Sequence record: NC_062581.1
DNA: 64,000 nucleotides
Strand: one strand, 5' to 3'
Shown: positions 1-64,000 of the stretch, piece by piece
How positions within the stretch are numbered: the stretch's first letter is position 1
How the letters are laid out: each line of letters opens with the position of its first letter
Made by a program: the position numbers and the translations under genes
The notes under the pieces: model-generated
What the model was told of the DNA's origin: nothing
What the model saw: only the letters and a program-made list of their open reading frames with translations
The model's database searches: none

Positions 1-1
1 T

Positions 2-136
2 CAAAAAGAACTTTGTAAACATTTCAACCGCGTAATGTCGTCAAACACATATCGCATGGACGCCATCACTGATTTTGATAATCTTGAAATCAATGATCTC
101 CTGGCACTTACCGAAATTCGTTTTCCCTACCTGTAA
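2..136 (+). CDS. 3' end of upstream gene (partial), possibly a ribose-phosphate pyrophosphokinase/PRTase-like protein
   Basis: Open frame QKELCKHFNRVMSSNTY...FPYL* ends 12 nt before NAMPT; function guessed from position and weak resemblance to PRTase C-termini. Confidence 0.35.
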   Translation, partial: QKELCKHFNRVMSSNTYRMDAITDFDNLEINDLLALTEIRFPYL

Positions 137-148
137 ATAGGAGCTTCA

Positions 149-1978
149 ATGAACGCACTCAATGCAGCAACAGCAACCGATTTTTACAAACCTGGTCACG
201 GTCCATTGTACCCAGCGGGTACTACCCGTAAGTACTCGAACTTCACCCCACGTTCGGCAAAGAACTTTATTCGTTCTAAAAGCTGCTCATCGTTCTACGA
301 CAACAAAGTCGTAAACTTTGGTCTGTACGGCAGCTGGCAAGAACTGGTTGCTTTGTGGGATCGCACGTTCTTCCAGGTTTCCAAAGAGAAAGCCGTCAAA
401 GCCATCAAGCGTCGTTTTGATAATGCTTGCGGCCCAGACGTTATCTCGGTTGCCCAAATTGCTGCGCTGCATGATGTAGGCTTCCTGCCTGTCACCGTGC
501 TGTCCATCGAAGAAGGTAATCGTGTTAATGTTGGTATCCCACTGTGGGTTATCTATAACTCGGAAGAATACCCAGAGCACTACTGGCTGGTTAACTACCT
601 GGAAACCGTAACCAGTTCTTACAACTGGCAATCCATCACCAATGCCACCATTGCTTACGAATATCGTCGAGTAATGGAACACTGGGCTGAAAAGACTTGC
701 GATAACAATCTGCACGTCAAGATCCAGGGTCATGATTTCTCGTTCCGTGGGATGCCTGGTCCAGAAGCTGCCGCTCGTTCAAACTCTGGTCACTTGGTTT
801 CGTTCATTGGTACTGACACTATCCCAGCAATCGACTACGTGGAAGAATATTACCACGCTGATAGCGATAAAGAAATTCTGGGTGTATCGGTTACTGCAAC
901 AGAGCACGCCGTGGCAACCGCCAACATCCTGACCATGTTCAAGCACCGCTTCGATGCTGTATGGGATGCTAACCACGGGGACATGGACATTGTTGGTCCA
1001 TTGCTGGATAAACTCAAGCTTGAGTGTGAGCGTGATTACATCCGTCAAATCATCACCGAAAAAGTAAACAAGGGCATTATCTCCCTGGTTTGCGATTCGT
1101 TCGATTTCTGGGGCGTCATTGCAGAAGTACTTCCATCACTGCGTACTGAAATTGAAGCTCGGATCAAGAATGAAATTGGTCTGGCTAAAGTTGTAGTGCG
1201 TCCTGATTCCGGTGATCCTGTTAAAGTCATCACTGGTTTTAAACTGGTTGAGTACAACACTGCAAAAGAATTCGATGATGCATTGTATAACCTCGGTTGG
1301 GAAGCAGTCAACGGCGAAGCTGTCCGGGTAGGTGACAAGTATTACGAACTGCGTAACCACGATGCTCCAAATGCATTCCAGGCTCAGTCAACTTACGAAG
1401 ACTTCCTGGGTCGTGAAATGTCTCGCGCAGAAGCTATCGGTGCCATTGATAGCCTCTACGAATCGTTTGGTGGACATGTAAACGGAAAGGGCTACAAAGT
1501 CCTGAATGAATACATTGGCTTGATCTACGGTGATTCTATTACTGTAGAACGTGCTGAACAAATCTTTGAGCGCCTGGAAGAAAAAGGTTACGCTTCTTCT
1601 AACGTTGTTCTGGGTATTGGTTCGTTCACTTATCAATTCAACACTCGTGATACTTTTGGCATGGCTATGAAAGCCACCGCGTGTGAAGTTAACGCCGAAC
1701 TGATTGAACTGTACAAAGATCCAAAAACTGCTGCTTCCAAGAAATCTGCTAAAGGTTTCCTGCGCGTAGTGCGTGATGCTGCTGGTAACTATACACTGGA
1801 ACAAGAAGTAGAAATGGACTGGAAAGATCTGTTCTACGGTTCGGGTGAATTGAAACCACTGTGGCACAACGGTAAGTTCCAGCGCGCTGAGTTCTTCCGT
1901 GATGCCCGTGATCGTTTGGACCGTACATTTCTGCCTGCAGATACTGCTGCGGTAAATGATGGTTTTGAAGTAGCCTAA
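149..1978 (+). CDS. nadV: Nicotinamide phosphoribosyltransferase (NAMPT/NadV family)
   Basis: TDFYK, HDFSFRG, GTDT, ATEH, VVRPDSGDP, GLIYGDSIT, RDTFGMAMKAT and KKSAKG motifs; GGAG RBS. Confidence 0.93.
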   Translation: MNALNAATATDFYKPGHGPLYPAGTTRKYSNFTPRSAKNFIRSKSCSSFYDNKVVNFGLYGSWQELVALWDRTFFQVSKEKAVKAIKRRFDNACGPDVISVAQIAALHDVGFLPVTVLSIEEGNRVNVGIPLWVIYNSEEYPEHYWLVNYLETVTSSYNWQSITNATIAYEYRRVMEHWAEKTCDNNLHVKIQGHDFSFRGMPGPEAAARSNSGHLVSFIGTDTIPAIDYVEEYYHADSDKEILGVSVTATEHAVATANILTMFKHRFDAVWDANHGDMDIVGPLLDKLKLECERDYIRQIITEKVNKGIISLVCDSFDFWGVIAEVLPSLRTEIEARIKNEIGLAKVVVRPDSGDPVKVITGFKLVEYNTAKEFDDALYNLGWEAVNGEAVRVGDKYYELRNHDAPNAFQAQSTYEDFLGREMSRAEAIGAIDSLYESFGGHVNGKGYKVLNEYIGLIYGDSITVERAEQIFERLEEKGYASSNVVLGIGSFTYQFNTRDTFGMAMKATACEVNAELIELYKDPKTAASKKSAKGFLRVVRDAAGNYTLEQEVEMDWKDLFYGSGELKPLWHNGKFQRAEFFRDARDRLDRTFLPADTAAVNDGFEVA

Positions 1979-1984
1979 TTGGTT

Positions 1985-2019
1985 GGGTCCCTTCGGGGAC
2001 CCTTCCTATTTTCTTTTTT
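1985..2019 (+). terminator. Intrinsic terminator
   Basis: GGGTCCC-TTCG-GGGACCC followed by a T-rich tail. Confidence 0.85.
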
Positions 2020-2036
2020 GTTGTGAGGTATAGTAA

Positions 2037-2621
2037 ATGAGTTGCTGCAATGATTGTAAAAAAGATGAAGGTGAACGAGTGGAGTTTGACGTAGGTATTA
2101 ACTTCAATACCAATAACTCGTATCATCCAGATTTGATTGGAAAAAAGATCAACTTCGTCAGCGGCTTTCTAGTAACAGCTGAAGGGGCAATGCCTAAGGG
2201 TGGGTTTCAAATACAGTTCCACAGTTATGGTGCCCGTAAACACATCAACATTTATCGGAACCGCTTACCGTTTGATGAACTGATGGCTACTATTCAGTTT
2301 AATGAAACCACAGGTCATTTTGTGGTACAGCAATTGACTCGGATAGAGTTTGAAAAAGTTCAATTGATTTTTACCAAAGAGCATGTTGAAGAAGTACAGT
2401 ATCAAGAACTGGCTCTAGGTGTATACCGTGTACCTAACTTGGATGCAGGTATTCAACTTAGTGGACACTTGGATATCGATGATTACACTTTAACACAACT
2501 TCAAATTGGTCTGCGTAGAATTAATAGCTGGCCAGCGCTGGTATTGCACCATAGTCAAGAACTCTGTGTATTGTTTACTCCCGAACACCCTACTTGGAAA
2601 AATGACGCGTTGTGGCAATAG
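2037..2621 (+). CDS. Hypothetical protein
   Basis: 194-aa ORF with GAGG RBS. Confidence 0.75.
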   Translation: MSCCNDCKKDEGERVEFDVGINFNTNNSYHPDLIGKKINFVSGFLVTAEGAMPKGGFQIQFHSYGARKHINIYRNRLPFDELMATIQFNETTGHFVVQQLTRIEFEKVQLIFTKEHVEEVQYQELALGVYRVPNLDAGIQLSGHLDIDDYTLTQLQIGLRRINSWPALVLHHSQELCVLFTPEHPTWKNDALWQ

Positions 2622-2644
2622 TGTGTAATTAACGGGAGCATTCA

Positions 2645-4066
2645 ATGAAACAATATTTGGCAATGCAAAGGGACATTTTGACCCTGGGTACAGAAAAACA
2701 AGATCGCACTAAAACAGGTACGATCTCTTATCCGGGGATGATGGCACGTTACGACATTAGTGATAATCGTCTAGCTGTAACATCAACCAAAAAACTTCAT
2801 CTGAAAACAGGACAAGTTGAAGAAGACTGGATGTTCTCAGGTGATACACGACTAAAGTTTCTGAAAGATAACAACTGTAACATTTGGGATGAATGGGTAT
2901 TACCTGGTACGGGTACCTATCGTCTACGTACATTAAAAGAAATGCGTCGTGTATATGTGCGTAACCATTTTGGCTGGGATGAACCAGGCTTCTTTAATGC
3001 ACCTTTATCAGAAGAACAAAAGGGCTACTGCAATCTAGTTCATACCGAAATTGATTTTGACATTTACGAAGTGGTACCCACCACATTGTCTAAACCTCGG
3101 CACATGGTACTAGATAAATCAGATCCAAATAAAAATTGGCTTAACTGGATTAATCCTGACGATCCAATGTGGGTTAAGTTCTACACTGGTTTGAATATCT
3201 CCGATCAAGAAGTTGTTGATGGTGAATTGGGTAAAGTGTACGGTGCTATGTTTCGTAGCATTGAAGATACACGCATTGTAAAAGATGCGTCAGCCAAAGA
3301 AACATTGGCCATGAAAAAACGTGGGTTTACCTTTGAAGGTGAACTGGCAGGCAAGCGTTCTGTGTTTACTCGGAACATTGACCAGCTGGCAAATCTACTG
3401 CATGATCTTGAACATAACCCAGATTCACGTCGTTTGATTCTTTGCCCATGGAATCCAGCGTATGTGGATGAGCAAGCCTTACCACCTTGCCATTCATTTA
3501 TTCAATTCTGGACACGTGAAATTCCTGCGGAAGAACGTTACAACATTTACGTGAAACGTTTTGAGCGGGAAAAAGCTGAACTGTTTGACGATATTGCTCG
3601 CCGGGGGCGGGCAGATATCTACACAGTCCATGTACCGTATCCACTAAGTTCTTTCATGCATGTTGAAAACGATGCATTGGTTCGTGATGAATATAAACTA
3701 CATGCCTATTTGGATGAGCTTAATGTTCCTCGTCGTGGTTTGACCTGTATCTTCTACATGCGCTCCAACGATAACTTTTTGGGTGCTCCGTATAACCTGA
3801 CGTTTTATTCGTCGTTGACGCACAAACTTGCTCACCAGTTTAATATGTATGGTGAAGAGCTAGTGCACATGGTCGGTGATGCACACATTTACCTGAACCA
3901 TTTGGATCAAGTAAAAGAACAGCAACTGCGTACTCCGGATGAAGATATGCCACGACTAAAGATCAAATGTCCTGTAGGTACTTCCATTCTGGATATGACC
4001 TTTAATGATCTTGAAGTTGTTGGCTACAATCCACAACCGGCTATTCCTGCGCCCGTAGCAGTTTAA
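2645..4066 (+). CDS. thyA: Thymidylate synthase with large insertions
   Basis: DRTKTGT, NIWDEW, GELGKVYG, DSRRLI, ALPPCH, MRSND..LGAPYN and GDAHIYLNH motifs. Confidence 0.95.
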   Translation: MKQYLAMQRDILTLGTEKQDRTKTGTISYPGMMARYDISDNRLAVTSTKKLHLKTGQVEEDWMFSGDTRLKFLKDNNCNIWDEWVLPGTGTYRLRTLKEMRRVYVRNHFGWDEPGFFNAPLSEEQKGYCNLVHTEIDFDIYEVVPTTLSKPRHMVLDKSDPNKNWLNWINPDDPMWVKFYTGLNISDQEVVDGELGKVYGAMFRSIEDTRIVKDASAKETLAMKKRGFTFEGELAGKRSVFTRNIDQLANLLHDLEHNPDSRRLILCPWNPAYVDEQALPPCHSFIQFWTREIPAEERYNIYVKRFEREKAELFDDIARRGRADIYTVHVPYPLSSFMHVENDALVRDEYKLHAYLDELNVPRRGLTCIFYMRSNDNFLGAPYNLTFYSSLTHKLAHQFNMYGEELVHMVGDAHIYLNHLDQVKEQQLRTPDEDMPRLKIKCPVGTSILDMTFNDLEVVGYNPQPAIPAPVAV

Positions 4067-4073
4067 CGTCATA

Positions 4074-4099
4074 AAGCCTCCCTGCTAGGGAGGCTTTTA
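4074..4099 (+). terminator. Intrinsic terminator
   Basis: AAGCCTCCCT-GCT-AGGGAGGCTT hairpin followed by Ts. Confidence 0.8.
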
Positions 4100-4111
4100 T
4101 ATTGGAAGATT

Positions 4112-5847
4112 ATGATCACATTAGTTGTTGGATGCATTTTACTAGCAATGGGTATCATTGGTGGTGGATTCCTATTATGGGCGTGCATTACCAATTACAT
4201 CGAGAAAGATGATCAGCTCAATTATTGTTTCGGTGCACTGATTAGTTACCTAGTGCTACTTATGGTAATGGTTGCTATTGCCATGGCTGAAAAACAATAC
4301 CTGATGAACAACTGAGGTTAACATGCAAAGTAATCTAATTGTAGCAACTGTCTACCCAATCACTGGTTGTGATAGTGTTGGGTATGTTCGTGAAATCAAA
4401 CAAGACGAAAATGGTAAGTATTCTTTTGTCCGTACAAACTCCGTTGAACGTGCACAGTTGTTCGGCGCGGAAGTTAATGCGGTAATTGATTGGATGCGTA
4501 AGGAATGCCATTACGATGGCCTGGACACAATCTATTCATTTAGCCCATTTCCAGTTAACAACCTAACCCGTATGGTGGAAGTTAGTACTCTTTCAGAACA
4601 AGCCGAGGCAAATGATGTTCAGGCGTGAATTAACCATTAGTGAACGTTGCAGTTTGATTAACCTGCGCAACGATACACGCATGACCGGGCGGCGTTCCAA
4701 CGAAGAATTTATCACTCCGGAATCACTGTGTAAGTTTCATGATCGCACTGTGGCTGAAATGACTACTTTGTTGGATACCAAGAAAGCCCCTACGCATACG
4801 ACTAATCCATACCCATTGGTTGAAGTAGTTGAGTGGCTGGCTAACCAAAACAAATCGTTAGATGCTGCCATTGTTACTGACGATTTGAATTTTAGTTCTA
4901 CTACACATGGGTATCTGGAATTTTTTCTAGACAAAGCTTTGCAGGGGGAAATACAACGAGTTAAAAATACCACCATTCGTTTAGATTTTCCAAAACAAGA
5001 TGCCCCGACTACGACCATGCATCTTTATGAAAACGATATGTTGATCCGTCGTCCAAAAGACGCTACGACGTATGTATACTTCTGTGCCATACAACCAGTA
5101 ATTGACAAAGAGACTGTACACGATGCAGATTCAGATTGATTTAGCTACTAAACGTCCAGGTTATAAAGAAGCATTGGACGCGTTCATAGAACGAAATAAA
5201 GTTCATGGTACTTTGGTAGAGTGGGGCAATCCACCTATGGGTGCCTACAACACACCTGACCGTAAACTGTGGCGCATGAGTCAAGTAAACCCCGGACAAG
5301 TCTGTGCTGAACTTGTAGAGCCTGAGTTTGATGCATCTACCGGTATATTTACCTTTCAAGTAGCACCTTACGGTCCGCGTCGGGATATGTTTGAAAAGTA
5401 TGTTAAGGAACAAAAAGATTTGGCCCTTAATAGTCGTATGACTGTAGATGGAATGAACGAAGTTGTAGAGCTTCTACAATACAGTCTTGTTCCTATTGCT
5501 GAACAAGATGACATGGTCCTACAATCCACACGTAAAGTTAAAAAGAGTAGCAAATGAAAAAGAAAGATTGGATTGCTGAACTGGGTAAAAACGTAATCAT
5601 TGGGGCCTGTTTTGTTTGGTGGTTTATTATTCGTTGGTTTGAACCACGTGAAAACTACAAAACTTTTGCGTTGTATCTGACTGCACGCCCTAACATGGGT
5701 TATGCTACACGGAAACTGTTAGAACAATTTAAAGCAACATTAAAACCTGATGATGTAGTACGTGTTATTCAATCGCCAGGTTGGTATCCAGATAGTACCA
5801 CATGGACTTTTTCTTATAAAGACGTAACTTGGAAAATAACAGAGTAA
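4112..5847 (+). other. Block of 5 hypothetical genes
   Basis: Abutting or overlapping ORFs 4112-4315 (2 TM), 4323-4628, 4612-5139, ~5123-5557, 5554-5847. Confidence 0.7.
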
Positions 5848-5915
5848 GATAATACTCGTATGGTTTATTGATTGCGGTGAGATTGCCGCTTTCAATATCC
5901 TACGAGGTCGTTACA

Positions 5916-7256
5916 ATGTCTGAAGCAGAAGTTGTACAAAAAGAAATCAAAGCAGGTTTTGGTGTAGTAGAAAAAGATCGTAAACTTGCGCGCATCGTTA
6001 TCATTGACGATGTTGTTCCACACCCTAATGCTGAACGCTTGGAACTTGCTGTAATTGGTGGTTGGCAACTCTGTGTCAAATTGGGCGAATACAAGAAAGG
6101 TGATCGTGCCGTTTATTGCGAGATCGATTCCCTGCTACCATTGTCCAACGTAGAACTCTTTGGTTTCCTGGAAGAACGCCGTTCTGATAACCGTCGGGTT
6201 GATGGTGTTAACTTTCACCGGCTGAAGACTATCAAACTGCGTAAAGAAATTTCACAAGGTCTGTTGGTTCCAGTGCCAGCTAAGTTTAAAGATTCTCCGG
6301 TTGATACTAACCTGACTCTAGAACTGGGTATCTTGAAATACGAACCACGTGCACCAATGGAGCCATCGAACAAAGAAGCTCGCGGTTCTGACTGGTACTC
6401 TCGTTTGATTCGTAAGATCATTGGTAACCTGGATGGTTCACTGATTCCTTGGCCAGCTCAACTGACTAAGTCTGATCAGGACCGAGTACAGAACAAAACT
6501 GTTGCCTTCACCCTGGCTAAAGAAGCCGGTGAAGTATTTGAAGTTACCTACAAGCTTGATGGTAGCTCGATGACTGTGTTCTGCATCAACGATAAAGGTG
6601 TCCGTACTGGTGTGTGTTCTCGTAATTACGAGCTAGGTCTGGGTGAAGGTAATTGGTCGTTCTCTGAACAGCTGCGTCATTGGGTTGGTGCTTTCCTCAT
6701 CCGTAACCGTAAAGTAGTTAGCTTGAAGAAAGTTCCTTTGGAAGAAGGTGGTTTCAAACGTAAACTACATTGGACTGGTATTCACATTCCACAGTGGTTG
6801 AAAGGTAGCATTGCTACTGAGAACAACTTCACTCGTTATGTGAAAGAACATGAAGTTACCAAGGCGCTGCGTGAATACCAAGCGCGTACTGGTGAATTCA
6901 TTACTGTTCAAGGTGAATTGATTGGTCCGGACATTCAGTCTAACTTTGAAGGTGTAGACAAACACGAATACCACGTGTTCTCTGTGTACCGTAATGGTAA
7001 CGAAGAAGTCTTGCCTGAAGAAGCTGAAAAGATTGTTAAAGAACTGGGTCTTACTTACGTTCCAATCTTTGATCGTGCGTTTGTAATCAAACCAGAACAA
7101 GGTGTTAAAGAAATCCTGGAATTGGCTGAAGGTCAACGTGCTTTCAATCCAAAGAAAGGTACTTACCGTGAAGGTCTGGTATTCAAGTCAAAATCTCGAC
7201 TGATGTCCTTCAAAGCCATCAGCAATAGCTACCTTATCAAAAAAGCAGACGAATAA
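5916..7256 (+). CDS. ATP-dependent RNA ligase (Rnl2/DRB0094-like) with N-terminal OB-fold tRNA-binding-like domain
   Basis: N-terminal HPNAERLELAVIGGWQ..VK.GEYKKGD.AVYCEIDS; ligase motifs KLDGSS, GELIGP.IQ, REGLVFK and FKAISNSYL; likely start MSEAE at 5916. Confidence 0.88.
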   Translation: MSEAEVVQKEIKAGFGVVEKDRKLARIVIIDDVVPHPNAERLELAVIGGWQLCVKLGEYKKGDRAVYCEIDSLLPLSNVELFGFLEERRSDNRRVDGVNFHRLKTIKLRKEISQGLLVPVPAKFKDSPVDTNLTLELGILKYEPRAPMEPSNKEARGSDWYSRLIRKIIGNLDGSLIPWPAQLTKSDQDRVQNKTVAFTLAKEAGEVFEVTYKLDGSSMTVFCINDKGVRTGVCSRNYELGLGEGNWSFSEQLRHWVGAFLIRNRKVVSLKKVPLEEGGFKRKLHWTGIHIPQWLKGSIATENNFTRYVKEHEVTKALREYQARTGEFITVQGELIGPDIQSNFEGVDKHEYHVFSVYRNGNEEVLPEEAEKIVKELGLTYVPIFDRAFVIKPEQGVKEILELAEGQRAFNPKKGTYREGLVFKSKSRLMSFKAISNSYLIKKADE

Positions 7257-7261
7257 CATGG

Positions 7262-7284
7262 GTAGGCCTTCGGGCCTGCTTTTT
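7262..7284 (+). terminator. Intrinsic terminator
   Basis: GTAGGCC-TTCG-GGCCTGC followed by TTTTT. Confidence 0.85.
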
Positions 7285-7308
7285 GTCAACTAAACCAAGA
7301 AGTGAAAT

Positions 7309-9671
7309 ATGCACGATTCAAGCGTCATTCATCCATTTTTCAAAAATAAACCCAAACAAAAGAAAAAGAAATACGCCGTGAGTAGCGTTTATATCCGTGG
7401 TGCGACATCGTATTTAATCGATGCTATCCGTTGTTTGCCGCCAGAAGTATACCCACGCACTGCTGAAATTATTGCTATACTGCAAGAACCTAGATCGGGT
7501 AGTAGTATCGTAAGAATTGACCATAAAAAGACATGGTTTCTTCGGCGTCCTTATGAAACTATTTTGGTCACCGATTACCTACACACAACCATTTATGAAG
7601 TGAAACATTTTCTAGATAAATAAAAAGAGTTATTACCGTGAAAAAACTGATGACCATGTGTGTAGCACTATTAATGGGTCTGGTATTAGCTGGTGCCACT
7701 ATGGCAGCTATGCAAGTGACCGTAGTTAAAACACATAACCTGGAATCCAAATGACTTACGAAGAACAACGTAAATCTGATATTGTACATATCACTGATCT
7801 GCAACAGAATCTGTTGCGTAAACCACAAATGTGGAAAGATACATCAATGATTGAAAGCAAGTGGATACGTTTGCTGGCCGGTGAAGAACCAATTGATGAT
7901 TTCATATACGCTATTAACTATCTGTTGAAGCACTGGCTTAGTCAAGAGAACATTACTTGTTCGGCAGGTATGCATCTCTTTGCTTACTTTCAAGTCTGGG
8001 CTTGTTTTCCACAACATATCCGTGACCAACATACGTCTACACTGGAAGCTATTCAAGAATTCCTAAGACGTCCTGAATGTACACTGATGGTTTTTCTTGA
8101 TGTACTGGATGGCCCACATGACGTTAGTGAATGGGTAGACATCTGGTGGGATCGGGATGTACTAGAAACTTACGTCCGGGGCAAAAAAGAAGAACTTGAA
8201 AATCCACCGTTTAACTTTGATCTGGATAGAATGAAAGCGTCCATTGAATCAGGCACTATTTCAATTCCTCCTGGACTTGCAGGTAAAGGTGAATTGCGTG
8301 CTTATTTGAAAAATCGGTTAATTGAACTGGATAAAGATAATGGCCAAATCGGTAAGGTATAAAGACGGCACTCGGATCATGGAAGGATCGGAAGCGTGGG
8401 AACTTTATCATAACCCACCTAAGATTCTAAAAGTCCCTAATGCTCCAAAAAGTCTTGATAAACACATGGAAGACTTGGATAAGACCTTTCGTAAAATAGA
8501 AGGTCGGAAACCACGCAACGAATTAACAGAACGTGAAAAAATAATGGAAGGAATCATTCCTTTTAACGTACAACGCATTAAACAAATTGATGCGGAACAA
8601 GCTGCGCTACAATTAATTTAAGGAGTAACAAATGTTATTAAAATTGTGGAAAGCTTTTTTAAGCTTATTTGTACCTGAAGTTAAAGACCGTCATTATTGG
8701 TTTCAAGATTTGAATGACGACCGTGATGTTCGGCGTGCATTTCTATGGGACGGTAAAAAGGTATCCCGTCAGTACTTGCAAGAATTTGTAGGTAATTTAG
8801 ATGTTAAGTTTTACCCTGATGGTAATTGTATTGTAGACGGCCCTAATCCCATTCAGCTATTCCCATATACTTTTATTTGGGAAGATTCGGATGGATATGA
8901 TAGCAGCAGGTTGTATGGAGTTATCCAACGATTTGCTATGTATCGAAATCCAGACCTTCGACCAGGTACACCAAAAGCATCATGATGAAATATATCGTTG
9001 CGCTATTGTGTGCACTATTAATAACCGCGTGTAAACCACAATCGGAATACACCACTAAAGGTTTATTGATCGGCGCTAGTTGTGGTAAAGAAACCATGGG
9101 TCGTTTTGGTGTTACTTACGATAGTGGTTGCGTTGCTGCAGTTAAAGATGAAAAAGGAGTAGCTACTTTTTCTATTGAATCCGACAGTGGTGCGTTAGTG
9201 GGGTCTCAGGTAGTAATCATTAAAACGGGTGATTACATGTACCGGGTTATAAAGTCAATTGAATAAGGAGCAAGCTTATGTGTAGTTTAAGCATACGGTA
9301 GCCCGTCTCATGTCGAGGCGGGCACCGCAGTGTGAGAATTGCAAATGTCAGCCGACAAACAAACTAAAGCATTGAATCGTTCCCATGATCGTCGTACTAT
9401 TAAAAACCAATTGGTTATTTGGCGTCTGTACAATCCGAATGACCAATGGCTGGTACAACAGAAACCTTCAGGGTGGCGTAAACAACGCGCCATGAACTGC
9501 AGCTGCAAGACGTGTCGTGGTTGGGCGGTTAATGCTAAACGTTTTCGTTATAACCTTCAGTTGGAGAAACAAGGTATGTGTGATAAGTTCCACACCGCTA
9601 AATCTTTTGCCCAAGTAAAGATGAAAAAAATCGATTGGGATCTTTTTGTCAAAGAAGAAGATTGGATCTAA
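7309..9671 (+). other. Block of hypothetical genes including a lipoprotein
   Basis: ORFs 7309-7623, 7751-8362, 8340-8621, 8632-8985, 8982-9266 (lipobox LITAC), 9345-9671 (basic, CxCxxC). Confidence 0.7.
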
Positions 9672-9680
9672 GGATATAAT

Positions 9681-9720
9681 GGCTACCCTTCGGGGTAGCC
9701 TTATGTTTATTTCTTTTTTA
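9681..9720 (+). terminator. Intrinsic terminator
   Basis: GGCTACCC-TTCG-GGGTAGCC followed by TTATG and a T tract. Confidence 0.85.
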
Positions 9721-9738
9721 TTTAAAACGATTTCAAAG

Positions 9739-9747
9739 CTATATTAC
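9739..9747 (+). promoter_or_regulatory. phiKZ-type early promoter (TATATTAC)
   Basis: CTATATTAC just downstream of a terminator, AT-rich upstream; matches the published phiKZ early consensus. Confidence 0.75.
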
Positions 9748-9781
9748 ATTTAGGATATCAACTACATTAAGGAATACAGCC

Positions 9782-12700
9782 ATGTCTAAACAAAAGCAAA
9801 CCCGTAAAGTTCTTGGTGAATTGCGCCTTTTACAACACCGCTTCTGCACTGTCAATCCACAACGGACACGCCGTGAACTGATTGATAGTCTGCAAACGTT
9901 TGTCAGTACCGATGGCATTGACATCATCGATGCCACAACGCGGCAAAAGATCGATCGCGTAACTTTCGACCAGAAGGTAGTGCCTGAGCATTACTATCCG
10001 GTCATCGCACACATTGCGGCGATTACTGCTCCGCAATAAATCCCGTGGCCCTCCGTAATAGGAGGGCATTATAAAAGGAAGTAGACATGTCACTTGCAGT
10101 TGTGTTTTTCTCCACCGTGATTGGTTTGTCTGAAGGCGTCAGCATTCCACCAGAGCCCAATCAAGAAAAGATTGAGTTTCGTGGAAGTAACGCCATGCAA
10201 GCTTGCCGTTCTTTTGAGAACGCTTTTCATACTAAACAACCAACCACGTACGGCATGCGTAAGGTTTCTATTGATACCTACGGCGTCGGGCAAGTACAAC
10301 GTGAAAGCTATTGTGTAACAACTGAACAGGGTTAATAATAATGCGTACACAAGTAGAAATCTGGGAAGATGAACGTCGTAGTTTGGAAATAGCTCTGATC
10401 AGAGCAACGCTCCAGCAGCTGTGGAATCAAGACTACGAACCAGGTCTGCTAACAATGAATGGCGTGGTTCATCTGGTAGAGCATAAAGTGGACACCAGTA
10501 TGGGCAGAAATCAGACAACTGGCCATAAGGAATTCACGCTGGATGTTCTTGAATCTACAAAGTTTAAACTGGATGCACCTCTTTGGACGATCGTATTTGA
10601 CGTCGAGGACAACAAGGTTTCGGAATTGGTTATTGATACCATACTCTGCAAACGTAAAACCATCATCCATGAACTGGGTGAATATGTGTTGCATATCCTC
10701 AGCACATATCATCCCGATGGCCGGAAACTGTTTGAAAATTAAGTGTTGACACAAGGAGAGACTACGGGTAAACTATAGTCTCAATCAAAACGGAAGGGAA
10801 ACATAATGAAGTACGAAGATCTACTGCATCTGTCATCGCAAGTTCGGGTGTCTTATCTGGTAGCTGTCCTCAAAGCAGTTTGTGTCGAGGCGAAGGAATC
10901 GCCAAAGCCCCTAGCAACAGTTATAAATGCAACATTGGCAGTGTTTAGCTTGACTGCCACCGAACACGATGCGTTGAAACAAGAAGCATTAGAACGCCTA
11001 CAAGACGAATAATTGGACTGAGCCTCGCAAGGGGCTCAACTCTCAAGGAAAACAAAATGATTGAAGCACTATTGAACTTTCCATGGAAAATCCAATTGGG
11101 TTTAATATGGATTGTGTTGACTCTATTGGGTGTGTGGCTGGCTAACAACATGCTCAATGATGCATGGCGTAATAAAACCTGGTGTATGTTTATTGGGTGT
11201 TTTAACATCTTTGCCTTGTTGTTGAATCTGTTGTCTGCAACCGTAATGATTGTGGATTATAGCCAAGAACAATATCAAGATGAACTGTTTACTCAGGAAT
11301 TGCAACGTGAGAGTATTCCGTATTGAAGATGTTTACGGGAATGGTATCTACGCTGTTGAAATGGGATATGAAATGTCATTGGCTGCTGGCCTAGACGAAT
11401 ACTTTCCTTTTGAAGGTCATTCTAATCAACCCGTTCCAAGTGAAGATGGTCTTACCCGTGGTGATGAAGCATGGGGGAAATACTACGGGTTTGCTGGTAT
11501 CCCGCAACTGTTAAATTGGATTAACGGTTGTCCTGTAGAAAGGCTGTATGAAAAAGGTGGGCTTGTAATCCAACTCGATGTTAAAAAAGCAGAGTTTGGT
11601 TATAACCAATGTCGGTTTGCTGAAACCGATATCATTTCGCGTAAACCATTGAAGTTGTACGATCTACAGAGGATTCTATAAATGGCGATGTATTCTGGTC
11701 TACGGTTGGACCTTAAGTTGAAATCTGAAACCCCACCACAAATCATCGTGTGGTTGTCTAAGCATGCAATGCATGAAGGTAACATTCCAGAGATCAATAG
11801 TTTCTTTTCTTACGGGGTTACTTACTTTCCAGATTGGAAAGGTGGTTCACTAAAACGTATTGACGAAGGTGATGGTTATTGGCACCTGAAATCGAATGGT
11901 GTAAGTTCTGGTTACGATGACACTAAAATTGCTTTCTTCCTGCATGAAATCCAACCGTGGTTGATTTTAGAAGAAGGACAAATTCTGGCGTCTATTATCT
12001 ACGAAGAACGTGAAGCAGTTGAACGTATCTTCTGGATTGACCCCAAAGACACTTTGGTGCGCCGCCGTCGAGCTACAGTGTATTGTTACGAAGATGATCA
12101 TCCTCGTGATTGGAATGCATTAGAACTAGCTGAACCACTGGGTTTTGAATCTGCAGCAAACCGACCTAATTGGTTGGATGAAGAAATATTCAACTTTGCA
12201 TGCAATGCGGTGGTAAGTCCAGCACAAGAAGAAAAACGTATCCTGGCTAAACAGCATAATGAAAAATATGCAGCAGGCAGCGTAGAAGCAATTCAAGAAG
12301 AACTTAAAGCATTGGAAGGGAAGCAATGAATATTCATTCGTGGCGTGATGGGCGTTTTATTCTGGCAAAGGATTCACTGCTGGCGATGGCTGCTCGATTA
12401 GGTTTTATGTCTATTGATCAGATCAATGAACTGCCCATTGCCAGTGACGTGGGGTTGCACGATGGCTGGTGTGTTGATATCCACGCTAGTAAAGGTATTG
12501 GTGGACGTATTCGCCATACACTTGACATCAACATTTGGAATGACATTGAAGATTGTCAATGGAAGTTTACCATTGACGTGTTGGGTCAGAATCAATGTAA
12601 AAACTGTTACTTTCCAGAAATTGGAAACTTCGGTAAAGATGTAGATACATTGTCAGAAAATGATTTCAATGACATTTGTTATTTGCCGGAAGTCTTTGCA

Positions 12701-15678
12701 GATTTTGTAGCTACTCTCTTGCTCGAACATCACAGGCCAAAGTAGCATGCAGACGGAAAGAAATAAAGAATTAACCAAGCACATGATCAGTGCGGTCATT
12801 GATAAGTATCTGGAATATGGTTACTTAACTTGGTCACTGACAAAGGCTCGCACAAATGATCCGTTATACACCATGCACCATCATGGTTATGTAGAGTATC
12901 TACGAGTCGAAGCAAAAGAAGAGGGGTTTACTTTCCATCGAACTGGGGTAGGGCACCCAGATAAAAATTACACGGTGGTAGTTAAACTTAATCCACAGTT
13001 TGAAGTTGTTGAGGTGGAAATAGAAACCTCATACTTCACCCACTTAGAAATTGCAATTGATCTACATCATGTTATTTCTGAAGTAATGGACCAATATCAC
13101 GCAGATGGTTCCCTTCGTGAACCACAAGCAAAAAACATTTCTGATTGCATTTGCAATCGACAGGGGAAGTAAGTAATGAATGCAGTTGGCGTAGCTAAAC
13201 GTTTGGGTATGGGCATGTTGGAAGTGCTAGTAAAAGACTTCATTGCCAGCGGATACATTGCACTGTTTAATGACGGTTGCACCAGTCGCTCTTTCCGTTA
13301 TTCCACTACCGGTCGTATTTATATCAAATACGCTGTGGAAGGGAAGACTGAAAAAGTACACTTCACCGTACAGAACCTTACGTCATTGCGTGAGGAAACT
13401 GTGGTATACACACTGCCGAAGCGCAGTGATGGTACTGTTGAAGTATTGCATGATATTACCAAACCGTACACGTTGGATTTTGTTTGGCTCACTACCGAAC
13501 TGGCTAAAGCCATGATTGTATTGCACAATCAAATCACCATTACTGGTGAACGCCAAGAACGTATCGAAGGGGGTAAAGGTTATTCGGTTATTGCTGCCGA
13601 TAACGTTGCCGAACAATTTACACGTATGCGCAACAATGGTACACCTGGAGTAGCTAACTAATGTGGGCTTACATTTCACCCATGATTGGTTATTTGATTC
13701 CTCTACTCATCTCGGCGGTTTGGTTAACATACCGTACTTTTGTAGTGGGTATGGATTCAGTCCGTTACTCACGCAATTATAACCCACGTATTCATAAAAG
13801 AGAATATGTTCAGAAGTGTCAGGAAAAATTCCAATACTTCAGTTTTCTTTGTATGGGTGCGGTACTTATGTGGATAGCGTTTATTACTATCCTGTTCGTT
13901 TCTGTATTTGGGATAGCGCATGGAACATCTGGAATCTAGTTGCATTAAAATGCTGAATGACGTAATGACCGGCCACCAGCTGGTGCGTTACAAAATGATC
14001 ACTGAGCTTACGGCAGCCTGGCGATTAAACACACAGTGGCGAATGGATCATGCTGAAGGTGCGTCATCTTCAGCAATTGATAAATTCATCTGGAAGAACC
14101 ATCTCTGTTATTACCCGAACAAAAAGACTGATCGCACCATTCGTGGCTACTCGATTCGTGATACAGAAAACGGATGGATTATGTTTACGGATTCCGATCC
14201 AGATAAACCTATGCCCTTGAAAGACCACTTGCGTCAACTGGGGTTGCCTGCTGGAGCCATTCCGGATATTATCCGTTTGCCTTTAGAGCCGGATGGTTTT
14301 GTAACCCCCAAAGGTCGCACTTTTCAAGCAGATGCTTTTTATGTCTGGTTGTATGATCCAAAGAATTACTTTTGGAGTTAATCATGAAGCTTTTAAAGCT
14401 CATGTTGGCAGCGGGTATTGCCGTAGGTATGACCATGTGTCATCCGGTTATGGCGGTACCCAAACCAACCAATGTAATTGTAGTAGAGAACAAAACTTGT
14501 CAAACCGGGGATCGCTTCTTAGCTGAGGTTATTCGGTTAATACAAGAAGGTAGAGCAAACATTGAAATTGTTTCTTACCTGGATAAACTTACACCCAATC
14601 GCGAAAAGGACCCACAAGGTTATTTAGGTATTACGATAGTGAAATTAAACATCACCAATGTTCGTACATCTCTAAATAAAGCGTTCAGGGAGAACGCTAT
14701 TCGCAAAACCCAAATGGCTAACTGCACGGAAACAGTTGGTAAAAGTTTTACTTTATATTGAGGCACTGATATGGACCTGCAACTTATTCGCGAACTACGT
14801 GACACCTTTAAAGATCGTTACGTATCGGCTAACGATCTTTTTGTTAAGTCGTTGAACACAGTCGCAACTCCAGTCATGGGTAGTCCAAAAGCAGTTTTGT
14901 GGATTATTGTTGATAATGCTCGTGGTGAAGACATTGTTCGTCGTCATTACGAAGCAATGCTCAAGGAAGATGAAAAGATTACAGGCAAGGAACAATTGAT
15001 TGATCCTTACGGTGGTCCTTCTCAACTGGCTACCCGTCTGCGTCAACAAGGGTACCATATGGAGTTGACTGTACTGCCAGAGGACTTTGATAAAAAGACC
15101 AAGTACATCCAACTGAAGCACGCAGAAATGCTGGCAAAGCATTACGATGTTCAAGCCGTTTGTTATAACCTGGATAATCGAGTTATGCCAGATGAAGAGA
15201 CTTTGAAGATTGACGGGATCAATGAATGAAAAAGTTTGTTGCTGTGTTGCTGATGATGTTTTCAGTAATGACGTGGGCTAATAAAAAACCCGATGTCATC
15301 ATTGATTACAAAAACAAAGAAAAGATCGCAATCACCCCACATGTGTGTGAAGTGGTTGAAGGGCTGGTAGATGAAGTAGTTGTAAAGATGGAGAAAGGTG
15401 CTAGTGATGACACCCTTGTCCAACTGTTGGCAAATCTTTCTATTAAGGAAGTAGCTGACACATCAACTTATTTATCAGCTTACATGGTCGGTAGTGCAGT
15501 TCCTTATATCCGTACAATGTTGGATAACCCAACGGTATTGGTATTCATGCATAACCATCCGGATCGAACCAAAGCGGAATCAGTTGCGGCTACAATGCGA
15601 TTGAAATGCGATGTACAACACGGCACGCAATATGAAGCACCCCGTCGACTCTATCTGATTAAAGATAAGTCTATTTAA
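9782..15678 (+). other. Early operon of about 17 hypothetical genes
   Basis: ORFs 9782-10039, 10087-10335, 10341-10742, 10806-11012, 11057-11326 (TM), ~11307-11681, 11682-12329, 12326-12745, 12747-13172, 13176-13661, 13661-13939 (TM), 13920-14381, 14384-14761 and 15226-15678 (signal peptides), 14771-15229. Confidence 0.7.
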
Positions 15679-15682
15679 AGAT

Positions 15683-15720
15683 GGCCTCCCTTCGGGGAGG
15701 CTTCCCTTATTTCTTTTTTA
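15683..15720 (+). terminator. Intrinsic terminator
   Basis: GCCTCCC-TTCG-GGGAGGC followed by a T tract. Confidence 0.85.
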
Positions 15721-15740
15721 TGTTCCAAATAATCTCAGAT

Positions 15741-15749
15741 CTATATTAC
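15741..15749 (+). promoter_or_regulatory. phiKZ-type early promoter
   Basis: CTATATTAC after terminator. Confidence 0.75.
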
Positions 15750-15812
15750 TATCTTGATGTAGTCACCAAAAAGAATAATAACTCAGGAGTATCTGTTATA
15801 GGAGCAAAAGCA

Positions 15813-17670
15813 ATGGCTTTTACCAAATTAGCTATTGTTAGTGGAGAATGGCAACTTGATCCAGATCAGGTTTTTCGTCTCTATGTGCGCCCGACGCTTA
15901 CAATTTTAAATCGTGCCGGAGTTACGCACTATGTATCTGCATTCGCAACAACCGCAAGAAGAACAACTGATTCACTCGACACAACGTCGCACTCTTTCGT
16001 TTGCTCCGCCTCCGCTCCCAGTAGCGCGTTTGGGGGAACGAGCGGGTCAGACTACTCCGCGTCAAACAGCCAGTGGTTGGAACCGATAGTTCAATCACAT
16101 AACTTTCACATGCTTGGGGAATTGTCTCACGACAGTTCTCCGATTATGGCCGGTTTGCTGATACGCGATACTGTTACCTGGAAAGCATTAGACATGCAAT
16201 CTGGGTTGATCTGTATTGACGACACGGAAGCTACTAACCAATTCGATGAACAGCTCATCGAAATTCTTAAACGTTTTAAGGTGGGTTGATGTGTACTGAT
16301 ATTGCAATTACCCTGAGTCAAATCCCAACGCGGGATGACCTTTTCAAAGTGGGTATAGGTAAAACGGTTAACGAAATATTGGAGTACATTGTTAAAGAAT
16401 TCTCGGGTCCCACAGGTGAACCGGATTACTTTGCAAAAGCGCAAAACAATATGGATTATTGGAAATGGTACGTTGAACTACCTTTCTCAGTAAGTGAGTA
16501 TGCACAGCATGCCGTGCGAGATGCATTAACAGAAAAAGCTTTTGATCTGGTACATTTCAACGACTACGAATCTTTTGACTCCGGGTTTACCCGCATGTCA
16601 ATTACCGTAAACAAAAAGGGCTAAACTACATGTGTCATAGGTACGCTGATCCTGATGCTTACATTGCTGCTGAAACTGACCGAGTGGTTAACAGCGTAAT
16701 GAAAGAAGTCATGGTAAGACATGTTTTACCACTAAATGCCAAACCGGATCGTTTTCATCGTGATGGTGTTGTTTTTATAATGGATGTTACAGACGACATT
16801 CATTCCAATTCCGAAGCAGGAAAACGCATCACCAAAGAACTTATGAGTCTTGGTTTTATTCATGCGCGTTTCTACGATAACAAGAAAGAGCATTATCGCA
16901 CTATCTTGGAATACACATTGGCACCTCTGGCTTTGTTTGAAGAAGAACGCGCCAGTTATGAAAGAGAGATGGCCACTAGTGTTTGATTTAGCTAAGTGCG
17001 ATACATTTCACGAAGGCGATATCATTGTTTCTTTTAAGAAAGACGACAATGAAACTAAAGCTAAAATCATCGGTACGTTGAATGCTTTAGGGTTTCATCA
17101 ATGGGCTTATTCTCTACGTGGTGATTACGAACAGTATCTGTTTGTAGCTGATTACGAAAAGCGCAAACAAGACCATTTGAATAGTTGCATGAATTCACTT
17201 TCTCTTTTGCCGAGTGCTGTTAAGCAAAAGCTTTCGGAATTGGTAGTATGAATCCATACATTTGCGACATGCTTGATACATTGATTAGAAAGCGTCGTGA
17301 AGAGTTTTGGTGGTTAGCTGGCCCAACCACACCCTTGCCTGACGAACACATTGTCAGTCAACCTCACGGGCGCTTCTATGAATCAAGTTCACCGTTAGCC
17401 ACCGAACGGCGTGAGTTGTTACTCAGCAACAATAAAGAAAGTAACCTACTGAAGTTTGTATGGGACGATGTAGTAATTTTATACATTGGTTCCCTAACCG
17501 ATGAAGAACAAATTGTTTTCCATTGGATACGCGGAGACGCAGTAGATGAAGAAGAACCCCTATCCCGAGAGTCTCTCATTCGAAGAGATCCTAGCTTCAG
17601 TTGCTGGCGGGGCATTAGTCGTGACGACCAAGGAATTCGAAAAGAAATTTCCGGATTTGAAAACGACTGA
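15813..17670 (+). other. Block of 5 hypothetical early genes
   Basis: ORFs 15813-16289 (true start MAFTK after GGAG), 16286-16624, 16630-16986, 16979-17251 (GTG), 17248-17670. Confidence 0.7.
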
Positions 17671-17730
17671 TCCAAACAGCATTAAATTGGAACTTAAACC
17701 AGAACCCGAACACAGCGTGGATGTACACGT

Positions 17731-18015
17731 ATGAGCAATGCAAATGCCAACATGTTGGCAATTCGTGGAAAGATGGTAGAAGATCTGGTTGAAATGAATC
17801 AGAACGTTCAAGAAGTCTTGGATAACAAAGACCTTGGGTTTACCATTGAGCAGTCGGTAGCAGTTAAAAAAGCAATAGAAGAAACGACCTATGAAACTTT
17901 GCGTGTAATTGATGCAAGAGCGCAAATCTTTCCATCAGGTCATAACTTAGGTGAGATGCCATTCTTTGATGAAGGTGAACTTACCATTGCTTATATAAAA
18001 GCCATTAACACTTGA
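17731..18015 (+). CDS. IN[ST]-tail family small protein
   Basis: Ends YIKAINT*. Confidence 0.75.
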   Translation: MSNANANMLAIRGKMVEDLVEMNQNVQEVLDNKDLGFTIEQSVAVKKAIEETTYETLRVIDARAQIFPSGHNLGEMPFFDEGELTIAYIKAINT

Positions 18016-18031
18016 CACTTAGGAAGCAGTA

Positions 18032-18316
18032 ATGGGGAATAGCGTAGTAGATAATAGTTTTACCCAAGAGCGCCTTGACGAAATGGCGCAATCGGTTACT
18101 GAAGCCAACGAAGCTAAGCAGATTGAAATTCTGGACAGTCTTGTAGGTATTCGCATTGAAGCGCAAGCAATGACATTGGAGCAAGGTGTCATTCATGCAA
18201 TCACTGAAACTGCACGTGTTTATGAAAATGCGTTCTGTTTAGAAGTAACTGCTAATGGGTGCGCCACTGAATTTATGGGCGCTGCAGATCGTTTTGTGGA
18301 AGAAATCAACTCGTGA
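18032..18316 (+). CDS. IN[ST]-tail family small protein
   Basis: Ends FVEEINS*. Confidence 0.75.
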   Translation: MGNSVVDNSFTQERLDEMAQSVTEANEAKQIEILDSLVGIRIEAQAMTLEQGVIHAITETARVYENAFCLEVTANGCATEFMGAADRFVEEINS

Positions 18317-18546
18317 GAAATGACATCAGCGATGCCTCAGTAGATCTAGTCACAGACCACTTGATGGAATGGACTGGTAATTTGGACAAGAATAGTGTTG
18401 CAGCAGTAATCGTAGGAGTTGAGAAAACCCTCGATGCTCTTGCGCTAGCTATGATTATCCCGCTGAACTTCAAAGAACGTCTTACGAGTGCAATGTCACG
18501 TCGGAGCACCAAGCCTGCTCCAATTCTTAGTCTTACCCAAGACTAA
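18313..18546 (+). CDS. Hypothetical protein, possible family member lacking the tail
   Basis: AVIVGVEKTLDAL helix resembles neighbours; ends LTQD*. Confidence 0.6.
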   Translation: MRNDISDASVDLVTDHLMEWTGNLDKNSVAAVIVGVEKTLDALALAMIIPLNFKERLTSAMSRRSTKPAPILSLTQD

Positions 18547-18619
18547 AGAAATACTCCACCATGCAATAACATACGTGACCAATCCGGTGCGTATTACTAA
18601 TTCAAAAAGGAACACAGCA

Positions 18620-18856
18620 ATGAACGAAGTAAACACAATCAGCGTAGATGAATCCCGCCTGCAACTGGTAAGCGTCATCAATGACGTCCGTGCCGATGCT
18701 GTTAAGCTGGACACTGCTGCTGCTGTTGACTACGCCATTCAAGGCACCCTGGCTGCTGCTGCAACTGCAATCACCGTTACTGGTGTTGATGCCCCAGTGC
18801 TGGAAGATTTCGCCAAACAAATCGCTGCTACCTGGGTTGAAACCGTCAACTCGTAA
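18620..18856 (+). CDS. IN[ST]-tail family small protein
   Basis: AGGA RBS, start MNEVN; ends WVETVNS*. Confidence 0.8.
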   Translation: MNEVNTISVDESRLQLVSVINDVRADAVKLDTAAAVDYAIQGTLAAAATAITVTGVDAPVLEDFAKQIAATWVETVNS

Positions 18857-18929
18857 TCCATTGCCGGTAACCATTGGTGGCTAAGACAAAATAAAAGCCA
18901 CCAATGGCCTTGCTCAAAGGTTAGTATAA

Positions 18930-19205
18930 ATGTCTGTTAGCCTAAAAGAATCTGGACTTCTTGATCAATTGATTTTTGATCGGGATGAGATTGTTTGCTG
19001 CACATTGAAAGATCTGGAAGATGACTACACCAAAGAAAAGGTGACGGCTGCTCTGGATGAAGTTTACAATCGCACAGTAGGTAATACTCTGGCGACGTTA
19101 AACAAGAATGGTTTTTATACAATCGCTGATGCCATTGCTGGTACTATTGGCGATGTGGTAAGCCAAGATTCCCATGACGAATGGATTAACGCAATTAACA
19201 CGTAA
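18930..19205 (+). CDS. IN[ST]-tail family small protein
   Basis: Ends WINAINT*. Confidence 0.75.
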   Translation: MSVSLKESGLLDQLIFDRDEIVCCTLKDLEDDYTKEKVTAALDEVYNRTVGNTLATLNKNGFYTIADAIAGTIGDVVSQDSHDEWINAINT

Positions 19206-19214
19206 GGAAAGTAG

Positions 19215-19559
19215 ATGTTCCCTGTATATTGGCAAGGTAGTGTCATTGGTGCAATCATTGGTTTGATTGTGTTGGCGGTATTCGCTTATTGGTTGATCCG
19301 TACCAAAGCTGAATCACTTGGTTTTCTTACCAAGCGCACCCGTTGGATCACAGTTGTTTTACTTCCCCTCATTTGGGTACTTTCGTTTGTTAACGTGGGT
19401 ATTCATCAGACTCAAGGCGATCGTGTTCGTTTTGATCAGGCCGGTCAATTGACCGAGAAGTCTACACCTGTTGTACGCTCCAGTGCTTCCCCTGAATCAG
19501 CACGTCAAGCTGCCGCTGAAACGCGGAAAGAAATTGACGCTGGTAACCTGAACAAGTAA
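19215..19559 (+). CDS. Membrane protein (2 TM)
   Basis: Two hydrophobic segments; directly upstream of the SPFH gene. Confidence 0.8.
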   Translation: MFPVYWQGSVIGAIIGLIVLAVFAYWLIRTKAESLGFLTKRTRWITVVLLPLIWVLSFVNVGIHQTQGDRVRFDQAGQLTEKSTPVVRSSASPESARQAAAETRKEIDAGNLNK

Positions 19560-19604
19560 TTCACCGCTACACCAAACAGAATTGAATTCAATAAGGAAAG
19601 ATGC

Positions 19605-20468
19605 ATGAAACTGTTGTCCATGATTAAAACTGCTGCACTTGCAATGGTTGCTGTAGTGGCTCTGCAAGGTTGCTCGTTTGAAGTTATTCCACCTGCCTTT
19701 AAAGGTAAGGTCCTGACTACTTCTGGTTACAATCCAGAAATCCTGGAGCCGGGTAAAGAAACCCTGTTTGGTCGTGACGAACTGGTTCTTCTGGAAACCG
19801 GTACCCGCACCGTAGCGGAAACCATTACCGTTAAAATGGAAGACAAACTGGACCTCACTTTTGATGTCCGCTTCCGTACTCGCATTGGCGGTAACGAGAA
19901 AGTCCTGAACGCAATGTTCAATGACATTCAAGTTCAAAACCGTATGGTTACTCTGCAACAAGTCTACGGCGTGTATGGCCTGGACGTAGTGCAATCAGTA
20001 GCTCGTTCCGTTGTAGGTAAGTACAAGACCGAAGACGTCGGTGCTAACTTTGATAACATCACCAAAGACCTGGCTGAACGTCTGACCAAAGCAATGGTGA
20101 ATTCGCCCCTGGAAGTATCAAACGTTACCTTGGGTAATCTGAAATATCCTGATGTTATTACCATTGCAATTGAAAAGCAATCGGAACGTCGTCTGGCTAT
20201 TGAAACAGAAACCAACCAGCAGGCAATTGAAACCACCAAGCGTACCAACATGTTGGCTTTGGCACAATTGGATCGCGATATCGAACTGACTCGCGCTAAA
20301 ACCCTGCGTGACTCTAACGCTATCACTGCTGATGGCCTGAGCCCAATGCTGCTTGCTTACAAAGCACTGGACGTTCAGCAAGATATGGCTAAGAACAATG
20401 CCGCTGTATTCGTGCCTTACGAGGCTATGGGTAGCAGCGGTTTGTCGAACCGCATCTTTAACAAGTAA
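19605..20468 (+). CDS. SPFH/band-7 (prohibitin-like) lipoprotein
   Basis: Lipobox LQGC; band-7 pattern (VIPPAFKGKVLT, V.LGNLKYPD.IT.AIEK); C-terminal coiled coil. Confidence 0.85.
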   Translation: MKLLSMIKTAALAMVAVVALQGCSFEVIPPAFKGKVLTTSGYNPEILEPGKETLFGRDELVLLETGTRTVAETITVKMEDKLDLTFDVRFRTRIGGNEKVLNAMFNDIQVQNRMVTLQQVYGVYGLDVVQSVARSVVGKYKTEDVGANFDNITKDLAERLTKAMVNSPLEVSNVTLGNLKYPDVITIAIEKQSERRLAIETETNQQAIETTKRTNMLALAQLDRDIELTRAKTLRDSNAITADGLSPMLLAYKALDVQQDMAKNNAAVFVPYEAMGSSGLSNRIFNK

Positions 20469-20519
20469 TGCCTGATCTGATCGAGATGTCCGATAGCTTG
20501 AAAAAAAGCTATCGGTATA

Positions 20520-20828
20520 TTGGCTGACCGTAGGCAGCAAGAAGAACATGACCGTGTAACTAATCGCAACCTTTTTATGGCGGTGGTGGTTGAAGGGTTA
20601 ATTGAAAAAGGTAACACTGGTACTTTCTTTGAAGATAATCCGGAAGCAGCAACTGCTCACCGAGTAGGTCTGCGGGAAGGTGCAGCTGTAGTTATGAAAA
20701 CAATTGATCGGTTAGACATGTCTGTCCATTCTACAGAAGACCATTGTATTAACCTTACCGTCGATGATGGTGATACTTATTGCAGTGTTAGTCTTGCAGA
20801 AGCCTTCGCGGCATCGATTAACTCGTAA
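20520..20828 (+). CDS. IN[ST]-tail family small protein
   Basis: GLREGAAVVMKTIDR helix; ends FAASINS*. Confidence 0.75.
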   Translation: MADRRQQEEHDRVTNRNLFMAVVVEGLIEKGNTGTFFEDNPEAATAHRVGLREGAAVVMKTIDRLDMSVHSTEDHCINLTVDDGDTYCSVSLAEAFAASINS

Positions 20829-20835
20829 ACAAACG

Positions 20836-20858
20836 GCCTCTCTTCGGAGAGGCTTTTT
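20836..20858 (+). terminator. Intrinsic terminator
   Basis: GCCTCTC-TTCG-GAGAGGC followed by TTTTT. Confidence 0.85.
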
Positions 20859-20884
20859 GATGTTTTCTTTTTTGTGGGGTTGTA

Positions 20885-22041
20885 ATGGTTACAGATCCAG
20901 ATAAATTTTTTGGTGGACTAGTTGAATACTTGGATGATAACTCAGCTGGTGAAGCGGGTACACTTACCCAGCTTATTGAAGGGTCACGATTGACCATTGG
21001 TTATTTTAGTCACTTTGCTAAAACCGGTGAATCATTGACTATGGAAAAAGCAGACGACATAAAAGAAGATGTAATGTTAAAAGCTTTTGAAAAACATGTT
21101 GATTTGCATTATGGTTGATTATCAAAGATTCTTTCATGATCTGATAATTGAACAATGTGGTCCGTCATATGCCCAAAACAATCCTACCGAGTTTCACCAA
21201 GGAATGGCATTTGGTATGGCTACAATTACTCCGACTGTCATTACACAAACATTACAAATAGCTAATGAACACGGCTTATTAAAAGAAGGCGTATATGAAG
21301 CTTGGCACGAGTATTATTACAATACTGTTTCTGAAGAGAACCCTAGTCTGGAAGATTTCCGAAAAGAATTAATACGGCGTCGATCTGAAGAAGATCTTGA
21401 TGCTTAACCGGTATTAAAAAACGCTGCTGCATTCTGTATGTATCAATACCCGGAACACTGTCATGAAACTCAAGCTTATAGAATTCATCTATGGTTACCG
21501 TGCCCCTTTGGGTATGGCTGTAATAGGTGGGTTTTACATTCTCTCTGTTAATATCGCTGGCCTTAACTAACAAGGATTACCGATGCATTCGTCCACCGCT
21601 TTGACTCTCGCTGCAATCGTTCTCGTTCTATTTCTAGCCTACCGCACATGGTCTAGTCTTATCCCGGCAGCAGCTGGTGGATTAAACGAATGGATCGATC
21701 AAGATTTTCCCGAAATCGTGCACACCCCTAAGCCTACATGGCTAACGGGGTTCCGTTACAAACGACATGGTATTGATGCTATTGCTAAACTAGATGTACC
21801 CATCTGTTTGGAATATGAACAATCAGGTAATCTAGGTCGGTTTTCTATTGTTGATTCGTTTGCGCGAGCTACGGTTGCTACTGACGGGAACGATCGTTCT
21901 CATAAGAAAGACCTAGTGGCTTACAATTGTGGTTTGGACCTGGTTCAATATACCGGTGGACAAATTGCAGTCAGTGTGGTTTACAACCGTATTTGCATTA
22001 CGGAAGTTGAACCAATTATTGAGGAATCTGCCTGTGAGTAG
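20885..22041 (+). other. Hypothetical genes
   Basis: ORFs 20885-21118, ~21111-21407, 21583-22041 (N-terminal TM). Confidence 0.65.
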
Positions 22042-22384
22042 AAAAGTACCCACCAAACAAGAACTTGAAGAAGCTTATGCTAAGGTAGCCGAAATTGAAG
22101 CTGAGTTAGTTCAAGAAGCAGCCGATGCTCGCATTCTGCTCTTTACCGAAATGCAATGTCAAGTTAATGATCGCGCTATTCCTACCTTTCGTAAAGGTGC
22201 AACCATGTCCCAAGCATTCCGTATGGGCATTGATGCCGGTATTGAAGTTGCTTTGGATAGCATGGATCGTCGAGGTATTACTTTGATTGATGGCGATGAT
22301 CGTTTACTAAACGTAGCTTTCGCACATGAAGGTCCTGATCTGTTGCCCATGAATGAATTGTGGGCATCTTACATTAATAGCTGA
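22034..22384 (+). CDS. IN[ST]-tail family small protein
   Basis: GTG start after GAGGA; GIDAGIEVALDSMDR helix; ends WASYINS*. Confidence 0.8.
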   Translation: MSRKVPTKQELEEAYAKVAEIEAELVQEAADARILLFTEMQCQVNDRAIPTFRKGATMSQAFRMGIDAGIEVALDSMDRRGITLIDGDDRLLNVAFAHEGPDLLPMNELWASYINS

Positions 22385-22391
22385 GGTAGTT

Positions 22392-22700
22392 ATGGGTCAA
22401 GGACTATCTGCAGCAAATGTAGTAACAGATGACATGTACTTAGCACAAGATGCTAAATGCAATCAGGAAAATTTCTTTGGTCTTTTAACGGATACATTGG
22501 CTGGCATTAAAGCCGTAGCTTCGGAGGATCAATTAGCTGGAATAATTTGTGGTGCACGGATGGTGTTAGGTGCCATTGAAGATTTGGACTTTGAGTTAAT
22601 AAATCGCAAAGATCAAACGCCATTGAATCCTAAACACGAATACATGGATTTTGATTTAGTAGTAGCTTGGGACAATTATGTTTCCGAGATAAACACCTGA
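22392..22700 (+). CDS. IN[ST]-tail family small protein
   Basis: GAGG RBS; GIICGARMVLGAIED helix; ends YVSEINT*. Confidence 0.8.
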   Translation: MGQGLSAANVVTDDMYLAQDAKCNQENFFGLLTDTLAGIKAVASEDQLAGIICGARMVLGAIEDLDFELINRKDQTPLNPKHEYMDFDLVVAWDNYVSEINT

Positions 22701-22707
22701 GGCAATA

Positions 22708-23076
22708 ATGAACGACCTAGCTGGCGCATTTGAAAGAAACAAACTTCGCAACTTCCAAGCTAGTTCTAAACTAGAAGGCATTGACTTGATAAAAGATATT
22801 GATCCAGCTGTCCTTCAGATTGCAGGTACTCAAATTTCTCAAGGTTTGTTTGTCCAACATATTGAAGATCGAATAAACAGCTTAGTTGAACTTGGCACTG
22901 GTGCAGGATCAATTGAATGTGTTCGAACCGGTGTACGGCTTGTATTGGACACCATCGATGAATGCAATATGTTATTGTTAGATGAAGCCAACGAACCGAT
23001 CAACCCACCTCATGAAACAGTCGATTTTAGTTTAGTGGCCTATTGGGATATCCATTGCGCTGACATTAATAGTTAA
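22708..23076 (+). CDS. IN[ST]-tail family protein with N-terminal YhfG/FicA-like motif
   Basis: N-terminal RNFQASSKLEG; ends WDIHCADINS*. Confidence 0.8.
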   Translation: MNDLAGAFERNKLRNFQASSKLEGIDLIKDIDPAVLQIAGTQISQGLFVQHIEDRINSLVELGTGAGSIECVRTGVRLVLDTIDECNMLLLDEANEPINPPHETVDFSLVAYWDIHCADINS

Positions 23077-23138
23077 GCCCTGTGTGATCTTATGTATCTA
23101 CGTTTGTAGATTCTGTCTGATCATAAAGGAGCCTACTA

Positions 23139-23699
23139 ATGGCAATTCTGAATAAGCAAGATGCAATCGCTGCACGCGTTGCTACTGACATCTCCCCTGT
23201 GGAAGCCGCAATCAATGATTACCTGACTTCTCAGCGTGTTATTGATTATCTCACCAACGTAGAAATTGCTAACCCATCTGTACGTGTAAACGTTGATGGT
23301 CAAGTACTGACTAAAGCTGCACTTGATGCAGTCAAAGCTTCGGTTGAAGCCGCTGGTTGGAAATCGGTTGAAGTCATCCAAGAAGCTAAGCGTGTAGTTG
23401 TTGCTTTCTCTGTTGAAGAGAAAATCGTTACTCCACCTGAGCCGGATGTATATGTTGCTACTGTAGCCCCTGGCTCAGCAAGCATCATTGTTGGTGCAAC
23501 TGCAAAGTTCACCGCAACTGTAACTAAAAATGGTCAAGCATACACTGCTACGCCTACCTTTAGTTCTGCTACCCCTGGCGTTGCCACTGTAGCTGCTGAT
23601 GGCACCGTAACTGGTGTTGCTGCTGGTACTTCGGTTATCACCATTGCAGAAGCTGGTAAGTACAGCAAGACTGTTACCGTCACTGTTACTGCTGCTTAA
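23139..23699 (+). CDS. Ig-like (Big_2) domain protein, probable virion decoration
   Basis: C-terminal ATVAPGSASIIVGATAKFTATV...FSSATPGVATVAADGTVTGVAAGTSVITIA. Confidence 0.8.
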   Translation: MAILNKQDAIAARVATDISPVEAAINDYLTSQRVIDYLTNVEIANPSVRVNVDGQVLTKAALDAVKASVEAAGWKSVEVIQEAKRVVVAFSVEEKIVTPPEPDVYVATVAPGSASIIVGATAKFTATVTKNGQAYTATPTFSSATPGVATVAADGTVTGVAAGTSVITIAEAGKYSKTVTVTVTAA

Positions 23700-23707
23700 G
23701 TCATATT

Positions 23708-23748
23708 GCCTCTCCCCTAAGGAGAGGCATTTATGCCTTTTCTTTTTA
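23708..23748 (+). terminator. Intrinsic terminator
   Basis: GCCTCTCC-CCTAA-GGAGAGGC followed by TTTATG and Ts. Confidence 0.8.
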
Positions 23749-23770
23749 TACATTTAAACAATTTAAAAGC

Positions 23771-23779
23771 CTATATTAC
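23771..23779 (+). promoter_or_regulatory. phiKZ-type early promoter
   Basis: CTATATTAC after terminator, TTTAAAA upstream. Confidence 0.75.
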
Positions 23780-23782
23780 TTA

Positions 23783-26700
23783 TTGGAATATACTCAATTA
23801 GGTTGTAGTCCCATGCCTAGAAAAGAACAGAAGTATTCTGCAAGTGCTGCTAACCTTAGCTGCTTTGCTAACTCGCTCTCAATCTCTGTTCGAGAGTTCC
23901 ATGTTTTCTTTGGTAAGGATTCTCCCCTGGCTGAATTATTTGCCAGTCATCCTGACCGAGACATTGTAAAGGTTGCTCTAGAAAAGCGCGACCTAACCTG
24001 GGTGTATCGAGTGATTTGGATTGATGCTAGTGAGGACTCTAGTCCTTATGATGTTGATGACCCTATTCGTTTCTTTACCGCTCAGCGCTTCAACCAGCTC
24101 ATCTTTGATACTTGTGAGATCAAGCATAACGCATCCATTAATTTCATGGGTGGTGTTGTGATTGATTACAAGCATTAAAAGATGGGTAAAAATCCAATTT
24201 ATTTTTCTTTTGTGTAGAAGTGGAGTTTTAACCGTGACTGGATATGTTATTGAAATCATGCGTGGGGAAGACCGCGTATACCTCTGCCAGGATCTGAAAA
24301 AGAAACCTCTTGTAGATCCTAAAGAAAGGAATGCTCTTGTGTTCCATTCGTTTGCTGACGGTAAGACTGCATTGAATGCTTTCTTGGCACTCAAACCCAA
24401 TTACGTTCGTCACCTCATTAAAGTGGATGACAAATACAAACGTCCCCTGCATGTGTTCCTTCGTCGTACCGGTGAAAAAGAAGGATTGTTTACCAGTGCT
24501 TCCATTTCCAAGATCTATGATTTTGTTGAGGTAGTTGCATGAACTGGGTTATTACCCGTTACAACGGAGAAGTATGGGAAGCCCCATACCAAATGCTACT
24601 CACTGAAGCACTGGTGCGCTTTATGAAAGACACCGGTTGCAGTGAGTGGGACATCAAACAAATCGTTAACACCCATTAAAAGGAAGTACGTTATGATCGA
24701 AATTAAAGTTAAGCCTCAACATGGTAAAGGTCCAGGTATCAACATCCATGGCAAACACGTAACCGAATCTGTGCATCAGATCTTTTCGCGTGTAATGGCT
24801 GCAAACCATATTCATAGTCCTTTTTATAAAGCACGGACTAAATGTTCTGCTTTCTTTCAAGGTGGGTATGATGCCCCTAAAGATAACTGGGTGTTCATTG
24901 AATTCTGGGGTTCCGATTATATGGACTTTGTTCAGATAATTCGGAAATATATTAATTACCTGGATAACGCAGGTAACCCACTTCCTATCACGTATAGTTT
25001 TCCCATTGAGCGCCGTTCAGAAGCAGAAGATATTCACCACTATGTTTTGCGTGGTAAATACTGCCATAACGAAGATGGTACCATCACCCTGTATCCAGAA
25101 GATGGTGACGATGTAATGGATTTGGTCGATTCTTTGGAGCGCAGCGGTTTTGTAATCAATTGCACCAAAATTGTAATTGACCCTTACGAATGGGAAGAAA
25201 AAGGTGCACTCGGTGTATTTGAAATGATCACCGAAGATACCTCAGTTCCATACATCTGGAAACTGGGGGACAAGTTGCGTTTCCTGCCGGTAAATGAAGA
25301 ACAGAAAACAGCAGTAGCAGATCTGCTTGGCTTGTTCAAGATTGCATACGTGTTCCAGAAGTTTGCAGATGAATAACGGATTAGCTTGGGAGCTGGAATG
25401 GATTGACCAGCATCCTGAGCATTATGAAGGGCCATTACATAGAGAAGCAGTGAAAAGAAATATTACAGCTCGCTATCTAATGAATCGGTTGATCCAAGGC
25501 GAAGTGTTTTATAAACCCGTTCCTGAAACACGTTACCAATACCTAGGGCTTTCTTTAGGTGCTGGATCACGACGGGAAGAACGATTGTTTGTCTACTGGA
25601 ATGCAGAAACTAATCAACTGCATCACAGAGATCGGGACGATTACAAAATGCGAATGGAGCGTTGTAAATGAACACTCTAGCAGACGGCGAGTATGACACT
25701 TGCCCAAAACATGGTCCTAAGCTATATATGCCTACGCGCCGTGTATTGGTTACGGACAATGTGGTTAGCCTAATCCATGATGAAGCAAACCCACCGGAAC
25801 CAAAACCTTTTGGCTGGCCTTACCGATTTTCGGTAAATTCCTTTTTTGCTGTTAACGTTATCTTTGATAAAGAAAAGAACAGGGTAGTACAATGACTAAG
25901 TGTGTAATTCATCTTGATGTTCCAATTCATGGCGAAGACATGAAGCGTACATATCTGCAAGAACATGATTCCTTGGGGTTTTCTGATCCCATATCTGCAA
26001 CAGAAATGTATCCACGTTTGATTGGTACATTAGATTCCAGGGTTTTGATTTTCCCTAACCCTAAAGCAGCAGCGGACTTCGCCGAAGTGTTTAGCCGCTG
26101 CGACGGCATGGCTACACCAGGTATGGCAGTTGGTTACCATGGTATTACTGAAAACGGTAATGCCTGCCCCCCTTTCCGCATTGTGCATCGCAATCCAGTT
26201 GTCCCAGGTCCAGATGCTGTAGCTAAAATTATGTCTGGTTGGGAAAAGCGCATTGAGGCTAAACGCCAAATGTTTCTTCCTGAACTACTCACTATGGCTG
26301 ATGTCACTGTTGGTCGTCAAGGGGAATTTAGCCATTCTGAAATGCTAGATGAGATTCGTTATCTTACCGACAACATGGTGGATGAAGAAATTGCTGCTGT
26401 GATGGATCGACTAAATCGTTTCAATCATGACAGCACGGTTATCACGGACATTGATACGTATCCTGAATCAGCAAACATTCATTACACCCGTACCACCGGT
26501 GATGGTTGGCAACAACACTTCAGTCTTACTATCTGCGCATTTAACTTGTGGGATGAAGCAGGTATCCGTCAACTTAACAATTTGGCACGGCGGCGCAGAC
26601 AGCATTATGGAACAAGGTAATCTACGTCAATACACGACTAGTCAAAAGTACCAGTTTTTTGAAATAGATAAGGATACCACAATAGACCATATCACGTTAG

Positions 26701-28718
26701 GTGAACGGTTTAGTTATGGTGACTTGTACATTGTACCCGAAACAGATTTGGAATGGCAAAATTGTCAGGATGCTGGTTTTGGGGGCTATGGCATATTTCA
26801 AGTACAGGTGTGTGTTAAAGAAGGATACTCATGGAAAAATGAATTTGTTTTTCGTGAAGCGCATGTGTTGATTGTGGGTGGTAGCATTCAATCCATTCAA
26901 CATAAAGCATTGACTTGGTTTGAAAATAACCGTGATTTGGTTAACAGTAAATACCCGCATCGGTACGGTCGTGAAATCACACCTATGTTGGTAACCCTTC
27001 GTTGTTTTGACCCTTACGTTCCTAAGGAAAAATAATGCTCGACATTAAGAATTACAATTCTCTCAAGAACACTAACAGCGGTACTGTTGTGGGTATTCTT
27101 CGTGGGTTTGGTTTTGTTGTCAACGATAACAAAGTTCTTGCATTGCAGGAATACAAAAATCGCCTTGAGGTATTGGCGATGAGTGTGCGTTTGCGTACTG
27201 CTGGCAAAACCAGCAATGCTGAACTTAAAGCACATATTGCAGCGTTACAAGAAGTGATCGATACCTTAGTTGATAAAGAAGGTACGTCGTATGCATACGT
27301 TGTTAAAACGCTGCGTCGTAAAATCAATCACATCAACTATATCTTTACCGATCTTCAAGAACTGGATAGTTTGGTAAAAGACTTTCAGTTGGTAAATCCT
27401 ATGGTGAGTCTGACTGTAGCCGGTGCCAACGCTTTGCATCAAGAAATGCATGGCCTGGACGGTTACATTGAAGATGTCATTCAAGAACTTAATGATAGTG
27501 TACTTGCAGTTAGTCCTAGTTAGGGCTAAAGGATATCAAAATGAGCGTTAAGCTAATCAAGCGTGGCAATGCATGGGTAACGGAATTCCTTGGCAAAGAG
27601 CGTCACTTTATTGTTGATTCAGACTTGGTCACTTGGCGCTCCCTTGGTGTTCTTACTGGGGCTGCTGTAGAGTTTAGTATTGACCTGGGTGGTTCATTGG
27701 AGCACGTGCGTAATCTCTTGACGGGGGAAGAACTTTCAGAGTTGGAAATCCCATCAGGTCACACCGTAGCAAGAATGATAAAAGCAACTAAGCTGTATGT
27801 TAACGGGGATTCACATGCCTGATGTAAGTGTTGTACATTTGTTGATTTTGTTTGGGGTGCTGCTATTAGTAGCATGGGGATTCTTGACGTGGATCTGTAA
27901 GCCCGTCATGGTAATTACCTTTGACAATGTTGAAATCACTACGCATTATGGTGCAGACCGCATTGTGGAGCGAACTGAGCTTGATTCTCCTTGTGGGGGT
28001 AAAAGTCTCAGTGCTGGCATGAACGACTTCTACATTACCATTACAGAGGGCATTGTCCGATACCATACTCCTGGGGAAGCAGCACTGTTGACCCCAATCT
28101 TACGTAGCTCTGAAGATATTCTTTTCTTCCGACTGCAAATTCGAGTAGTAGGTAAACGCATCACTCGTTTTGAGCCAACCAATTTGTCCAAACCTTTGGC
28201 CCGGTTAGCTTGGAGTAAAGTAGCGTAGTATCGTTAACGTTTCTAAGGAACGCAACATGTCAGAGAAATTGAATGCTGGGCAATTCCCGGTATTGCAACG
28301 TAACAATAACGCTAACCTGTTTGTGCAGCATCAGCAGTCCATGCCGCAACGCGTCACTCTACCTAACGGGGATCTGGCTGAAACGGGTTATGTAAAAGTA
28401 ACAGGTTCCGAATCTATTGATCTGTACGCGTTGTGTCAGAACAATGGTAACAGTAAGACTTTGTCAGTAAAAGCTATTGCCTATGTTGATGAAGGTGATA
28501 ACTTGCAAGTTCATCCTATCGCTCGGATGAAACCGTCAGAACTAAAAGATCCGGCATATACCGCTAAAGGTAAAACCCTTATTGAAATTGGACATGTGAC
28601 TAAGTTGGTTGGATTGCGTTGGGGCTTTAATCTCAAGCTTGATCCTAAAACTGGTTACTGCACAATCAGCGTAGATCGGGAATCCCCGATTGTCGGTTTG
28701 AAATTACAGTTTGATTAA
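23783..28718 (+). other. Early operon of about 11 hypothetical genes
   Basis: ORFs ~23783-24178, ~24208-24542, 24693-25376, 25369-25671 (DUF1653-like C-terminus), 25668-25895, 25892-26620, ~26607-27035, 27035-27523, 27541-27822, ~27815-28228, 28257-28718. Confidence 0.7.
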
Positions 28719-28721
28719 ACA

Positions 28722-28745
28722 GAGTCCCTTCGGGGACTCGTTTAT
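28722..28745 (+). terminator. Intrinsic terminator
   Basis: GAGTCCC-TTCG-GGGACTC followed by TTTATG. Confidence 0.8.
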
Positions 28746-28764
28746 GTTCCAAAAAATCACAGCT

Positions 28765-28773
28765 CTATATCAC
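28765..28773 (+). promoter_or_regulatory. Early promoter variant
   Basis: CTATATCAC after terminator. Confidence 0.6.
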
Positions 28774-28819
28774 TTAGAAGTATAGACTGCCTGCTATACA
28801 CAACAAGGGGATTTAAAAA

Positions 28820-29104
28820 ATGTTTAGTAAACTTATCGGTTTGGCTGTACATGGCATTGCTGCTTCTAAAGTAGAGCCAGGAATGATTCTTACAGCGGCA
28901 CGCGATATTTTTCAGACTATCATTGATCGCAATGGTAATCATCACGAAATTGCTTATGCTAACGAAGGTGACCAAATCCGTGTTGAACACTCTGATGACG
29001 TACGTCCGGGTGAACTGTTTGTATGTACTAACATCGATAACTTTGAAGAAGTTGCTTCGGTAAACCCACATGACCTTGATGATGTTTTGAAGGAATACAC
29101 TTAA
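28820..29104 (+). CDS. Small protein with SH3-like beta-barrel C-terminal half
   Basis: IAYANEGDQIRV motif shared with three other small ORFs. Confidence 0.7.
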   Translation: MFSKLIGLAVHGIAASKVEPGMILTAARDIFQTIIDRNGNHHEIAYANEGDQIRVEHSDDVRPGELFVCTNIDNFEEVASVNPHDLDDVLKEYT

Positions 29105-29454
29105 TGCTTGATTTTGACAATCTAAAAGAATACATTGAACAAGTCTATCGTGTTCGCATGGATCAATCTTTCTTAGAAAAAGAAGCTCCTGCGTTAACGT
29201 ATTTGAAGCTTGTTCGTGTATTGAGTTTTCTGCGCATTCAGCCAGTTGGCATGACAGCAGAAGAAATTTTTGCTGATGCTGTTCGTGAAGAACGCAATTG
29301 GGGTGGCAACAGTCCATCGCCAGAAACCCGCACGGTATTGCTTTATCAATTGGCTGATCTTCACGAGATCATTGAACTCCTCATTCGCAAATCGGAAGTA
29401 AAGAAAAATGACTCTTTCAGCGCAGAGCTCTGGAGCAACGACATTAACAGCTAA
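29104..29454 (+). CDS. IN[ST]-tail protein (outlying member)
   Basis: Ends WSNDINS*. Confidence 0.75.
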   Translation: MLDFDNLKEYIEQVYRVRMDQSFLEKEAPALTYLKLVRVLSFLRIQPVGMTAEEIFADAVREERNWGGNSPSPETRTVLLYQLADLHEIIELLIRKSEVKKNDSFSAELWSNDINS

Positions 29455-29467
29455 AGAAGATCTAATC

Positions 29468-29617
29468 ATGACTGGTCCTAACGATGAGCAAATGGTCATC
29501 GCTAAGAAAGGGGATGTATTAGAACTGGTTGTTGATGCCGGTGAAGTATATGAAGTTAAAACCAGCTCTGGTGTTTTCTTTTATACTCATCGCGATAAGG
29601 TTATACTGGCCTCTTAA
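29468..29617 (+). CDS. Small SH3-like protein
   Basis: VIAKKGDVLELV motif; 49 aa from ATG 29468. Confidence 0.6.
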   Translation: MTGPNDEQMVIAKKGDVLELVVDAGEVYEVKTSSGVFFYTHRDKVILAS

Positions 29618-29641
29618 ATCCAATGTGATTATGGAGGCGGT

Positions 29642-29977
29642 ATGTTTAGAACTGAAGCAAAGTCATACTCGTGGTCTTCGACGGTACATGGTCGAGGTGC
29701 ACGAAGTGTGTTGGTTACACAGGGGACTTATGTAATCGATCATATTTCCAGTGGTTGGTTTATTGTGGGTACATCTCGTACTGTCAGTGCTGACGTTGAC
29801 AAGCAAATTGCTTTGTTGAAAGCAGGCCGACATCCTAATCGGAAGCTGCAACAACAATACGCTTGGGAGCCCGACGTTAAGTTAATTGAGTTCCCGTTAG
29901 ATACAGCCAAACAATCTAAAAAGGTTGAAGCTGAAATCCGTAGCACTAATGATACGGACTATTGTCTTTTAAACTGA
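29642..29977 (+). CDS. Degenerate GIY-YIG-like domain protein
   Basis: GTYVIDHISSGWFIVGTS...RHPNRKLQQQY pattern; GGAGG RBS. Confidence 0.65.
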   Translation: MFRTEAKSYSWSSTVHGRGARSVLVTQGTYVIDHISSGWFIVGTSRTVSADVDKQIALLKAGRHPNRKLQQQYAWEPDVKLIEFPLDTAKQSKKVEAEIRSTNDTDYCLLN

Positions 29978-29986
29978 GGGTGAGTA

Positions 29987-32900
29987 ATGCTTTCGTATAC
30001 AAACATGCATTCCAAAGATGGTATTGCTGAGTTGAAGTTGATTGCTGTTGAAACCATCCGAGATTCGCTGGGTGATTCCGAATGGGAATTCATTCGCACT
30101 GATCAGGATATGGATTTCCCTTCACTGCATGCCACCATTGGTTGTGTACGTAATGGCAATCCCGATATTGTCATGGGGTTCCAAGCAGCGCCTGTGTCGA
30201 TGGGGACTATGCGCGAGCTGGTAAGTAACATGGTTGCATACCTGGCATGGAATAAAGAGTTTGTATCGGGTGATGTTGATTTAATTGATTACACCACTTT
30301 CCTTTTACAGCATCGTGGTTATAAAGATGCTGCTCCATTAGAAGCAACTGATCGTATTCATTTTCGAGAGATCGATGCGCAACGTTGGTTTGCAGGTCAG
30401 GGTTGGCAACATGCCACCTACTACACTGCAGATGAACGTAAGAATGCACGTTTCCTTCAGTTTGTAATGTCCGACCTAAACGGTCTTATTCCAGGCGAAG
30501 AAGGTTATTCGGGTATTAAACAAATCATGCTGTCGGCTGAACCATTTGGTAAAGCGGACAAAGTAACAACCCCAGTGAGTGCGGAACGTGCTCGCTATTT
30601 AAACTGAGGTTCAGATGTCAGATCGTGAATTTGAGGTTCGTGAGTTCGTCCGTTTGAATGTTGACGTGATGATTAACAAACCAGGTGCTGGCCAAGTACT
30701 TTACGCACCGGCTGGTACAATTGTGCAAGTCATGTCGTATGACCCAAGCTTGGATGCTAAGTATGGTGTACGCGCACCACGCGAGCCGTACCGTAATGCA
30801 CCTGTCACCGAAGCAATGATGGCTAAGTTACCTGAGGGTTATGTCTATGCCGAGCCCGTGGGACTATAGAGACGACCAACGGCGAGGGGTTATTCCACCA
30901 AGACGGTATTACATTGTTTTGGTGGATGAAAACCTTACTCCAGTTTATACTTACTCACGTTTAGTGGGTAAGTTTTATTCTCGTGTGAAGTCAACTCGTA
31001 AAGCCCTCTTCATAAAAACTGAAGAGCCTCATGAAAGAATCTATTTTGATCAGTACAACTATGCACGATATGCATTGATTGAAATAGGTAAGACTCCTGT
31101 TAGTTTAGATGTCCCAGTGGGACAGTACAACTTGCAAATTCGTGAAACCAATTCGGACGAACCCGTAGCGGTTCTTCCTTACTACGTAGTGAAGGAAGTA
31201 AAGTATGCCCCAGAGCGAACCAAAAGTGTTGGACATTAAGTTGTTCAATCAATCAACCCATTACTACCGTTTGGTGGTTCAAGGTAAAGACGTATCCATT
31301 ACCTCAAATGCCGAATCGCAAGACTTCAACGCCTATACCCGCCTGGCTGCTGATAATGGGCGTACCATTGAAGACGAATCCATTACTGGTATTGCCTGCC
31401 TGGGTAACCAACATCCGTCCGCAGTAGTGCGCGATATGTTGCGCGTGGTTAAGTGGGACAAACAAACCCTTAAAGAATACTCGATGTTTACCATTGGGGA
31501 TTTCTTGATTACCACCGACAAAGCAATTTACTTTGCTGTCAATGGCGATTTGGTTGAACGCGATCTGTGCTATGGTCTGGATCAAGTTCGAGGCTTGGGT
31601 TAATGCACGTAGTCCGCGTATGCCGCGATCGGATGGGTGATGATCCCATTGGACAAGTCTGTGAGGCTTCTAAGGTTAAACGTCTGCTATGGTGTCCTAA
31701 GGGCACCAGCAACACCATTGCTGACACTGCCGACTACCATGTAGGTATGATGATGGCAATGGGTTACGTTAATGAACCTGAAGAGCTTTCTAAGTTCTTG
31801 CGTAAGCTTAAGCAACCGGCAGGTGAATACTACGTCATGTTGTGGAATGTCACACGACGTAGCTCCGATGCAGTGTTTGAGTTTGATTTTAAGGGGTAGG
31901 CCTTCGGGCCTGCTTTATTTTGTCTTAAGGAAAATTATGAACAATTACGTCGCTTTAAAATGTTTTTTGTTACTGGTAATAACTTTCTTTATTCCCGATT
32001 TTTCCCGTATTGTTTTTCCTAGCTCTGCCGATTACTTTAGTCGGGGGGTTCTGTCATTTACAATACTGTTCATTATGGTAACTGCAGTTTTTACATATCC
32101 TGCATTCTTTGCCAAAAAGTATTATCGCAAATTTACGTTAGATGGCGTAACATTAGTTAACCGAGAATTGTTTTGCAGTTACACTGAACGGATGTCTGTT
32201 ATTGCAAACGGTTCATTTGAATTTCCAATGGATGTAAAAGAATTCTGGATTGACCTAGAAGAAACCTCTGACGGAGAATATATCCAAGGGGGAACTGTAT
32301 TTGAATTGGTTCCTAAGTTCCATTTGAATTTACATAAAGTTTCTTTTTATGACCAAACTGATCTGTTAAAAGTTACCATTGATAAAGATGGTTTTGTTAA
32401 GGTCGAATATAAAACTAACCAGCCCATGGTGGAAGGCTCTGCCCAATGGGAAATCTCCGAGGTTTATGCAAAATGAATACCCAACAGTTTTATGTTGTCG
32501 AAGTAACACGTAAAGTCGACAACATGATCTTTATGTTGATTGGCTACCATTCGCATGATCCCATGGATACCTGGCAATTCGAACCATTACGTCAGTACAA
32601 CGAAATGTCACTGTGGTCTAAACTGCAAACCATGACTAAGTTGGGTGATCACCAAGATCACAATAAATGGCTGGTTGATTTTGTAATCCCGGCCATGCGT
32701 CAAGCAGCAGTGAGCCATCCAATTCATCCGGATGTTACTCCACAAGCTGTGCAATCACATCTGTTAACTATCTACAAAGTTGATTTGATGGCAAGTTTAA
32801 ATCTACGTTTCAAACCAATGTTGTGCCAGACATTTCATTTGTCGGGTGAACCCTTTACTGGTGCAATAAAACAAGGATACTGTAATGAGTAACAAAACAA

Positions 32901-34814
32901 TCGTAGAAACCCGCGTTGAAACTAAAGATGCCAAACTTGCGCGACTGCGTAAAGAATACATCTTGGAACATTGGCCACGGTTTGTAGAACTCTTTCCGGG
33001 CATGCCTGGTTATCGTGGTGATGGCCCATTTGAACAAAAAGCTTTGGAGATTCTGGAGCTAAGTAAAGAAGCACAAGTTTCTATTACTGGTCAGAATTGG
33101 GACCCTGAAGATCTGGATACATTAAACAATCGTCCAGCTAAAGACTTTATTAAGCATATCCGTTCTAACTACAATCGCATTAACCTGGGTAACCAGTGGC
33201 GTGTAGTGCGTGATCAGTATTTGCTGGATAGTCGAATTGCCGCATAAAGGGCTACCCTGCGGGGTAGCTTTATTACGTTAAACGGATTGCTAATGAATCA
33301 TCAACATTACCTGACCCATGTGTATCCAATGTATCAAGCTTATTTTCCAGGAGGGATTTATTATCGTTATAAATCACCTATGGTTGAAAGGTTAGAAGCA
33401 CTCTACCGGGCGGCTGAAGTTTTGATTAACCATGCAACTGATTTGGGATGTAGCCATTTAGGTTTACCCAATAGTGACGTGCGTTTTAATGCAGTTACTT
33501 TATTAGAGCGTGTGCTCAATCATCATTGTCCCTTGAATGACCGAAAGAAATGGTTGGCTATTTGTAAAGAACATAATGTTCAGCATTTGGTTAATACCTG
33601 GAGTCTTGGGACTAGTAAACATGACGTAGCTAACTGGGCTGAATTCCGGGCTGCTTTAAAACAGTTTCTGAAGACCAAGCGAACGAATAGTTTAGAGGAA
33701 TAAGATGTGGCAATGACGTCTCAAGAAAAAACCCAAATGGCTAAGTTTCCTAGCCCATCTGGTCCCAAATACAAACCGTGGTACATGGCTAATGGAAACA
33801 CACATGTTTCTACTGTGGACATGTTTGACACTGACCGCAAACAAAATGCTTTCATTATTACGGTGTACAGCTATCTAAATAAGAAACAAGAACTGATTGA
33901 AGAAATCATTCGTGTAGTCCATCTTGGACCCATCACTAAAGACATCGTTGATGAGTACTTGAAAGAAAAAGGCATACCCATTTATTACCGGGAATTCAAA
34001 CGTGAATGTATCAATCGAGAATCGGTTGAGTTAATCATAAAACGTTTAAAAGCTTTAGTTTCATAAGTCATCAATTTGATAGGGTAGTAGATCTGTAATG
34101 ACGACAATTAAAGAACATGCTATTGCTAAGTTGCATGTAATGGCGGAAAACCCAGAATACATCGAATACCTTACTGTCAAGTTTCCTGAGTGGATGTCAC
34201 ATTCCCCAGGTGGCTTGAACTATCTACCAAATGTCTTTCCTAATCGACTAACCCGTGTACGTCGTTGGATGGATGCAACAATTGAAATCATTCGCGAATC
34301 TCAACGTCTGGGGATTGGTTTGAATGGTTACCCTGCACCAATGCCACCACCAGGTAGCATGGAAGAACCTGCTGTCTTTTATTCAGTAGCCGGTAAAATC
34401 CGTGATGCTCGTAAAGGCTGGAAAAATCACATGCGTCTGTTAGATTTCGTTCCTTGTGATGACCTGTGGCGTTGTGAAGATGCCCGCAGTGGTGCATGGG
34501 AAAAAGAATGGAAAGAGTTCCGTGAACTTGTCTATTCTGAATACGGAATAAAAAACTAGAGTCATCCATTAAATGACCCTTTTAACTTAACCATAGGTAG
34601 AACAATGTTACAGAAAAAGCAAGAAGTTATCCTTAAGCAAACTTTGGCAGTTAACGCACTTAAAGGGCGTTCTCGAATTGTTCTGGGTAATGAAGGTGAC
34701 AAATTCTCAGTGGTAGCGCCACATGAGAACCTGGCTGGGTACTACTACATGCGTGGTACCAATCCAGAGTGTCCACCAATGTCAGTTCTACACTTCACTG
34801 AAGTTGTGGCATAA
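29987..34814 (+). other. Block of hypothetical genes
   Basis: ORFs 29987-30607, 30615-30869 (SH3-like), 30841-31239, 31205-31603, ~31603-31899, 31937-32476 (2 TM), 32473-32892, 32885-33247, 33287-33703, 33707-34066, 34098-34559, 34605-34814 (SH3-like); internal terminators at 31897-31921 and 33251-33272. Confidence 0.7.
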
Positions 34815-34816
34815 TT

Positions 34817-34845
34817 GCAGCCCTACGGGGCTGCTTTATTTTGTT
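34817..34845 (+). terminator. Intrinsic terminator
   Basis: GCAGCCC-TACG-GGGCTGC followed by TTTATTTT. Confidence 0.8.
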
Positions 34846-35149
34846 TGGGGAATCTCAGTGAAAAGTAAGGCAACCTGTTTCTTTGCAGCTTGTTTTGTTA
34901 TTGGCTTTACAGCATTAGCTATTAATGCTTGGAACACATACTACCCAGAATACGTTCCGGGTTTGCCACACGCAGAAGAAGAACATCAAGAAAAAGTAAT
35001 TGCCATGATTCAAGGGCGCGTCAGTTATAAAGCATCCTGCATTATGGGCGAACGAGAACTTGATGTCATTTACGGTAAGATGGTGTATGATTGCGAAAAG
35101 ATTGCTCAACAAGTCTACGCATATCCAGATGTTTGAATACATCTGAAAT

Positions 35150-35158
35150 CTATATCAT
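35150..35158 (+). promoter_or_regulatory. Possible early promoter variant
   Basis: CTATATCAT in the intergenic gap before the 35188 gene. Confidence 0.4.
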
Positions 35159-35187
35159 CTCTTTGACACTTACATTAGGGGTAGAAA

Positions 35188-35856
35188 GTGGAACTAGTTA
35201 AAACCAATCGTGATATCGCCCGTGGTATCCTACGTCGTTACATGGCCGATTTTTCGAATCAGCGCACACCACCTAAATCAGTAGAGGGTGGTTTTTATGC
35301 TATCCTGATGACTGACACTGGTGAAGTGTGGTTGTCTGAATGTGGTAGCTTTAAAACAACAATTACCCGTTTCTACAGCAAGACTACAGTACAACCAGAT
35401 TGCATTACAAAAGCACGTGCTCGTGGTGCACAACTGGAACTTTGGTTTTTGACTCAACCACAACGTTTCTCCGCTCAAGCATTAGAAAACGAATTGTTTG
35501 AAGCCGACCTATTGGCTTCACGCAAACAAATCAATAAAGAGGGCTCTGGTTTTCTTTATGTTATTCGTCATCGCAGTACTTTGGATTATTTTGTTGTAAC
35601 CGATCGACAAGGAATTGTGGAATCTACAATCCTTAGTAACTTCTACACCCGTTTGGCAAGTATGCGTGGGAACGTACACAATACCAAATTAAGTAAGTTT
35701 GTAACTGAACAAGCTTCCGACATCCTGAATCAACGCAACTTCGACATCGTACGTCTGGGAACATTCCTGGACAAAGAAGATGAATGGCTGAAACGTCAGC
35801 TGTATATCGATGGTTGCACGTCAGGTGAAAACTTGAACTTACGTTCGGTGGATTAA
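35188..35856 (+). CDS. Protein with two degenerate GIY-YIG-like domains
   Basis: GFYAILMTDTGEVWLS and GFLYVIRHRSTLDYFVV...HNTKLSKFV repeats. Confidence 0.55.
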   Translation: MELVKTNRDIARGILRRYMADFSNQRTPPKSVEGGFYAILMTDTGEVWLSECGSFKTTITRFYSKTTVQPDCITKARARGAQLELWFLTQPQRFSAQALENELFEADLLASRKQINKEGSGFLYVIRHRSTLDYFVVTDRQGIVESTILSNFYTRLASMRGNVHNTKLSKFVTEQASDILNQRNFDIVRLGTFLDKEDEWLKRQLYIDGCTSGENLNLRSVD

Positions 35857-35932
35857 GTAATACTTGGCCTTATTATTTGGTGAGCGAATTGTCTCAACCA
35901 GAACTCTCAAATAATCAAAAGGCCAAGTATTC

Positions 35933-38219
35933 ATGAGTGCACATATCGTCGAGGTTCATGACGTCATTAAGATCCTGCTAAAACGGATTGAAAATTACAC
36001 CGTCAACAAACAGTACGGCGAGGGAAACATTCCTCACCTATGTATAAAAGTAAAGCATAACAATGGTTTTGCATGGTTTGGTGTTCACATTTTGGAAGCA
36101 CCTGCCCAGAACTGGTCAATTGAAATTCGTGATCAGATCGAAAAAGAAATTCAAGAAGGTCTTAATAAGATCTGCGACATCCAGGAACTAGTTACGGACA
36201 TGCCTCGTTTGATGGATTCAATATCAGACGTAGTATCATCACGCAAACGTCCCACCATCTTTGGTGGGATGGGTAATGATCTGCTACAACTTCACATGGA
36301 AGGCAATGTGCAGCTTGACGTGTATCGAAATGATCGTAATCCAGATACTCTGTCTTATGGTGGGTTTGAAGGTGAACTCATGTTGAATGGTCGTTGGTAT
36401 ACCTTCTTCCTGTATCATCGTGGTGTCATCCTTTATAACTACATCGACAGCGAAATTGCTGTTAACATGATCCGTCGTGCGCTTACTCGCCAGTTCCCTG
36501 AAATCTTTGATGAAGATGATCTGGACTTTGTGCAAGTTGATCGCTCGGTAGATCGTACGCGGAACAAACGTCGGGAGGCATAATGTCCCAGCTAGTGGTT
36601 GTAGATATAGCACCGATAGAGCAGCCATTAGATTTTCCTCGTTTGTCTGGGGAATCGTTGACCTGCTTAGAGTCCTACGCAGACAAGGTTACTGATCTAT
36701 ACACCATTCGTCAATACGGGTATCACCCTGAATACGGGGCGACTATCTTTGAGATCATCATTGATTGGGGAGTAAACTATGTTCCTCCAAAACCGCAGAG
36801 TGCGGAGATAGGGGAATCAGTTCCATTTGATGATCTAACAAAGGCTCTAATGAAACTGCAGAGACAGTACGAGATAATCTTAGAAGCAAACTGTCAGGTT
36901 GTGCGCCACGAGGGCCGGATTACTCGGTGTTCATTTAAGCCTAAAGGCGAATATCGAGAAGCCCCAACCAATTTAGACTGGTTGCTTGAAGATCCTCCAT
37001 TACGAGATCCCGTTTGATTTAAGAAAGTGTACAACTATATATGTGGTTATACTGCATGTGTTGTTTTCCTTTTCTTGAAGCTCTTTAACAACTTAGTGTT
37101 TAACGACTAGCAGGGTTAGATTCCCTTGCACCTCCTAGGCGTCTTTCATCGACTGATGCCGCACCTGGGTTGCCAGGCGCAATAATATTGCCTCTCCTTC
37201 GGGAGAGGCTTTATGCTGTTATAAGACTAAATTAATTTAATTATGGGGCGAGAGATGTATTACGAGTTCACGCATGACGAACTTCCTTTTCAATTTAACA
37301 CCATGCTTCGTTTCTTTTGTAAAGCCACAGTCATACGAAAACAGTTTGAACCCAACGAACACGTTTCTTTTTCACCAGAAACTGTCGTAAGACTGGTAGT
37401 GCCAACCGCCAGTGAAGAAGACCTACAGCCATTCATTACGGCCAGTTGCCCGGTGCATGGTAGCAATTTACATATAAATATCAAAATGGTCCCAGAACGC
37501 AAGTTAGAGAATCGTAACGATGCTATTGCATACGTTCGCCGTACTTTGTGTAAAGAAGCCATTATGGTAACAGAACGAGATATCCGTAACCTTGACAAAC
37601 ATGGTGCACGGAAACACTATAGCAAAGATTTCTTTGGCAAGTTGATCTCTAAGTGTCGTTATCGAATGGAAACATTTCATACGTATAACTTCTATCCATC
37701 TTACGACTAGGTGAATTTGTGTTTAAAAAGATCCTGCTGCGTGAAACTAGAATTATTTTCTTTACGCTGCTGATGCTGACTTTAGGAATAATTACTTTAG
37801 TCGGATGCATGGCTGCTTTGATGGGTGTTGTAACACAATCGATGCCGCATTTTGTTTACGGTATTTTAATTGCAGTTATTGTTGGACGTGCATTTATTGT
37901 TAGCATAGCACCTACCAGCAAAGCTTGGAGACGTTAAGTGGAAATCCCAACTCTAGATGACCGGATACAAAACAAGTACGCCGATCAGATTGAAGAATAT
38001 AGCACTATCTTCAATAAAGAAATATTGAATGGCCATCAACACACCAGCGATAGTGGTTATCCATATTTTGAATGCGTCATCAATGACGGTGAATGGATAC
38101 ACAGTGAATTGTTTGACTATCTAGTTAAGCTTTATTACGAAGCTTTTTGGATTGTTGAACAATATGAAGAAAAAGAAGGTTATTGCATTCGTATCTTTCG
38201 ACGTAAAGTTGAGAATTAA
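35933..38219 (+). other. Hypothetical genes
   Basis: ORFs 35933-36583, 36583-37017, 37243-37710, 37719-37937 (2 TM), 37938-38219. Confidence 0.7.
37190..37215 (+). terminator. Intrinsic terminator
   Basis: GCCTCTCC-TTCG-GGAGAGGC followed by TTTATG. Confidence 0.85.
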
Positions 38220-38240
38220 ATACTTGATGTGTAATAGTAT
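38219..38240 (+). promoter_or_regulatory. Bipartite phage promoter AATACT-N6-GTAATAGTAT
   Basis: AATACT-TGATGT-GTAATAGTAT; same motif at 7 other intergenic sites. Confidence 0.75.
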
Positions 38241-38242
38241 AA

Positions 38243-38350
38243 TGACGAACTGGAGTTCCGTGGAACATCTCCCAACTTAGTACCTACCCGTCGGTATGTT
38301 GGTGCCACGTGAACTCCACCTATTTTTAGAGCCAGCCTTCGGGTTGGCTT
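38243..38350 (+). ncRNA. Putative stand-alone rod-shaped small RNA
   Basis: Nested stems TGGAGTTC/GAACTCCA, CGTGG/CCACG, CCAAC/GTTGG and TACC/GGTA between a promoter and the terminator at 38330-38350. Confidence 0.6.
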
Positions 38351-38536
38351 TATGCCGTTAGGACAAAATATGTCAATTAATCAATTCTGTTTAGTGGCCA
38401 TTATTTACATGTTGGTTACTACTGGGCTTGAACTTCGTTACGATTTGCATTTCGATATGACCAGCTGGAAATACTGGGTTGGTAACTGTTTGCTCTGGGC
38501 AAGTATCTATCTCATTGATCGAGTAATCAAAACAAA

Positions 38537-39268
38537 ATGACTTACATTGTTTATGATGGGAAAACACTCATTGCCGACAAGTTAATGTCGCAAGGTGTTG
38601 GGTCATATGCCCTGGGGCGTAAACCTAGGACAGCCGGTGGGTTTGTCGTTAACCGGCCTGGTAAAAAAGTTGATGTTTATTACAACGATACTGAAAAAGT
38701 TATCTTCCTGCGTAAGGGTCTGTATGAAGGAAAAGAAATAAAGTGTTTAGCTATGGCTGGACAAATTGTTAACCTAGGTGAGCTTATAAGTTACCTAGAG
38801 CAAGGTCACGATCTGGACCATTATTTGGATTGTGAAGCAGCGGTCTATCCGGTTAAAGAAAGACGTAATTTTGGCCCTGGTAACAGCATTACTGTTGTTA
38901 TGAAAGATGGAGCTGGTTATAATTTCCATCATGTCAGTGATGGCATTGATCGAGTTATGTCGTCTAAGGGCTTGATCCATGGCGGGGCTGGTGTGAGTTG
39001 GGTGAATGGCATTAACCCACATCTATCGACCCCCCTAACAGCCCTGGAAGCTTTTGTGATAGGTTCTCATTACTCTTCTGTAGTTAGTGAAGAGTTTGAT
39101 TACTATTGCTCGGTTACCAATGAGTACAAAAAGAACCAGAAGCTTAGTATGCGTCAACGTGAATCCATACTGGCAAGAGTTCAATCCCGCTTTGCATTAA
39201 ATGGGGAAGTTGCTAACGAAAATTACGTTAACCTTCCTTTTACTAACATTATCAAAAAGGCAGATTAA
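38537..39268 (+). CDS. Ntn-hydrolase (HslV/proteasome-beta-like) protein
   Basis: N-terminus MTYIVYDGKTLIADK resembles the Thr-nucleophile TTIAxDGKTLAAD motif. Confidence 0.55.
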   Translation: MTYIVYDGKTLIADKLMSQGVGSYALGRKPRTAGGFVVNRPGKKVDVYYNDTEKVIFLRKGLYEGKEIKCLAMAGQIVNLGELISYLEQGHDLDHYLDCEAAVYPVKERRNFGPGNSITVVMKDGAGYNFHHVSDGIDRVMSSKGLIHGGAGVSWVNGINPHLSTPLTALEAFVIGSHYSSVVSEEFDYYCSVTNEYKKNQKLSMRQRESILARVQSRFALNGEVANENYVNLPFTNIIKKAD

Positions 39269-39426
39269 GGCCTATGAATAATCCTTTATTGGACAGGATG
39301 CATCGTCGACAGAAAGCACATCGGCTCGACACCCTACAACGGTTTGGAATGCTTGCTTTTATAGCAGCAGTTGTCGTTATAAGTATTATCGAATTGTTTA
39401 AGCCTGTACTCTAAAAAATTATAGGC

Positions 39427-39435
39427 CTATATTAC
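39427..39435 (+). promoter_or_regulatory. phiKZ-type early promoter
   Basis: CTATATTAC upstream of the 39478 gene. Confidence 0.75.
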
Positions 39436-39477
39436 AACCCTGCAATACACACATCCTTTAAACTAAGAGGTAATACC

Positions 39478-39660
39478 ATGGAACTCGAAAACACCGAAAT
39501 GTACACCCTGGAAATCAAAGACCTGGCGGCAGACGAGTCTGAAGTTCAGACCGTAACCAAAGCAGGTTGGGAACTGATGCAAGAATTCAACTTCCTGCAA
39601 ATCGGTCAAGTTGTACGTGACTGGAAAATGTTCATTGTTACACCCCTAATCATGGGCTAA
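39478..39660 (+). CDS. Small early protein
   Basis: GAGG RBS; directly downstream of the early promoter. Confidence 0.75.
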   Translation: MELENTEMYTLEIKDLAADESEVQTVTKAGWELMQEFNFLQIGQVVRDWKMFIVTPLIMG

Positions 39661-39662
39661 CG

Positions 39663-40220
39663 ATGATTTGCGTTTATACTCTTTATCTCCCCTTTACTGG
39701 GGTTTACTACATTGGTTATACGGATAATTTTAACCGTCGGCGCAGACAGCACATTAATACGCTGCGCCGCGGTGTTCATGACAATAGTTTTCTACAGTAT
39801 GCTTTTAATGTAGACAACCAAGTTATTGTAATTCCGGAACCTGTAGAGACAATTGAAAAAGCAATTGCTTTAGAAAAACAAAAGATTCTTGACCATAAAG
39901 ACAATCCATTGTTAGCTAATATTATTTACGCTAAAGCACGTAGTGCCGAATGGTGTGAGGCTATGTCACAAAGTCGTATTGGGACAAAAGCCAGTCAAGA
40001 AACAAAAGACAAAATGTCAGCGACTAGGACAGGAGTCAAACAATCAGCTGAATGGGTTGAGAATAGGGCAAAGCATAGACGCCTATCGGTAACAATTGCC
40101 GGTACAGTGTATAAAAGTGTAACGGATGCTGTAAAAGCATTAGGTATACCGTGCAACACTTTACTGCGGCGAGTGAGAAATCCTAATCTCAAATTTAAAG
40201 ACTATGTTTTCACTTCGTAA
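39663..40220 (+). CDS. GIY-YIG homing endonuclease with NUMOD3-like repeats
   Basis: CVYTLYLPFTGVYYIGYTDNFNRRRRQH...HDNSFLQ; ETKDKMSATRTG NUMOD3-like; C-terminal HTH (YKSVTDAVKALGI). Confidence 0.85.
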   Translation: MICVYTLYLPFTGVYYIGYTDNFNRRRRQHINTLRRGVHDNSFLQYAFNVDNQVIVIPEPVETIEKAIALEKQKILDHKDNPLLANIIYAKARSAEWCEAMSQSRIGTKASQETKDKMSATRTGVKQSAEWVENRAKHRRLSVTIAGTVYKSVTDAVKALGIPCNTLLRRVRNPNLKFKDYVFTS

Positions 40221-40230
40221 GGAACTCGGT

Positions 40231-40740
40231 ATGTCTCATCTTCAAAAACTTGTTGCACTCTATGCAGAAGATAAAAAACTGGTGCCTGTAGCGTACTATG
40301 CCGTTACCGGTTTGCTGATATCTGGTAAAATCCAGAGCATTGACAATGGCACAGCGCTAGTCGCCTGGGAAGGTGAGACAATGCGAGTAAAGATCCAGGT
40401 CTCCGGTCTGGCTGGTCCAAGTTTTCCACAGGAATGGTGCTTGACCAAAGAAGGGCTGCAGAAGTATGCCGTGCTTGCTAATGAGGATTGCGATGCTCTC
40501 AAGCAACTACGGTTCACAACGATCTGTAACCTGTTTAATGACGTAAAGAATGTCAGTGATGACATGACGTACCACTACGTCGATAAATGGCCTGGTGTAG
40601 AAGCTGAGGACATCATGGGCTTTGTGTCATTGAACATTCACACAGTCGGTTCTCCACTGAGTGGTTTCTTGGTTAACATGGAAGGACGAGCTCGTTTCAT
40701 CCACCGCGTACCAGAAAACATTAAACTTCGACCGATGTAA
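40231..40740 (+). CDS. Hypothetical protein
   Basis: AAGGA RBS, start MSHLQK. Confidence 0.7.
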   Translation: MSHLQKLVALYAEDKKLVPVAYYAVTGLLISGKIQSIDNGTALVAWEGETMRVKIQVSGLAGPSFPQEWCLTKEGLQKYAVLANEDCDALKQLRFTTICNLFNDVKNVSDDMTYHYVDKWPGVEAEDIMGFVSLNIHTVGSPLSGFLVNMEGRARFIHRVPENIKLRPM

Positions 40741-40754
40741 TAAAACGACATAAT

Positions 40755-40790
40755 GGCTACCCTTTGGGGTAGCCTTATATCTTATTTTTT
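40755..40790. terminator. Bidirectional terminator at the strand switch
   Basis: GGCTACCC-TTTG-GGGTAGCC between convergent gene blocks. Confidence 0.85.
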
Positions 40791-40791
40791 T

Positions 40792-42348
40792 TTACTTTCC
40801 TACAGAACGCAACCAACGATCAATCAATTCATTGGTCTTAGCTTTGTATTTCAGGTATTTCAAAAACAGTTCTTCAGCACGTGGGTGCTCACGAACAATC
40901 ATGAAACCATGTGTTACACGCAGGTAATCTTCTGCACCAATAACAATGGATGGATCTTCCAGAGCAATAGCAATGTCTTCCAACCGATCAAGGTTTTGAA
41001 GAGCAGTCCATGCATCTTCCACATCAGCGTAGATTGTTTTTGGGATAGCGCTTTGGCTGATGTGGTACAGTGTAAAAGGACCTTCGTGTTTAGTAACTAC
41101 AATTGCTTCACCGTCACCAAAACGATCCAACCAACGTTCGTTGTTAATAGCCAGGTCAGTGTAGTACTTAGCTACGGATGGCATGGTTTCTTCTAGCAAC
41201 GCTTGTAGACCATCATTAAGATGCTGAAAAATACGGAAACCATTACTAACAAATGATTCTGGATTAAATTCAGGATCGGTAGTGTCAACGTAAAGCAATG
41301 CCAGTTGCTTACCTTCCGGCAGATCACGTTCAAATAGGTACGCATGCTTACGTGATTCAGGATCAGCCAGATTATGCTTAGCAATAGACATTGCCAGTTG
41401 TGGTGCTTGTTCCTGAATTGCTTCTCTGACGAGATCTACGGTAGTTTCCGGATCAGGATCGGCGGGATCAATTGTGAGTTCGACGTCTTTTGGAAAATCT
41501 TCCTGATATCGTTTTACAATATCCTCGGTCACTAGGTAATTAAGTTTAGCTTTAATTACAATATCCGCATCTGGATATTTTCTTTTGAAGTGATCTACAA
41601 TCAGTTCTGGGTTAGTTTCGTCTTTATCCAGTTCTAGTTTCAGAGTCACTTTGCGAGGTGGAACATACAGTTCAGCAGTAGCAATACCTTCTTGCGAACC
41701 AACATCATCAAATGGATCACAGTCAGGATCTTCACCGTATTCCGGTTCATCTCCACTGTCGTATTCTTGCTCATCAGTGTCCGTATCCACCGCTTCATCT
41801 GGATCACCCAGTGGGCGATGACGATCGGTGTGCCATCGAGATTCTACACCAGTGATAACAATCTTACTACCAGCTGGAGGTAATGACAATCCACGTTCTT
41901 CGTGGGTCAATGTAGTGTCGGCAATATTAAGTGCAGTATCGTAACCACCACCAACCAAAAACAAAGGCAAGCGACGCGCCAGTGCTTCAGCGCCAGAATT
42001 TGCCTGGAAACCAGTTACGGTAATATGCAAGGTGTTTTCTTCCACACCTACAATATCACCGGCTTTATCAACTACAAAATCAGCTGTAGTTTTTTCTTCT
42101 GGTTTAATTACATCAGCATATTCGCTTTGCTTAGTAATGTCGTATTTGAACAGATGCGACATCAGTCGAGCAGCGGCAATGTTAGCTTGTTGACGTGTAA
42201 TACCAGTAGCATCCATGATAGGCATGGCCAGGTTACATTGCCAACCCCACGCGTAACCTTCATCATCACGAATCGCAGCTTTAAGGCGATCAAATGCTTC
42301 ACCTGTGGTAATAGTGTATTCTACAGCTTTTGTAATTTCGGTGCTCAT
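40792..42348 (-). CDS. Hypothetical multidomain protein with acidic linker
   Basis: 518 aa; D/E-rich central segment; N-terminal GYAWGWQCNLAM. Confidence 0.8.
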   Translation of the reverse strand: MSTEITKAVEYTITTGEAFDRLKAAIRDDEGYAWGWQCNLAMPIMDATGITRQQANIAAARLMSHLFKYDITKQSEYADVIKPEEKTTADFVVDKAGDIVGVEENTLHITVTGFQANSGAEALARRLPLFLVGGGYDTALNIADTTLTHEERGLSLPPAGSKIVITGVESRWHTDRHRPLGDPDEAVDTDTDEQEYDSGDEPEYGEDPDCDPFDDVGSQEGIATAELYVPPRKVTLKLELDKDETNPELIVDHFKRKYPDADIVIKAKLNYLVTEDIVKRYQEDFPKDVELTIDPADPDPETTVDLVREAIQEQAPQLAMSIAKHNLADPESRKHAYLFERDLPEGKQLALLYVDTTDPEFNPESFVSNGFRIFQHLNDGLQALLEETMPSVAKYYTDLAINNERWLDRFGDGEAIVVTKHEGPFTLYHISQSAIPKTIYADVEDAWTALQNLDRLEDIAIALEDPSIVIGAEDYLRVTHGFMIVREHPRAEELFLKYLKYKAKTNELIDRWLRSVGK

Positions 42349-43616
42349 GCAGTTACCTGTTCATTGGATTGATATTCACGAGAAGCACGAAGACGAACCT
42401 TGGCTTCAGTTGTAGTTTCAGTGACCCACACAGTCATGCAACCATTTTGATATTGGGCATTGACTGTAAATTTCAGTTCTGGAAATTTATCTACTAGTTG
42501 TTGTGTAATGTGTTCTGATACAACTGCATCGGCATTACCCAGGATAGCTTCCGTACCTAGGAAAACATCTTCCAGCGCTTTGGTTGCTACTGTAGTGATT
42601 TCAATAATCTTACTGACATTACGTGAACGTTTCTTTTGTTCTTCCGTACGTACAGGGAAAAGATCATTGACCACATTGTCATTTGGCACTGGTGCACCTA
42701 TAGTCATTTCGGTACGAGTAAAACCTAGATCATGAACAACTTCTTCATCACTGAGAGTATCCTCTACTACAATGGTGAATGTCCAATCCCGACCAATAGC
42801 AGCGGTTACGTTTACTTGGAAGTTTTCATTCTCGTAACGCTCAACCAAACGTTCTTTAATACGGATGTTAGCTGCGCAGATCATTTCATGGGTGTTCAGT
42901 TTAGAATCACCCAGTAGTTCATTAAATACTTCAGCAGCAATCTTCTTTACTTGTTTTGCAAAAACACTTTCTGTTTGGGACATTGTATCACCTTCAAAAC
43001 GGGTAAGTGGTGCTTGTACCACTTCTACATAACAATGGTCAGGTGAGTTATAAATTGCACCCTGTACATTAAACATCAATGGCGCACCCAGTTCGTAGTC
43101 GGAATAATACACCGAAACCGTAGTGTGATTTTCAGGGTAGACCATTTTTACTTGATCACGAATATCTTCTTCTACAAACAGACGAAGTTCTTCTGCCGTA
43201 GAGATAGCGTTGTTGCTAACATCAGCAACAACTTCTTTGGTAACGTTAATCAAGAACTCTTTGAAATCGGTAAACAACGGAATGAGTTCTTCCACTGGTA
43301 AAGTTTGTACCGATTTGACAATCTGGAATTGATCAATATCACGATTAAGCTTTTCACAAACTTTAACCATGTACTGTTCTACATCAGAACCCTTAACCAA
43401 AGTAACGGTAACGGTATGGTAATAGGTACCTAGCTCGTGGGTATCGGGAGTCCATTTGTAATCCGTTGCTAACTTGGCTTCTAACTTAGTAGCAAGTTCC
43501 AGGTTAATGCGACCCACAATGTAAACATACTTCTGCGCATGGGTCAGATAAACTTGGCTGGTCACATCCTGCAAGTGCTTTAATACGGTTTCTTCTACTT
43601 GTTTGATTGTGTCCAT
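42345..43616 (-). CDS. Hypothetical protein
   Basis: 423-aa ORF coupled to rtcB. Confidence 0.8.
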   Translation of the reverse strand: MDTIKQVEETVLKHLQDVTSQVYLTHAQKYVYIVGRINLELATKLEAKLATDYKWTPDTHELGTYYHTVTVTLVKGSDVEQYMVKVCEKLNRDIDQFQIVKSVQTLPVEELIPLFTDFKEFLINVTKEVVADVSNNAISTAEELRLFVEEDIRDQVKMVYPENHTTVSVYYSDYELGAPLMFNVQGAIYNSPDHCYVEVVQAPLTRFEGDTMSQTESVFAKQVKKIAAEVFNELLGDSKLNTHEMICAANIRIKERLVERYENENFQVNVTAAIGRDWTFTIVVEDTLSDEEVVHDLGFTRTEMTIGAPVPNDNVVNDLFPVRTEEQKKRSRNVSKIIEITTVATKALEDVFLGTEAILGNADAVVSEHITQQLVDKFPELKFTVNAQYQNGCMTVWVTETTTEAKVRLRASREYQSNEQVTA

Positions 43617-43617
43617 A

Positions 43618-44880
43618 TTAACCTTTCACACAGAGGAATTGTTTTAGGGTGTGCACGATTTCAACCAGTTCAGATTGTGCCGCCATTACGTCATCAATGT
43701 TCTTGTATGCCTTAGGGGTTTCATCCAGAACACTTGCATCTTTACGACATTCTACACCAGCTGTATCACGGATATGATCTTCCAGTGTAAAAGTCTTTTC
43801 TGCTTGTGTACGGGACATTACTCGACCTGCACCATGTGAACATGAACAGAACGATTCTCGGTTTCCTTTACCGCGGACAATGAATGACTTAGCACCCATA
43901 GAACCTGGAATGATCCCCAGTGTTCCTTCACTTGCGTTGACTGCACCTTTACGTGTTACAATAACATTCTCACCAAAGTGGCGTTCTTGTGATACGTAGT
44001 TGTGGTGGCAGTTAATTGCCTCTAGATCCGAATCAATTGGCAGGCCCAGTGTTTTGTGGATGGCATCCAAAGCAGCGTGCATCATCACGGAACGATTTAG
44101 TGCAGCAAAGCGTTGTGCCCAAGATACGGCTTCAACGTAGTCATCGTAGTAACGTGAACCTTCCGGCAGATAAGAAAGATCTTTATCCGGAAGGTGGATA
44201 AAGAAACGCCCCATTTCTTCTTTGGCTTTGCTAATGAAGTAAGTACCAATAGCGTTACCAATACCACGCGAACCCGAGTGTAGCATAATCCATACACGAT
44301 CTGTTTCATCAAGACACAGTTCAATGAAGTGGTTACCCGTACCCAGTGTCCCTACATGGTTCCAAGCACGCTCGGATGCTTTCTTCAATTTAGGGTGGCG
44401 TTCAACAATGCTATCCAATTGCTTCCGTAGTTTTGCAGCTTCTTCACGAACAGCTACGGTTGGGTGATTGAAGATATTAACGGTACCAAATGCACCACGA
44501 TCATTCTTACCACCATTGTCAGTACGACCATGTGGCACACATGCTTCAATGGCTGCACGAAGATGTCCCAGAGAGTCTGGAAGCGCGTCTGAAGAGAATC
44601 TCAGACGTTGTGCTGCCATTCCGCATCCAATATCAACACCTACCGCAGAAGGGATGATAGCGCCTTTGGTAGCAATAACAGAACCAATGGTTGCACCTTT
44701 ACCCACATGAACGTCTGGCATCACTGCTACGTGGGAATAAATGAATGGCAATGCTGCAATGTTTTTCAATTGCTTTACTGCATCGGGTTCTACTGGTACA
44801 CCTACGGTCCAGCCTTTAATTGGCTTAGCTCCGTCAATAGGCTCACCACCTAGAATTTCAAATGTTTTACTCTGTTTCAT
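43618..44880 (-). CDS. rtcB: RtcB RNA-splicing/repair ligase
   Basis: MPDVHVGKGATIG, VGVDIGCG, GTLGTGNHF, LHSGSRG, HHNY, IPGSMG, SCSHGAGR and DETPKAYK motifs. Confidence 0.96.
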   Translation of the reverse strand: MKQSKTFEILGGEPIDGAKPIKGWTVGVPVEPDAVKQLKNIAALPFIYSHVAVMPDVHVGKGATIGSVIATKGAIIPSAVGVDIGCGMAAQRLRFSSDALPDSLGHLRAAIEACVPHGRTDNGGKNDRGAFGTVNIFNHPTVAVREEAAKLRKQLDSIVERHPKLKKASERAWNHVGTLGTGNHFIELCLDETDRVWIMLHSGSRGIGNAIGTYFISKAKEEMGRFFIHLPDKDLSYLPEGSRYYDDYVEAVSWAQRFAALNRSVMMHAALDAIHKTLGLPIDSDLEAINCHHNYVSQERHFGENVIVTRKGAVNASEGTLGIIPGSMGAKSFIVRGKGNRESFCSCSHGAGRVMSRTQAEKTFTLEDHIRDTAGVECRKDASVLDETPKAYKNIDDVMAAQSELVEIVHTLKQFLCVKG

Positions 44881-44908
44881 ATAAATCTCTCACGGATGGA
44901 ATTAGAGT

Positions 44909-45574
44909 TTATTGATTAACGAATGTTTCACAATGCCCTTTTGGATCAAGCACAATATTACCTGTCCAAGTAAAACCTTTTTGTTCTTCTGTTTCAACGT
45001 TTGCTACTGCGCTGATTACAATTTGCCTTACTTCGCCATTTTTAATACTAGCAAAGTCTTTAGGAAACAAATGATCCCGAACTGCATTCAATACAACGTC
45101 GCCTTGAGTGGTTGTTGTAGGGACAGTAACAAATGCACTTAGTGCACGATCAACTTCGTTGTCTAGCAGACGCCACTGGACGTACGGGTGCAAGTGTCTG
45201 ATGCTATCCCCGTCCATGTAATCCAAATGGGCTGAATGTTTATCGATCAAACGGTCTTGAAAAAGATCTGCTGTCTTGGTATACAGTTCAGGGTGGTCAC
45301 GGAACAGCGAGTTTGTACAGTAAGTATTTTCTACAGTAGAAACGGGCTCAAGTTTTTCTAATGTTTCCCGGTAACACTCTTCCAACAGCATGAAGTAATT
45401 CTTACGCACAGGTCCCCAAATGTCCTCACGAATGATTTCGCGCAGGGCTGCAAATTCAGTAAGTTCCTTAAGGTTAACGCTACGGTTTGCACAGTGTAGT
45501 TCGTGCAAGCGTTCTTTAAATCCTTCTTGTAGCAAAGGAGCGAAGGGCTCCATAAATTTATCAAGTGCTGACAT
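44909..45574 (-). CDS. Hypothetical protein
   Basis: 221-aa ORF. Confidence 0.75.
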   Translation of the reverse strand: MSALDKFMEPFAPLLQEGFKERLHELHCANRSVNLKELTEFAALREIIREDIWGPVRKNYFMLLEECYRETLEKLEPVSTVENTYCTNSLFRDHPELYTKTADLFQDRLIDKHSAHLDYMDGDSIRHLHPYVQWRLLDNEVDRALSAFVTVPTTTTQGDVVLNAVRDHLFPKDFASIKNGEVRQIVISAVANVETEEQKGFTWTGNIVLDPKGHCETFVNQ

Positions 45575-45636
45575 TGTAGATACCTATTGGGTTTGGTTAT
45601 ATAAACTGAAGCGGTAAGTATTATTAAACGGCATAA

Positions 45637-45936
45637 GAGCAGACCCGAAGGTCCACTCCTATTAAGGACTGTATAGTTATTAGCTGGCCAGCTTACCCCC
45701 GTAGTGTTCAGAGGTTAATAGCTATTACAGCACCGCGAGTCTTTTACATATCCAATGGTCCTACCACATGCAGCAAGAGGTGGCTTGGACGGACCTTGGA
45801 TAAAAAGAAACTTACGATTCGGATCAGACGTAGTTGTCACACTAAGTAAGTCCATTCGGGTCGAAGCTTGACTGGCTTCGTTATGAGGTCTTCCCTCTAT
45901 TTAAGAGCCGAAACCGCGCAACCGGCAATGTTCTTC
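45637..45936 (-). ncRNA. Putative ~280-nt non-coding transcription unit
   Basis: Promoter 45937-45958, terminator 45637-45658, several hairpins, no RBS-led ORF. Confidence 0.45.
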
Positions 45937-45958
45937 ACATTATTACGTCTGTAGTATT
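45937..45958 (-). promoter_or_regulatory. Bipartite phage promoter
   Basis: AATACT-ACAGAC-GTAATAATGT. Confidence 0.65.
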
Positions 45959-45961
45959 TCT

Positions 45962-46843
45962 TTATTTTAAGAACGTACCACATGATGCTTTTACGTCTGT
46001 ACCTACGCGAGGAATAACTTTGACTCGTGCCTTAGGCAAGCGTCTACGAATATAACCTGCCAGGTAATTAATCTGTCCTTCTAAGCTTTCTTGTGAGCTA
46101 TGACCATCGGGTGGATTGTACCGAACAATGTTCCAATTGACATCCAGCTTATACGTATCAAGTTGATCACAGATCTTTGCTACGTCTGCAAGATCATCAT
46201 TTTCATTACGAATGAATGCATAATGAATCTTTGGTTTTTTACCGGTGGCTTGTTGCCAGGACATTAGCTTAGCAAACGCCGCACTCGGATTAAGTGCTTT
46301 AGGTATCCAGCGTTTACGAAACTCGGGTTTTAAGGAATACACCGAGTAATAAATTTCTGGATAAAGATCTGGATGTGTGAAGATTTCAGTTAATCCACGG
46401 TTCATCATTTCCTGTGGAAAAATGGTAGACACCAAAAACTTATATTCCAAACCGTAACGTGAAGCACGTTCCGCTAAACCATCCAAAATGATGTCGGCAT
46501 TGTCTAGGAAGATCTTGTTGGCTAAAGGTTCACCACGAGCCATGAAATTGAAATGTACTTTACGAGCCATTGTTTTAGTGGCGTAGTATTGTAGTACACG
46601 TTCAGCTTGATCCCAGTATTCTTCAATGGTTACATCACGTAGTTTGTTTTGTCCCGTAGCTGTTAAATGGCACATACGGCAGGCTTGATTACAGCCTGTC
46701 TGAGAAGACAAATAAACAATGAAGTAATCATCGCTCCGACGTACATACCGTGCCTCTAACATCCCTGGGTGATCTTCAAAGCGGTGTTCAAAGTTAACGG
46801 ACTGATCAAGTTGTGATATGTGTTGTTTAAAGATAAGTTCCAT
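45962..46843 (-). CDS. RlmN/Cfr-family radical SAM RNA methyltransferase-like protein
   Basis: YLSSQTGCNQACRMC (CxxxCxxC), FMARGEPLAN, RYNP and C-terminal ASCG motifs. Confidence 0.85.
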   Translation of the reverse strand: MELIFKQHISQLDQSVNFEHRFEDHPGMLEARYVRRSDDYFIVYLSSQTGCNQACRMCHLTATGQNKLRDVTIEEYWDQAERVLQYYATKTMARKVHFNFMARGEPLANKIFLDNADIILDGLAERASRYGLEYKFLVSTIFPQEMMNRGLTEIFTHPDLYPEIYYSVYSLKPEFRKRWIPKALNPSAAFAKLMSWQQATGKKPKIHYAFIRNENDDLADVAKICDQLDTYKLDVNWNIVRYNPPDGHSSQESLEGQINYLAGYIRRRLPKARVKVIPRVGTDVKASCGTFLK

Positions 46844-47392
46844 TAATCCACCTGTATTTCAATGAAGACTTCGGTACGACCAACCCATATTGAACCACGG
46901 GTGGCATATTGCGCATTGTAAGTCGCTTTGTTATCTACCCAAACTTGGTATACATCCTGACCACAATCTCGAATAAAATTCGAAACTTTATTAATAGCAT
47001 AACGAACTTGCTTATCATTGAACCAGGGAAATGATAAGCGAATCTGTTTTTCCATGTTATCGTGGTACGACATTGTTATACTCCGCAATTTGGAAATCAC
47101 CTAGGTTAACAACAAACCCTCCAATTGTACTAATCACAACCGGTCTGTGTTTACGATAAAGCCCGTGTTGCTCACGCCAGTAATCTTGTAGATGTGCATC
47201 TACAAAAGCTTCTGTATGTCCTGGGGTAAATATTTCACCCCATTGCGGTTCTAACGCCTTCTCTATTTGGTATTGGTAACTCTTAATAACGTGGTGTGGT
47301 GGATCAGTCTCTGGACCAAAATAGGTCTCACGTTTATGTGCAATCTTTGCGTGGATCATGTCTTTAAATGCAGCATTAGTTCTTTCATTCAT
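46843..47392 (-). other. Two hypothetical genes
   Basis: ORFs ~46843-47073 and 47057-47392. Confidence 0.6.
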
Positions 47393-47414
47393 TGTAAATT
47401 CCTATTTTTAGTAT

Positions 47415-47927
47415 TTAACCAATCCGAATAACTAGTACATCTTCAGCAAAGTTATTAGCAACCCATTGCATGAAGTTAGCATCAGTAACACCCATAAAGT
47501 TTAGAGTGTATGATGCATCATCAATAAGAATGTATTTAATGCGTTCATACAATTCTTTTTCTGGTTCTGCTCCATGCTTAACTTTATCTCTTAACGTACA
47601 TGTTGACAAATGGGGAACAATAGTGGTGGTGCTATTTTTCTTATTGTATTTGGCAGTAAGTGACCGTTGAGTAAAGTCATCTTTTACAATAAGCAAGCAT
47701 TCACCAAGTTGTTTCTTACTGATGAAATCAATAATGGTTTCTGTTTTACCTGATTGACGTCCAACAAAGAAACCGACTGTCCTTAGTTCACGAATAGTAG
47801 AGGGTAAGCCCAAACGCAAACTATCTTTGTTTTTGTAGTAGACCTCATTGGTCTTTTCAATTAGTGCATCAAGCATTGCCTGATAATCAATTTGAATTGC
47901 CGGTGTTTTAATGTATTCGTTTTTCAT
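47415..47927 (-). CDS. Small P-loop NTPase-like protein
   Basis: Walker A-like VGRQSGKT and Walker B-like YILIDD. Confidence 0.65.
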   Translation of the reverse strand: MKNEYIKTPAIQIDYQAMLDALIEKTNEVYYKNKDSLRLGLPSTIRELRTVGFFVGRQSGKTETIIDFISKKQLGECLLIVKDDFTQRSLTAKYNKKNSTTTIVPHLSTCTLRDKVKHGAEPEKELYERIKYILIDDASYTLNFMGVTDANFMQWVANNFAEDVLVIRIG

Positions 47928-48011
47928 GGGTATTCCAATAGTAGAGGTACTGCAATCGTAAAGACCATTCTTTACTTATACATTGTCGCACTGAGTATTT
48001 TATGGCATAAA

Positions 48012-48031
48012 GCTTTCCCCTAGGGGAAAGC
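48012..48031 (-). terminator. Intrinsic terminator after tRNA-Leu(TAG)
   Basis: GCTTTCCC-CTAG-GGGAAAGC followed by TTTATG on the - strand. Confidence 0.8.
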
Positions 48032-48043
48032 ACTATACTTGTT

Positions 48044-48129
48044 TGGTGCGGACGAAGAGACTCGAACTCTCACGGGCTAAGCCCGCTGGAACCTAAATCC
48101 AGTGCGTCTACCAATTCCGCCACATCCGC
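48044..48129 (-). tRNA. tRNA-Leu(TAG)
   Basis: GCGGATG...CTGGA-TTTAGGT-TCCAG, long variable arm, TTCGAGT T-loop, encoded CCA. Confidence 0.95.
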
Positions 48130-48133
48130 TTGT

Positions 48134-48155
48134 ATATTATTACACTTGTGGTATT
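48134..48155 (-). promoter_or_regulatory. Bipartite phage promoter
   Basis: AATACC-ACAAGT-GTAATAATAT, 4 nt upstream of tRNA-Leu(TAG). Confidence 0.7.
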
Positions 48156-48166
48156 CTTTTACAGTA

Positions 48167-48889
48167 TTAGGTTATTTGAATTGACCACTCATTGTTTTCC
48201 CAACTGTCTTTTTGTTTTGTTATAAGAGCTTTATGAATTGTAGTGTAATTTATTTTGGTATATTTAGCAGCATCCATAAGTGTTTCAAATGTGTGAGCTT
48301 CGCCTGTAACTTTATTAGCCGCCATTGTAATAAACCATGTTCTCTTTTTACTAGATATCTTAGGCCATGGTTTTATTGACATGTGTCTGAAAGCGTAGTT
48401 GCAATAAGCGTATTGTCCAGCCATGTTACCCCGTAAATGTTTGGCTAGGGTAGGTAATGGTACACCATATTTCTCTGCTGCTCGTCGAATAGATTTCTCT
48501 GTAAATATCTCACCGCTATTAATGTTAAGAATTTGTATTTCTATTGGGATAGGGGTAAGCTTATTATCAACCGCATGAATAACATTACCTGATCCTGTTA
48601 CCCATTCTAAGTTAGTTTTTGTATTGTTTGCTTTATTGCCGTCTTTATGATTAACTTCAAGTTGTTTAAATGGAATATGTTGTAAATGCATTGGTCGTTT
48701 AACATAGGTAATTGCATATATGCGGTGTACTCGATACGCCCTATGTTTCATTCCAGGTGAGGTTAAAACAATATTCATGTATCCTGATTTTGTTTTATGT
48801 TGTTTAAGTATTTTGCATGTTCGGTAATTAAACAATACCCCTTCGGGACTTACTCCGATCCTATTGTCATTTGGAAATGGTTTATACAT
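48167..48889 (-). CDS. NUMOD4-HNH homing endonuclease
   Basis: RIGVSPEG.LFN, YRVHRIYA, EVNHKDGNKANNTKTNLEWVT..GN..HA; C-terminal HTH repeats; free-standing between two tRNA-Leu genes. Confidence 0.9.
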   Translation of the reverse strand: MYKPFPNDNRIGVSPEGVLFNYRTCKILKQHKTKSGYMNIVLTSPGMKHRAYRVHRIYAITYVKRPMHLQHIPFKQLEVNHKDGNKANNTKTNLEWVTGSGNVIHAVDNKLTPIPIEIQILNINSGEIFTEKSIRRAAEKYGVPLPTLAKHLRGNMAGQYAYCNYAFRHMSIKPWPKISSKKRTWFITMAANKVTGEAHTFETLMDAAKYTKINYTTIHKALITKQKDSWENNEWSIQIT

Positions 48890-48930
48890 TTTAAGTCCTG
48901 TCTACTATTACACTATACAATAGGACATAA

Positions 48931-48950
48931 AACCAACCCTAAGGTTGGCT
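48931..48950 (-). terminator. Intrinsic terminator after tRNA-Leu(TAA)
   Basis: AGCCAACC-TTAG-GGTTGGTT followed by TTATG. Confidence 0.8.
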
Positions 48951-48958
48951 ATGTTTTT

Positions 48959-49044
48959 TGGTGCCTGAAGGGGGACTCGAACCCACCAATCCCGAAGGCG
49001 GGAGTGTTTAAGACTCCTATCTATACCAATTCGATCATTCAGGC
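48959..49044 (-). tRNA. tRNA-Leu(TAA)
   Basis: GCCTGAA/TTCAGGC acceptor, GGAGT-CTTAAAC-ACTCC, long variable arm, CCA. Confidence 0.93.
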
Positions 49045-49050
49045 GTATAC

Positions 49051-49089
49051 TTTCTAGAATGGTGTGTCTACCGATTTCACCATCCGGGC
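49051..49089 (-). pseudogene. tRNA-Leu-like 5' half only
   Basis: GCCCGGATGGTGAAATCGGTAGACACA (acceptor 5' strand plus D arm); no anticodon-stem partner, T arm or 3' strand. Confidence 0.65.
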
Positions 49090-49094
49090 TAATT

Positions 49095-49860
49095 TGATCC
49101 AGCATCCAAAACGTACAGGTTTGGTTAACAACAAACACAAGGTCGTTGGTAGATCGGTCGCTGGAAGAACCTTTTCATCCTAGTACATAGCCACAACGAA
49201 CTGCGGTAAACCGCTAGAGTTGTAACCGGCGAGCTAGGTCTATCTACTTACTCGCCTACAGCGCTTCAGGACGATGGAGGGCAAGTAATTGAGAATCGAG
49301 GGTAACCAATTAGACGCTTTGCTAGCTCCGGCTTTCACGGAGTGCCGACTAACCCATTACCATGACCAGTAGGCAGACTGGGTAGCTGGGACACAAGGTC
49401 CAGTTCGGGAATATGGGGTTGCGTGTAAGAAATCAGCCAGGGATCTGAAACATGTTTTCTTACACCAACCAGTGACGGACATCTGATCCGTTGCAGCCGA
49501 GTCTGCCGCCTCTTCGGTATGCGCCTTAGTAACCGGGACTATCCAGTCTTTGGGGTATCATGGGTCGGGCTTTGAGCTTCCCTGTTAACTGACTATTCTA
49601 GTCTTTTGTCAGTCGTCGTAGGGGTTCATTAAAATCTCACACCATGCAGCTCGGTGCCCTAGTCTGAGGATTAATCAGGCATCAGTGTAAGACTTGCCTA
49701 TCCCTTCCGGGCTAGGGCTTCACCGTTCCAATGGGCTCGGTGTATGAGATTGATAGTAACGATTTAACGCTCCTTGGCAGCTTTCCCAATTCACGCAACC
49801 TTTACCGAACGTTAGAGGAAACCTCCTTACCCAACATCCGAACTATCTATCTCATGCTCT
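49095..49860 (-). ncRNA. Large (~770 nt) structured non-coding RNA of unknown class
   Basis: No ORF >=60 aa; GC-richer than flanks; many long stems (10 bp 49423-49432/49456-49465; 8 bp 49372-49379/49500-49507; 7 bp 49633-49639/49745-49751). Confidence 0.7.
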
Positions 49861-49863
49861 TGA

Positions 49864-50538
49864 CTACTCGTGAGTAGTTTCTAAACTGTGTATTACGCAA
49901 ACTGAACCATCGTCTAACGCGGTCTTGGCGTTGTAATCAATTTGATTATAGACACCACCATGAAATTGGAAGATTCGATCACGCCAAGTACTATCCAGCT
50001 TTAAAGCAGGACAATCAGATTTACGACCTTCGCACAGAGCGTTGATTGTTACTGAACCTGCTTTAGTTACGTGGAGAGTAATCTTGAACGGCACACCTAG
50101 TGGTACGTTTTCCAAAACAGTAAAGTTATTGATTACTGGATCGGTAAAGCTACTACGGAAACCAGCCGTAAGTTTTCCTTTATTCCAGAAAACTTTCAAT
50201 GGTGGAGTAGTAGCATTTTTAACGTGTACTTGAGCAACTACCACTTTCTTAGCTGAGTTAACTCGAACTAATGTCATCTCTTGTCGAGACCAGTGATGTG
50301 CGGCACTATCCATAGGCCAGTAGTTTGCTTCTTTCCATTCACACCGCGTACGATGTGTACTTTTACTAGATGCACCTAATGTTGGTGCTGAGAGTTGTAT
50401 CGAACCGTCTTCTAATTGACTGATCACATCCGCACACTTCACCAAGGCCTCTGAACCAATTAATTCCCAAGCAACAGGATTATTGATACTGACCGGTAAG
50501 GGAGTGGCTATTAAGTAATGATTAATGTCAACTAACAT
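49864..50538 (-). CDS. Polysaccharide lyase family 7 (alginate lyase)
   Basis: PL7 motifs RTRCEWKE, VVAQVH and FHGGVYNQ. Confidence 0.85.
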   Translation of the reverse strand: MLVDINHYLIATPLPVSINNPVAWELIGSEALVKCADVISQLEDGSIQLSAPTLGASSKSTHRTRCEWKEANYWPMDSAAHHWSRQEMTLVRVNSAKKVVVAQVHVKNATTPPLKVFWNKGKLTAGFRSSFTDPVINNFTVLENVPLGVPFKITLHVTKAGSVTINALCEGRKSDCPALKLDSTWRDRIFQFHGGVYNQIDYNAKTALDDGSVCVIHSLETTHE

Positions 50539-50561
50539 TTCTTTACTCTCTTTTAATAGGT

Positions 50562-50622
50562 GGAGCGTCCTAGTCTAACTAGACGACAGCTAATGCTGAT
50601 TGGATTTGCACCAATGTACTCC
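50562..50622 (-). ncRNA. Circularly permuted tRNA-like RNA (unit B, degenerate)
   Basis: GGAG-TAC-[ATTGG TGCAAAT CCAAT]-[CAGC ATTA GCTG]-TC-[GTCT...GGAC]-G-CTCC. Confidence 0.55.
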
Positions 50623-50628
50623 GGGTAC

Positions 50629-50697
50629 GAGAGTGTCCTTGGCCACTAGACGAACTACCCTAATGGATAGTAACGGGGTCGAACCGTTGTTTCTCTC
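50629..50697 (-). ncRNA. Circularly permuted tRNA-like RNA (unit A)
   Basis: GAGAG-AAAC-[AACGG TTCGACC CCGTT]-[ACTATCC ATTA GGGTAGT]-TC-[GTCT AGTGGCCAA GGAC]-A-CTCTC; all four stems pair in the permuted register. Confidence 0.8.
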
Positions 50698-50703
50698 TAT
50701 CAC

Positions 50704-50795
50704 TGGAGGAAGAATAGGGATTTGAACCCTAGGGCAGTCCTTAGACCACCAGAGCTTTAGCAAAGCCCCTCGTTAAACCACTCCGACATTCTTCC
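50704..50795 (-). tRNA. tRNA-Ser(GCT)
   Basis: GGAAGAA/TTCTTCC, GGGCT-TTGCTAA-AGCTC, long variable arm, CCA. Confidence 0.93.
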
Positions 50796-50801
50796 TGTAA
50801 T

Positions 50802-50877
50802 TGGCGGGCTATGATGGACTCGAACCACCAACACGCGGCTTTGGAGGCCGCTGTTCTGCCAATTGAACTAATAACCC
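50802..50877 (-). tRNA. tRNA-Trp(CCA)
   Basis: GCGGC-CTCCAAA-GCCGC; canonical 76-nt cloverleaf with CCA. Confidence 0.95.
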
Positions 50878-50989
50878 TAAACCTGTACGGGTTTGATTTA
50901 ACTGAGCTAACCGTGATCCTCAGTCCCTTCGCTAACCTTTGGGAAAAGTTAGCTTACGCTTGATTGGAGACTTAACGACAGTCTCTCGT

Positions 50990-51011
50990 ATACTATTACA
51001 CAACCAGTATT
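50990..51011 (-). promoter_or_regulatory. Bipartite phage promoter
   Basis: AATACT-GGTTGT-GTAATAGTAT. Confidence 0.8.
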
Positions 51012-51017
51012 TTATTT

Positions 51018-51725
51018 TTAGAAAGGCACGTAAGTGTACGATCTAGAATACCTAGCAAAATCACTAATCCGAATTCGTCCATGGTAGCCGGTAACTGCCG
51101 GAGTAGAACTGGCTTCAAATCCTAAACGTAGTCGCGTTATATTAGCCAAGCTATCTTGCGGAGTAAATGATTGTAGATTATAAACCGTTGTTGTTCCACG
51201 AGCCAAAGATTGTTGTAGGCCATTACAGAATATTTTGATTTGGCCATCTTTACATACCAGAGCGTAATGATTCAATACGTTGGTAGCATTTGCTTTGGTA
51301 ATAGCCGGAGCCCAAGTATTGTTAGCTACTCCAAATGAAGTACCAAAATGTAACCTGTTTTGGAATCCTTGATCACCATACCGTGATAACACACCTGTAC
51401 CAGCCGTAGAACTTAACAAACTAAATTCATGTGCATAACTAGCTGCTGCTGTGGTGTTTTTAGACGACCATTCCACAGTCCAGTTTTTGCCCTGCAGATT
51501 TAAAGGGATAGCAAATGTAATAAGTAGTCCAGCAGACGTACTAGGAAAAGACAAAGAACTACGTCCATCAATAGGGTTAGCTGCGTCAGCTACCGCTCCT
51601 CCCGATAAAACGATTGTGGGGTTAGTACCCATCAACTCCGTATTGGTTACAGGGTCATATAAAAAGATAACGTTACCGGTGTCTTCCGGGGGCGATTCTA
51701 ACAGCCCCAATAAAGATTCAAGCAT
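51018..51725 (-). CDS. LamG/concanavalin-A-like lectin domain protein (probable tail-associated)
   Basis: WTVEW, NHYALVCKDGQIKIFCNG and GYHGRIRISDFARY beta-sandwich motifs. Confidence 0.7.
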   Translation of the reverse strand: MLESLLGLLESPPEDTGNVIFLYDPVTNTELMGTNPTIVLSGGAVADAANPIDGRSSLSFPSTSAGLLITFAIPLNLQGKNWTVEWSSKNTTAAASYAHEFSLLSSTAGTGVLSRYGDQGFQNRLHFGTSFGVANNTWAPAITKANATNVLNHYALVCKDGQIKIFCNGLQQSLARGTTTVYNLQSFTPQDSLANITRLRLGFEASSTPAVTGYHGRIRISDFARYSRSYTYVPF

Positions 51726-51766
51726 GGGATAATTCCAAATAGTAAATACACACTATTGGGACATAA

Positions 51767-51786
51767 AGCCAACCCGCAGGCTGGCT
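51767..51786 (-). terminator. Intrinsic terminator
   Basis: AGCCAGCC-TGCG-GGTTGGCT followed by TTATG. Confidence 0.8.
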
Positions 51787-51789
51787 ATG

Positions 51790-51981
51790 TTAGTCATGTC
51801 GAATTCCGTAATCAATTACTTTATTCATTTGTTCTTGAGTGGGGATTCTGTTGCGGGCTCGTTCAGCACATTCGATATCAAATTGTTTAATTCTAGCCTG
51901 CCATTCTTTTATTTGTTTTGGTGTCAGTTGGATTGGCTTTATGTTACCATTGGCTAAATCAATCAGTTTCTTTAGGCTCAT
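51790..51981 (-). CDS. Small helical paralog 1
   Basis: MSLKKLIDLA...IPTQEQMNKVIDY. Confidence 0.7.
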   Translation of the reverse strand: MSLKKLIDLANGNIKPIQLTPKQIKEWQARIKQFDIECAERARNRIPTQEQMNKVIDYGIRHD

Positions 51982-52151
51982 ATTGAACAAGTCTTTGCTA
52001 ACAATTCAGGGCCAACTCTTTTATTTCTAACTTGAGTTTCTAGTTGAATATCCAAAAGCCTTTGCTTTGCTCTGGCCAATATTAACCGTTCTAAATAATC
52101 CGGACCACTTGGTTTTAACTCGGCGAGGTCCATTAAAGCTTGAAGACTCAT
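51978..52151 (-). CDS. Small helical paralog 2 (not in ORF track)
   Basis: MSLQALMDLAELK...RVGPELLAKTCSI*, 57 aa, ATGA-coupled at both ends. Confidence 0.7.
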   Translation of the reverse strand: MSLQALMDLAELKPSGPDYLERLILARAKQRLLDIQLETQVRNKRVGPELLAKTCSI

Positions 52152-52330
52152 AAACTAATCACCTTATTTAAAAGTTCTTGTGTAGGAATAGATGCTTTGA
52201 GTAAAGCATTTAATCGTTCATCTGCAGCAGCCATACGTTCATTCATTTGTTTAATACGGGCAGCTCTTTCTTCTGGTGGTTCTTGAGACCGTCTATATTC
52301 AATTAGTTCTTCTAAGCTTTTCATATTCAT
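52148..52330 (-). CDS. Small helical paralog 3
   Basis: MKSLEELIEY...IPTQELLNKVISL. Confidence 0.7.
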   Translation of the reverse strand: MNMKSLEELIEYRRSQEPPEERAARIKQMNERMAAADERLNALLKASIPTQELLNKVISL

Positions 52331-52341
52331 CGATCAATTAC

Positions 52342-52416
52342 TCAGGTTAATGCGAATAGCCAATCGTCATAGGTTCCTTTGAAACCATGAATTACTGCAC
52401 ATTCATAAGCACTCAT
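52342..52416 (-). CDS. 24-aa micropeptide
   Basis: MSAYECAVIHGFKGTYDDWLFALT*, ATGA-coupled to the upstream ORF. Confidence 0.5.
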   Translation of the reverse strand: MSAYECAVIHGFKGTYDDWLFALT

Positions 52417-52547
52417 AGATTCACCACTCGATTTAACATTTCTGGAGTAACTTGTTGGGCTTTCATTTGTGCTCTTAAGATACGTGTAATTATAACAGTC
52501 CGTGCCCTTGCTTTACGGAGAAATTCTTCATGTGACGAATAACCCAT
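52413..52547 (-). CDS. Small helical paralog 4 (not in ORF track)
   Basis: MGYSSHEEFLRK...VTPEMLNRVVNL*, 44 aa. Confidence 0.6.
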   Translation of the reverse strand: MGYSSHEEFLRKARARTVIITRILRAQMKAQQVTPEMLNRVVNL

Positions 52548-52595
52548 AATTTTCCAGCAAGTTGGTACATGTTCTTTTGTCATAACGTAAACCTT

Positions 52596-52850
52596 TTAAT
52601 GCATGAATGTTGATCCAATAACGTGACAGTTACAACCACACAAATTATGCTCGTCAGTTCCATCTATCACAATAGTTAAAGTTGGATACCAACCACGTTT
52701 AGCAAAGACTAACTTACCCCAAACAGATTCTGTATCTTCACGTTTCTCCACATGGGCTAATTCATTAAACTTCTTTATTAACCAATCAGAATTAACAGTA
52801 CGGTCTTCGTTAAAGTATTGTTGTCCACATCTATCACAACACGGTACCAT
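52596..52850 (-). CDS. Small Cys-rich (putative Zn-binding) protein
   Basis: CCDRC...CGCNCH; GGAG RBS. Confidence 0.7.
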   Translation of the reverse strand: MVPCCDRCGQQYFNEDRTVNSDWLIKKFNELAHVEKREDTESVWGKLVFAKRGWYPTLTIVIDGTDEHNLCGCNCHVIGSTFMH

Positions 52851-53058
52851 GGGGTAGTTCCTCCGAGAATGTTTTAAGGAATATGCTTTCAGCTATTACC
52901 CAGATTTCATTAGTCTTAGAATCTTTAGTAGGTTCTAGATTGGTATACACTACCATTGGCCAACTACAGTCTTGTCCATGCTTACCAACACAGATAACAT
53001 GAAATCGAATACCCGATGGTGAGAAGTATGTGTGGTTTGGTTTAATTGATTCAAGCAT
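52834..53058 (-). CDS. DUF1653-like small protein
   Basis: FHVICVGKH...MVVYTNL...WVI...F pattern. Confidence 0.6.
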   Translation of the reverse strand: MLESIKPNHTYFSPSGIRFHVICVGKHGQDCSWPMVVYTNLEPTKDSKTNEIWVIAESIFLKTFSEELPHGTVL

Positions 53059-53066
53059 TAATGAAC

Positions 53067-53633
53067 CTATTGGGTTTGGACACTTACCGATACACCACCG
53101 GATGCGGTGAATCTAGTAAAGCGGGGTTTGATTTCTATTCCGTACTGCTTACACCATTTACGCACTGAGTTATCTGATACACCATATTTCTCTCCAACCT
53201 TTACCATGGACATTATTAACATGTCTGCTTCTAGTTGTTCTTTATCTGGACGTTCTACTTTTCTTCGACCCAAAGCAGAACATTCCGAACTGCAATATAC
53301 ATCAAGATCTTTACTAAGTACACACTGACATTGTTCACAAAGTTTAGTTGGATATTGTTTTGGGTCAATACCCATACGGCGCATCCAACCATGCAGCTTT
53401 TGGTGTTGTGATTGCGTAAGTACTAATAAATTTTCAGGGTGATTATTCATTTTGTTTTCGTCTAGATGATGTACCTCTTCATCTTTAGCCAACGGACGAC
53501 CCATGAACTCTTCTGCTACCACGCGATGCTCATATACCCAGCCATACATCTTTGGATTCATTAAAGCATGTAAATGATCAGGTAGGTGTAGAGCAATGTA
53601 CCCATTAATAACTTTTTGTTTGATCTTTTCCAT
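53067..53633 (-). CDS. HNH homing endonuclease
   Basis: YEHRVVAEEFMGRPL...VHHLDENKMNNHPENL; CxxC...C...C zinc motif; C-terminal HTH. Confidence 0.9.
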   Translation of the reverse strand: MEKIKQKVINGYIALHLPDHLHALMNPKMYGWVYEHRVVAEEFMGRPLAKDEEVHHLDENKMNNHPENLLVLTQSQHQKLHGWMRRMGIDPKQYPTKLCEQCQCVLSKDLDVYCSSECSALGRRKVERPDKEQLEADMLIMSMVKVGEKYGVSDNSVRKWCKQYGIEIKPRFTRFTASGGVSVSVQTQ

Positions 53634-53673
53634 TTACGTCTCCCGTCCATGGTTCGAATAGATATAACGAAAT

Positions 53674-53697
53674 AATGGAAGCCGAAGCTTCCATTAG
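53674..53697 (-). terminator. Hairpin/terminator after tRNA-Asn
   Basis: TAATGGAAGC-TTCG-GCTTCCATTA, 10-bp stem. Confidence 0.75.
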
Positions 53698-53701
53698 AAA
53701 T

Positions 53702-53789
53702 TGGCTGGTAAGGCTGGACTCGAACCAGCGGTGTGCTTTCGCAAACGGATTAACAGTCCGCCCCCTGCTACCAACTCGGGTACTTACCA
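53702..53789 (-). tRNA. tRNA-Asn(GTT) with long variable arm
   Basis: U1-A72, G73, GCGGA-CTGTTAA-TCCGT, variable hairpin TGC-GAAA-GCA, CCA. Confidence 0.88.
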
Positions 53790-53797
53790 ATTTTAAA

Positions 53798-53835
53798 ACG
53801 TATCGGCAATGACTCTACCAACTGAGCTATTTACC
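53798..53835 (-). pseudogene. tRNA-like 5' half only
   Basis: GGTAAATAGCTCAGTTGGTAGAGTC (D arm) without T arm or 3' strand. Confidence 0.55.
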
Positions 53836-53858
53836 AATGTATCGACAGTTCTTCATGT

Positions 53859-53880
53859 ATACTATTACACATCAAGTACT
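53859..53880 (-). promoter_or_regulatory. Bipartite phage promoter
   Basis: AGTACT-TGATGT-GTAATAGTAT. Confidence 0.75.
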
Positions 53881-53969
53881 TTTAATCTGTATTGGGATGC
53901 CAGGCTTCCACTGGATGATTGTTTTACCTAGACTCCCTTTAAAGATCTAGCAATGCTTGAAACTATTAC

Positions 53970-54079
53970 CTCAACAGTTCCCTAGTTACTGATTACCCTG
54001 CGCGCCAGGTCGTACGTTAACTAGGTAGGCGTGGAACGACGCCTCGTTTTAGTTCTGCACCGAAGTGCCTTCTGTTGAG
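53970..54079 (-). ncRNA. Putative four-way-junction RNA
   Basis: CTCAACAG/CTGTTGAG closing stem; GCAC-TTCG-GTGC; AGGCGT/ACGCCT; CCTAGTTA/TAACTAGG. Confidence 0.6.
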
Positions 54080-54080
54080 C

Positions 54081-54158
54081 AGCCCTCCTTAGATACCGAA
54101 TCTAAATCTCTCTATCCGTGGTATGGACAGAGCGCTTTACCGATTAAGCTAGGTGGGC
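54081..54158 (-). ncRNA. tRNA-like RNA with 8-bp anticodon stem, no CCA
   Basis: GCCCACC/GGAGGGC, GCTT-AATCGGTA-AAGC, CTCTGTCC-ATACCAC-GGATAGAG, TTAGA-TTCGGTA-TCTAA. Confidence 0.7.
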
Positions 54159-54165
54159 ATTGAAT

Positions 54166-54251
54166 TGGTGGATGAAGGAAGGAATTGAACCTCTAGGAGA
54201 ACCGGCGGGGTTACAGGCCGCTGACAGTAGCCATCTGTCTCTACATCATCC
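54166..54251 (-). tRNA. Non-canonical tRNA-Tyr(GTA)
   Basis: Loop CTGTAAC; 8-bp acceptor with one U-U pair; 5-bp D stem GACAG/CTGTC; A73 and CCA. Confidence 0.75.
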
Positions 54252-54259
54252 GTAAAACA

Positions 54260-54394
54260 TTTGAAACTAACTATGGAGAAAGGCGACTCGTTTTATCTCC
54301 TGACTTGTACCCATGCACCCATTATTGAATCACCGGGCGGCTCCTTTAGTGTGATTCGGGCTGTACCTTACCGTCGTTGTTAGTTAATTTCAAA
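54260..54394 (-). ncRNA. Putative structured RNA between tRNA-Pro and tRNA-Tyr
   Basis: Outer TTTGAAA..AACTA/TAGTT..TTTCAAA; inner GAATCAC/GTGATTC and GGAGA/TCTCC. Confidence 0.5.
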
Positions 54395-54396
54395 AC

Positions 54397-54472
54397 TGGT
54401 CAGAGTGGGAGGACTTGAACCTCCGACCACGTAGTCCCAAACCACGCATTCTACCAACTGAACTACACTCTG
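54397..54472 (-). tRNA. tRNA-Pro(TGG)
   Basis: CAGAGTG/CACTCTG, CGTGG-TTTGGGA-CTACG, CCA; 76 nt. Confidence 0.96.
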
Positions 54473-54479
54473 ATGAAAC

Positions 54480-54556
54480 TGGCGGTTCCTACGGGACTTG
54501 AACCCGTGACCTCTCGCGTGACAGGCGAGCGCTCTAACCAACTGAGCTAAGGAACC
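54480..54556 (-). tRNA. tRNA-Asp(GTC)
   Basis: GGTTCCT/AGGAACC, CTCGC-CTGTCAC-GCGAG, G73 and CCA. Confidence 0.96.
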
Positions 54557-54562
54557 TAAAGC

Positions 54563-54667
54563 ATTGAGAGTAACGGCGCTTTAACCGATTAAGCTAACGG
54601 CCCTGTTGGATAGGCGGGCCTTCCGAGTCAAGGGATTTGAACCCAAGTACCTCCGTTACTCTCGAAT
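54563..54667 (-). ncRNA. Circularly permuted tRNA-like RNA, YrlA/Y-RNA-like (unit C)
   Basis: 11-bp outer stem GAGAGTAACGG/CCGTTACTCTC extended by ATT/AAT with bulged C; T-loop GGG-TTCAAAT-CCC; closed acceptor GGCCC/GGGCC; D arm GCTT-AATCGGTTA-AAGC. Confidence 0.8.
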
Positions 54668-54835
54668 CTATGCTACTTGCTGTTCACGTTTACTGACCAT
54701 GTAATCAGCATCGTTTACAGCTTCCCGAAGTATCTGTTTATCTAGTTTAAGATTCTTCCAACTTAGCCTGCTGCAACAGCGGCAATCTGCTGGACCAAAG
54801 TCATCTAAAGGACGTGGTTTAATCTTAACTTTCAT
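54668..54835 (-). CDS. 55-aa protein inside the tRNA cluster (not in ORF track)
   Basis: GGAG RBS; MKVKIKPRPLDDFGPADCRCCSRLSWKNLKLDKQILREAVNDADYMVSKREQQVA*. Confidence 0.65.
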   Translation of the reverse strand: MKVKIKPRPLDDFGPADCRCCSRLSWKNLKLDKQILREAVNDADYMVSKREQQVA

Positions 54836-54856
54836 AGACTACTCCGAGAAAAGAAT

Positions 54857-54934
54857 TGGTGTGAATGAAGAGGATCGAACTCTTGACTTCCAGGGTCACA
54901 TCCTGGCACTCTAACCGACTGAGCTACATTCACC
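54857..54934 (-). tRNA. tRNA-His(GTG)
   Basis: GTGAATG/CATTCAC, CCAGG-ATGTGAC-CCTGG, genomic G at -1, A73, CCA. Confidence 0.92.
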
Positions 54935-54964
54935 ATCAAGCGTCGAGGCAGCAACTGCTCTCGT

Positions 54965-54986
54965 ATACTATTACATACCAAGTATT
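54965..54986 (-). promoter_or_regulatory. Bipartite phage promoter
   Basis: AATACT-TGGTAT-GTAATAGTAT. Confidence 0.8.
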
Positions 54987-55070
54987 ATTTTACATTGGGT
55001 CAAAACTCTTGCAGCTGGACCTGCACTATTGCGCCAGTCCAACCACATATAGTTGTATACAATCAACTAC

Positions 55071-55922
55071 TTAACCGATAAACACAATCTTAGTGTTTAC
55101 TCGACCCAGTTTGGCTAACACTCGGTAGAGACGATTAATGTTGATGTCGTCACTATTAATACGCTTAGCAGCATTAGTGATAATCAGTGTATGAAAGTTA
55201 GTATGGAACTGTGGGAAGTTAGCTAGCAAATGATCATTCAACCATTTCGATTCCCAAAACCATTTACGATGGGTAACTAATTTTTCACCATCGTTACTGC
55301 TGGTCATGATGCTAATTTCCGCTGATGGATCAGCCGCCATATACGCCAATGCTTCTCGAACATTAAAGTGTTGACACAGTTGATCTTCAATGAGTTGCTT
55401 AGCTTCATTGTCCAACGCCAGCAATTTAAACAACACCGACCATGAACATTGATCAATACGTGAATGGATGTCATCGTGATCAAAATGCACAAACCCACGA
55501 CCTAGCGTTTGTTTGAATGCATTAACAAAAGTAGTTACGTTACCCAATGCCGGTCCATTTAAAAACGAAGTATTGTCACGAACGCGTTTCCAATCGGGTA
55601 CATCGCCTTCTAACAAATCCAAGTTATTTGCTTTTTGGATTATGCGTGCCATTTCCTTAGCAATGATTTCCGTAGGTTCATCTGTATCCAGTTCCGCTGT
55701 ATCCAATGCTTCCTCAGTAAACCAGTAATGCAATGCATCATACCGTTTAAGAGTAAACTGTGAGATCACCTCACTAACTACCGGTACGTCTTCGCACAGG
55801 TGCTGTAGGCCCGTTGGGCTATTTTTACCATTACCAAAAACATAAGTTTCTAGTGGTTTATATTTCAAAGGTAACAAATCCCTAGGGTTTTCTATTCTTG
55901 CGGTCATTGCTGCTATGTTCAT
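55071..55922 (-). CDS. Hypothetical protein
   Basis: 283-aa ORF downstream of the promoter at 55980-56001. Confidence 0.8.
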   Translation of the reverse strand: MNIAAMTARIENPRDLLPLKYKPLETYVFGNGKNSPTGLQHLCEDVPVVSEVISQFTLKRYDALHYWFTEEALDTAELDTDEPTEIIAKEMARIIQKANNLDLLEGDVPDWKRVRDNTSFLNGPALGNVTTFVNAFKQTLGRGFVHFDHDDIHSRIDQCSWSVLFKLLALDNEAKQLIEDQLCQHFNVREALAYMAADPSAEISIMTSSNDGEKLVTHRKWFWESKWLNDHLLANFPQFHTNFHTLIITNAAKRINSDDININRLYRVLAKLGRVNTKIVFIG

Positions 55923-55979
55923 TTCTGTGTCCTATTCCCTAACGGGATGTGGTATCAGTTTAAGTAGCGGTATTGCTAC

Positions 55980-56001
55980 ACATTATTACCTTATCAGTAT
56001 T
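55980..56001 (-). promoter_or_regulatory. Bipartite phage promoter
   Basis: AATACT-GATAAG-GTAATAATGT. Confidence 0.7.
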
Positions 56002-56037
56002 TTACAGCATAAAGCCTCCCTAAGGAGACTAGATGCA

Positions 56038-56517
56038 TTAATTAGTAAATTTACCTGTGGTAACGTCGTAGTGAGATTCGGCAATGTGTTTCCATTCAGG
56101 CCATCGTTCACGAAAAGCTTTACGGGCTATTACCATCTCTTCTGGAGTCAGAACGATATCATACTGAATATCGTTGTTCCAAGGAAGAGGATTAAAACGG
56201 CCCGTTGATTTGTGGTAGAACGAATACTCGCCACTATCTACTGGCATTGCTACAGTATTGTTAGGGCCAGGTTTAACTGGGTGTTCTACTTCTACCCTTG
56301 GTGTAGCATTAGAGGCTTCCTTTAGAATAACAACAATTGATTTCCTGACAAATGGGGTAGGGCTTGCAAACTGGCTTAAGTCTGGAACGTAAGTGTCTTT
56401 GGTACCATGTAATTGATAGCTTCGGCCATTTGCATTAGATCCTCGAAGACCAGGGAATTGTACTTTGATAAAAGTTTCTTGATCTGCTGATTGGACTTCA
56501 GTTGATGTTCGTTCCAC
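56038..56517 (-). CDS. Hypothetical protein
   Basis: 159-aa ORF. Confidence 0.65.
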   Translation of the reverse strand: MERTSTEVQSADQETFIKVQFPGLRGSNANGRSYQLHGTKDTYVPDLSQFASPTPFVRKSIVVILKEASNATPRVEVEHPVKPGPNNTVAMPVDSGEYSFYHKSTGRFNPLPWNNDIQYDIVLTPEEMVIARKAFRERWPEWKHIAESHYDVTTGKFTN

Positions 56518-56792
56518 TGGTAACCTTCCACTTCCATAAACATGACAAACAAAGGCTTATCAGAAACAATAGCCAGTTCGGTTAGTTCTGCTACTGAATA
56601 CATTCCAATAGCGGCTGGTGTAATTACAAAGACATTAGCCGAAGCTTCTTCTTTAGCCCTATCTTCACGGGCAGCATCTTCGGGTTTCCAATCGGCCATT
56701 ACTGGATTAAAGTAAGGTACCTTTAATAGAGGAATTAAAAGCTCACGATAATCAGGGCCTGCGCAAGTGCCACCTAAAAAGACTTCACTCAT
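56376..56792 (-). CDS. Nucleoside 2-deoxyribosyltransferase-like protein
   Basis: VFLGGTC...YFNPV..DW...E...K...VITP...YSVAE pattern; likely start MSEVF; overlaps the next ORF. Confidence 0.7.
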   Translation of the reverse strand: MSEVFLGGTCAGPDYRELLIPLLKVPYFNPVMADWKPEDAAREDRAKEEASANVFVITPAAIGMYSVAELTELAIVSDKPLFVMFMEVEGYQWNEHQLKSNQQIKKLLSKYNSLVFEDLMQMAEAINYMVPKTLTFQT

Positions 56793-56912
56793 TTGACAGT
56801 CACCCGAACACCTTTGTTCCACAAATCTACTCGACCAAAAAGACGATAGTTATTACGCCCTACGCCAATGCGAATCATTTCATTACCTGGTTTATTGACG
56901 AGTGGGGTGAAC

Positions 56913-57449
56913 TTAACTTGCTTTGATGCTCGAATTATTGATGTTGCCAATGCTGTCGCTACTAACTTGATTAATTGATCCATTTTCTAGTTCCACTTTC
57001 TTTCTATTGATAACCGGTTTGGTTGGATTAGTCAATACACGGTAACCATCAATACCCACTTGAATAACGTTACGTCTCCAAGCTGCAACTTCTAGTACTC
57101 GCATTGCTTCATACAAAATGCGATCTACTTCTTTGCGATCAATTCTTACCTGTGTAGGTACACCATTGATTACCTGGGTAATTTCGTAATGTTCACAGAG
57201 GTAGTCATGTAAAGTAGTAGCTTGAGAGTATTCGCCTAATGGGGAGATAAGCCATTGGAAGATAAATGGAACAGAAGCACCGTCCGTTAGAAAACCGGTA
57301 GGAATGTCAACATACTTGTCTGAGTTTTCTTGTCCGATGTAATAACGGAAACCAGGAATGACACGGTAATAAGTTTTACCTAAGATACGACTAGCTTCTT
57401 TATCAAACGTCAGTTGTTCGTCTGCGGTGAATCGAGTAAACGTACTCAT
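56913..57449 (-). CDS. DUF1353-like protein
   Basis: IPTGFLTDGASVP...ATTLHDYL...DRILYEAM. Confidence 0.8.
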   Translation of the reverse strand: MSTFTRFTADEQLTFDKEASRILGKTYYRVIPGFRYYIGQENSDKYVDIPTGFLTDGASVPFIFQWLISPLGEYSQATTLHDYLCEHYEITQVINGVPTQVRIDRKEVDRILYEAMRVLEVAAWRRNVIQVGIDGYRVLTNPTKPVINRKKVELENGSINQVSSDSIGNINNSSIKAS

Positions 57450-57516
57450 TGTTATTTCGCCTGTGGTTGTTGTACATACGATTACGGCATAGAGAGAGCC
57501 ATTGGCTCTCTCTATT

Positions 57517-58224
57517 TTATCCGCTTACATATTCTACAACTGGACGCCATGCACGGTTCTTATCTGTTGTAGTGGTACTGTACGGATAAAGTCCCGTAAC
57601 TGCGCCACTACCATTATTTCGTTGTACGTGATTTCCTGTACCAGAAATTAACTCTTGCATGATTGGGCAAGCCCCTAGCTGACTAAGTGTTCCTAAACCC
57701 ATATCCGTAGGTGTATAGTCCGCCAATATTGGTCCTTCCAATGCTGTTCTTGTTGCCGACGTATTAATAAGACCATACATTAATTTGTTCCATTCTGAGC
57801 CGACCGAACCAGGTGGATTTAATGTATTTATTGCCCCGTCATAAGGACTAGAGTTAGCGCCGCGCATTAACCTAACTCGATATGTCACACCTTTAATAAC
57901 AACAAGTTTATTTTGTGTTGGTGTAACTACACCAAAATTATTAAGGGAAGTCCATGACAAGTTAGTTCGAATAGACATCTTTGGAATAAATTGAATGTTG
58001 CCATTAAAAGCTAATTTAATCCAGTTAACTGTATCGTTAACTAACACTCCACCCGTTACACCACATAGTGCAGCTAGCTCTGAGCCACTAATAAATTCAC
58101 TACTACCTACTTCACCAAAGTAACCAATTTGGTCGTTACCTGTGGCCAACACTTGTGGCCCCGGAATACCGTTAGGCCATGTAGTCTGTTTCCCAATACC
58201 TGAAGAGACTAATAAGTCAAACAT
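57517..58224 (-). CDS. phiKZ-like virion structural (tail-associated) paralog-family protein
   Basis: PGPQVL..GNDQIGYFGEV.SSEFISG.ELA...WIK...RVRLMRG...SEWNKLMY...WRPV pattern. Confidence 0.7.
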   Translation of the reverse strand: MFDLLVSSGIGKQTTWPNGIPGPQVLATGNDQIGYFGEVGSSEFISGSELAALCGVTGGVLVNDTVNWIKLAFNGNIQFIPKMSIRTNLSWTSLNNFGVVTPTQNKLVVIKGVTYRVRLMRGANSSPYDGAINTLNPPGSVGSEWNKLMYGLINTSATRTALEGPILADYTPTDMGLGTLSQLGACPIMQELISGTGNHVQRNNGSGAVTGLYPYSTTTTDKNRAWRPVVEYVSG

Positions 58225-58261
58225 AATTGTTACTCAGAAAAAATTCATATGATTACGACAT

Positions 58262-58382
58262 AAAGGCCATCCCTAAGGACAGCCTTTAAGAAATGATAGC
58301 TACAGAAGGATCTCTTCTAGAGAACTCTACGATAGAGTGCCCGGCGGGTAACTAGTAGGTGTTGAGACAGCAGGTCTCTAAC
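58262..58382 (-). ncRNA. Putative ~100-nt small RNA between promoter and terminator
   Basis: Promoter 58383-58404; hairpins GAGAC/GTCTC, CTCT/AGAG and TCTCT/AGAGA; terminator 58262-58287; no ORF. Confidence 0.55.
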
Positions 58383-58404
58383 ATACTATTACCTACCCAG
58401 TATT
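58383..58404 (-). promoter_or_regulatory. Bipartite phage promoter
   Basis: AATACT-GGGTAG-GTAATAGTAT. Confidence 0.8.
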
Positions 58405-60213
58405 TTATTCATTGCTATTTACTTTTACACCAGTGATGGATTTCTCAATCCAACGCATCAAACCAGTAGCCATTGATTCTACAAGATCCCAATAAGCATA
58501 TTGGTTCTGGAAAAACAATTCCACAAAGTATTCTTGAATTCCATCTACCTCATCGTACAACTTAAGTAATGCTTCTTTTAGTTGTTTGTCATTTACATCA
58601 CGAATAAGGTGCATTCTTTTGTAATCAATGTGCATAGGAAAACTACCCATTGATAAACCAATGTATTCATCACGTGCTTTGATGAGTTCGATTACTGTAT
58701 TAGTAGCAGCTTTAACACCAGCAATATCTAAACTAGGTAATTCAACTTCGGCATCGTCATCTAAGAAGTTATTAGGTTCTTTGTGATCAACGTCAAAATC
58801 TAATTCTTCAAAGTTAGCTGATTTTAATAGCTTCTCGACTTGCTCTGTATTTGCACCCTTAACATTGCCTTCCGTAATAAGTACTATAGCTGCACTGATT
58901 GGTTTTGCCCAAGCATCAGTTTTAGTACCGTTATGTTTACCGGTACGTTCCAATTCTTCTTTAATGCGTTTAACCACGGGTTGGTAATTGCCATCCATAG
59001 CTGCATCAGGAAAACGAACTGTAACTTTACCTGCAGTGATTGTTTGTTTCTTCAACCAACTATCATTGAGTAAAGTATCTTTTAATTTATCAATGGAATG
59101 CTTATCTACAGATTCATCTACGGCTAGTTCTTTAGGCTTAGCTTTAAAGAGATCTTTTAAAGCATCAATCAAACCCTCGTTAGAAACTATGTGTTGTTCA
59201 TTAGCAACTGTAGCCTTACCACCTTTAATAGAACGTTCCATGTAAATAACTGCGGCGATACATGTAGCGCTAAATTGACGCGATCCTTGCAATGCTTCTT
59301 GAATACCACTATGCGACAATTTTTCCAACACACGGGTAGTTAGCTTTTCCCAAGCTTGTGAATTATAAGACTCACTTTCTAGGTCATTGCGTACAATTTC
59401 AAAATGGGCTTCTGAGAAACCACCTAATCCTTGGTCTAACTCATCATTTTGATTTTCAATCCGGGCAACGTCTGTTTTTATACATGTTAATATTGCCGTG
59501 GCTAATTCCAACATGGCTTCTGTGCTAAGAGGGGATGCTGTTGGTTCACCTTTACTCGGCAACAGATTTGTTTTAGTGCGTGTAGGTTTCTTAATGACAT
59601 CTAAAACGTTTGGAATTGTATTCAATGCTTCCGAAGTCTTTTCGTATGCTTTGTCCGTAAGTTTACGTGCATCCCACAATTTTAAAACAGGTTGCAAATG
59701 TTTAATTACTTCTAACTGCGCACGGTCTACAGCTTGAGCAAAGGATAGATTAATAGCAAATGTCTCTTGTACACTGCTCACTAAATTCTTTAGATTCAGA
59801 TCTTCTAACAAGTCAGAAACTTTTACATCGTGTTTAACTGGCGTTTGTTTATCTAACCATTCTTTGGACGCAAACGTACCTTCAATTGTTTTATGGATCT
59901 TGCCAATGCTTGCACTAGCATTACCATCAATCTCAATAAACTTCTTACCACGGTTATGAATACCAAACAACTTTCTTACCGATTCAATAACCCCTTCATT
60001 AGAAACAGTATCTTCTGGATCGACGATAGTTATTTCTTTATGTTGTTCTGTATCGTCTGTTACTCGCCCGCCCCCAGCGTTAGAATGTAACTCACGGGTT
60101 GTACCATCTTCGTCATCTGGTACGTGTGGACGATTACCTGGGTCCTCACGAGTACCCGGTTCATTAAGAGGGGGCTTACCCTCAGTTTCTTCCATCCAGT
60201 CGTATACGTTCAT
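58405..60213 (-). CDS. Internal head/virion protein with S-x-E processing sites (tandem two-domain)
   Basis: Acidic propeptide then VSNE|GVIESVRKLFG; internal VSNE|GLIDALKDLFK; ends NSNE*. Confidence 0.75.
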   Translation of the reverse strand: MNVYDWMEETEGKPPLNEPGTREDPGNRPHVPDDEDGTTRELHSNAGGGRVTDDTEQHKEITIVDPEDTVSNEGVIESVRKLFGIHNRGKKFIEIDGNASASIGKIHKTIEGTFASKEWLDKQTPVKHDVKVSDLLEDLNLKNLVSSVQETFAINLSFAQAVDRAQLEVIKHLQPVLKLWDARKLTDKAYEKTSEALNTIPNVLDVIKKPTRTKTNLLPSKGEPTASPLSTEAMLELATAILTCIKTDVARIENQNDELDQGLGGFSEAHFEIVRNDLESESYNSQAWEKLTTRVLEKLSHSGIQEALQGSRQFSATCIAAVIYMERSIKGGKATVANEQHIVSNEGLIDALKDLFKAKPKELAVDESVDKHSIDKLKDTLLNDSWLKKQTITAGKVTVRFPDAAMDGNYQPVVKRIKEELERTGKHNGTKTDAWAKPISAAIVLITEGNVKGANTEQVEKLLKSANFEELDFDVDHKEPNNFLDDDAEVELPSLDIAGVKAATNTVIELIKARDEYIGLSMGSFPMHIDYKRMHLIRDVNDKQLKEALLKLYDEVDGIQEYFVELFFQNQYAYWDLVESMATGLMRWIEKSITGVKVNSNE

Positions 60214-60264
60214 TGCAGTTCCTTGGTGTGTTTGTGTTGTGATATAAGATTGAGGCGAACAAAT

Positions 60265-60284
60265 GGCTTCCCCTAGGGGAAGCC
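60265..60284. terminator. Intrinsic terminator after nrdB
   Basis: GGCTTCCC-CTAG-GGGAAGCC. Confidence 0.8.
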
Positions 60285-60293
60285 AATATGTCG

Positions 60294-61511
60294 TTATGCC
60301 GGTACCACTTCTTTTGGCTGATAGTCTTTCAACAGAGCCATATCAAAACCAGGAATAGCAAATTCAAAGGTTGCGTTCTCATCACGACGTGTCAACAGAT
60401 TCGTCATGTAATCACCTTTCTTTTCTTCTTGTGCAGAAGCTTGTGTAGCGGAGATCTGAATGTACTTGGTCATGTAAGGAAGAGGGTTCTTCTCAGGCCA
60501 TTCAAATGGGAAACCAGAGATTTGCTCAAAGTCCCAATCAAACCGGAAGAAGATGTCATCTTTAACGCCCAAGAATTCTGCTGCTGCTTTAGCGTTAAAC
60601 AGAACCCATTGAATCAAAGACTTGGCAGTAACACCTGTCAGTTCACGACCTTCTGAGAACAGGTAAGTAGCCCATTCAACTTCAGTGCGAATAACTTCCC
60701 ACAACAAACGGACAATCTTATCTTTACATTGTTCGTACGCAATCTTACCACGTTCAGTAGCAAGTTCTGCTCGCAGTACATGTTGACCGAATTGTGCATG
60801 GATCTCAAATTCATCAATTGCGATCTTTTGGACTGCTTTAGTAATCTGTTGGAACAGACCAGTACGACCAATGGCAAAGGTTACAGCAAACGATGCCATG
60901 AACTGGATACGTTCCAAGAAGTACAATGCAATCAAGAACATGAAAATATCGTTATATGTTTCTTGGGTGTTACCTACTTCACCAAGACCATACTGCAATG
61001 ATGTTTTCAATGCACGAGACATTACATCGGAGACTACGGTCATCCGAGAGTGTGCTTCTTCTACTTTCAGAATCTCTTCACGAATCTCATCCGGATCATC
61101 AAAAGAACCACGAACGATTTCAGAATACGTCAACGCGTGAACACATTCGTTTTCAGAGATACGGTTATAGCCAGTCCAGATACGGCCATCAGTTACAACG
61201 TTACCCAGAATGGTTACAATCGAACGAGAGGCGACCGAGTCTGCTTCCCATTGCCATGCTAGGGTTTTAATCATCATGTCGTAGATCGACTTGTCAGCTG
61301 CTTTGAATTCAGCATTACAAGAAGAGAAGTCGAATTCTAGTTCATCCCAATCCAGCGAACGAAGACGCTTGTACAATGCCCAAGCTTCTGGATGGTTGTG
61401 TGTAATGGAGTCAAGCAAACCTGGATCTTCACCCAAGATGATGCTGTAGGAACCGTAGTCCCCTTTACTCAAGTTAAAAATCTTTGAAGACGTATCTGCA
61501 ACAGTAGTCAT
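60294..61511 (-). CDS. nrdB: Ribonucleotide reductase class Ia beta subunit
   Basis: Metal ligands WEADS, ENECVHALTY (radical Tyr), LERIQFMASF and DEFEIH; likely start MTTVADT at 61511. Confidence 0.93.
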   Translation of the reverse strand: MTTVADTSSKIFNLSKGDYGSYSIILGEDPGLLDSITHNHPEAWALYKRLRSLDWDELEFDFSSCNAEFKAADKSIYDMMIKTLAWQWEADSVASRSIVTILGNVVTDGRIWTGYNRISENECVHALTYSEIVRGSFDDPDEIREEILKVEEAHSRMTVVSDVMSRALKTSLQYGLGEVGNTQETYNDIFMFLIALYFLERIQFMASFAVTFAIGRTGLFQQITKAVQKIAIDEFEIHAQFGQHVLRAELATERGKIAYEQCKDKIVRLLWEVIRTEVEWATYLFSEGRELTGVTAKSLIQWVLFNAKAAAEFLGVKDDIFFRFDWDFEQISGFPFEWPEKNPLPYMTKYIQISATQASAQEEKKGDYMTNLLTRRDENATFEFAIPGFDMALLKDYQPKEVVPA

Positions 61512-61561
61512 GTATATTTTCCAATTAGGGTGTTGTGGGTGACCGAAGCCACCCAGTCTAT

Positions 61562-63847
61562 TCAGAGGGAGCAAGCACCACTGGCACAGCCAGCATCTTC
61601 AGTTGTGTTAGCAAACGCAGACACACCACCATTCAAGTTTGCACCAGCAACGATTTCAACGTTGTGGTAGTAACGAGTTTTCTGACCTACGTGGTTCATG
61701 TACAACCAATCGTCAATCAGTTCGTTCGAATAGATGTGTTCTTGACCTGGAAGGATTCGACGGAACAAGTCAGCAGAGATACCACCATCAGTCCATTTCT
61801 GCCAGATGCCGTATCCATCAATTTGACGACGTGTTGGAATTTCCCAAGCCAGTTCATATTCGTATTCAGGATCATCGCTGAACGGAGCAGCCCACTGAAT
61901 GGTAATGTTGTTGTCTGTCTTGATGATAGTCAATGCACGAACGGCGTAGATTGAGTTAGCGCCACCCAGTGCTTTAGACGAAGCTTCGCCTGGCATGAAT
62001 GCACCCAATACAGAGTGAGCCAACCCACCAGCTTTGATGATCAGTTTACGCAGTGGTTCCCAGTCTTGTTCGTTAACAAAACCACCAGCAACAACGGTAT
62101 CAATGTTACGGTTGTAAGTATCGAGAGGCAACCAACCTTGAGGCCACTTGGTCTTATGAATCCATGGAGCCAACCCACGCTCTTCAACAATACGTAGCGA
62201 TGCTTTGATCAAGCAATACATGTGGCGTTCTGCAAGACGGTGCATCTCACGCAAACCTTCTTCCGAAGAATAACGCAGTTTACGTTTGGCCATGTGGGTA
62301 GCCAGACCCATGATACCAACACCAGCGGAGCGTCGAGATTTAGCAGTCAGTTCCAAATGCGGGAAAGCATATTCGGAATTGTCAATACAGTAGTCAATCA
62401 TCTTCAATGCATAGTAAGAAACTTCTTCATAACGCTCTTGGGTATGAATGTTGTTTACTACAATTGCAGCCAACGAACAAGTAGCAATTTCACCACGGCC
62501 ATGATCTTCAGTTGAGTGCAGATCTTGCATCGAGTAATACGGTGCCGTCGGTTGGCAGATTTCCAAACACAGGTTAGACGACAAGATTGGATCAAGGAAA
62601 GGCGTGTGCCGATTGATCTCAGTCATGTTAGCCCAGTAAGCTGTACCGGTTTCAATACCTTCGTTCAGTGCAGTCAATACAACTTTACGTGCGTTGACGT
62701 AAACTTTCTTGAATGCTGGATCTTTCTCGTACTGCATGTACAGATTAATAAACTTGGAGATATCGCCATCATAGAAAGCAGTGTGTAGATCTGGAGCAGT
62801 GTAGATGTTCCAGGTCATCATCTCTCTGTCATTTGCAACCAACCATGCGGTAAAGGTGTTGGTCATCATGGCGTAATGCAGGTCACGGTTCTTTTTGTCG
62901 TCAGTCGACTTAGGGTTCCGCAAACGGGAGATGGTTTCTACTTCTGGGTCAAAGACGTTGTAGTACAATGAAATTGCACCGCCACGACCGTTCTGTGTGT
63001 TAGCACGAACAGCTTTACCTTGAGCAGCAATGTACGGCAGTTTACCTTGGTGTTTGATCAGACCGTTACGAACTGGATCGTTCAAAGAACGAGTAATCAA
63101 GTTAACGCCAATGCCTGCAGCTTTCTGTGTCATCACGTTAGCAATGTAATCACCAACTGCTAGCGATACGCCATTATCACCGGAAGCAAACAAGCAGCAC
63201 GATGCAAAGCCTTTAAGGACAGTACCCAGGTTAACGTAGTTAGGTGTTGGTGCAGACAGTTCCCGTTGCGAGAACATCTCGTACCAATTCTTAACATGTT
63301 TCATACGTACATTAGCTGGCTCTTTCTCAGCCAATGCCATAGCCATACGCATGTAAGTGAACTGAGGTGTTTCATATTCTTTCTTGGTAACACGGTTCAT
63401 CAGGGAATACTTCTGACGAATGTGATGCAAAGCAAAGTGTGGTGAATCCAAGTCTAGATCGTGATTGATCAGTTTTTCTAGTTGTGCATATTCACGAGTA
63501 GAGTAATCCAACTTAACCATTACTTTGTCAGCACGCATCCGAGTGTGCAGTGCTTTAATGCTTGGGATACCATCCAGGCTGTAAATCTTCTTGCGTACAC
63601 TTACTGCATACAAACGACCAGCTGCTACATAAGCTGACCAGGTTTCCATATCCAGCAGTCGATTGATAAGTGCTTGTTGGAATTCTTGAGAGTGGACTTT
63701 CTCTGGCAGTTCAGCAACTGTATCCATTACAACAGATGCCCAGTCGATATTGTGCAGGTTCTTAGAGAACCACTCACCCCAACCGTTGGCTTTATGAGCC
63801 ATGTAGGGTTCTTCAGTGCCGTCCAACTTGATGATTGTCTTGATCAT
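61562..63847 (-). CDS. nrdA: Ribonucleotide reductase class I alpha subunit
   Basis: N-terminal ATP-cone-like MIKTIIKLDG; ETPQFTYMR, PTPNYVN, ASCC, SSNLCLEI, CSLAAI and C-terminal CASGACSL. Confidence 0.95.
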   Translation of the reverse strand: MIKTIIKLDGTEEPYMAHKANGWGEWFSKNLHNIDWASVVMDTVAELPEKVHSQEFQQALINRLLDMETWSAYVAAGRLYAVSVRKKIYSLDGIPSIKALHTRMRADKVMVKLDYSTREYAQLEKLINHDLDLDSPHFALHHIRQKYSLMNRVTKKEYETPQFTYMRMAMALAEKEPANVRMKHVKNWYEMFSQRELSAPTPNYVNLGTVLKGFASCCLFASGDNGVSLAVGDYIANVMTQKAAGIGVNLITRSLNDPVRNGLIKHQGKLPYIAAQGKAVRANTQNGRGGAISLYYNVFDPEVETISRLRNPKSTDDKKNRDLHYAMMTNTFTAWLVANDREMMTWNIYTAPDLHTAFYDGDISKFINLYMQYEKDPAFKKVYVNARKVVLTALNEGIETGTAYWANMTEINRHTPFLDPILSSNLCLEICQPTAPYYSMQDLHSTEDHGRGEIATCSLAAIVVNNIHTQERYEEVSYYALKMIDYCIDNSEYAFPHLELTAKSRRSAGVGIMGLATHMAKRKLRYSSEEGLREMHRLAERHMYCLIKASLRIVEERGLAPWIHKTKWPQGWLPLDTYNRNIDTVVAGGFVNEQDWEPLRKLIIKAGGLAHSVLGAFMPGEASSKALGGANSIYAVRALTIIKTDNNITIQWAAPFSDDPEYEYELAWEIPTRRQIDGYGIWQKWTDGGISADLFRRILPGQEHIYSNELIDDWLYMNHVGQKTRYYHNVEIVAGANLNGGVSAFANTTEDAGCASGACSL

Positions 63848-64000
63848 TTTTCTACCATGAGTGACTGTGTGTGATATCGAAATACCAGAGCTTTAAACAT
63901 AAACTTAGGGCTATCAGTATTTCTCAACTTTGTCTCTTTGGGAAGATTTTACCTCCCCGTCGCATAGTATGTTAGAGGACTGCTAAGAGCAAAGGAGGGA

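Follow-up and report, generated by a model that had tools for sequence, protein, structure and literature searches.

What is an RNA with the outline of a tRNA, an over-long anticodon stem and no CCA end doing in a phage tRNA gene cluster? Such clusters are usually read as codon supply or as anti-defence, and odd tRNA calls within them are dropped as pseudogenes or as "tRNA-OTHER". The window analysed here, a stretch of 64,000 nucleotides, is the right end of the genome of the Pseudomonas jumbo phage Psa21 (MK552327; positions 241261-305260 of the record), for which the genome paper counts eight tRNAs (PMC6544186). On its minus strand, within the tRNA gene cluster, lies the 78-nt tRNA-like element in question (54081..54158), flanked by an unannotated Tyr-like tRNA and by tRNA-Asn. 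GenBank has zero annotation from tRNA-Pro to tRNA-Asn, an interval that includes the element.

The element was delimited by sequence reading, the minimum free energy (MFE) cloverleaf and ARAGORN. Read along the minus strand, the acceptor 5' strand (54158-54152) is followed by the D arm (54149-54134), an 8-bp stem with a 7-nt loop (54132-54110), the variable region AGAT (54109-54106), the T arm (54105-54089), the acceptor 3' strand (54088-54082) and a discriminator T (54081). The acceptor stem, GCCCACC/GGAGGGC, forms six of its seven pairs, with an A5.A68 mismatch; the D arm, GCTT-AATCGGTA-AAGC, has a 4-bp stem and carries GG in its loop; the continuous "anticodon" helix, CTCTGTCC/GGATAGAG, consists of seven Watson-Crick pairs and one G.U and is closed by the loop ATACCAC; and the T arm, TTAGA-TTCGGTA-TCTAA, has a 5-bp stem and a TTC loop. 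The initial annotation had listed this acceptor, both arms and the 8-bp stem with its loop, and the minus-strand sequence 54158..54081 bears out all of them. It had also called the D arm nearly identical to that of a circularly permuted unit; one inserted T is the sole difference from the YrlA-like permuted unit at 54674..54557, which sits 400 nt upstream. Equally accurate was its description of an RNA that lacks CCA and runs straight into a four-way junction, as T54081 is directly followed on the minus strand by the GCT of the four-way-junction (4WJ) RNA.

How good a tRNA is this? The acceptor, D and T arms of a cloverleaf are all present, as are the elbow nucleotides G18 G19 and T54 Psi55 C56. 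The T arm is nevertheless the most deviant of its family, with an A-U closing pair in place of G53-C61 and a G at position 58. The ViennaRNA MFE structure is the cloverleaf (-27.4 kcal/mol, z = -2.77), equalled by three of 200 shuffles, and the 193-nt fold that includes the downstream RNA is a cloverleaf plus a four-way junction (z = -3.69, 0/200 shuffles). Coding potential over the tRNA-like/4WJ region amounts to overlapping ORFs, all of 40 aa or fewer.

Can it decode? A decoding tRNA has a 5-bp anticodon stem and a 7-nt loop at the usual distance from the elbow, and it ends in CCA; the Psa21 element has an 8-bp stem, and the GCT of the 4WJ stands where CCA would be. ARAGORN reports tRNA-Gly(acc), with the anticodon at position 37, displaced by 3. 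The Rfam tRNA model RF00005 aligns over its positions 6-65 with 19.5 bits (E = 0.54), the gathering threshold being 29 bits, and an Rfam scan of the whole window at gathering threshold leaves the element without a tRNA match. That normal decoding is impossible, as had been claimed, is upheld because of the 8-bp stem, the missing CCA and the sub-threshold Rfam score, and because none of the relatives combines a canonical anticodon arm with a CCA. The homologue in phage D6 is listed in its record as tRNA-OTHER, and the D6 paper counts 14 tRNAs (PMC11139720). For annotation, elements of the tRNA-like plus 4WJ kind should stay out of counts of decoding tRNAs.

What is the RNA into which the element runs? 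The 4WJ RNA of Psa21 is 113 nt long (53968..54080, minus strand), as defined by an alignment of 21 sequences and by the covariance model R1 (130 bits), and its first bases, the invariant G1 C2, stand one base past the tRNA-like acceptor stem. Its helices are P1, a pair of hairpins and a long arm, the last interrupted by an invariant 8x8 internal loop and ending in an RCGCG pentaloop. Across the 21 aligned sequences (alignment A5) 97.4% of cells are paired and 19 of 30 pairs show compensatory changes; none of 500 shuffles pairs as well, and register shifts are also far off. No Rfam family matches the 4WJ RNA in the whole-window scan, in permissive scans of 53600-55000 and 53875-54085 or in scans of 15 related loci, which return only tRNAs and weak noise and leave the segment 3' of the 4WJ unmatched too. 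Judged by its alignment, the 113-nt RNA is a new, strongly covarying family relative to Rfam.

Copies of the 4WJ were gathered with a 21-nt motif (20 IMG/VR contigs), with a second motif and covariance model R1, and with BLAST, which added the cultured phage TPWB-08 and the Vibrio phages 1.106.O, 1.256.O and 511E55-1. The family numbers more than 30 full-length members, from contigs of phages and from phages in culture, a sample in which divergent members are under-represented through the use of two exact motifs. The contigs that bear it span ~42 kb to 455 kb, and one of 310 kb (L016) has two copies. An R1 match is absent from the jumbo phages RVTF4 and HPP-Temi and from phage KVP40. In 185,579 bacterial and archaeal genomes the 21-mer motif has five matches, all within unrelated coding DNA and due to chance, so that the 4WJ is a phage RNA as far as seen. 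A search for a conserved protein partner, by all-vs-all BLASTP over 31 loci, yields no ORF cluster that extends beyond the Psa21-like jumbo phages. The family is testable in culture, in Psa21 on P. syringae pv. actinidiae, in D6 on DC3000 and in the Vibrio phages 1.106.O and 511E55-1.

Parts of the junction RNA also turn up elsewhere. Its 5' half (GAAGG, a hairpin, CAGAAnUAAAACG and an AGGCG hairpin) is reused in larger unannotated RNAs of phage tRNA clusters, at loci L057, L053, L060, L040, L065, L055, L039/L054, L044, L050/L059 and L052. Truncated forms of this module are also found 5-10 nt behind genuine tRNA-Phe-CCA and tRNA-Ala-CCA genes. Among the weaker R1 matches (L050/L059, L052, L039/L054, L040 and similar ones) are some with the 5' half only and some placed after a real tRNA-CCA.

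Do the tRNA-like element and the 4WJ belong together? In 28 of 28 parsable copies from tRNA clusters (IMG/VR contigs, D6 and Psa21) a tRNA-shaped element ends 0-2 nt before G1C2 of the 4WJ, and the isolate TPWB-08 shows the same arrangement. When the upstream flanks are dinucleotide-shuffled, an anchored cloverleaf detector reaches the lowest score observed in two of 420 cases and finds nothing in 318. Contigs from four metagenome runs carry relatives that retain the 4WJ, and a rhizosphere metagenome contig retains both flanks and has 82 unrelated letters at the element's place. Among the parsed copies, the tRNA-like element and the 4WJ are an obligate pair wherever the 4WJ sits in a tRNA operon.

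The covariance in relatives that had been proposed as a check is present in the 28 copies, where the acceptor, D and T stems are kept through compensatory changes. These stems are 97% paired, with at most six pair types per position, against 62% paired in shuffles, and have 131 doubly changed cells against 32 in shuffles, figures that come from our own cloverleaf-fitted parse, which is biased toward pairing. This parse was used because the MAFFT alignment of the tRNA-like elements (A6) misplaced the L013 subgroup. GG is found in 27 of the 28 D loops, and the T loops are mostly TTCRA. CCA, on the other hand, is found in none of the 28 elements, compared with 114 of 132 ARAGORN tRNA calls at the same loci; nine or ten of the 18 exceptions are the tRNA-like elements themselves.

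The anticodon arm is another matter. Together with the variable region it measures 18-107 nt across the family, against a canonical 21-22 nt, and the arms alone range from 13 to ~100 nt. One L016 copy has 5 bp and a triloop and the other ~7 bp and GUAA; L026 has 9 bp and a UUCG loop, L028 has 7 bp and a 9-nt loop, L031 has ~11 bp, and other subfamilies carry anticodon-arm inserts of 45-107 nt. Canonical arm length occurs in L021 only, with a mismatch, and the near-identical L028 has an unrelated arm. The relatives with a normal 5-bp stem and CCA that would have pointed to simple pseudogene decay were thus not found. As far as the comparison of sequences can tell, only the "top half" of the tRNA, that is the acceptor/T helix and the D/T elbow, is under selection, and the 8-bp stem of Psa21 is one draw among many.

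The large arm inserts have a regularity of their own. They carry conserved sequence within two subfamilies (L013, L015, L019, L025, L038 and L079; L014, L018, L023 and L027), as with GACGGAGUAAUUACCC, among members whose acceptor stems differ. These subfamily inserts suggest that the anticodon arm can host an additional functional module.

Of interest is the nearest relative, the syntenic homologue in phage D6 (OQ363659). The acceptor and the D arm are conserved between D6 and Psa21; four of five T-stem pairs and five of the first six pairs of the arm stem differ, all of them compensated. The D6 arm is also long (6 bp, U.U, 3 bp and a 6-nt loop). Conservation between Psa21 and D6 continues for some 200 nt downstream of the element, where 10 pairs have changed in a compensatory manner. 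An irregularity in the middle of the acceptor stem recurs in the Psa21 subfamily, as A.A in Psa21 and L031 and as a bulge in D6 and L041. There is very little doubt that the Psa21 element is a non-decoding, selected module of a composite gene. An odd tRNA call can be half of a conserved, unannotated RNA gene, here in phages from ~42 kb to 455 kb.

The Vibrio phages offer a natural contrast. Phages 1.106.O and 511E55-1 have no tRNA genes across their 47-kb genomes, and their 4WJ (97-99 bits) comes without a tRNA-like element. Some 125 nt ahead of it is a sigma-70-like site, an intrinsic terminator follows ~20 nt downstream, and the two phages are almost identical from the -10 element to the terminator; this 4WJ apparently has a promoter and terminator of its own. 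The tRNA-like module therefore goes with embedding in a tRNA operon and not with the 4WJ as such, although the tRNA-free phages are effectively one lineage. In the stand-alone form a hairpin ends one base before G1, at the position of the acceptor stem. Stacking of a helix on P1 could therefore be a structural requirement, and the joined form would then be favoured.

What would a tRNA top half do in front of a 4WJ RNA? The enzymes that process tRNA ends and add CCA (RNase P, RNase Z/BN and the CCA-adding enzyme) recognise their substrates by the acceptor/T helix and the elbow and leave the anticodon arm unread. A dedicated handle would be expected to look just like the Psa21 element, whose top half is intact, whose arm is arbitrary, which lacks CCA and which meets its neighbour at a one-base junction. 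It is somewhat more likely than not that the element is a processing and stability handle for the downstream 4WJ RNA, a reading for which we infer the transcription, the enzymes and the cleavage sites; host tRNA-trimming enzymes would probably cut the 4WJ-bearing RNA from a long tRNA transcript. A processing signal for the downstream RNA was among the initial suggestions, and it is the best comparative fit, given a pair that is obligate in tRNA operons and uncoupled in the tRNA-free Vibrio phages.

The steps can be sketched as follows. The element would be the 5' module of a two-part phage ncRNA gene, composed of an anticodon-less tRNA-like RNA and the 4WJ, and a polycistronic tRNA precursor would be transcribed from a promoter-like site near 54975. 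Host RNase P would cut between U54159 and G54158 and leave a base-paired, protected 5' end. A putative elbow-measuring endonuclease of the RNase Z/BN type, which a CCA would block, might then cut after U54081 and set the 5' end of the 4WJ at G54080. Alternatively, the 4WJ RNA might remain attached to the tRNA module, which would then protect it as a nuclease-resistant cap. The spacer ATTCAAT between the CCA of the Tyr-like tRNA and G1 of the element (54159..54165, minus strand) is 7 nt long, AU-rich and, with a U at -1, like a pre-tRNA leader; leaders of relatives have T at -1 in 17 of 27 cases and, in 12 of 27, lie no more than 12 nt from the CCA of the upstream tRNA. CCA is described as shielding precursors against RNase BN/Z in a reference as cited in PMC5291269, and tRNA scaffolds with a replaced anticodon arm are both processed and stabilised in E. 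coli (PMC3753655).

There are counterpoints to a role as a handle. An RNase P site could equally come from an ordinary tRNA gene, so that the constant use of a dedicated anticodon-less module is only partly accounted for. Conserved sequence in the arm inserts of the L013 and L014 groups hints at a function of the arm itself, the Vibrio hairpin at the acceptor-stem position could favour the joined form, and the T arm of Psa21 is, by its sequence, the one in the family that strays furthest.

How does the composite compare with known systems? Murine herpesvirus TMERs (MHV68) are a case of a viral tRNA-like element fused to other RNA and cut by tRNase Z (PMC4838037). In these, where pre-miRNA hairpins follow, and in MALAT1/mascRNA, a tRNA-like element is fused directly to a functional RNA, as in the phage composite. 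The MHV68 element is virus-encoded and non-aminoacylated, and tRNA end-processing enzymes set its boundary; such processing is predicted for the phage composite. The hallmark of the TMER type, a tRNA-like element that abuts a second conserved RNA in a partnership kept among relatives, is found here with linkers of 0-2 nt in 28 of 28 copies. TMERs and mascRNA are, however, eukaryotic and pol III-made or nuclear, whereas the phage composite has a tRNA operon, a 113-nt 4WJ partner and a freely replaced arm. The engineered E. coli tRNA scaffold is also close, as it keeps the acceptor, T and D arms, takes an arbitrary hairpin or insert as its arm and escapes degradation (PMC3753655), and family members with arm inserts of 45-107 nt resemble natural tRNA scaffolds. 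The scaffold is artificial and has a normal CCA end, whereas the phage element lacks CCA and has its 4WJ cargo at the 3' end, not in the arm. The composite would be a natural bacterial example of the principle of a tRNA top half as a handle, earlier known in eukaryotic viruses, lncRNAs and engineered scaffolds. Phage T4 has its 'species 1' and 'species 2', small stable RNAs co-transcribed and co-processed with the phage tRNAs; these are not known to be an obligate pair of a tRNA-like element and a 4WJ.

Could the two modules instead remain one RNA of ~190 nt and act in trans? By analogy with the YrlA Y RNAs, the tRNA-like half would imitate the elbow and acceptor, so that a tRNA-binding protein or RNA docks there, and the 4WJ would be the effector or regulator. 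This is a minority view, though one with several observations behind it. Every linker measures 0-2 nt and G1C2 never varies, no single-stranded AU-rich RNase E site lies between the helices, and the stand-alone hairpin of the Vibrio phages abuts P1 at the matching position. The recurrent mid-acceptor irregularity of the Psa21 subfamily (A.A in Psa21 and L031, a bulge in D6 and L041) would also fit, and a YrlA-like match of 20.5 bits exists elsewhere in the Psa21 cluster (54557-54674). YrlA RNAs (RF02553; PMC4201824) are likewise non-decoding and keep an elbow and an acceptor-like helix with no anticodon loop, but they are circularly permuted, end in a long stem, have a loop-closed acceptor and have Ro60/Rsr as partner, whereas the phage element has normal tRNA topology and lacks the Ro-binding helix. 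The RF02553 model finds no match in the tRNA-like element, the match at 54557-54674 being the sole, weak one. Conceivable docking partners include the ribosome, RNase P, enzymes that add CCA or modify tRNAs, and a defence nuclease that recognises the body of a tRNA. Against a fused, trans-acting RNA, no observation singles out a partner, no protein neighbour is conserved across subfamilies, and the tRNA-like half is dispensable in the tRNA-free Vibrio phages. It is unlikely, if worth keeping in mind, that the anticodon-less element and the 4WJ are a previously undescribed class of phage RNA that acts as one machine. Under that option the 4WJ might, for instance, be a ribozyme of a new kind or a domain that binds a ligand or protein, and its invariant internal loop and pentaloop would act on the tRNA-like elbow or acceptor end in cis, or dock against it. 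If true, the RNA would serve during infection as decoy, sponge or regulator for a host factor that handles or targets tRNAs, and the replaceable anticodon arm would be a display site for extra modules.

Does the 4WJ perhaps cut itself? A new self-cleaving ribozyme at the discriminator/G1 bond would give the tRNA-like element its mature 3' end, by analogy with what is proposed for the theta ribozymes. An invariant G1 after a variable -1 base, highly conserved unpaired nucleotides and a compact junction are features that such a ribozyme might have. Theta (minimal HDV-like) ribozymes, moreover, adjoin viral tRNAs; they too are compact RNAs directly 3' of a phage tRNA-type element, with a proposed 3'-end role (PMC10879173). 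The 4WJ differs in its nested fold, which is no HDV-like double pseudoknot, and the element upstream of it is neither a decoding nor a suppressor tRNA. The models of theta/HDV-like, hammerhead, hatchet, twister-sister and hairpin ribozymes leave the downstream RNA unmatched at E up to 10 (53875-54085, a 211-nt query), and no ribozyme family matches in that query or in five related loci. The 4WJ also stands alone, with no tRNA-like element to mature. Self-cleavage is thus quite improbable, and a tRNA-like handle for the 4WJ RNA is the preferred reading.

The initial annotation had also raised an elbow mimic with a displaced anticodon loop, directed at anticodon nucleases. Phage tRNA clusters do counter tRNA-targeting defences, and the loop of Psa21, AUACCAC, places a U second in the loop and a purine behind the triplet, so that a displaced, canonical-looking loop (U33, ACC, A37) might lure or resist host nucleases. 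The relatives do not support this suggestion. Their arms are hypervariable, with triloops, UUCG, GUAA and large inserts, and the loop is unconserved even in D6; a decoy specific for a loop cannot be the function of a family whose arm has no conserved loop, length or sequence. The lack of CCA and the fusion to the 4WJ would be left unexplained as well, and a decoy or trap of this kind has very little to recommend it.

Least credible of all is a decaying tRNA pseudogene, for example a former tRNA-Gly with 6 nt added in the anticodon stem, beside an unrelated RNA. A tRNA gene remnant does lie nearby (a 5' half, ~53852-53815), no other T arm in the family is less canonical than that of Psa21, and U73, C2-G71 and the loop CC resemble tRNA-Gly features. 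Yet a single mismatch is all that mars the four stems of the element, compensatory changes have preserved the architecture across 28 divergent copies, and every one of these lacks CCA and has the fixed junction with the 4WJ.

The handle reading places the element in a transcript with other tRNAs, and the neighbourhood is of interest in this regard. The motif TGTAATAGTATA occurs upstream of tRNA-His (54964..54975, minus strand), and the next copy (53869-53858, minus strand) lies just past the composite RNA. Genome-wide there are eight copies, four exact and four with one mismatch, and five of them belong to the minus strand of the tRNA region; the reversed pattern, used as a control, has none in the genome. 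The motif probably represents a phage promoter type that drives units of tRNAs and ncRNAs. An intrinsic terminator follows tRNA-Asn. From this layout, the tRNA-like element is probably made within a His ... Asp-Pro ... Tyr-like precursor, a transcript that we infer. Copies of the motif at 54975, 53869, 51000, 48912 and 48144 (minus strand) stand upstream of tRNA sub-clusters, and it is also found in D6 and L016.

Immediately upstream of the element is the Tyr-like tRNA (54166..54251, minus strand), which has a GUA loop, a long variable region and an encoded CCA, scores 22.8 bits with the Rfam tRNA-Sec model, is missed by ARAGORN and is unannotated. Over 200 Pseudomonas phage records, from several genera, contain a near-identical copy, in most cases without annotation. 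Between it and tRNA-Pro is a conserved, ORF-less element of ~145 nt (54252-54396, minus strand), common to D6, HPP-Temi, Erwinia phage pEa_SNUABM_9 and Vibrio phage 1.210.O and without an Rfam match.

On the other side, 3' of the 4WJ, is a structured segment (53880..53967, minus strand) with compensatory pairs between Psa21 and D6. Its consensus is roughly AGUUUCAAGC ... GGUAAAAC ... CCAGNGGAAGCCUGG, and it is present in L016, L021, L031 and L041. In Psa21 and D6 it directly adjoins the 4WJ, whereas in L016, L021 and L031 100-130 nt lie between them, and it is therefore taken as a separate element. Farther along, an orphan tRNA 5' half (~53815-53852, minus strand) precedes tRNA-Asn(GUU) and has a similar acceptor sequence. 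The tRNA-Asn itself (53702-53789, minus strand) has a long, class II-like variable arm, with conserved counterparts in L016 and among phages of the PA1C, phiHQ and BRkr types.

Do the two kinds of tRNA mimic share a history? At 2998-3360 of L016, the 310-kb relative, a homologue of the 55-aa ORF PSA21_418 is followed by the second copy of the tRNA-like element and 4WJ. In Psa21 itself (54557-54837, minus strand), the tRNA mimic with circularly permuted topology comes after PSA21_418, and it shares a nearly identical D arm with the element. The permuted mimic and the tRNA-like element may be evolutionarily related.

Follow-up and report, generated by a model that had tools for sequence, protein, structure and literature searches.

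A tRNA-like element in the tRNA cluster of phage Psa21

The window analyzed here is a 64,000-nucleotide stretch of the jumbo Pseudomonas phage Psa21 (NC_062581.1), and all coordinates refer to it. An unannotated 105-base putative RNA gene occupies positions 54667..54563 on the minus strand, inside a tRNA cluster. Inside a perfect 11-bp outer helix, the T arm comes first, followed by an acceptor-like arm of 7 bp that is closed by a loop, and then the D arm. Upstream of it are tRNA-His (54857-54933) and the 55 aa ORF PSA21_418 (54668..54835, minus strand), whose TAG stop codon (54668-54670) touches the element. Downstream, tRNA-Asp (54480..54556, minus strand) begins after 6 nt and is followed by tRNA-Pro (54397-54472). 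On the minus strand, no terminator-like site was detected between tRNA-His and tRNA-Asn, in keeping with a single transcript for the array; the first terminator-like hairpin downstream of the array (53673..53696, minus strand) is located just past tRNA-Asn.

Read 5' to 3' on the minus strand, the element opens with ATT (54667-54665) and a bulged C (54664); the ATT pairs with AAT at the 3' extremity (54565-54563) to form an optional 3-bp extension of the outer helix. The 5' strand of the helix itself, GAGAGTAACGG (54653..54663, minus strand), is the perfect complement of CCGTTACTCTC (54566..54576, minus strand) and takes the place of an anticodon stem. A variable-loop-like linker, AGGTA (54652-54648; AGAA in most relatives), leads into the T arm (CTTGGG/TTCAAAT/CCCTTG, 54647-54629), which has a 6-bp stem and the T loop TTCAAAT. 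The acceptor-like arm (54628-54597) comprises AC (54628-54627), a TCGGAA bulge (54626-54621) and GGCCC (54620-54616) as the 3' strand of the tRNA-like acceptor stem, a closing loop of 12 nt, GCCTATCCAACA (54615-54604), and GGGCC-GT (54603-54597) as the 5' strand. AC...GT and GGCCC/GGGCC make up a single 7-bp stem, broken by the conserved 6-nt bulge. The closing loop has the form GCC-T...AACA, with GCC in the place of the discriminator G73 and C74 C75 and AACA in the place of the end of a 5' leader. TA (U8 and A9, 54596-54595) precedes the D arm (GCTT/AATCGGTTA/AAGC, 54594-54578), and G26 (54577) comes directly after it. Beyond the terminal AAT, the 6 nt GCTTTA separate the element from tRNA-Asp. 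Every segment listed in the earlier note on this DNA was found on the minus strand at its own position and in this order.

In the minimum-free-energy fold of the Psa21 element (z = -2.26), the outer helix and the D arm were retained, as was the GGCCC/GGGCC hairpin. The Psa21 T stem contains two U.U mismatches, but relatives have Watson-Crick pairs at the same places, so we regard it as a real 6-bp stem. The earlier note predicted that standard tRNA finders would miss the element, and this was correct: neither ARAGORN nor Rfam at the gathering threshold, its tRNA model included, called the native sequence, and the Rfam search matched eight ordinary tRNAs and nothing else. A protein-coding reading was rejected because the ORFs that cross the element are just 21-32 aa long.

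Distribution of the family

Eighteen distinct homologues were identified: eight named phages of Pseudomonas, Cronobacter and Enterobacter carry the element, and the rest are from viral or metagenome contigs. Covariance model R1 scored the 18 distinct members at 60-113 bits, and a covariance model built from five homologues gave the Psa21 element 94.1 bits (E about 1e-24). The eight carriers were found among 50,697 phage records, and the element is unannotated in all of them. The core is 80-94% identical between phage groups that have no relation to one another.

Seven divergent members were gained with a pattern over the 5' strand of the acceptor arm and the D stem, and one more with a bulge-variant pattern; a T-arm-plus-bulge DNA pattern added no member, and a bare 14-mer pattern gave at least 120 matches that were almost entirely due to chance. 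A scan of 185,579 species genomes with the core pattern produced no match accepted by the covariance model, and pattern searches of 5,426 Escherichia coli genomes and 72,556 plasmids produced no element match; the absence from bacteria is thus an absence as seen with narrow patterns. No Rfam family matched the mimic in these scans, and no published description of it was found in the literature searched. Within the limits of these searches, the family appears so far to occur in phages only.

Covariation and conserved features

In an alignment of 17 homologues, 94.3% of cells were paired compared with 25-49% in slid-alignment controls, and 15 of the 25 pairs had changed on both sides. Such changes, with pairing kept, were present in all eight modelled pairs of the outer helix, all six pairs of the T stem and one acceptor pair. 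Five measures were compared with shuffled controls; four were reached in 0/500 shuffles, and the fifth, the count of pairs changed on both sides, was reached in 1/500.

The outer helix was paired in 97.8% of cells across the 17 homologues, its ungapped length in relatives is 8-27 bp, and its sequence is not conserved. The earlier claim of a perfect 11-bp helix in the place of the anticodon stem was confirmed for Psa21, in which GAGAGTAACGG and CCGTTACTCTC pair fully. The bulged C that was claimed along with it is present in Psa21 but is not a family-wide feature; outside Psa21, the bulge and 3-bp extension were seen only in Astolliot/Milchi (AAT-C-/ATT), making two of 16 lineages in total. T-stem covariation is illustrated by CCAAUG/CAUUGG, CCGGUG/CAUCGG and GGUGG/CCAUC. 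Covariation also supports two acceptor pairs: 66:7 is A-U in six members and U-A in 11, and at 67:6 there is C-G in 17 members but U-A in L248. Run on ten members, RNAalifold independently recovered the same overall layout, with the outer helix and D arm as well as the T hairpin and acceptor-like arm; it differed in that only three pairs were predicted for the T hairpin and that the acceptor-like stem was longer by two pairs at its base.

The acceptor-like arm is the most conserved part of the family, and the invariant blocks are concentrated there and in the D stem. Within the arm, the bulge GGA, GG.CCGCC and AACAGGGC are invariant in the 17 aligned members. The bulge, TCGGAA in Psa21, has the family consensus NNNGGAM; it is always 6 nt long, its GGA is constant in 18 sequences, and no pairing partner sequence was found for it. 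Hammerhead, k-turn, GNRA and CsrA-site readings of the bulge were judged by eye and rejected for poor fit or no covariation. The closing loop ranges from 8 to 12 nt and keeps GCC and AACA even where it is shortened to GCCUAACA (L241 and L229); in L244 it reads GCCA. All 17 aligned members share TAGCTTA and AGCG; L248 has AGUG, which gives a G.U pair.

The nucleotides expected of a tRNA tertiary fold were assessed by inspection of the alignment. U8, A9, A14, G26 and A44 are invariant and G45 is nearly so, and positions 15 and 48 neither form a Levitt pair nor covary in the 17 aligned members. The T-loop consensus is present in 14 of the 17 and in L248; in L227, L221 and L244 the T loop has been swapped for a different hairpin. 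The D loop varies from 8 to 13 nt and carries GG in 15 of the 17 and in L248. The elbow nucleotides G18G19 with U55C56 are found in 14 of the 17 and are lost in L227, L221 and L244. The tRNA elbow is therefore not universally required, because these three members lost the T-loop consensus and two of them also lack the D-loop GG. When the order was de-permuted and the bulge removed, ARAGORN called a tRNA in 6/6 members at a lowered threshold (-ps90), in agreement with the circular permutation proposed in the earlier note. No clear winner emerged for descent from one particular tRNA, the best local matches being to Met, Gly, Asp and Ser.

The compensatory changes in three helices across the 18 distinct homologues, the outer helix rebuilt in each lineage and the 80-94% identical core indicate selection on RNA structure. 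The mimic RNA is a tRNA-like body with T and D arms, U8/A9/A14/G26/A44 and, in most members, the elbow GG/UUC, and in place of an anticodon arm it has a helix of 8-27 bp, arbitrary in sequence, that clamps its two ends.

Genomic context of the element

In most lineages, the mimic fills a tRNA slot in a phage tRNA array, and in 11 of 16 it is on the same strand as the adjacent tRNAs. In pf16, GAP31, L050 and L057 it starts 0-3 nt past the CCA that ends an upstream tRNA or tRNA-like sequence, and it ends 4-9 nt ahead of the downstream tRNA in Psa21, Astolliot and L050; by reading, the RVTF4 element ends at a similar place before an uncalled tRNA-Tyr-like sequence. Five lineages (L170, Peetri, L238, L239 and L244) carry it outside tRNA arrays, between ORFs. 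None of the neighboring proteins is conserved across lineages, and the only protein cluster common to three lineages is a PRPP synthetase encoded 3-5 kb from the element. The position of the element is shuffled among related phages, and HNH endonuclease genes are common in the tRNA arrays of carriers. The RVTF4 homologue of PSA21_418 occupies a different place relative to the element.

Because the element abuts PSA21_418, in Psa21 it may be just the structured 3' end of that mRNA. More generally, it could act in cis as a processing or stability signal, a tRNA-shaped punctuation mark by which RNase P and 3' exonucleases would fix and shield the ends of adjacent transcripts, such as the 3' end of the PSA21_418 mRNA. 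Contact with the stop codon on one side and the 6-nt spacing from tRNA-Asp on the other would suit such a signal, as would the five lineages in which the neighbors are ORFs and not tRNAs, and tRNA-like RNase P substrates are known at RNA 3' ends (10.1101/312249). However, several members sit between two tRNAs with no mRNA to guard, and any stable hairpin or ordinary tRNA would do for this purpose, which leaves the invariant bulge, GCC and AACA unaccounted for. We consider a cis-acting signal unlikely.

RNA ligase and Band-7 genes

The earlier note mentioned that YrlA RNAs are linked to RtcB but missed the RtcB gene in the window, which is located at 43618-44880 on the same strand as the element and about 10 kb from it. 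The window also encodes an Rnl-type ligase (5868-7256) and an SPFH/Band-7 protein (19605-20468), and RtcB and SPFH are both present in RVTF4 and pf16. Roles with RtcB have been proposed for YrlA and for the Band-7-associated tRNA beside RtcB, and associations between RtcB, Band-7 and tRNA-like RNAs have been described (10.1101/312249). An RNA whose ends lie side by side at the tip of an anticodon-stem-like helix could imitate a tRNA broken in the anticodon loop, and as a repair cofactor or substrate mimic it might guide, activate or titrate RtcB/Rnl ligases.

GAP31 fits this idea to the extent that it encodes Rnl1 and Rnl2, but it has no RtcB, SPFH or TROVE gene. RtcB is therefore not a family-wide companion. 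Conversely, phage D6 has RtcB and SPFH but no element, and RtcB occurs in 680 phage records compared with eight phages for the element. SPFH/Band-7 was found in 135 phage records, mainly from phages that do not carry the element and none from Cronobacter or Enterobacter phages. The genes are 10-35 kb from the element, with no conserved neighbor, and conservation is centered on the acceptor-like arm rather than on the end of the helix, where ligation would happen. On balance, a role in RNA repair seems improbable.

Relationship to YrlA and Ro60

The earlier note likened the element to the YrlA Y RNAs, which bind Ro60. YrlA RNAs consist of a V region, a T arm, a loop-closed acceptor stem and a D arm in a stem formed by the ends (PMC4201824; 10.1101/312249), and the likeness in permuted topology stands. 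Membership of the YrlA family does not. The Rfam YrlA model, RF02553, gave the best Rfam match to the Psa21 element and the match spanned the full model length, but it was weak: in a 161-nt search it reached 20.5 bits (E 0.026), far below the gathering score of 69. Plain tRNA-tRNA junctions scored 20.7-21.8 bits under the same model, so the YrlA search suggested in the earlier note did not set the element apart from them, and seven other members gave no match at E<=10. The threshold is strict, since the published YrlA of phage ET08 is also below it at 37.4 bits. In the reciprocal test, model R1 gave the ET08 YrlA 16.7 bits. The Rsr-binding motif GNCGAAN0-1G was found by regular expression in the 5' flank and first 25 nt of one of ten members (Peetri, GCCGAAG) and in none of the seven added later, for which aligned rows and flanks were read by eye, making one of 17. 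Psa21 has only UUCGAGAG.

No TROVE domain was detected by Pfam in ten of the 12 window ORFs of at least 250 aa; the remaining two (60294-61574 and 61562-63847) carry annotations as subunits of ribonucleotide reductase. The Ro-like protein of ET08 gave no tblastn match in the window or in the whole of GAP31, and the absence of a Ro60/TROVE gene from the window thus agrees with the earlier note. Across phages, the same query identified TROVE in 356 records, with no Pseudomonas, Cronobacter or Enterobacter phages among them. It follows that no named carrier encodes a recognizable Ro60, which, together with the unconserved outer helix sequence, weighs against the Y RNA reading. A hidden Ro60 beside RtcB was also considered and is judged unlikely: PSA21_394 (518 aa) and PSA21_395 (423 aa) had no Pfam, PHROG or PDB sequence match. 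Homologues of PSA21_394 are mostly on contigs of about 305-317 kb and have no Pfam domain; its AlphaFold model was weak (pLDDT 64.7, pTM 0.35), and Foldseek against the PDB returned nothing at E<=0.001.

A genuine YrlA-type Y RNA would use its bulged-C helix to bind a host-supplied Ro60/Rsr ring and its tRNA-like module to recruit an effector. Besides the shared architecture and the full-length RF02553 match, UUCGAGAG and the bulged C at the base of the Psa21 helix loosely resemble GGUCCGA/GNCGAA, and a possible YrlA has been reported for one Pseudomonas species, P. fulva, from searches of Ro60-containing bacteria. In the family, however, the helix sequence, the motif and the bulge are all unconserved, published YrlAs lie within 4 kb of rsr, and Ro60 is present in only about 5% of bacteria according to the literature. 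We therefore think it very unlikely that the element is a true Y RNA. The earlier interpretation is thus partly supported: the mimic is YrlA-shaped without being a YrlA family member, and it is probably independent of Ro60.

Other tRNA-derived RNAs

An ordinary tRNA (RF00005) was rejected because the acceptor end is closed and a terminal helix replaces the anticodon arm, and because neither ARAGORN nor the Rfam model made a call. For a two-piece tmRNA, ARAGORN gave no tmRNA call and the Rfam tmRNA match was confined to a 13-nt T loop (5.7 bits). The start of tRNA-Asp 6 nt past the Psa21 element also speaks against the tmRNA reading. A permuted tRNA of the Cyanidioschyzon type was rejected because there is no 5-bp anticodon stem or 7-nt loop, the terminal helix being 8-27 bp long and lineage-specific. 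Kinship with the T4 RNAs rnaC and rnaD was rejected as well: with filters off, model R1 gave at most 8.1 bits at these genes in the T4 tRNA region, where its best matches (no more than 14 bits) were tRNA junctions.

The related idea that the gene matures to a decoding tRNA, with ends ligated and acceptor loop opened as in Cyanidioschyzon merolae, draws on the permuted order, the 7-bp acceptor stem followed by GCC, the RNA ligases encoded by carriers and the ARAGORN calls for de-permuted constructs, but it is highly improbable because the helix in place of a 5-bp anticodon stem varies in sequence and in length (8-27 bp), the ends have no conserved anticodon-loop sequence and an RNA with a 6-nt bulge in its acceptor stem could not be used as a normal tRNA. 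We attach just as little credence to the idea that tandem tRNA genes were rearranged and left a relic with no function, made of the 3' half of one gene and the 5' half of the next, or that the element works at the level of DNA, for instance as a target site of a homing endonuclease that travels with the tRNA arrays. Such readings could draw on tRNA-tRNA junctions that mimic the T-then-D order, frequent HNH genes and shuffled positions, but against them stand the three helices kept paired by compensatory changes in 18 sequences, a flanking helix rebuilt from unrelated sequence in each lineage and a core that stays 80-94% identical across unrelated phage groups.

Proposed processing and function

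We hypothesized that the element encodes a small structured RNA belonging to a family specific to phages, a Ro60-independent, circularly permuted tRNA mimic, and we put the chance that this whole description is right at about even. The mimic would be transcribed along with the tRNA array and cut free by the enzymes that mature the adjacent tRNAs. Its 3' end would be set by the RNase P cut at the 5' end of the downstream tRNA (tRNA-Asp in Psa21), and its 5' end would come from 3'-end processing of the upstream tRNA. Array processing is not the sole route of release, because five lineages are outside tRNA arrays; there, other nucleases could release the RNA, and the 27-bp stem of Peetri is of a length cut by RNase III.

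The working part of the mimic is likely to be the invariant acceptor-like arm, in which the 7-bp stem would stack on the T stem and carry the fixed GGA-containing bulge. With the AACA leader before it and G73-C74-C75 after it, the arm has the layout of a pre-tRNA acceptor end, which makes the mimic a candidate substrate for RNase P and the CCA enzyme. A precedent is the Mycobacterium smegmatis YrlA: its acceptor stem likewise has 7 bp, RNase P cleaves it and a CCA tail is added (PMC4201824; 10.1101/312249). The carrier GAP31 encodes a tRNA nucleotidyltransferase of its own. The 6-nt acceptor bulge and an acceptor/T stack of 6 + 7 = 13 bp may, on the other hand, make the mimic a poor RNase P substrate. 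The ends of the RNA, its accumulation and its cleavage by RNase P are all predicted.

Processing would yield a tRNA look-alike in two pieces that has no anticodon and is incapable of decoding, and it may occupy or divert a host or phage tRNA-binding factor during infection, such as a tRNA-directed defence enzyme. A bolder version, which we offer tentatively as possible rather than probable, is that these RNAs form a hitherto undescribed class of Ro60-independent phage mimics that RNase P and the CCA enzyme convert to a two-piece, anticodon-less "tRNA" whose invariant GGA-bulged arm serves in counter-defence as a decoy or inhibitor of a host enzyme that attacks or senses acceptor ends.

Phage tRNA arrays are increasingly viewed as an answer to the depletion of or damage to tRNA by host enzymes. 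A conserved, covarying tRNA look-alike that does not decode but retains an acceptor end like that of a pre-tRNA would add a new kind of component to these arrays and, if the decoy reading were true, an RNA-based form of counter-defence carried within them. The occurrence of a YrlA-style permuted tRNA fold without Ro60 would mean that the fold is separable from its only known partner, and the mimic would provide a second, simpler system in which to ask what permuted tRNA mimics do. In practical terms, this unannotated RNA gene is absent from Rfam as far as these scans show, and its annotation could rely on a covariance model such as R1.

Comparison with known systems

Phage T4 also has small non-tRNA RNA genes inside its tRNA cluster. 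These RNAs, species 1 and 2 (rnaC and rnaD), are annotated as small, stable RNAs and are matured together with the tRNAs; to our knowledge, no function has been assigned to them. In contrast to the mimic, rnaC is not permuted in its layout and carries an ordinary T arm close to the 3' end.

In the permuted tRNA genes of C. merolae and in two-piece tmRNA, as in the mimic, the 3' half (T arm and acceptor 3' strand) is located upstream of the 5' half (acceptor 5' strand and D arm); in those RNAs the intervening sequence that closes the acceptor end is removed by RNase P and 3' processing. Compared with the C. merolae tRNAs, the mimic has no anticodon loop and its stem is too long for decoding; compared with two-piece tmRNA, it has no tag reading frame and no pseudoknots. 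It is borne by phages and not by an alga or a bacterium.

[quoted passage not shown] As described (10.1101/312249), b7a-tRNA looks like an authentic, non-permuted tRNA and adjoins its partners, whereas the mimic is permuted, the corresponding genes are dispersed and GAP31 does without them.

In architecture, the mimic resembles YrlA (RF02553), above all the forms from M. smegmatis and mycobacteriophages. Common to both are the permuted order, the pairing of the two ends into an enclosing stem and the existence of phage-encoded cases; of the tRNA tertiary nucleotides, the mimic keeps some in all aligned members and others in most, without a Levitt pair. The M. smegmatis YrlA also shares the 7-bp acceptor stem. 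The two differ in that published YrlAs are encoded close to rsr, whereas the named carriers of the mimic have no Ro60/TROVE, and in that GNCGAAN0-1G belongs to YrlA and occurs among the mimics only in Peetri. The invariant bulged acceptor arm with GCC and AACA is, by contrast, a feature of the mimic, as is its location in the tRNA arrays of phages of Gammaproteobacteria.

A permuted tRNA-like RNA inside the Psa21 tRNA array

The element occupies 54667..54563 on the minus strand (105 nt), within the final 64 kb of the 305-kb jumbo phage Psa21 (genus Tepukevirus, MK552327.1; window position 54300 corresponds to 295560 of that record), and the locus carries no annotation in the Psa21 GenBank record. 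All of the segments listed in the earlier note were found there. A perfect 11-bp outer helix (54663-54653 with 54576-54566, minus) encloses AGGTA; a T arm (C-TTGGG / TTCAAAT / CCCTT-G); an acceptor-like arm composed of AC, a six-base bulge (TCGGAA), GGCCC, a 12-base loop and GGGCC-GT; and then TA, a D arm (GCTT / AATCGGTTA / AAGC) and G. Beyond a bulged C, ATT pairs with AAT to add 3 bp to the helix. The single-sequence fold (-36.5 kcal/mol, z = -2.26) retained the outer helix, the GGCCC/GGGCC hairpin and the D arm. Standard tRNA finders miss the element, as had been anticipated: ARAGORN and Rfam, at the gathering threshold, reported ordinary tRNAs only.

The surrounding array, all on the minus strand, includes tRNA-His (54933..54857) and the 55-aa ORF PSA21_418 (54835..54668), followed by the element, a six-base spacer, tRNA-Asp (54556..54480), tRNA-Pro (54472..54397), further tRNA-like sequences and tRNA-Asn; the first terminator-like hairpin on this strand (53696..53673) comes only after tRNA-Asn. 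PSA21_418 contains a CRCC motif, has no PHROG match and is conserved in the jumbo relative RVTF4, where its homologue lies between a tRNA-Tyr-like sequence and tRNA-Asp. The interval from tRNA-Pro to tRNA-Asn (54081-54396, minus) is not ordinary spacer. ARAGORN called a tRNA-Gly(ACC) at 54081-54158 to which the Rfam tRNA model gave just 19.5 bits, a weak tRNA-Sec-like match (22.8 bits) is located at 54170-54251, and a ~100-nt block directly downstream of tRNA-Pro (~54300-54396) has, by eye, a near-identical copy downstream of tRNA-Asp in phage D6 (L002 ~3320-3420).

The RNA belongs to a covarying family found in unrelated phages

A blastn search of 50,697 phage records located a 73-nt core of the element in unrelated phages at 84-92% identity, and no homologue was annotated in any matched record. 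The carriers are RVTF4, Astolliot and Milchi (~174 kb; Astolliot is an Otagovirus), pf16 (158 kb, Chakrabartyvirus), Cronobacter phage GAP31 and Enterobacter phage EC152 (both Seunavirus), and Peetri (200 kb). D6, the nearest Psa21 relative in these searches, was not among the matches. A covariance model made from five homologues (R1) scored true members at 60-113 bits compared with at most 23 bits for the best tRNA-tRNA junctions; used as a filter for DNA-pattern scans of IMG/VR and metagenomes, it brought the family to 18 distinct sequences. The core pattern, a single narrow one that divergent bacterial members could escape, gave 27 matches across 185,579 bacterial and archaeal species genomes, all rejected by R1. 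Neither 5,426 complete E. coli genomes nor 72,556 plasmids contained a match to the GAP31 copy. Within the scope of these scans, the family is restricted to phages.

In an alignment of 17 sequences, 94.3% of cells were paired (25-49% in slid-register controls), with changes on both sides at 15 of 25 pairs. Four of five measures were reached in none of 500 shuffles, and the count of double-change pairs was reached in one. All 8 modelled pairs of the outer helix covary; its ungapped length varies from 8 to 27 bp, and its sequence is unrelated between lineages, rebuilt in each. All six pairs of the 6-bp T stem also covary, and where the Psa21 type has two U.U mismatches, other members have Watson-Crick pairs (CCAAUG/CAUUGG, CCGGUG/CAUCGG, GGUGG/CCAUC). 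The acceptor-like stem is 2 + 5 = 7 bp in every member; at pair 66:7, 6 members have A-U and 11 have U-A, and at pair 67:6 the contig L248 has U-A against C-G in the other 17. RNAalifold, run independently, gave the same general layout, but shortened the T hairpin to 3 bp and lengthened the acceptor-like stem at its base. De-permuted constructs, with the halves in tRNA order, the helix closed artificially and the bulge deleted, were called as tRNAs by ARAGORN in 6/6 members (threshold lowered to 90%). On this evidence, "circularly permuted tRNA mimic", the description first given, is accurate. We consider the structure and the family solid, and unexpected in phage tRNA arrays, which have already been much studied.

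The element lies within a tRNA array in most lineages

The element is located in a same-strand tRNA array in 11 of 16 lineages and between ORFs in the remaining five. In pf16, GAP31 and two contigs (L050 and L057), 0-3 nt separate its start from the CCA of the preceding tRNA or tRNA-like sequence, and it ends 4-9 nt ahead of the next tRNA in Psa21, Astolliot/Milchi, L050 and, by eye, RVTF4, where the neighbor is an uncalled tRNA-Tyr-like sequence. This spacing is that of a tRNA "slot". The array order is His-ORF-element-Asp in Psa21, His-Tyr-element-Asp in L050 and element-Tyr-like-ORF-Asp in RVTF4; position is reshuffled even among the jumbo relatives. In Peetri (L009 2967-3094), the element sits between ORFs, not tRNAs, and its ungapped 27-bp terminal helix, with a few G.U pairs, is long enough for RNase III. 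The 5' strand of that helix overlaps an alternative upstream hairpin (GTACCACC…GGTGGTAC).

Several neighboring tRNA-like sequences received no ARAGORN call. The RVTF4 tRNA-Tyr-like sequence (L003 ~3345-3432, minus), right after the element, has the anticodon loop CTGTAAC, a long variable arm and a CCACCA end; the 6.5-kb part of the RVTF4 record that was examined has no annotated tRNA, although ARAGORN found three. Directly upstream of the element in GAP31 (L007 2880-2983) and L057 (~5596-5675), uncalled ~100-nt sequences carry tRNA-like 3' ends (…GGTTCGAATCC…CCACCA), and the one in L057 is tRNA-Sec-like (28.7 bits with Rfam).

The acceptor-like arm and D stem form the invariant core

Invariance was judged over the 17 aligned sequences; L248, the eighteenth, was compared separately and departs from them by compensated or wobble changes only. 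A44 is invariant (17/17). The bulge has six bases in every member (NNNGGAM, with GGA invariant). GG.CCGCC, also invariant, comprises the acceptor 3' strand and then G-C-C at the exact tRNA place of the discriminator, C74 and C75; an equally invariant AACA directly precedes GGGC.G., itself fixed, where a 5' leader joins position +1. TAGCTTA (U8, A9, the D-stem 5' strand and A14) and AGCG (the D-stem 3' strand and G26) are likewise unchanged. The closing loop shortens from 12 to 8 nt across members, leaving GCC(U) and AACA untouched, and one member has GCCA. In three contigs, L227 (1726-1819), L221 (4604-4697) and L244 (4756-4849), the T loop is swapped for an unrelated hairpin; two of them also lack the D-loop GG, and the acceptor-like arm is unaltered in all three. 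In this subgroup, both halves of the tRNA elbow seem to have disappeared together. Since the T loop, D-loop GG and terminal helix vary while the acceptor-like arm and D stem stay fixed, the latter two are the universal core, and the elbow and terminal helix are not part of it.

RtcB is not a family-wide companion

The window encodes RNA-related proteins missed in the earlier note: RtcB (PSA21_396, 43618-44880, minus; Pfam E 4e-129), an RlmN-like radical-SAM protein (45962-46843, minus), an Rnl-type RNA ligase with a PHA02142 OB-fold (5868-7256, plus) and an SPFH/Band-7 protein (19605-20468, plus). NAMPT adjoins ribose-phosphate pyrophosphokinase at 149-1978 (plus), and in GAP31 and the contigs L229 and L238 a PRPP synthetase gene is found 3-5 kb away from the element. 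Associations of RtcB, Band-7 and tRNA-like RNAs are discussed in the YrlA structure preprint (10.1101/312249). RVTF4 and pf16 encode both RtcB and SPFH, as does Psa21. The link to RtcB and SPFH nevertheless does not extend across the family: GAP31 lacks both genes, encoding Rnl1, Rnl2 and a tRNA nucleotidyltransferase; D6 has both but lacks the element; and RtcB occurs in 680 phage records versus 8 phages for the element. RtcB/SPFH is not a family-wide companion, and no protein gene is conserved beside the element across lineages.

PSA21_395 (423 aa) and PSA21_394 (518 aa) follow RtcB on the minus strand, tightly packed and overlapping (40792-44880 in all). Searches against Pfam, PHROG and PDB sequences gave no match for either. 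PSA21_394 has homologues mostly on contigs of ~305-317 kb; its AlphaFold model gave no fold match, and the protein is not recognisably TROVE, though the model is poor (pTM 0.35).

The family has the YrlA fold, but no TROVE gene was found in its named carriers

The element had been read as a YrlA Y RNA, a class whose defining features we took from Chen et al. 2014 (PMC4201824) and the structure preprint (10.1101/312249). The permuted tRNA-like architecture bears this out; the remaining features do not. With RF02553 (gathering score, 69 bits), the Psa21 element reached 20.5 bits and seven other members gave no match at E<=10, with tRNA junctions there at 20.7-21.8 bits. The gathering score is strict, as it misses the published YrlA of mycobacteriophage ET08 (L214 28197-28274, ~190 nt upstream of the Ro-like gene gp220; 37.4 bits), though ET08 clearly outscores the Psa21 element. 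In the reverse comparison, R1 gave ET08 YrlA 16.7 bits. The 5' motif GNCGAAN0-1G is present in 1 of 17 aligned members (10 by script, the remainder by eye), and the bulged C, proposed as a hallmark, is seen only in Psa21 and Astolliot/Milchi. When gp220 was used as a tblastn query, TROVE genes were matched in 356 phage records, from phages of Mycobacterium, Streptomyces, Gordonia, Microbacterium, Rhodococcus, Agrobacterium, Mycolicibacterium, Sinorhizobium and Vibrio; none of the 356 was a Pseudomonas, Cronobacter or Enterobacter phage. The same query found nothing in the entire GAP31 genome or in the window, in agreement with the earlier statement that the window holds no Ro60/TROVE gene. Because the architecture is shared but the Ro60-related comparisons were negative, the family has the YrlA fold yet is probably not part of YrlA.

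Proposed maturation and relation to known RNAs

Beyond the observed fold, family, phage restriction (within the scans) and array context, we infer a route of maturation. As its spacing fits a tRNA slot, the RNA could be released by the same cuts that mature the neighboring tRNAs. The invariant arm looks like the acceptor end of a pre-tRNA: its 7-bp stem stacks on the T stem, and it includes R73-C74-C75, G+1 and a leader. In M. smegmatis YrlA such a stem is cut by RNase P before CCA is added (PMC4201824; 10.1101/312249). Given this resemblance and precedent, maturation along the same lines would yield a two-piece, anticodon-less tRNA look-alike, which might keep a tRNA-binding factor occupied or redirect it. 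The GGA bulge, which is invariant, may either make a specific contact with a protein or serve as an anti-determinant barring the mimic from translation. Against the proposal, the bulge and 13-bp stack may impair RNase P, three members have lost the elbow and some are located outside arrays.

The element matches no Rfam family, and no description of this RNA family was found in the literature searched. The kind of RNA, a YrlA-like permuted tRNA mimic, is already known. The family shares with YrlA the permuted tRNA-like architecture and, with that of M. smegmatis, the 7-bp acceptor stem; it differs by having no TROVE neighbor, by lacking GNCGAAN0-1G in 16/17 members and by its own acceptor-arm signature. 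It is a distinct, phage-specific variant that lacks Ro60 in its named carriers.
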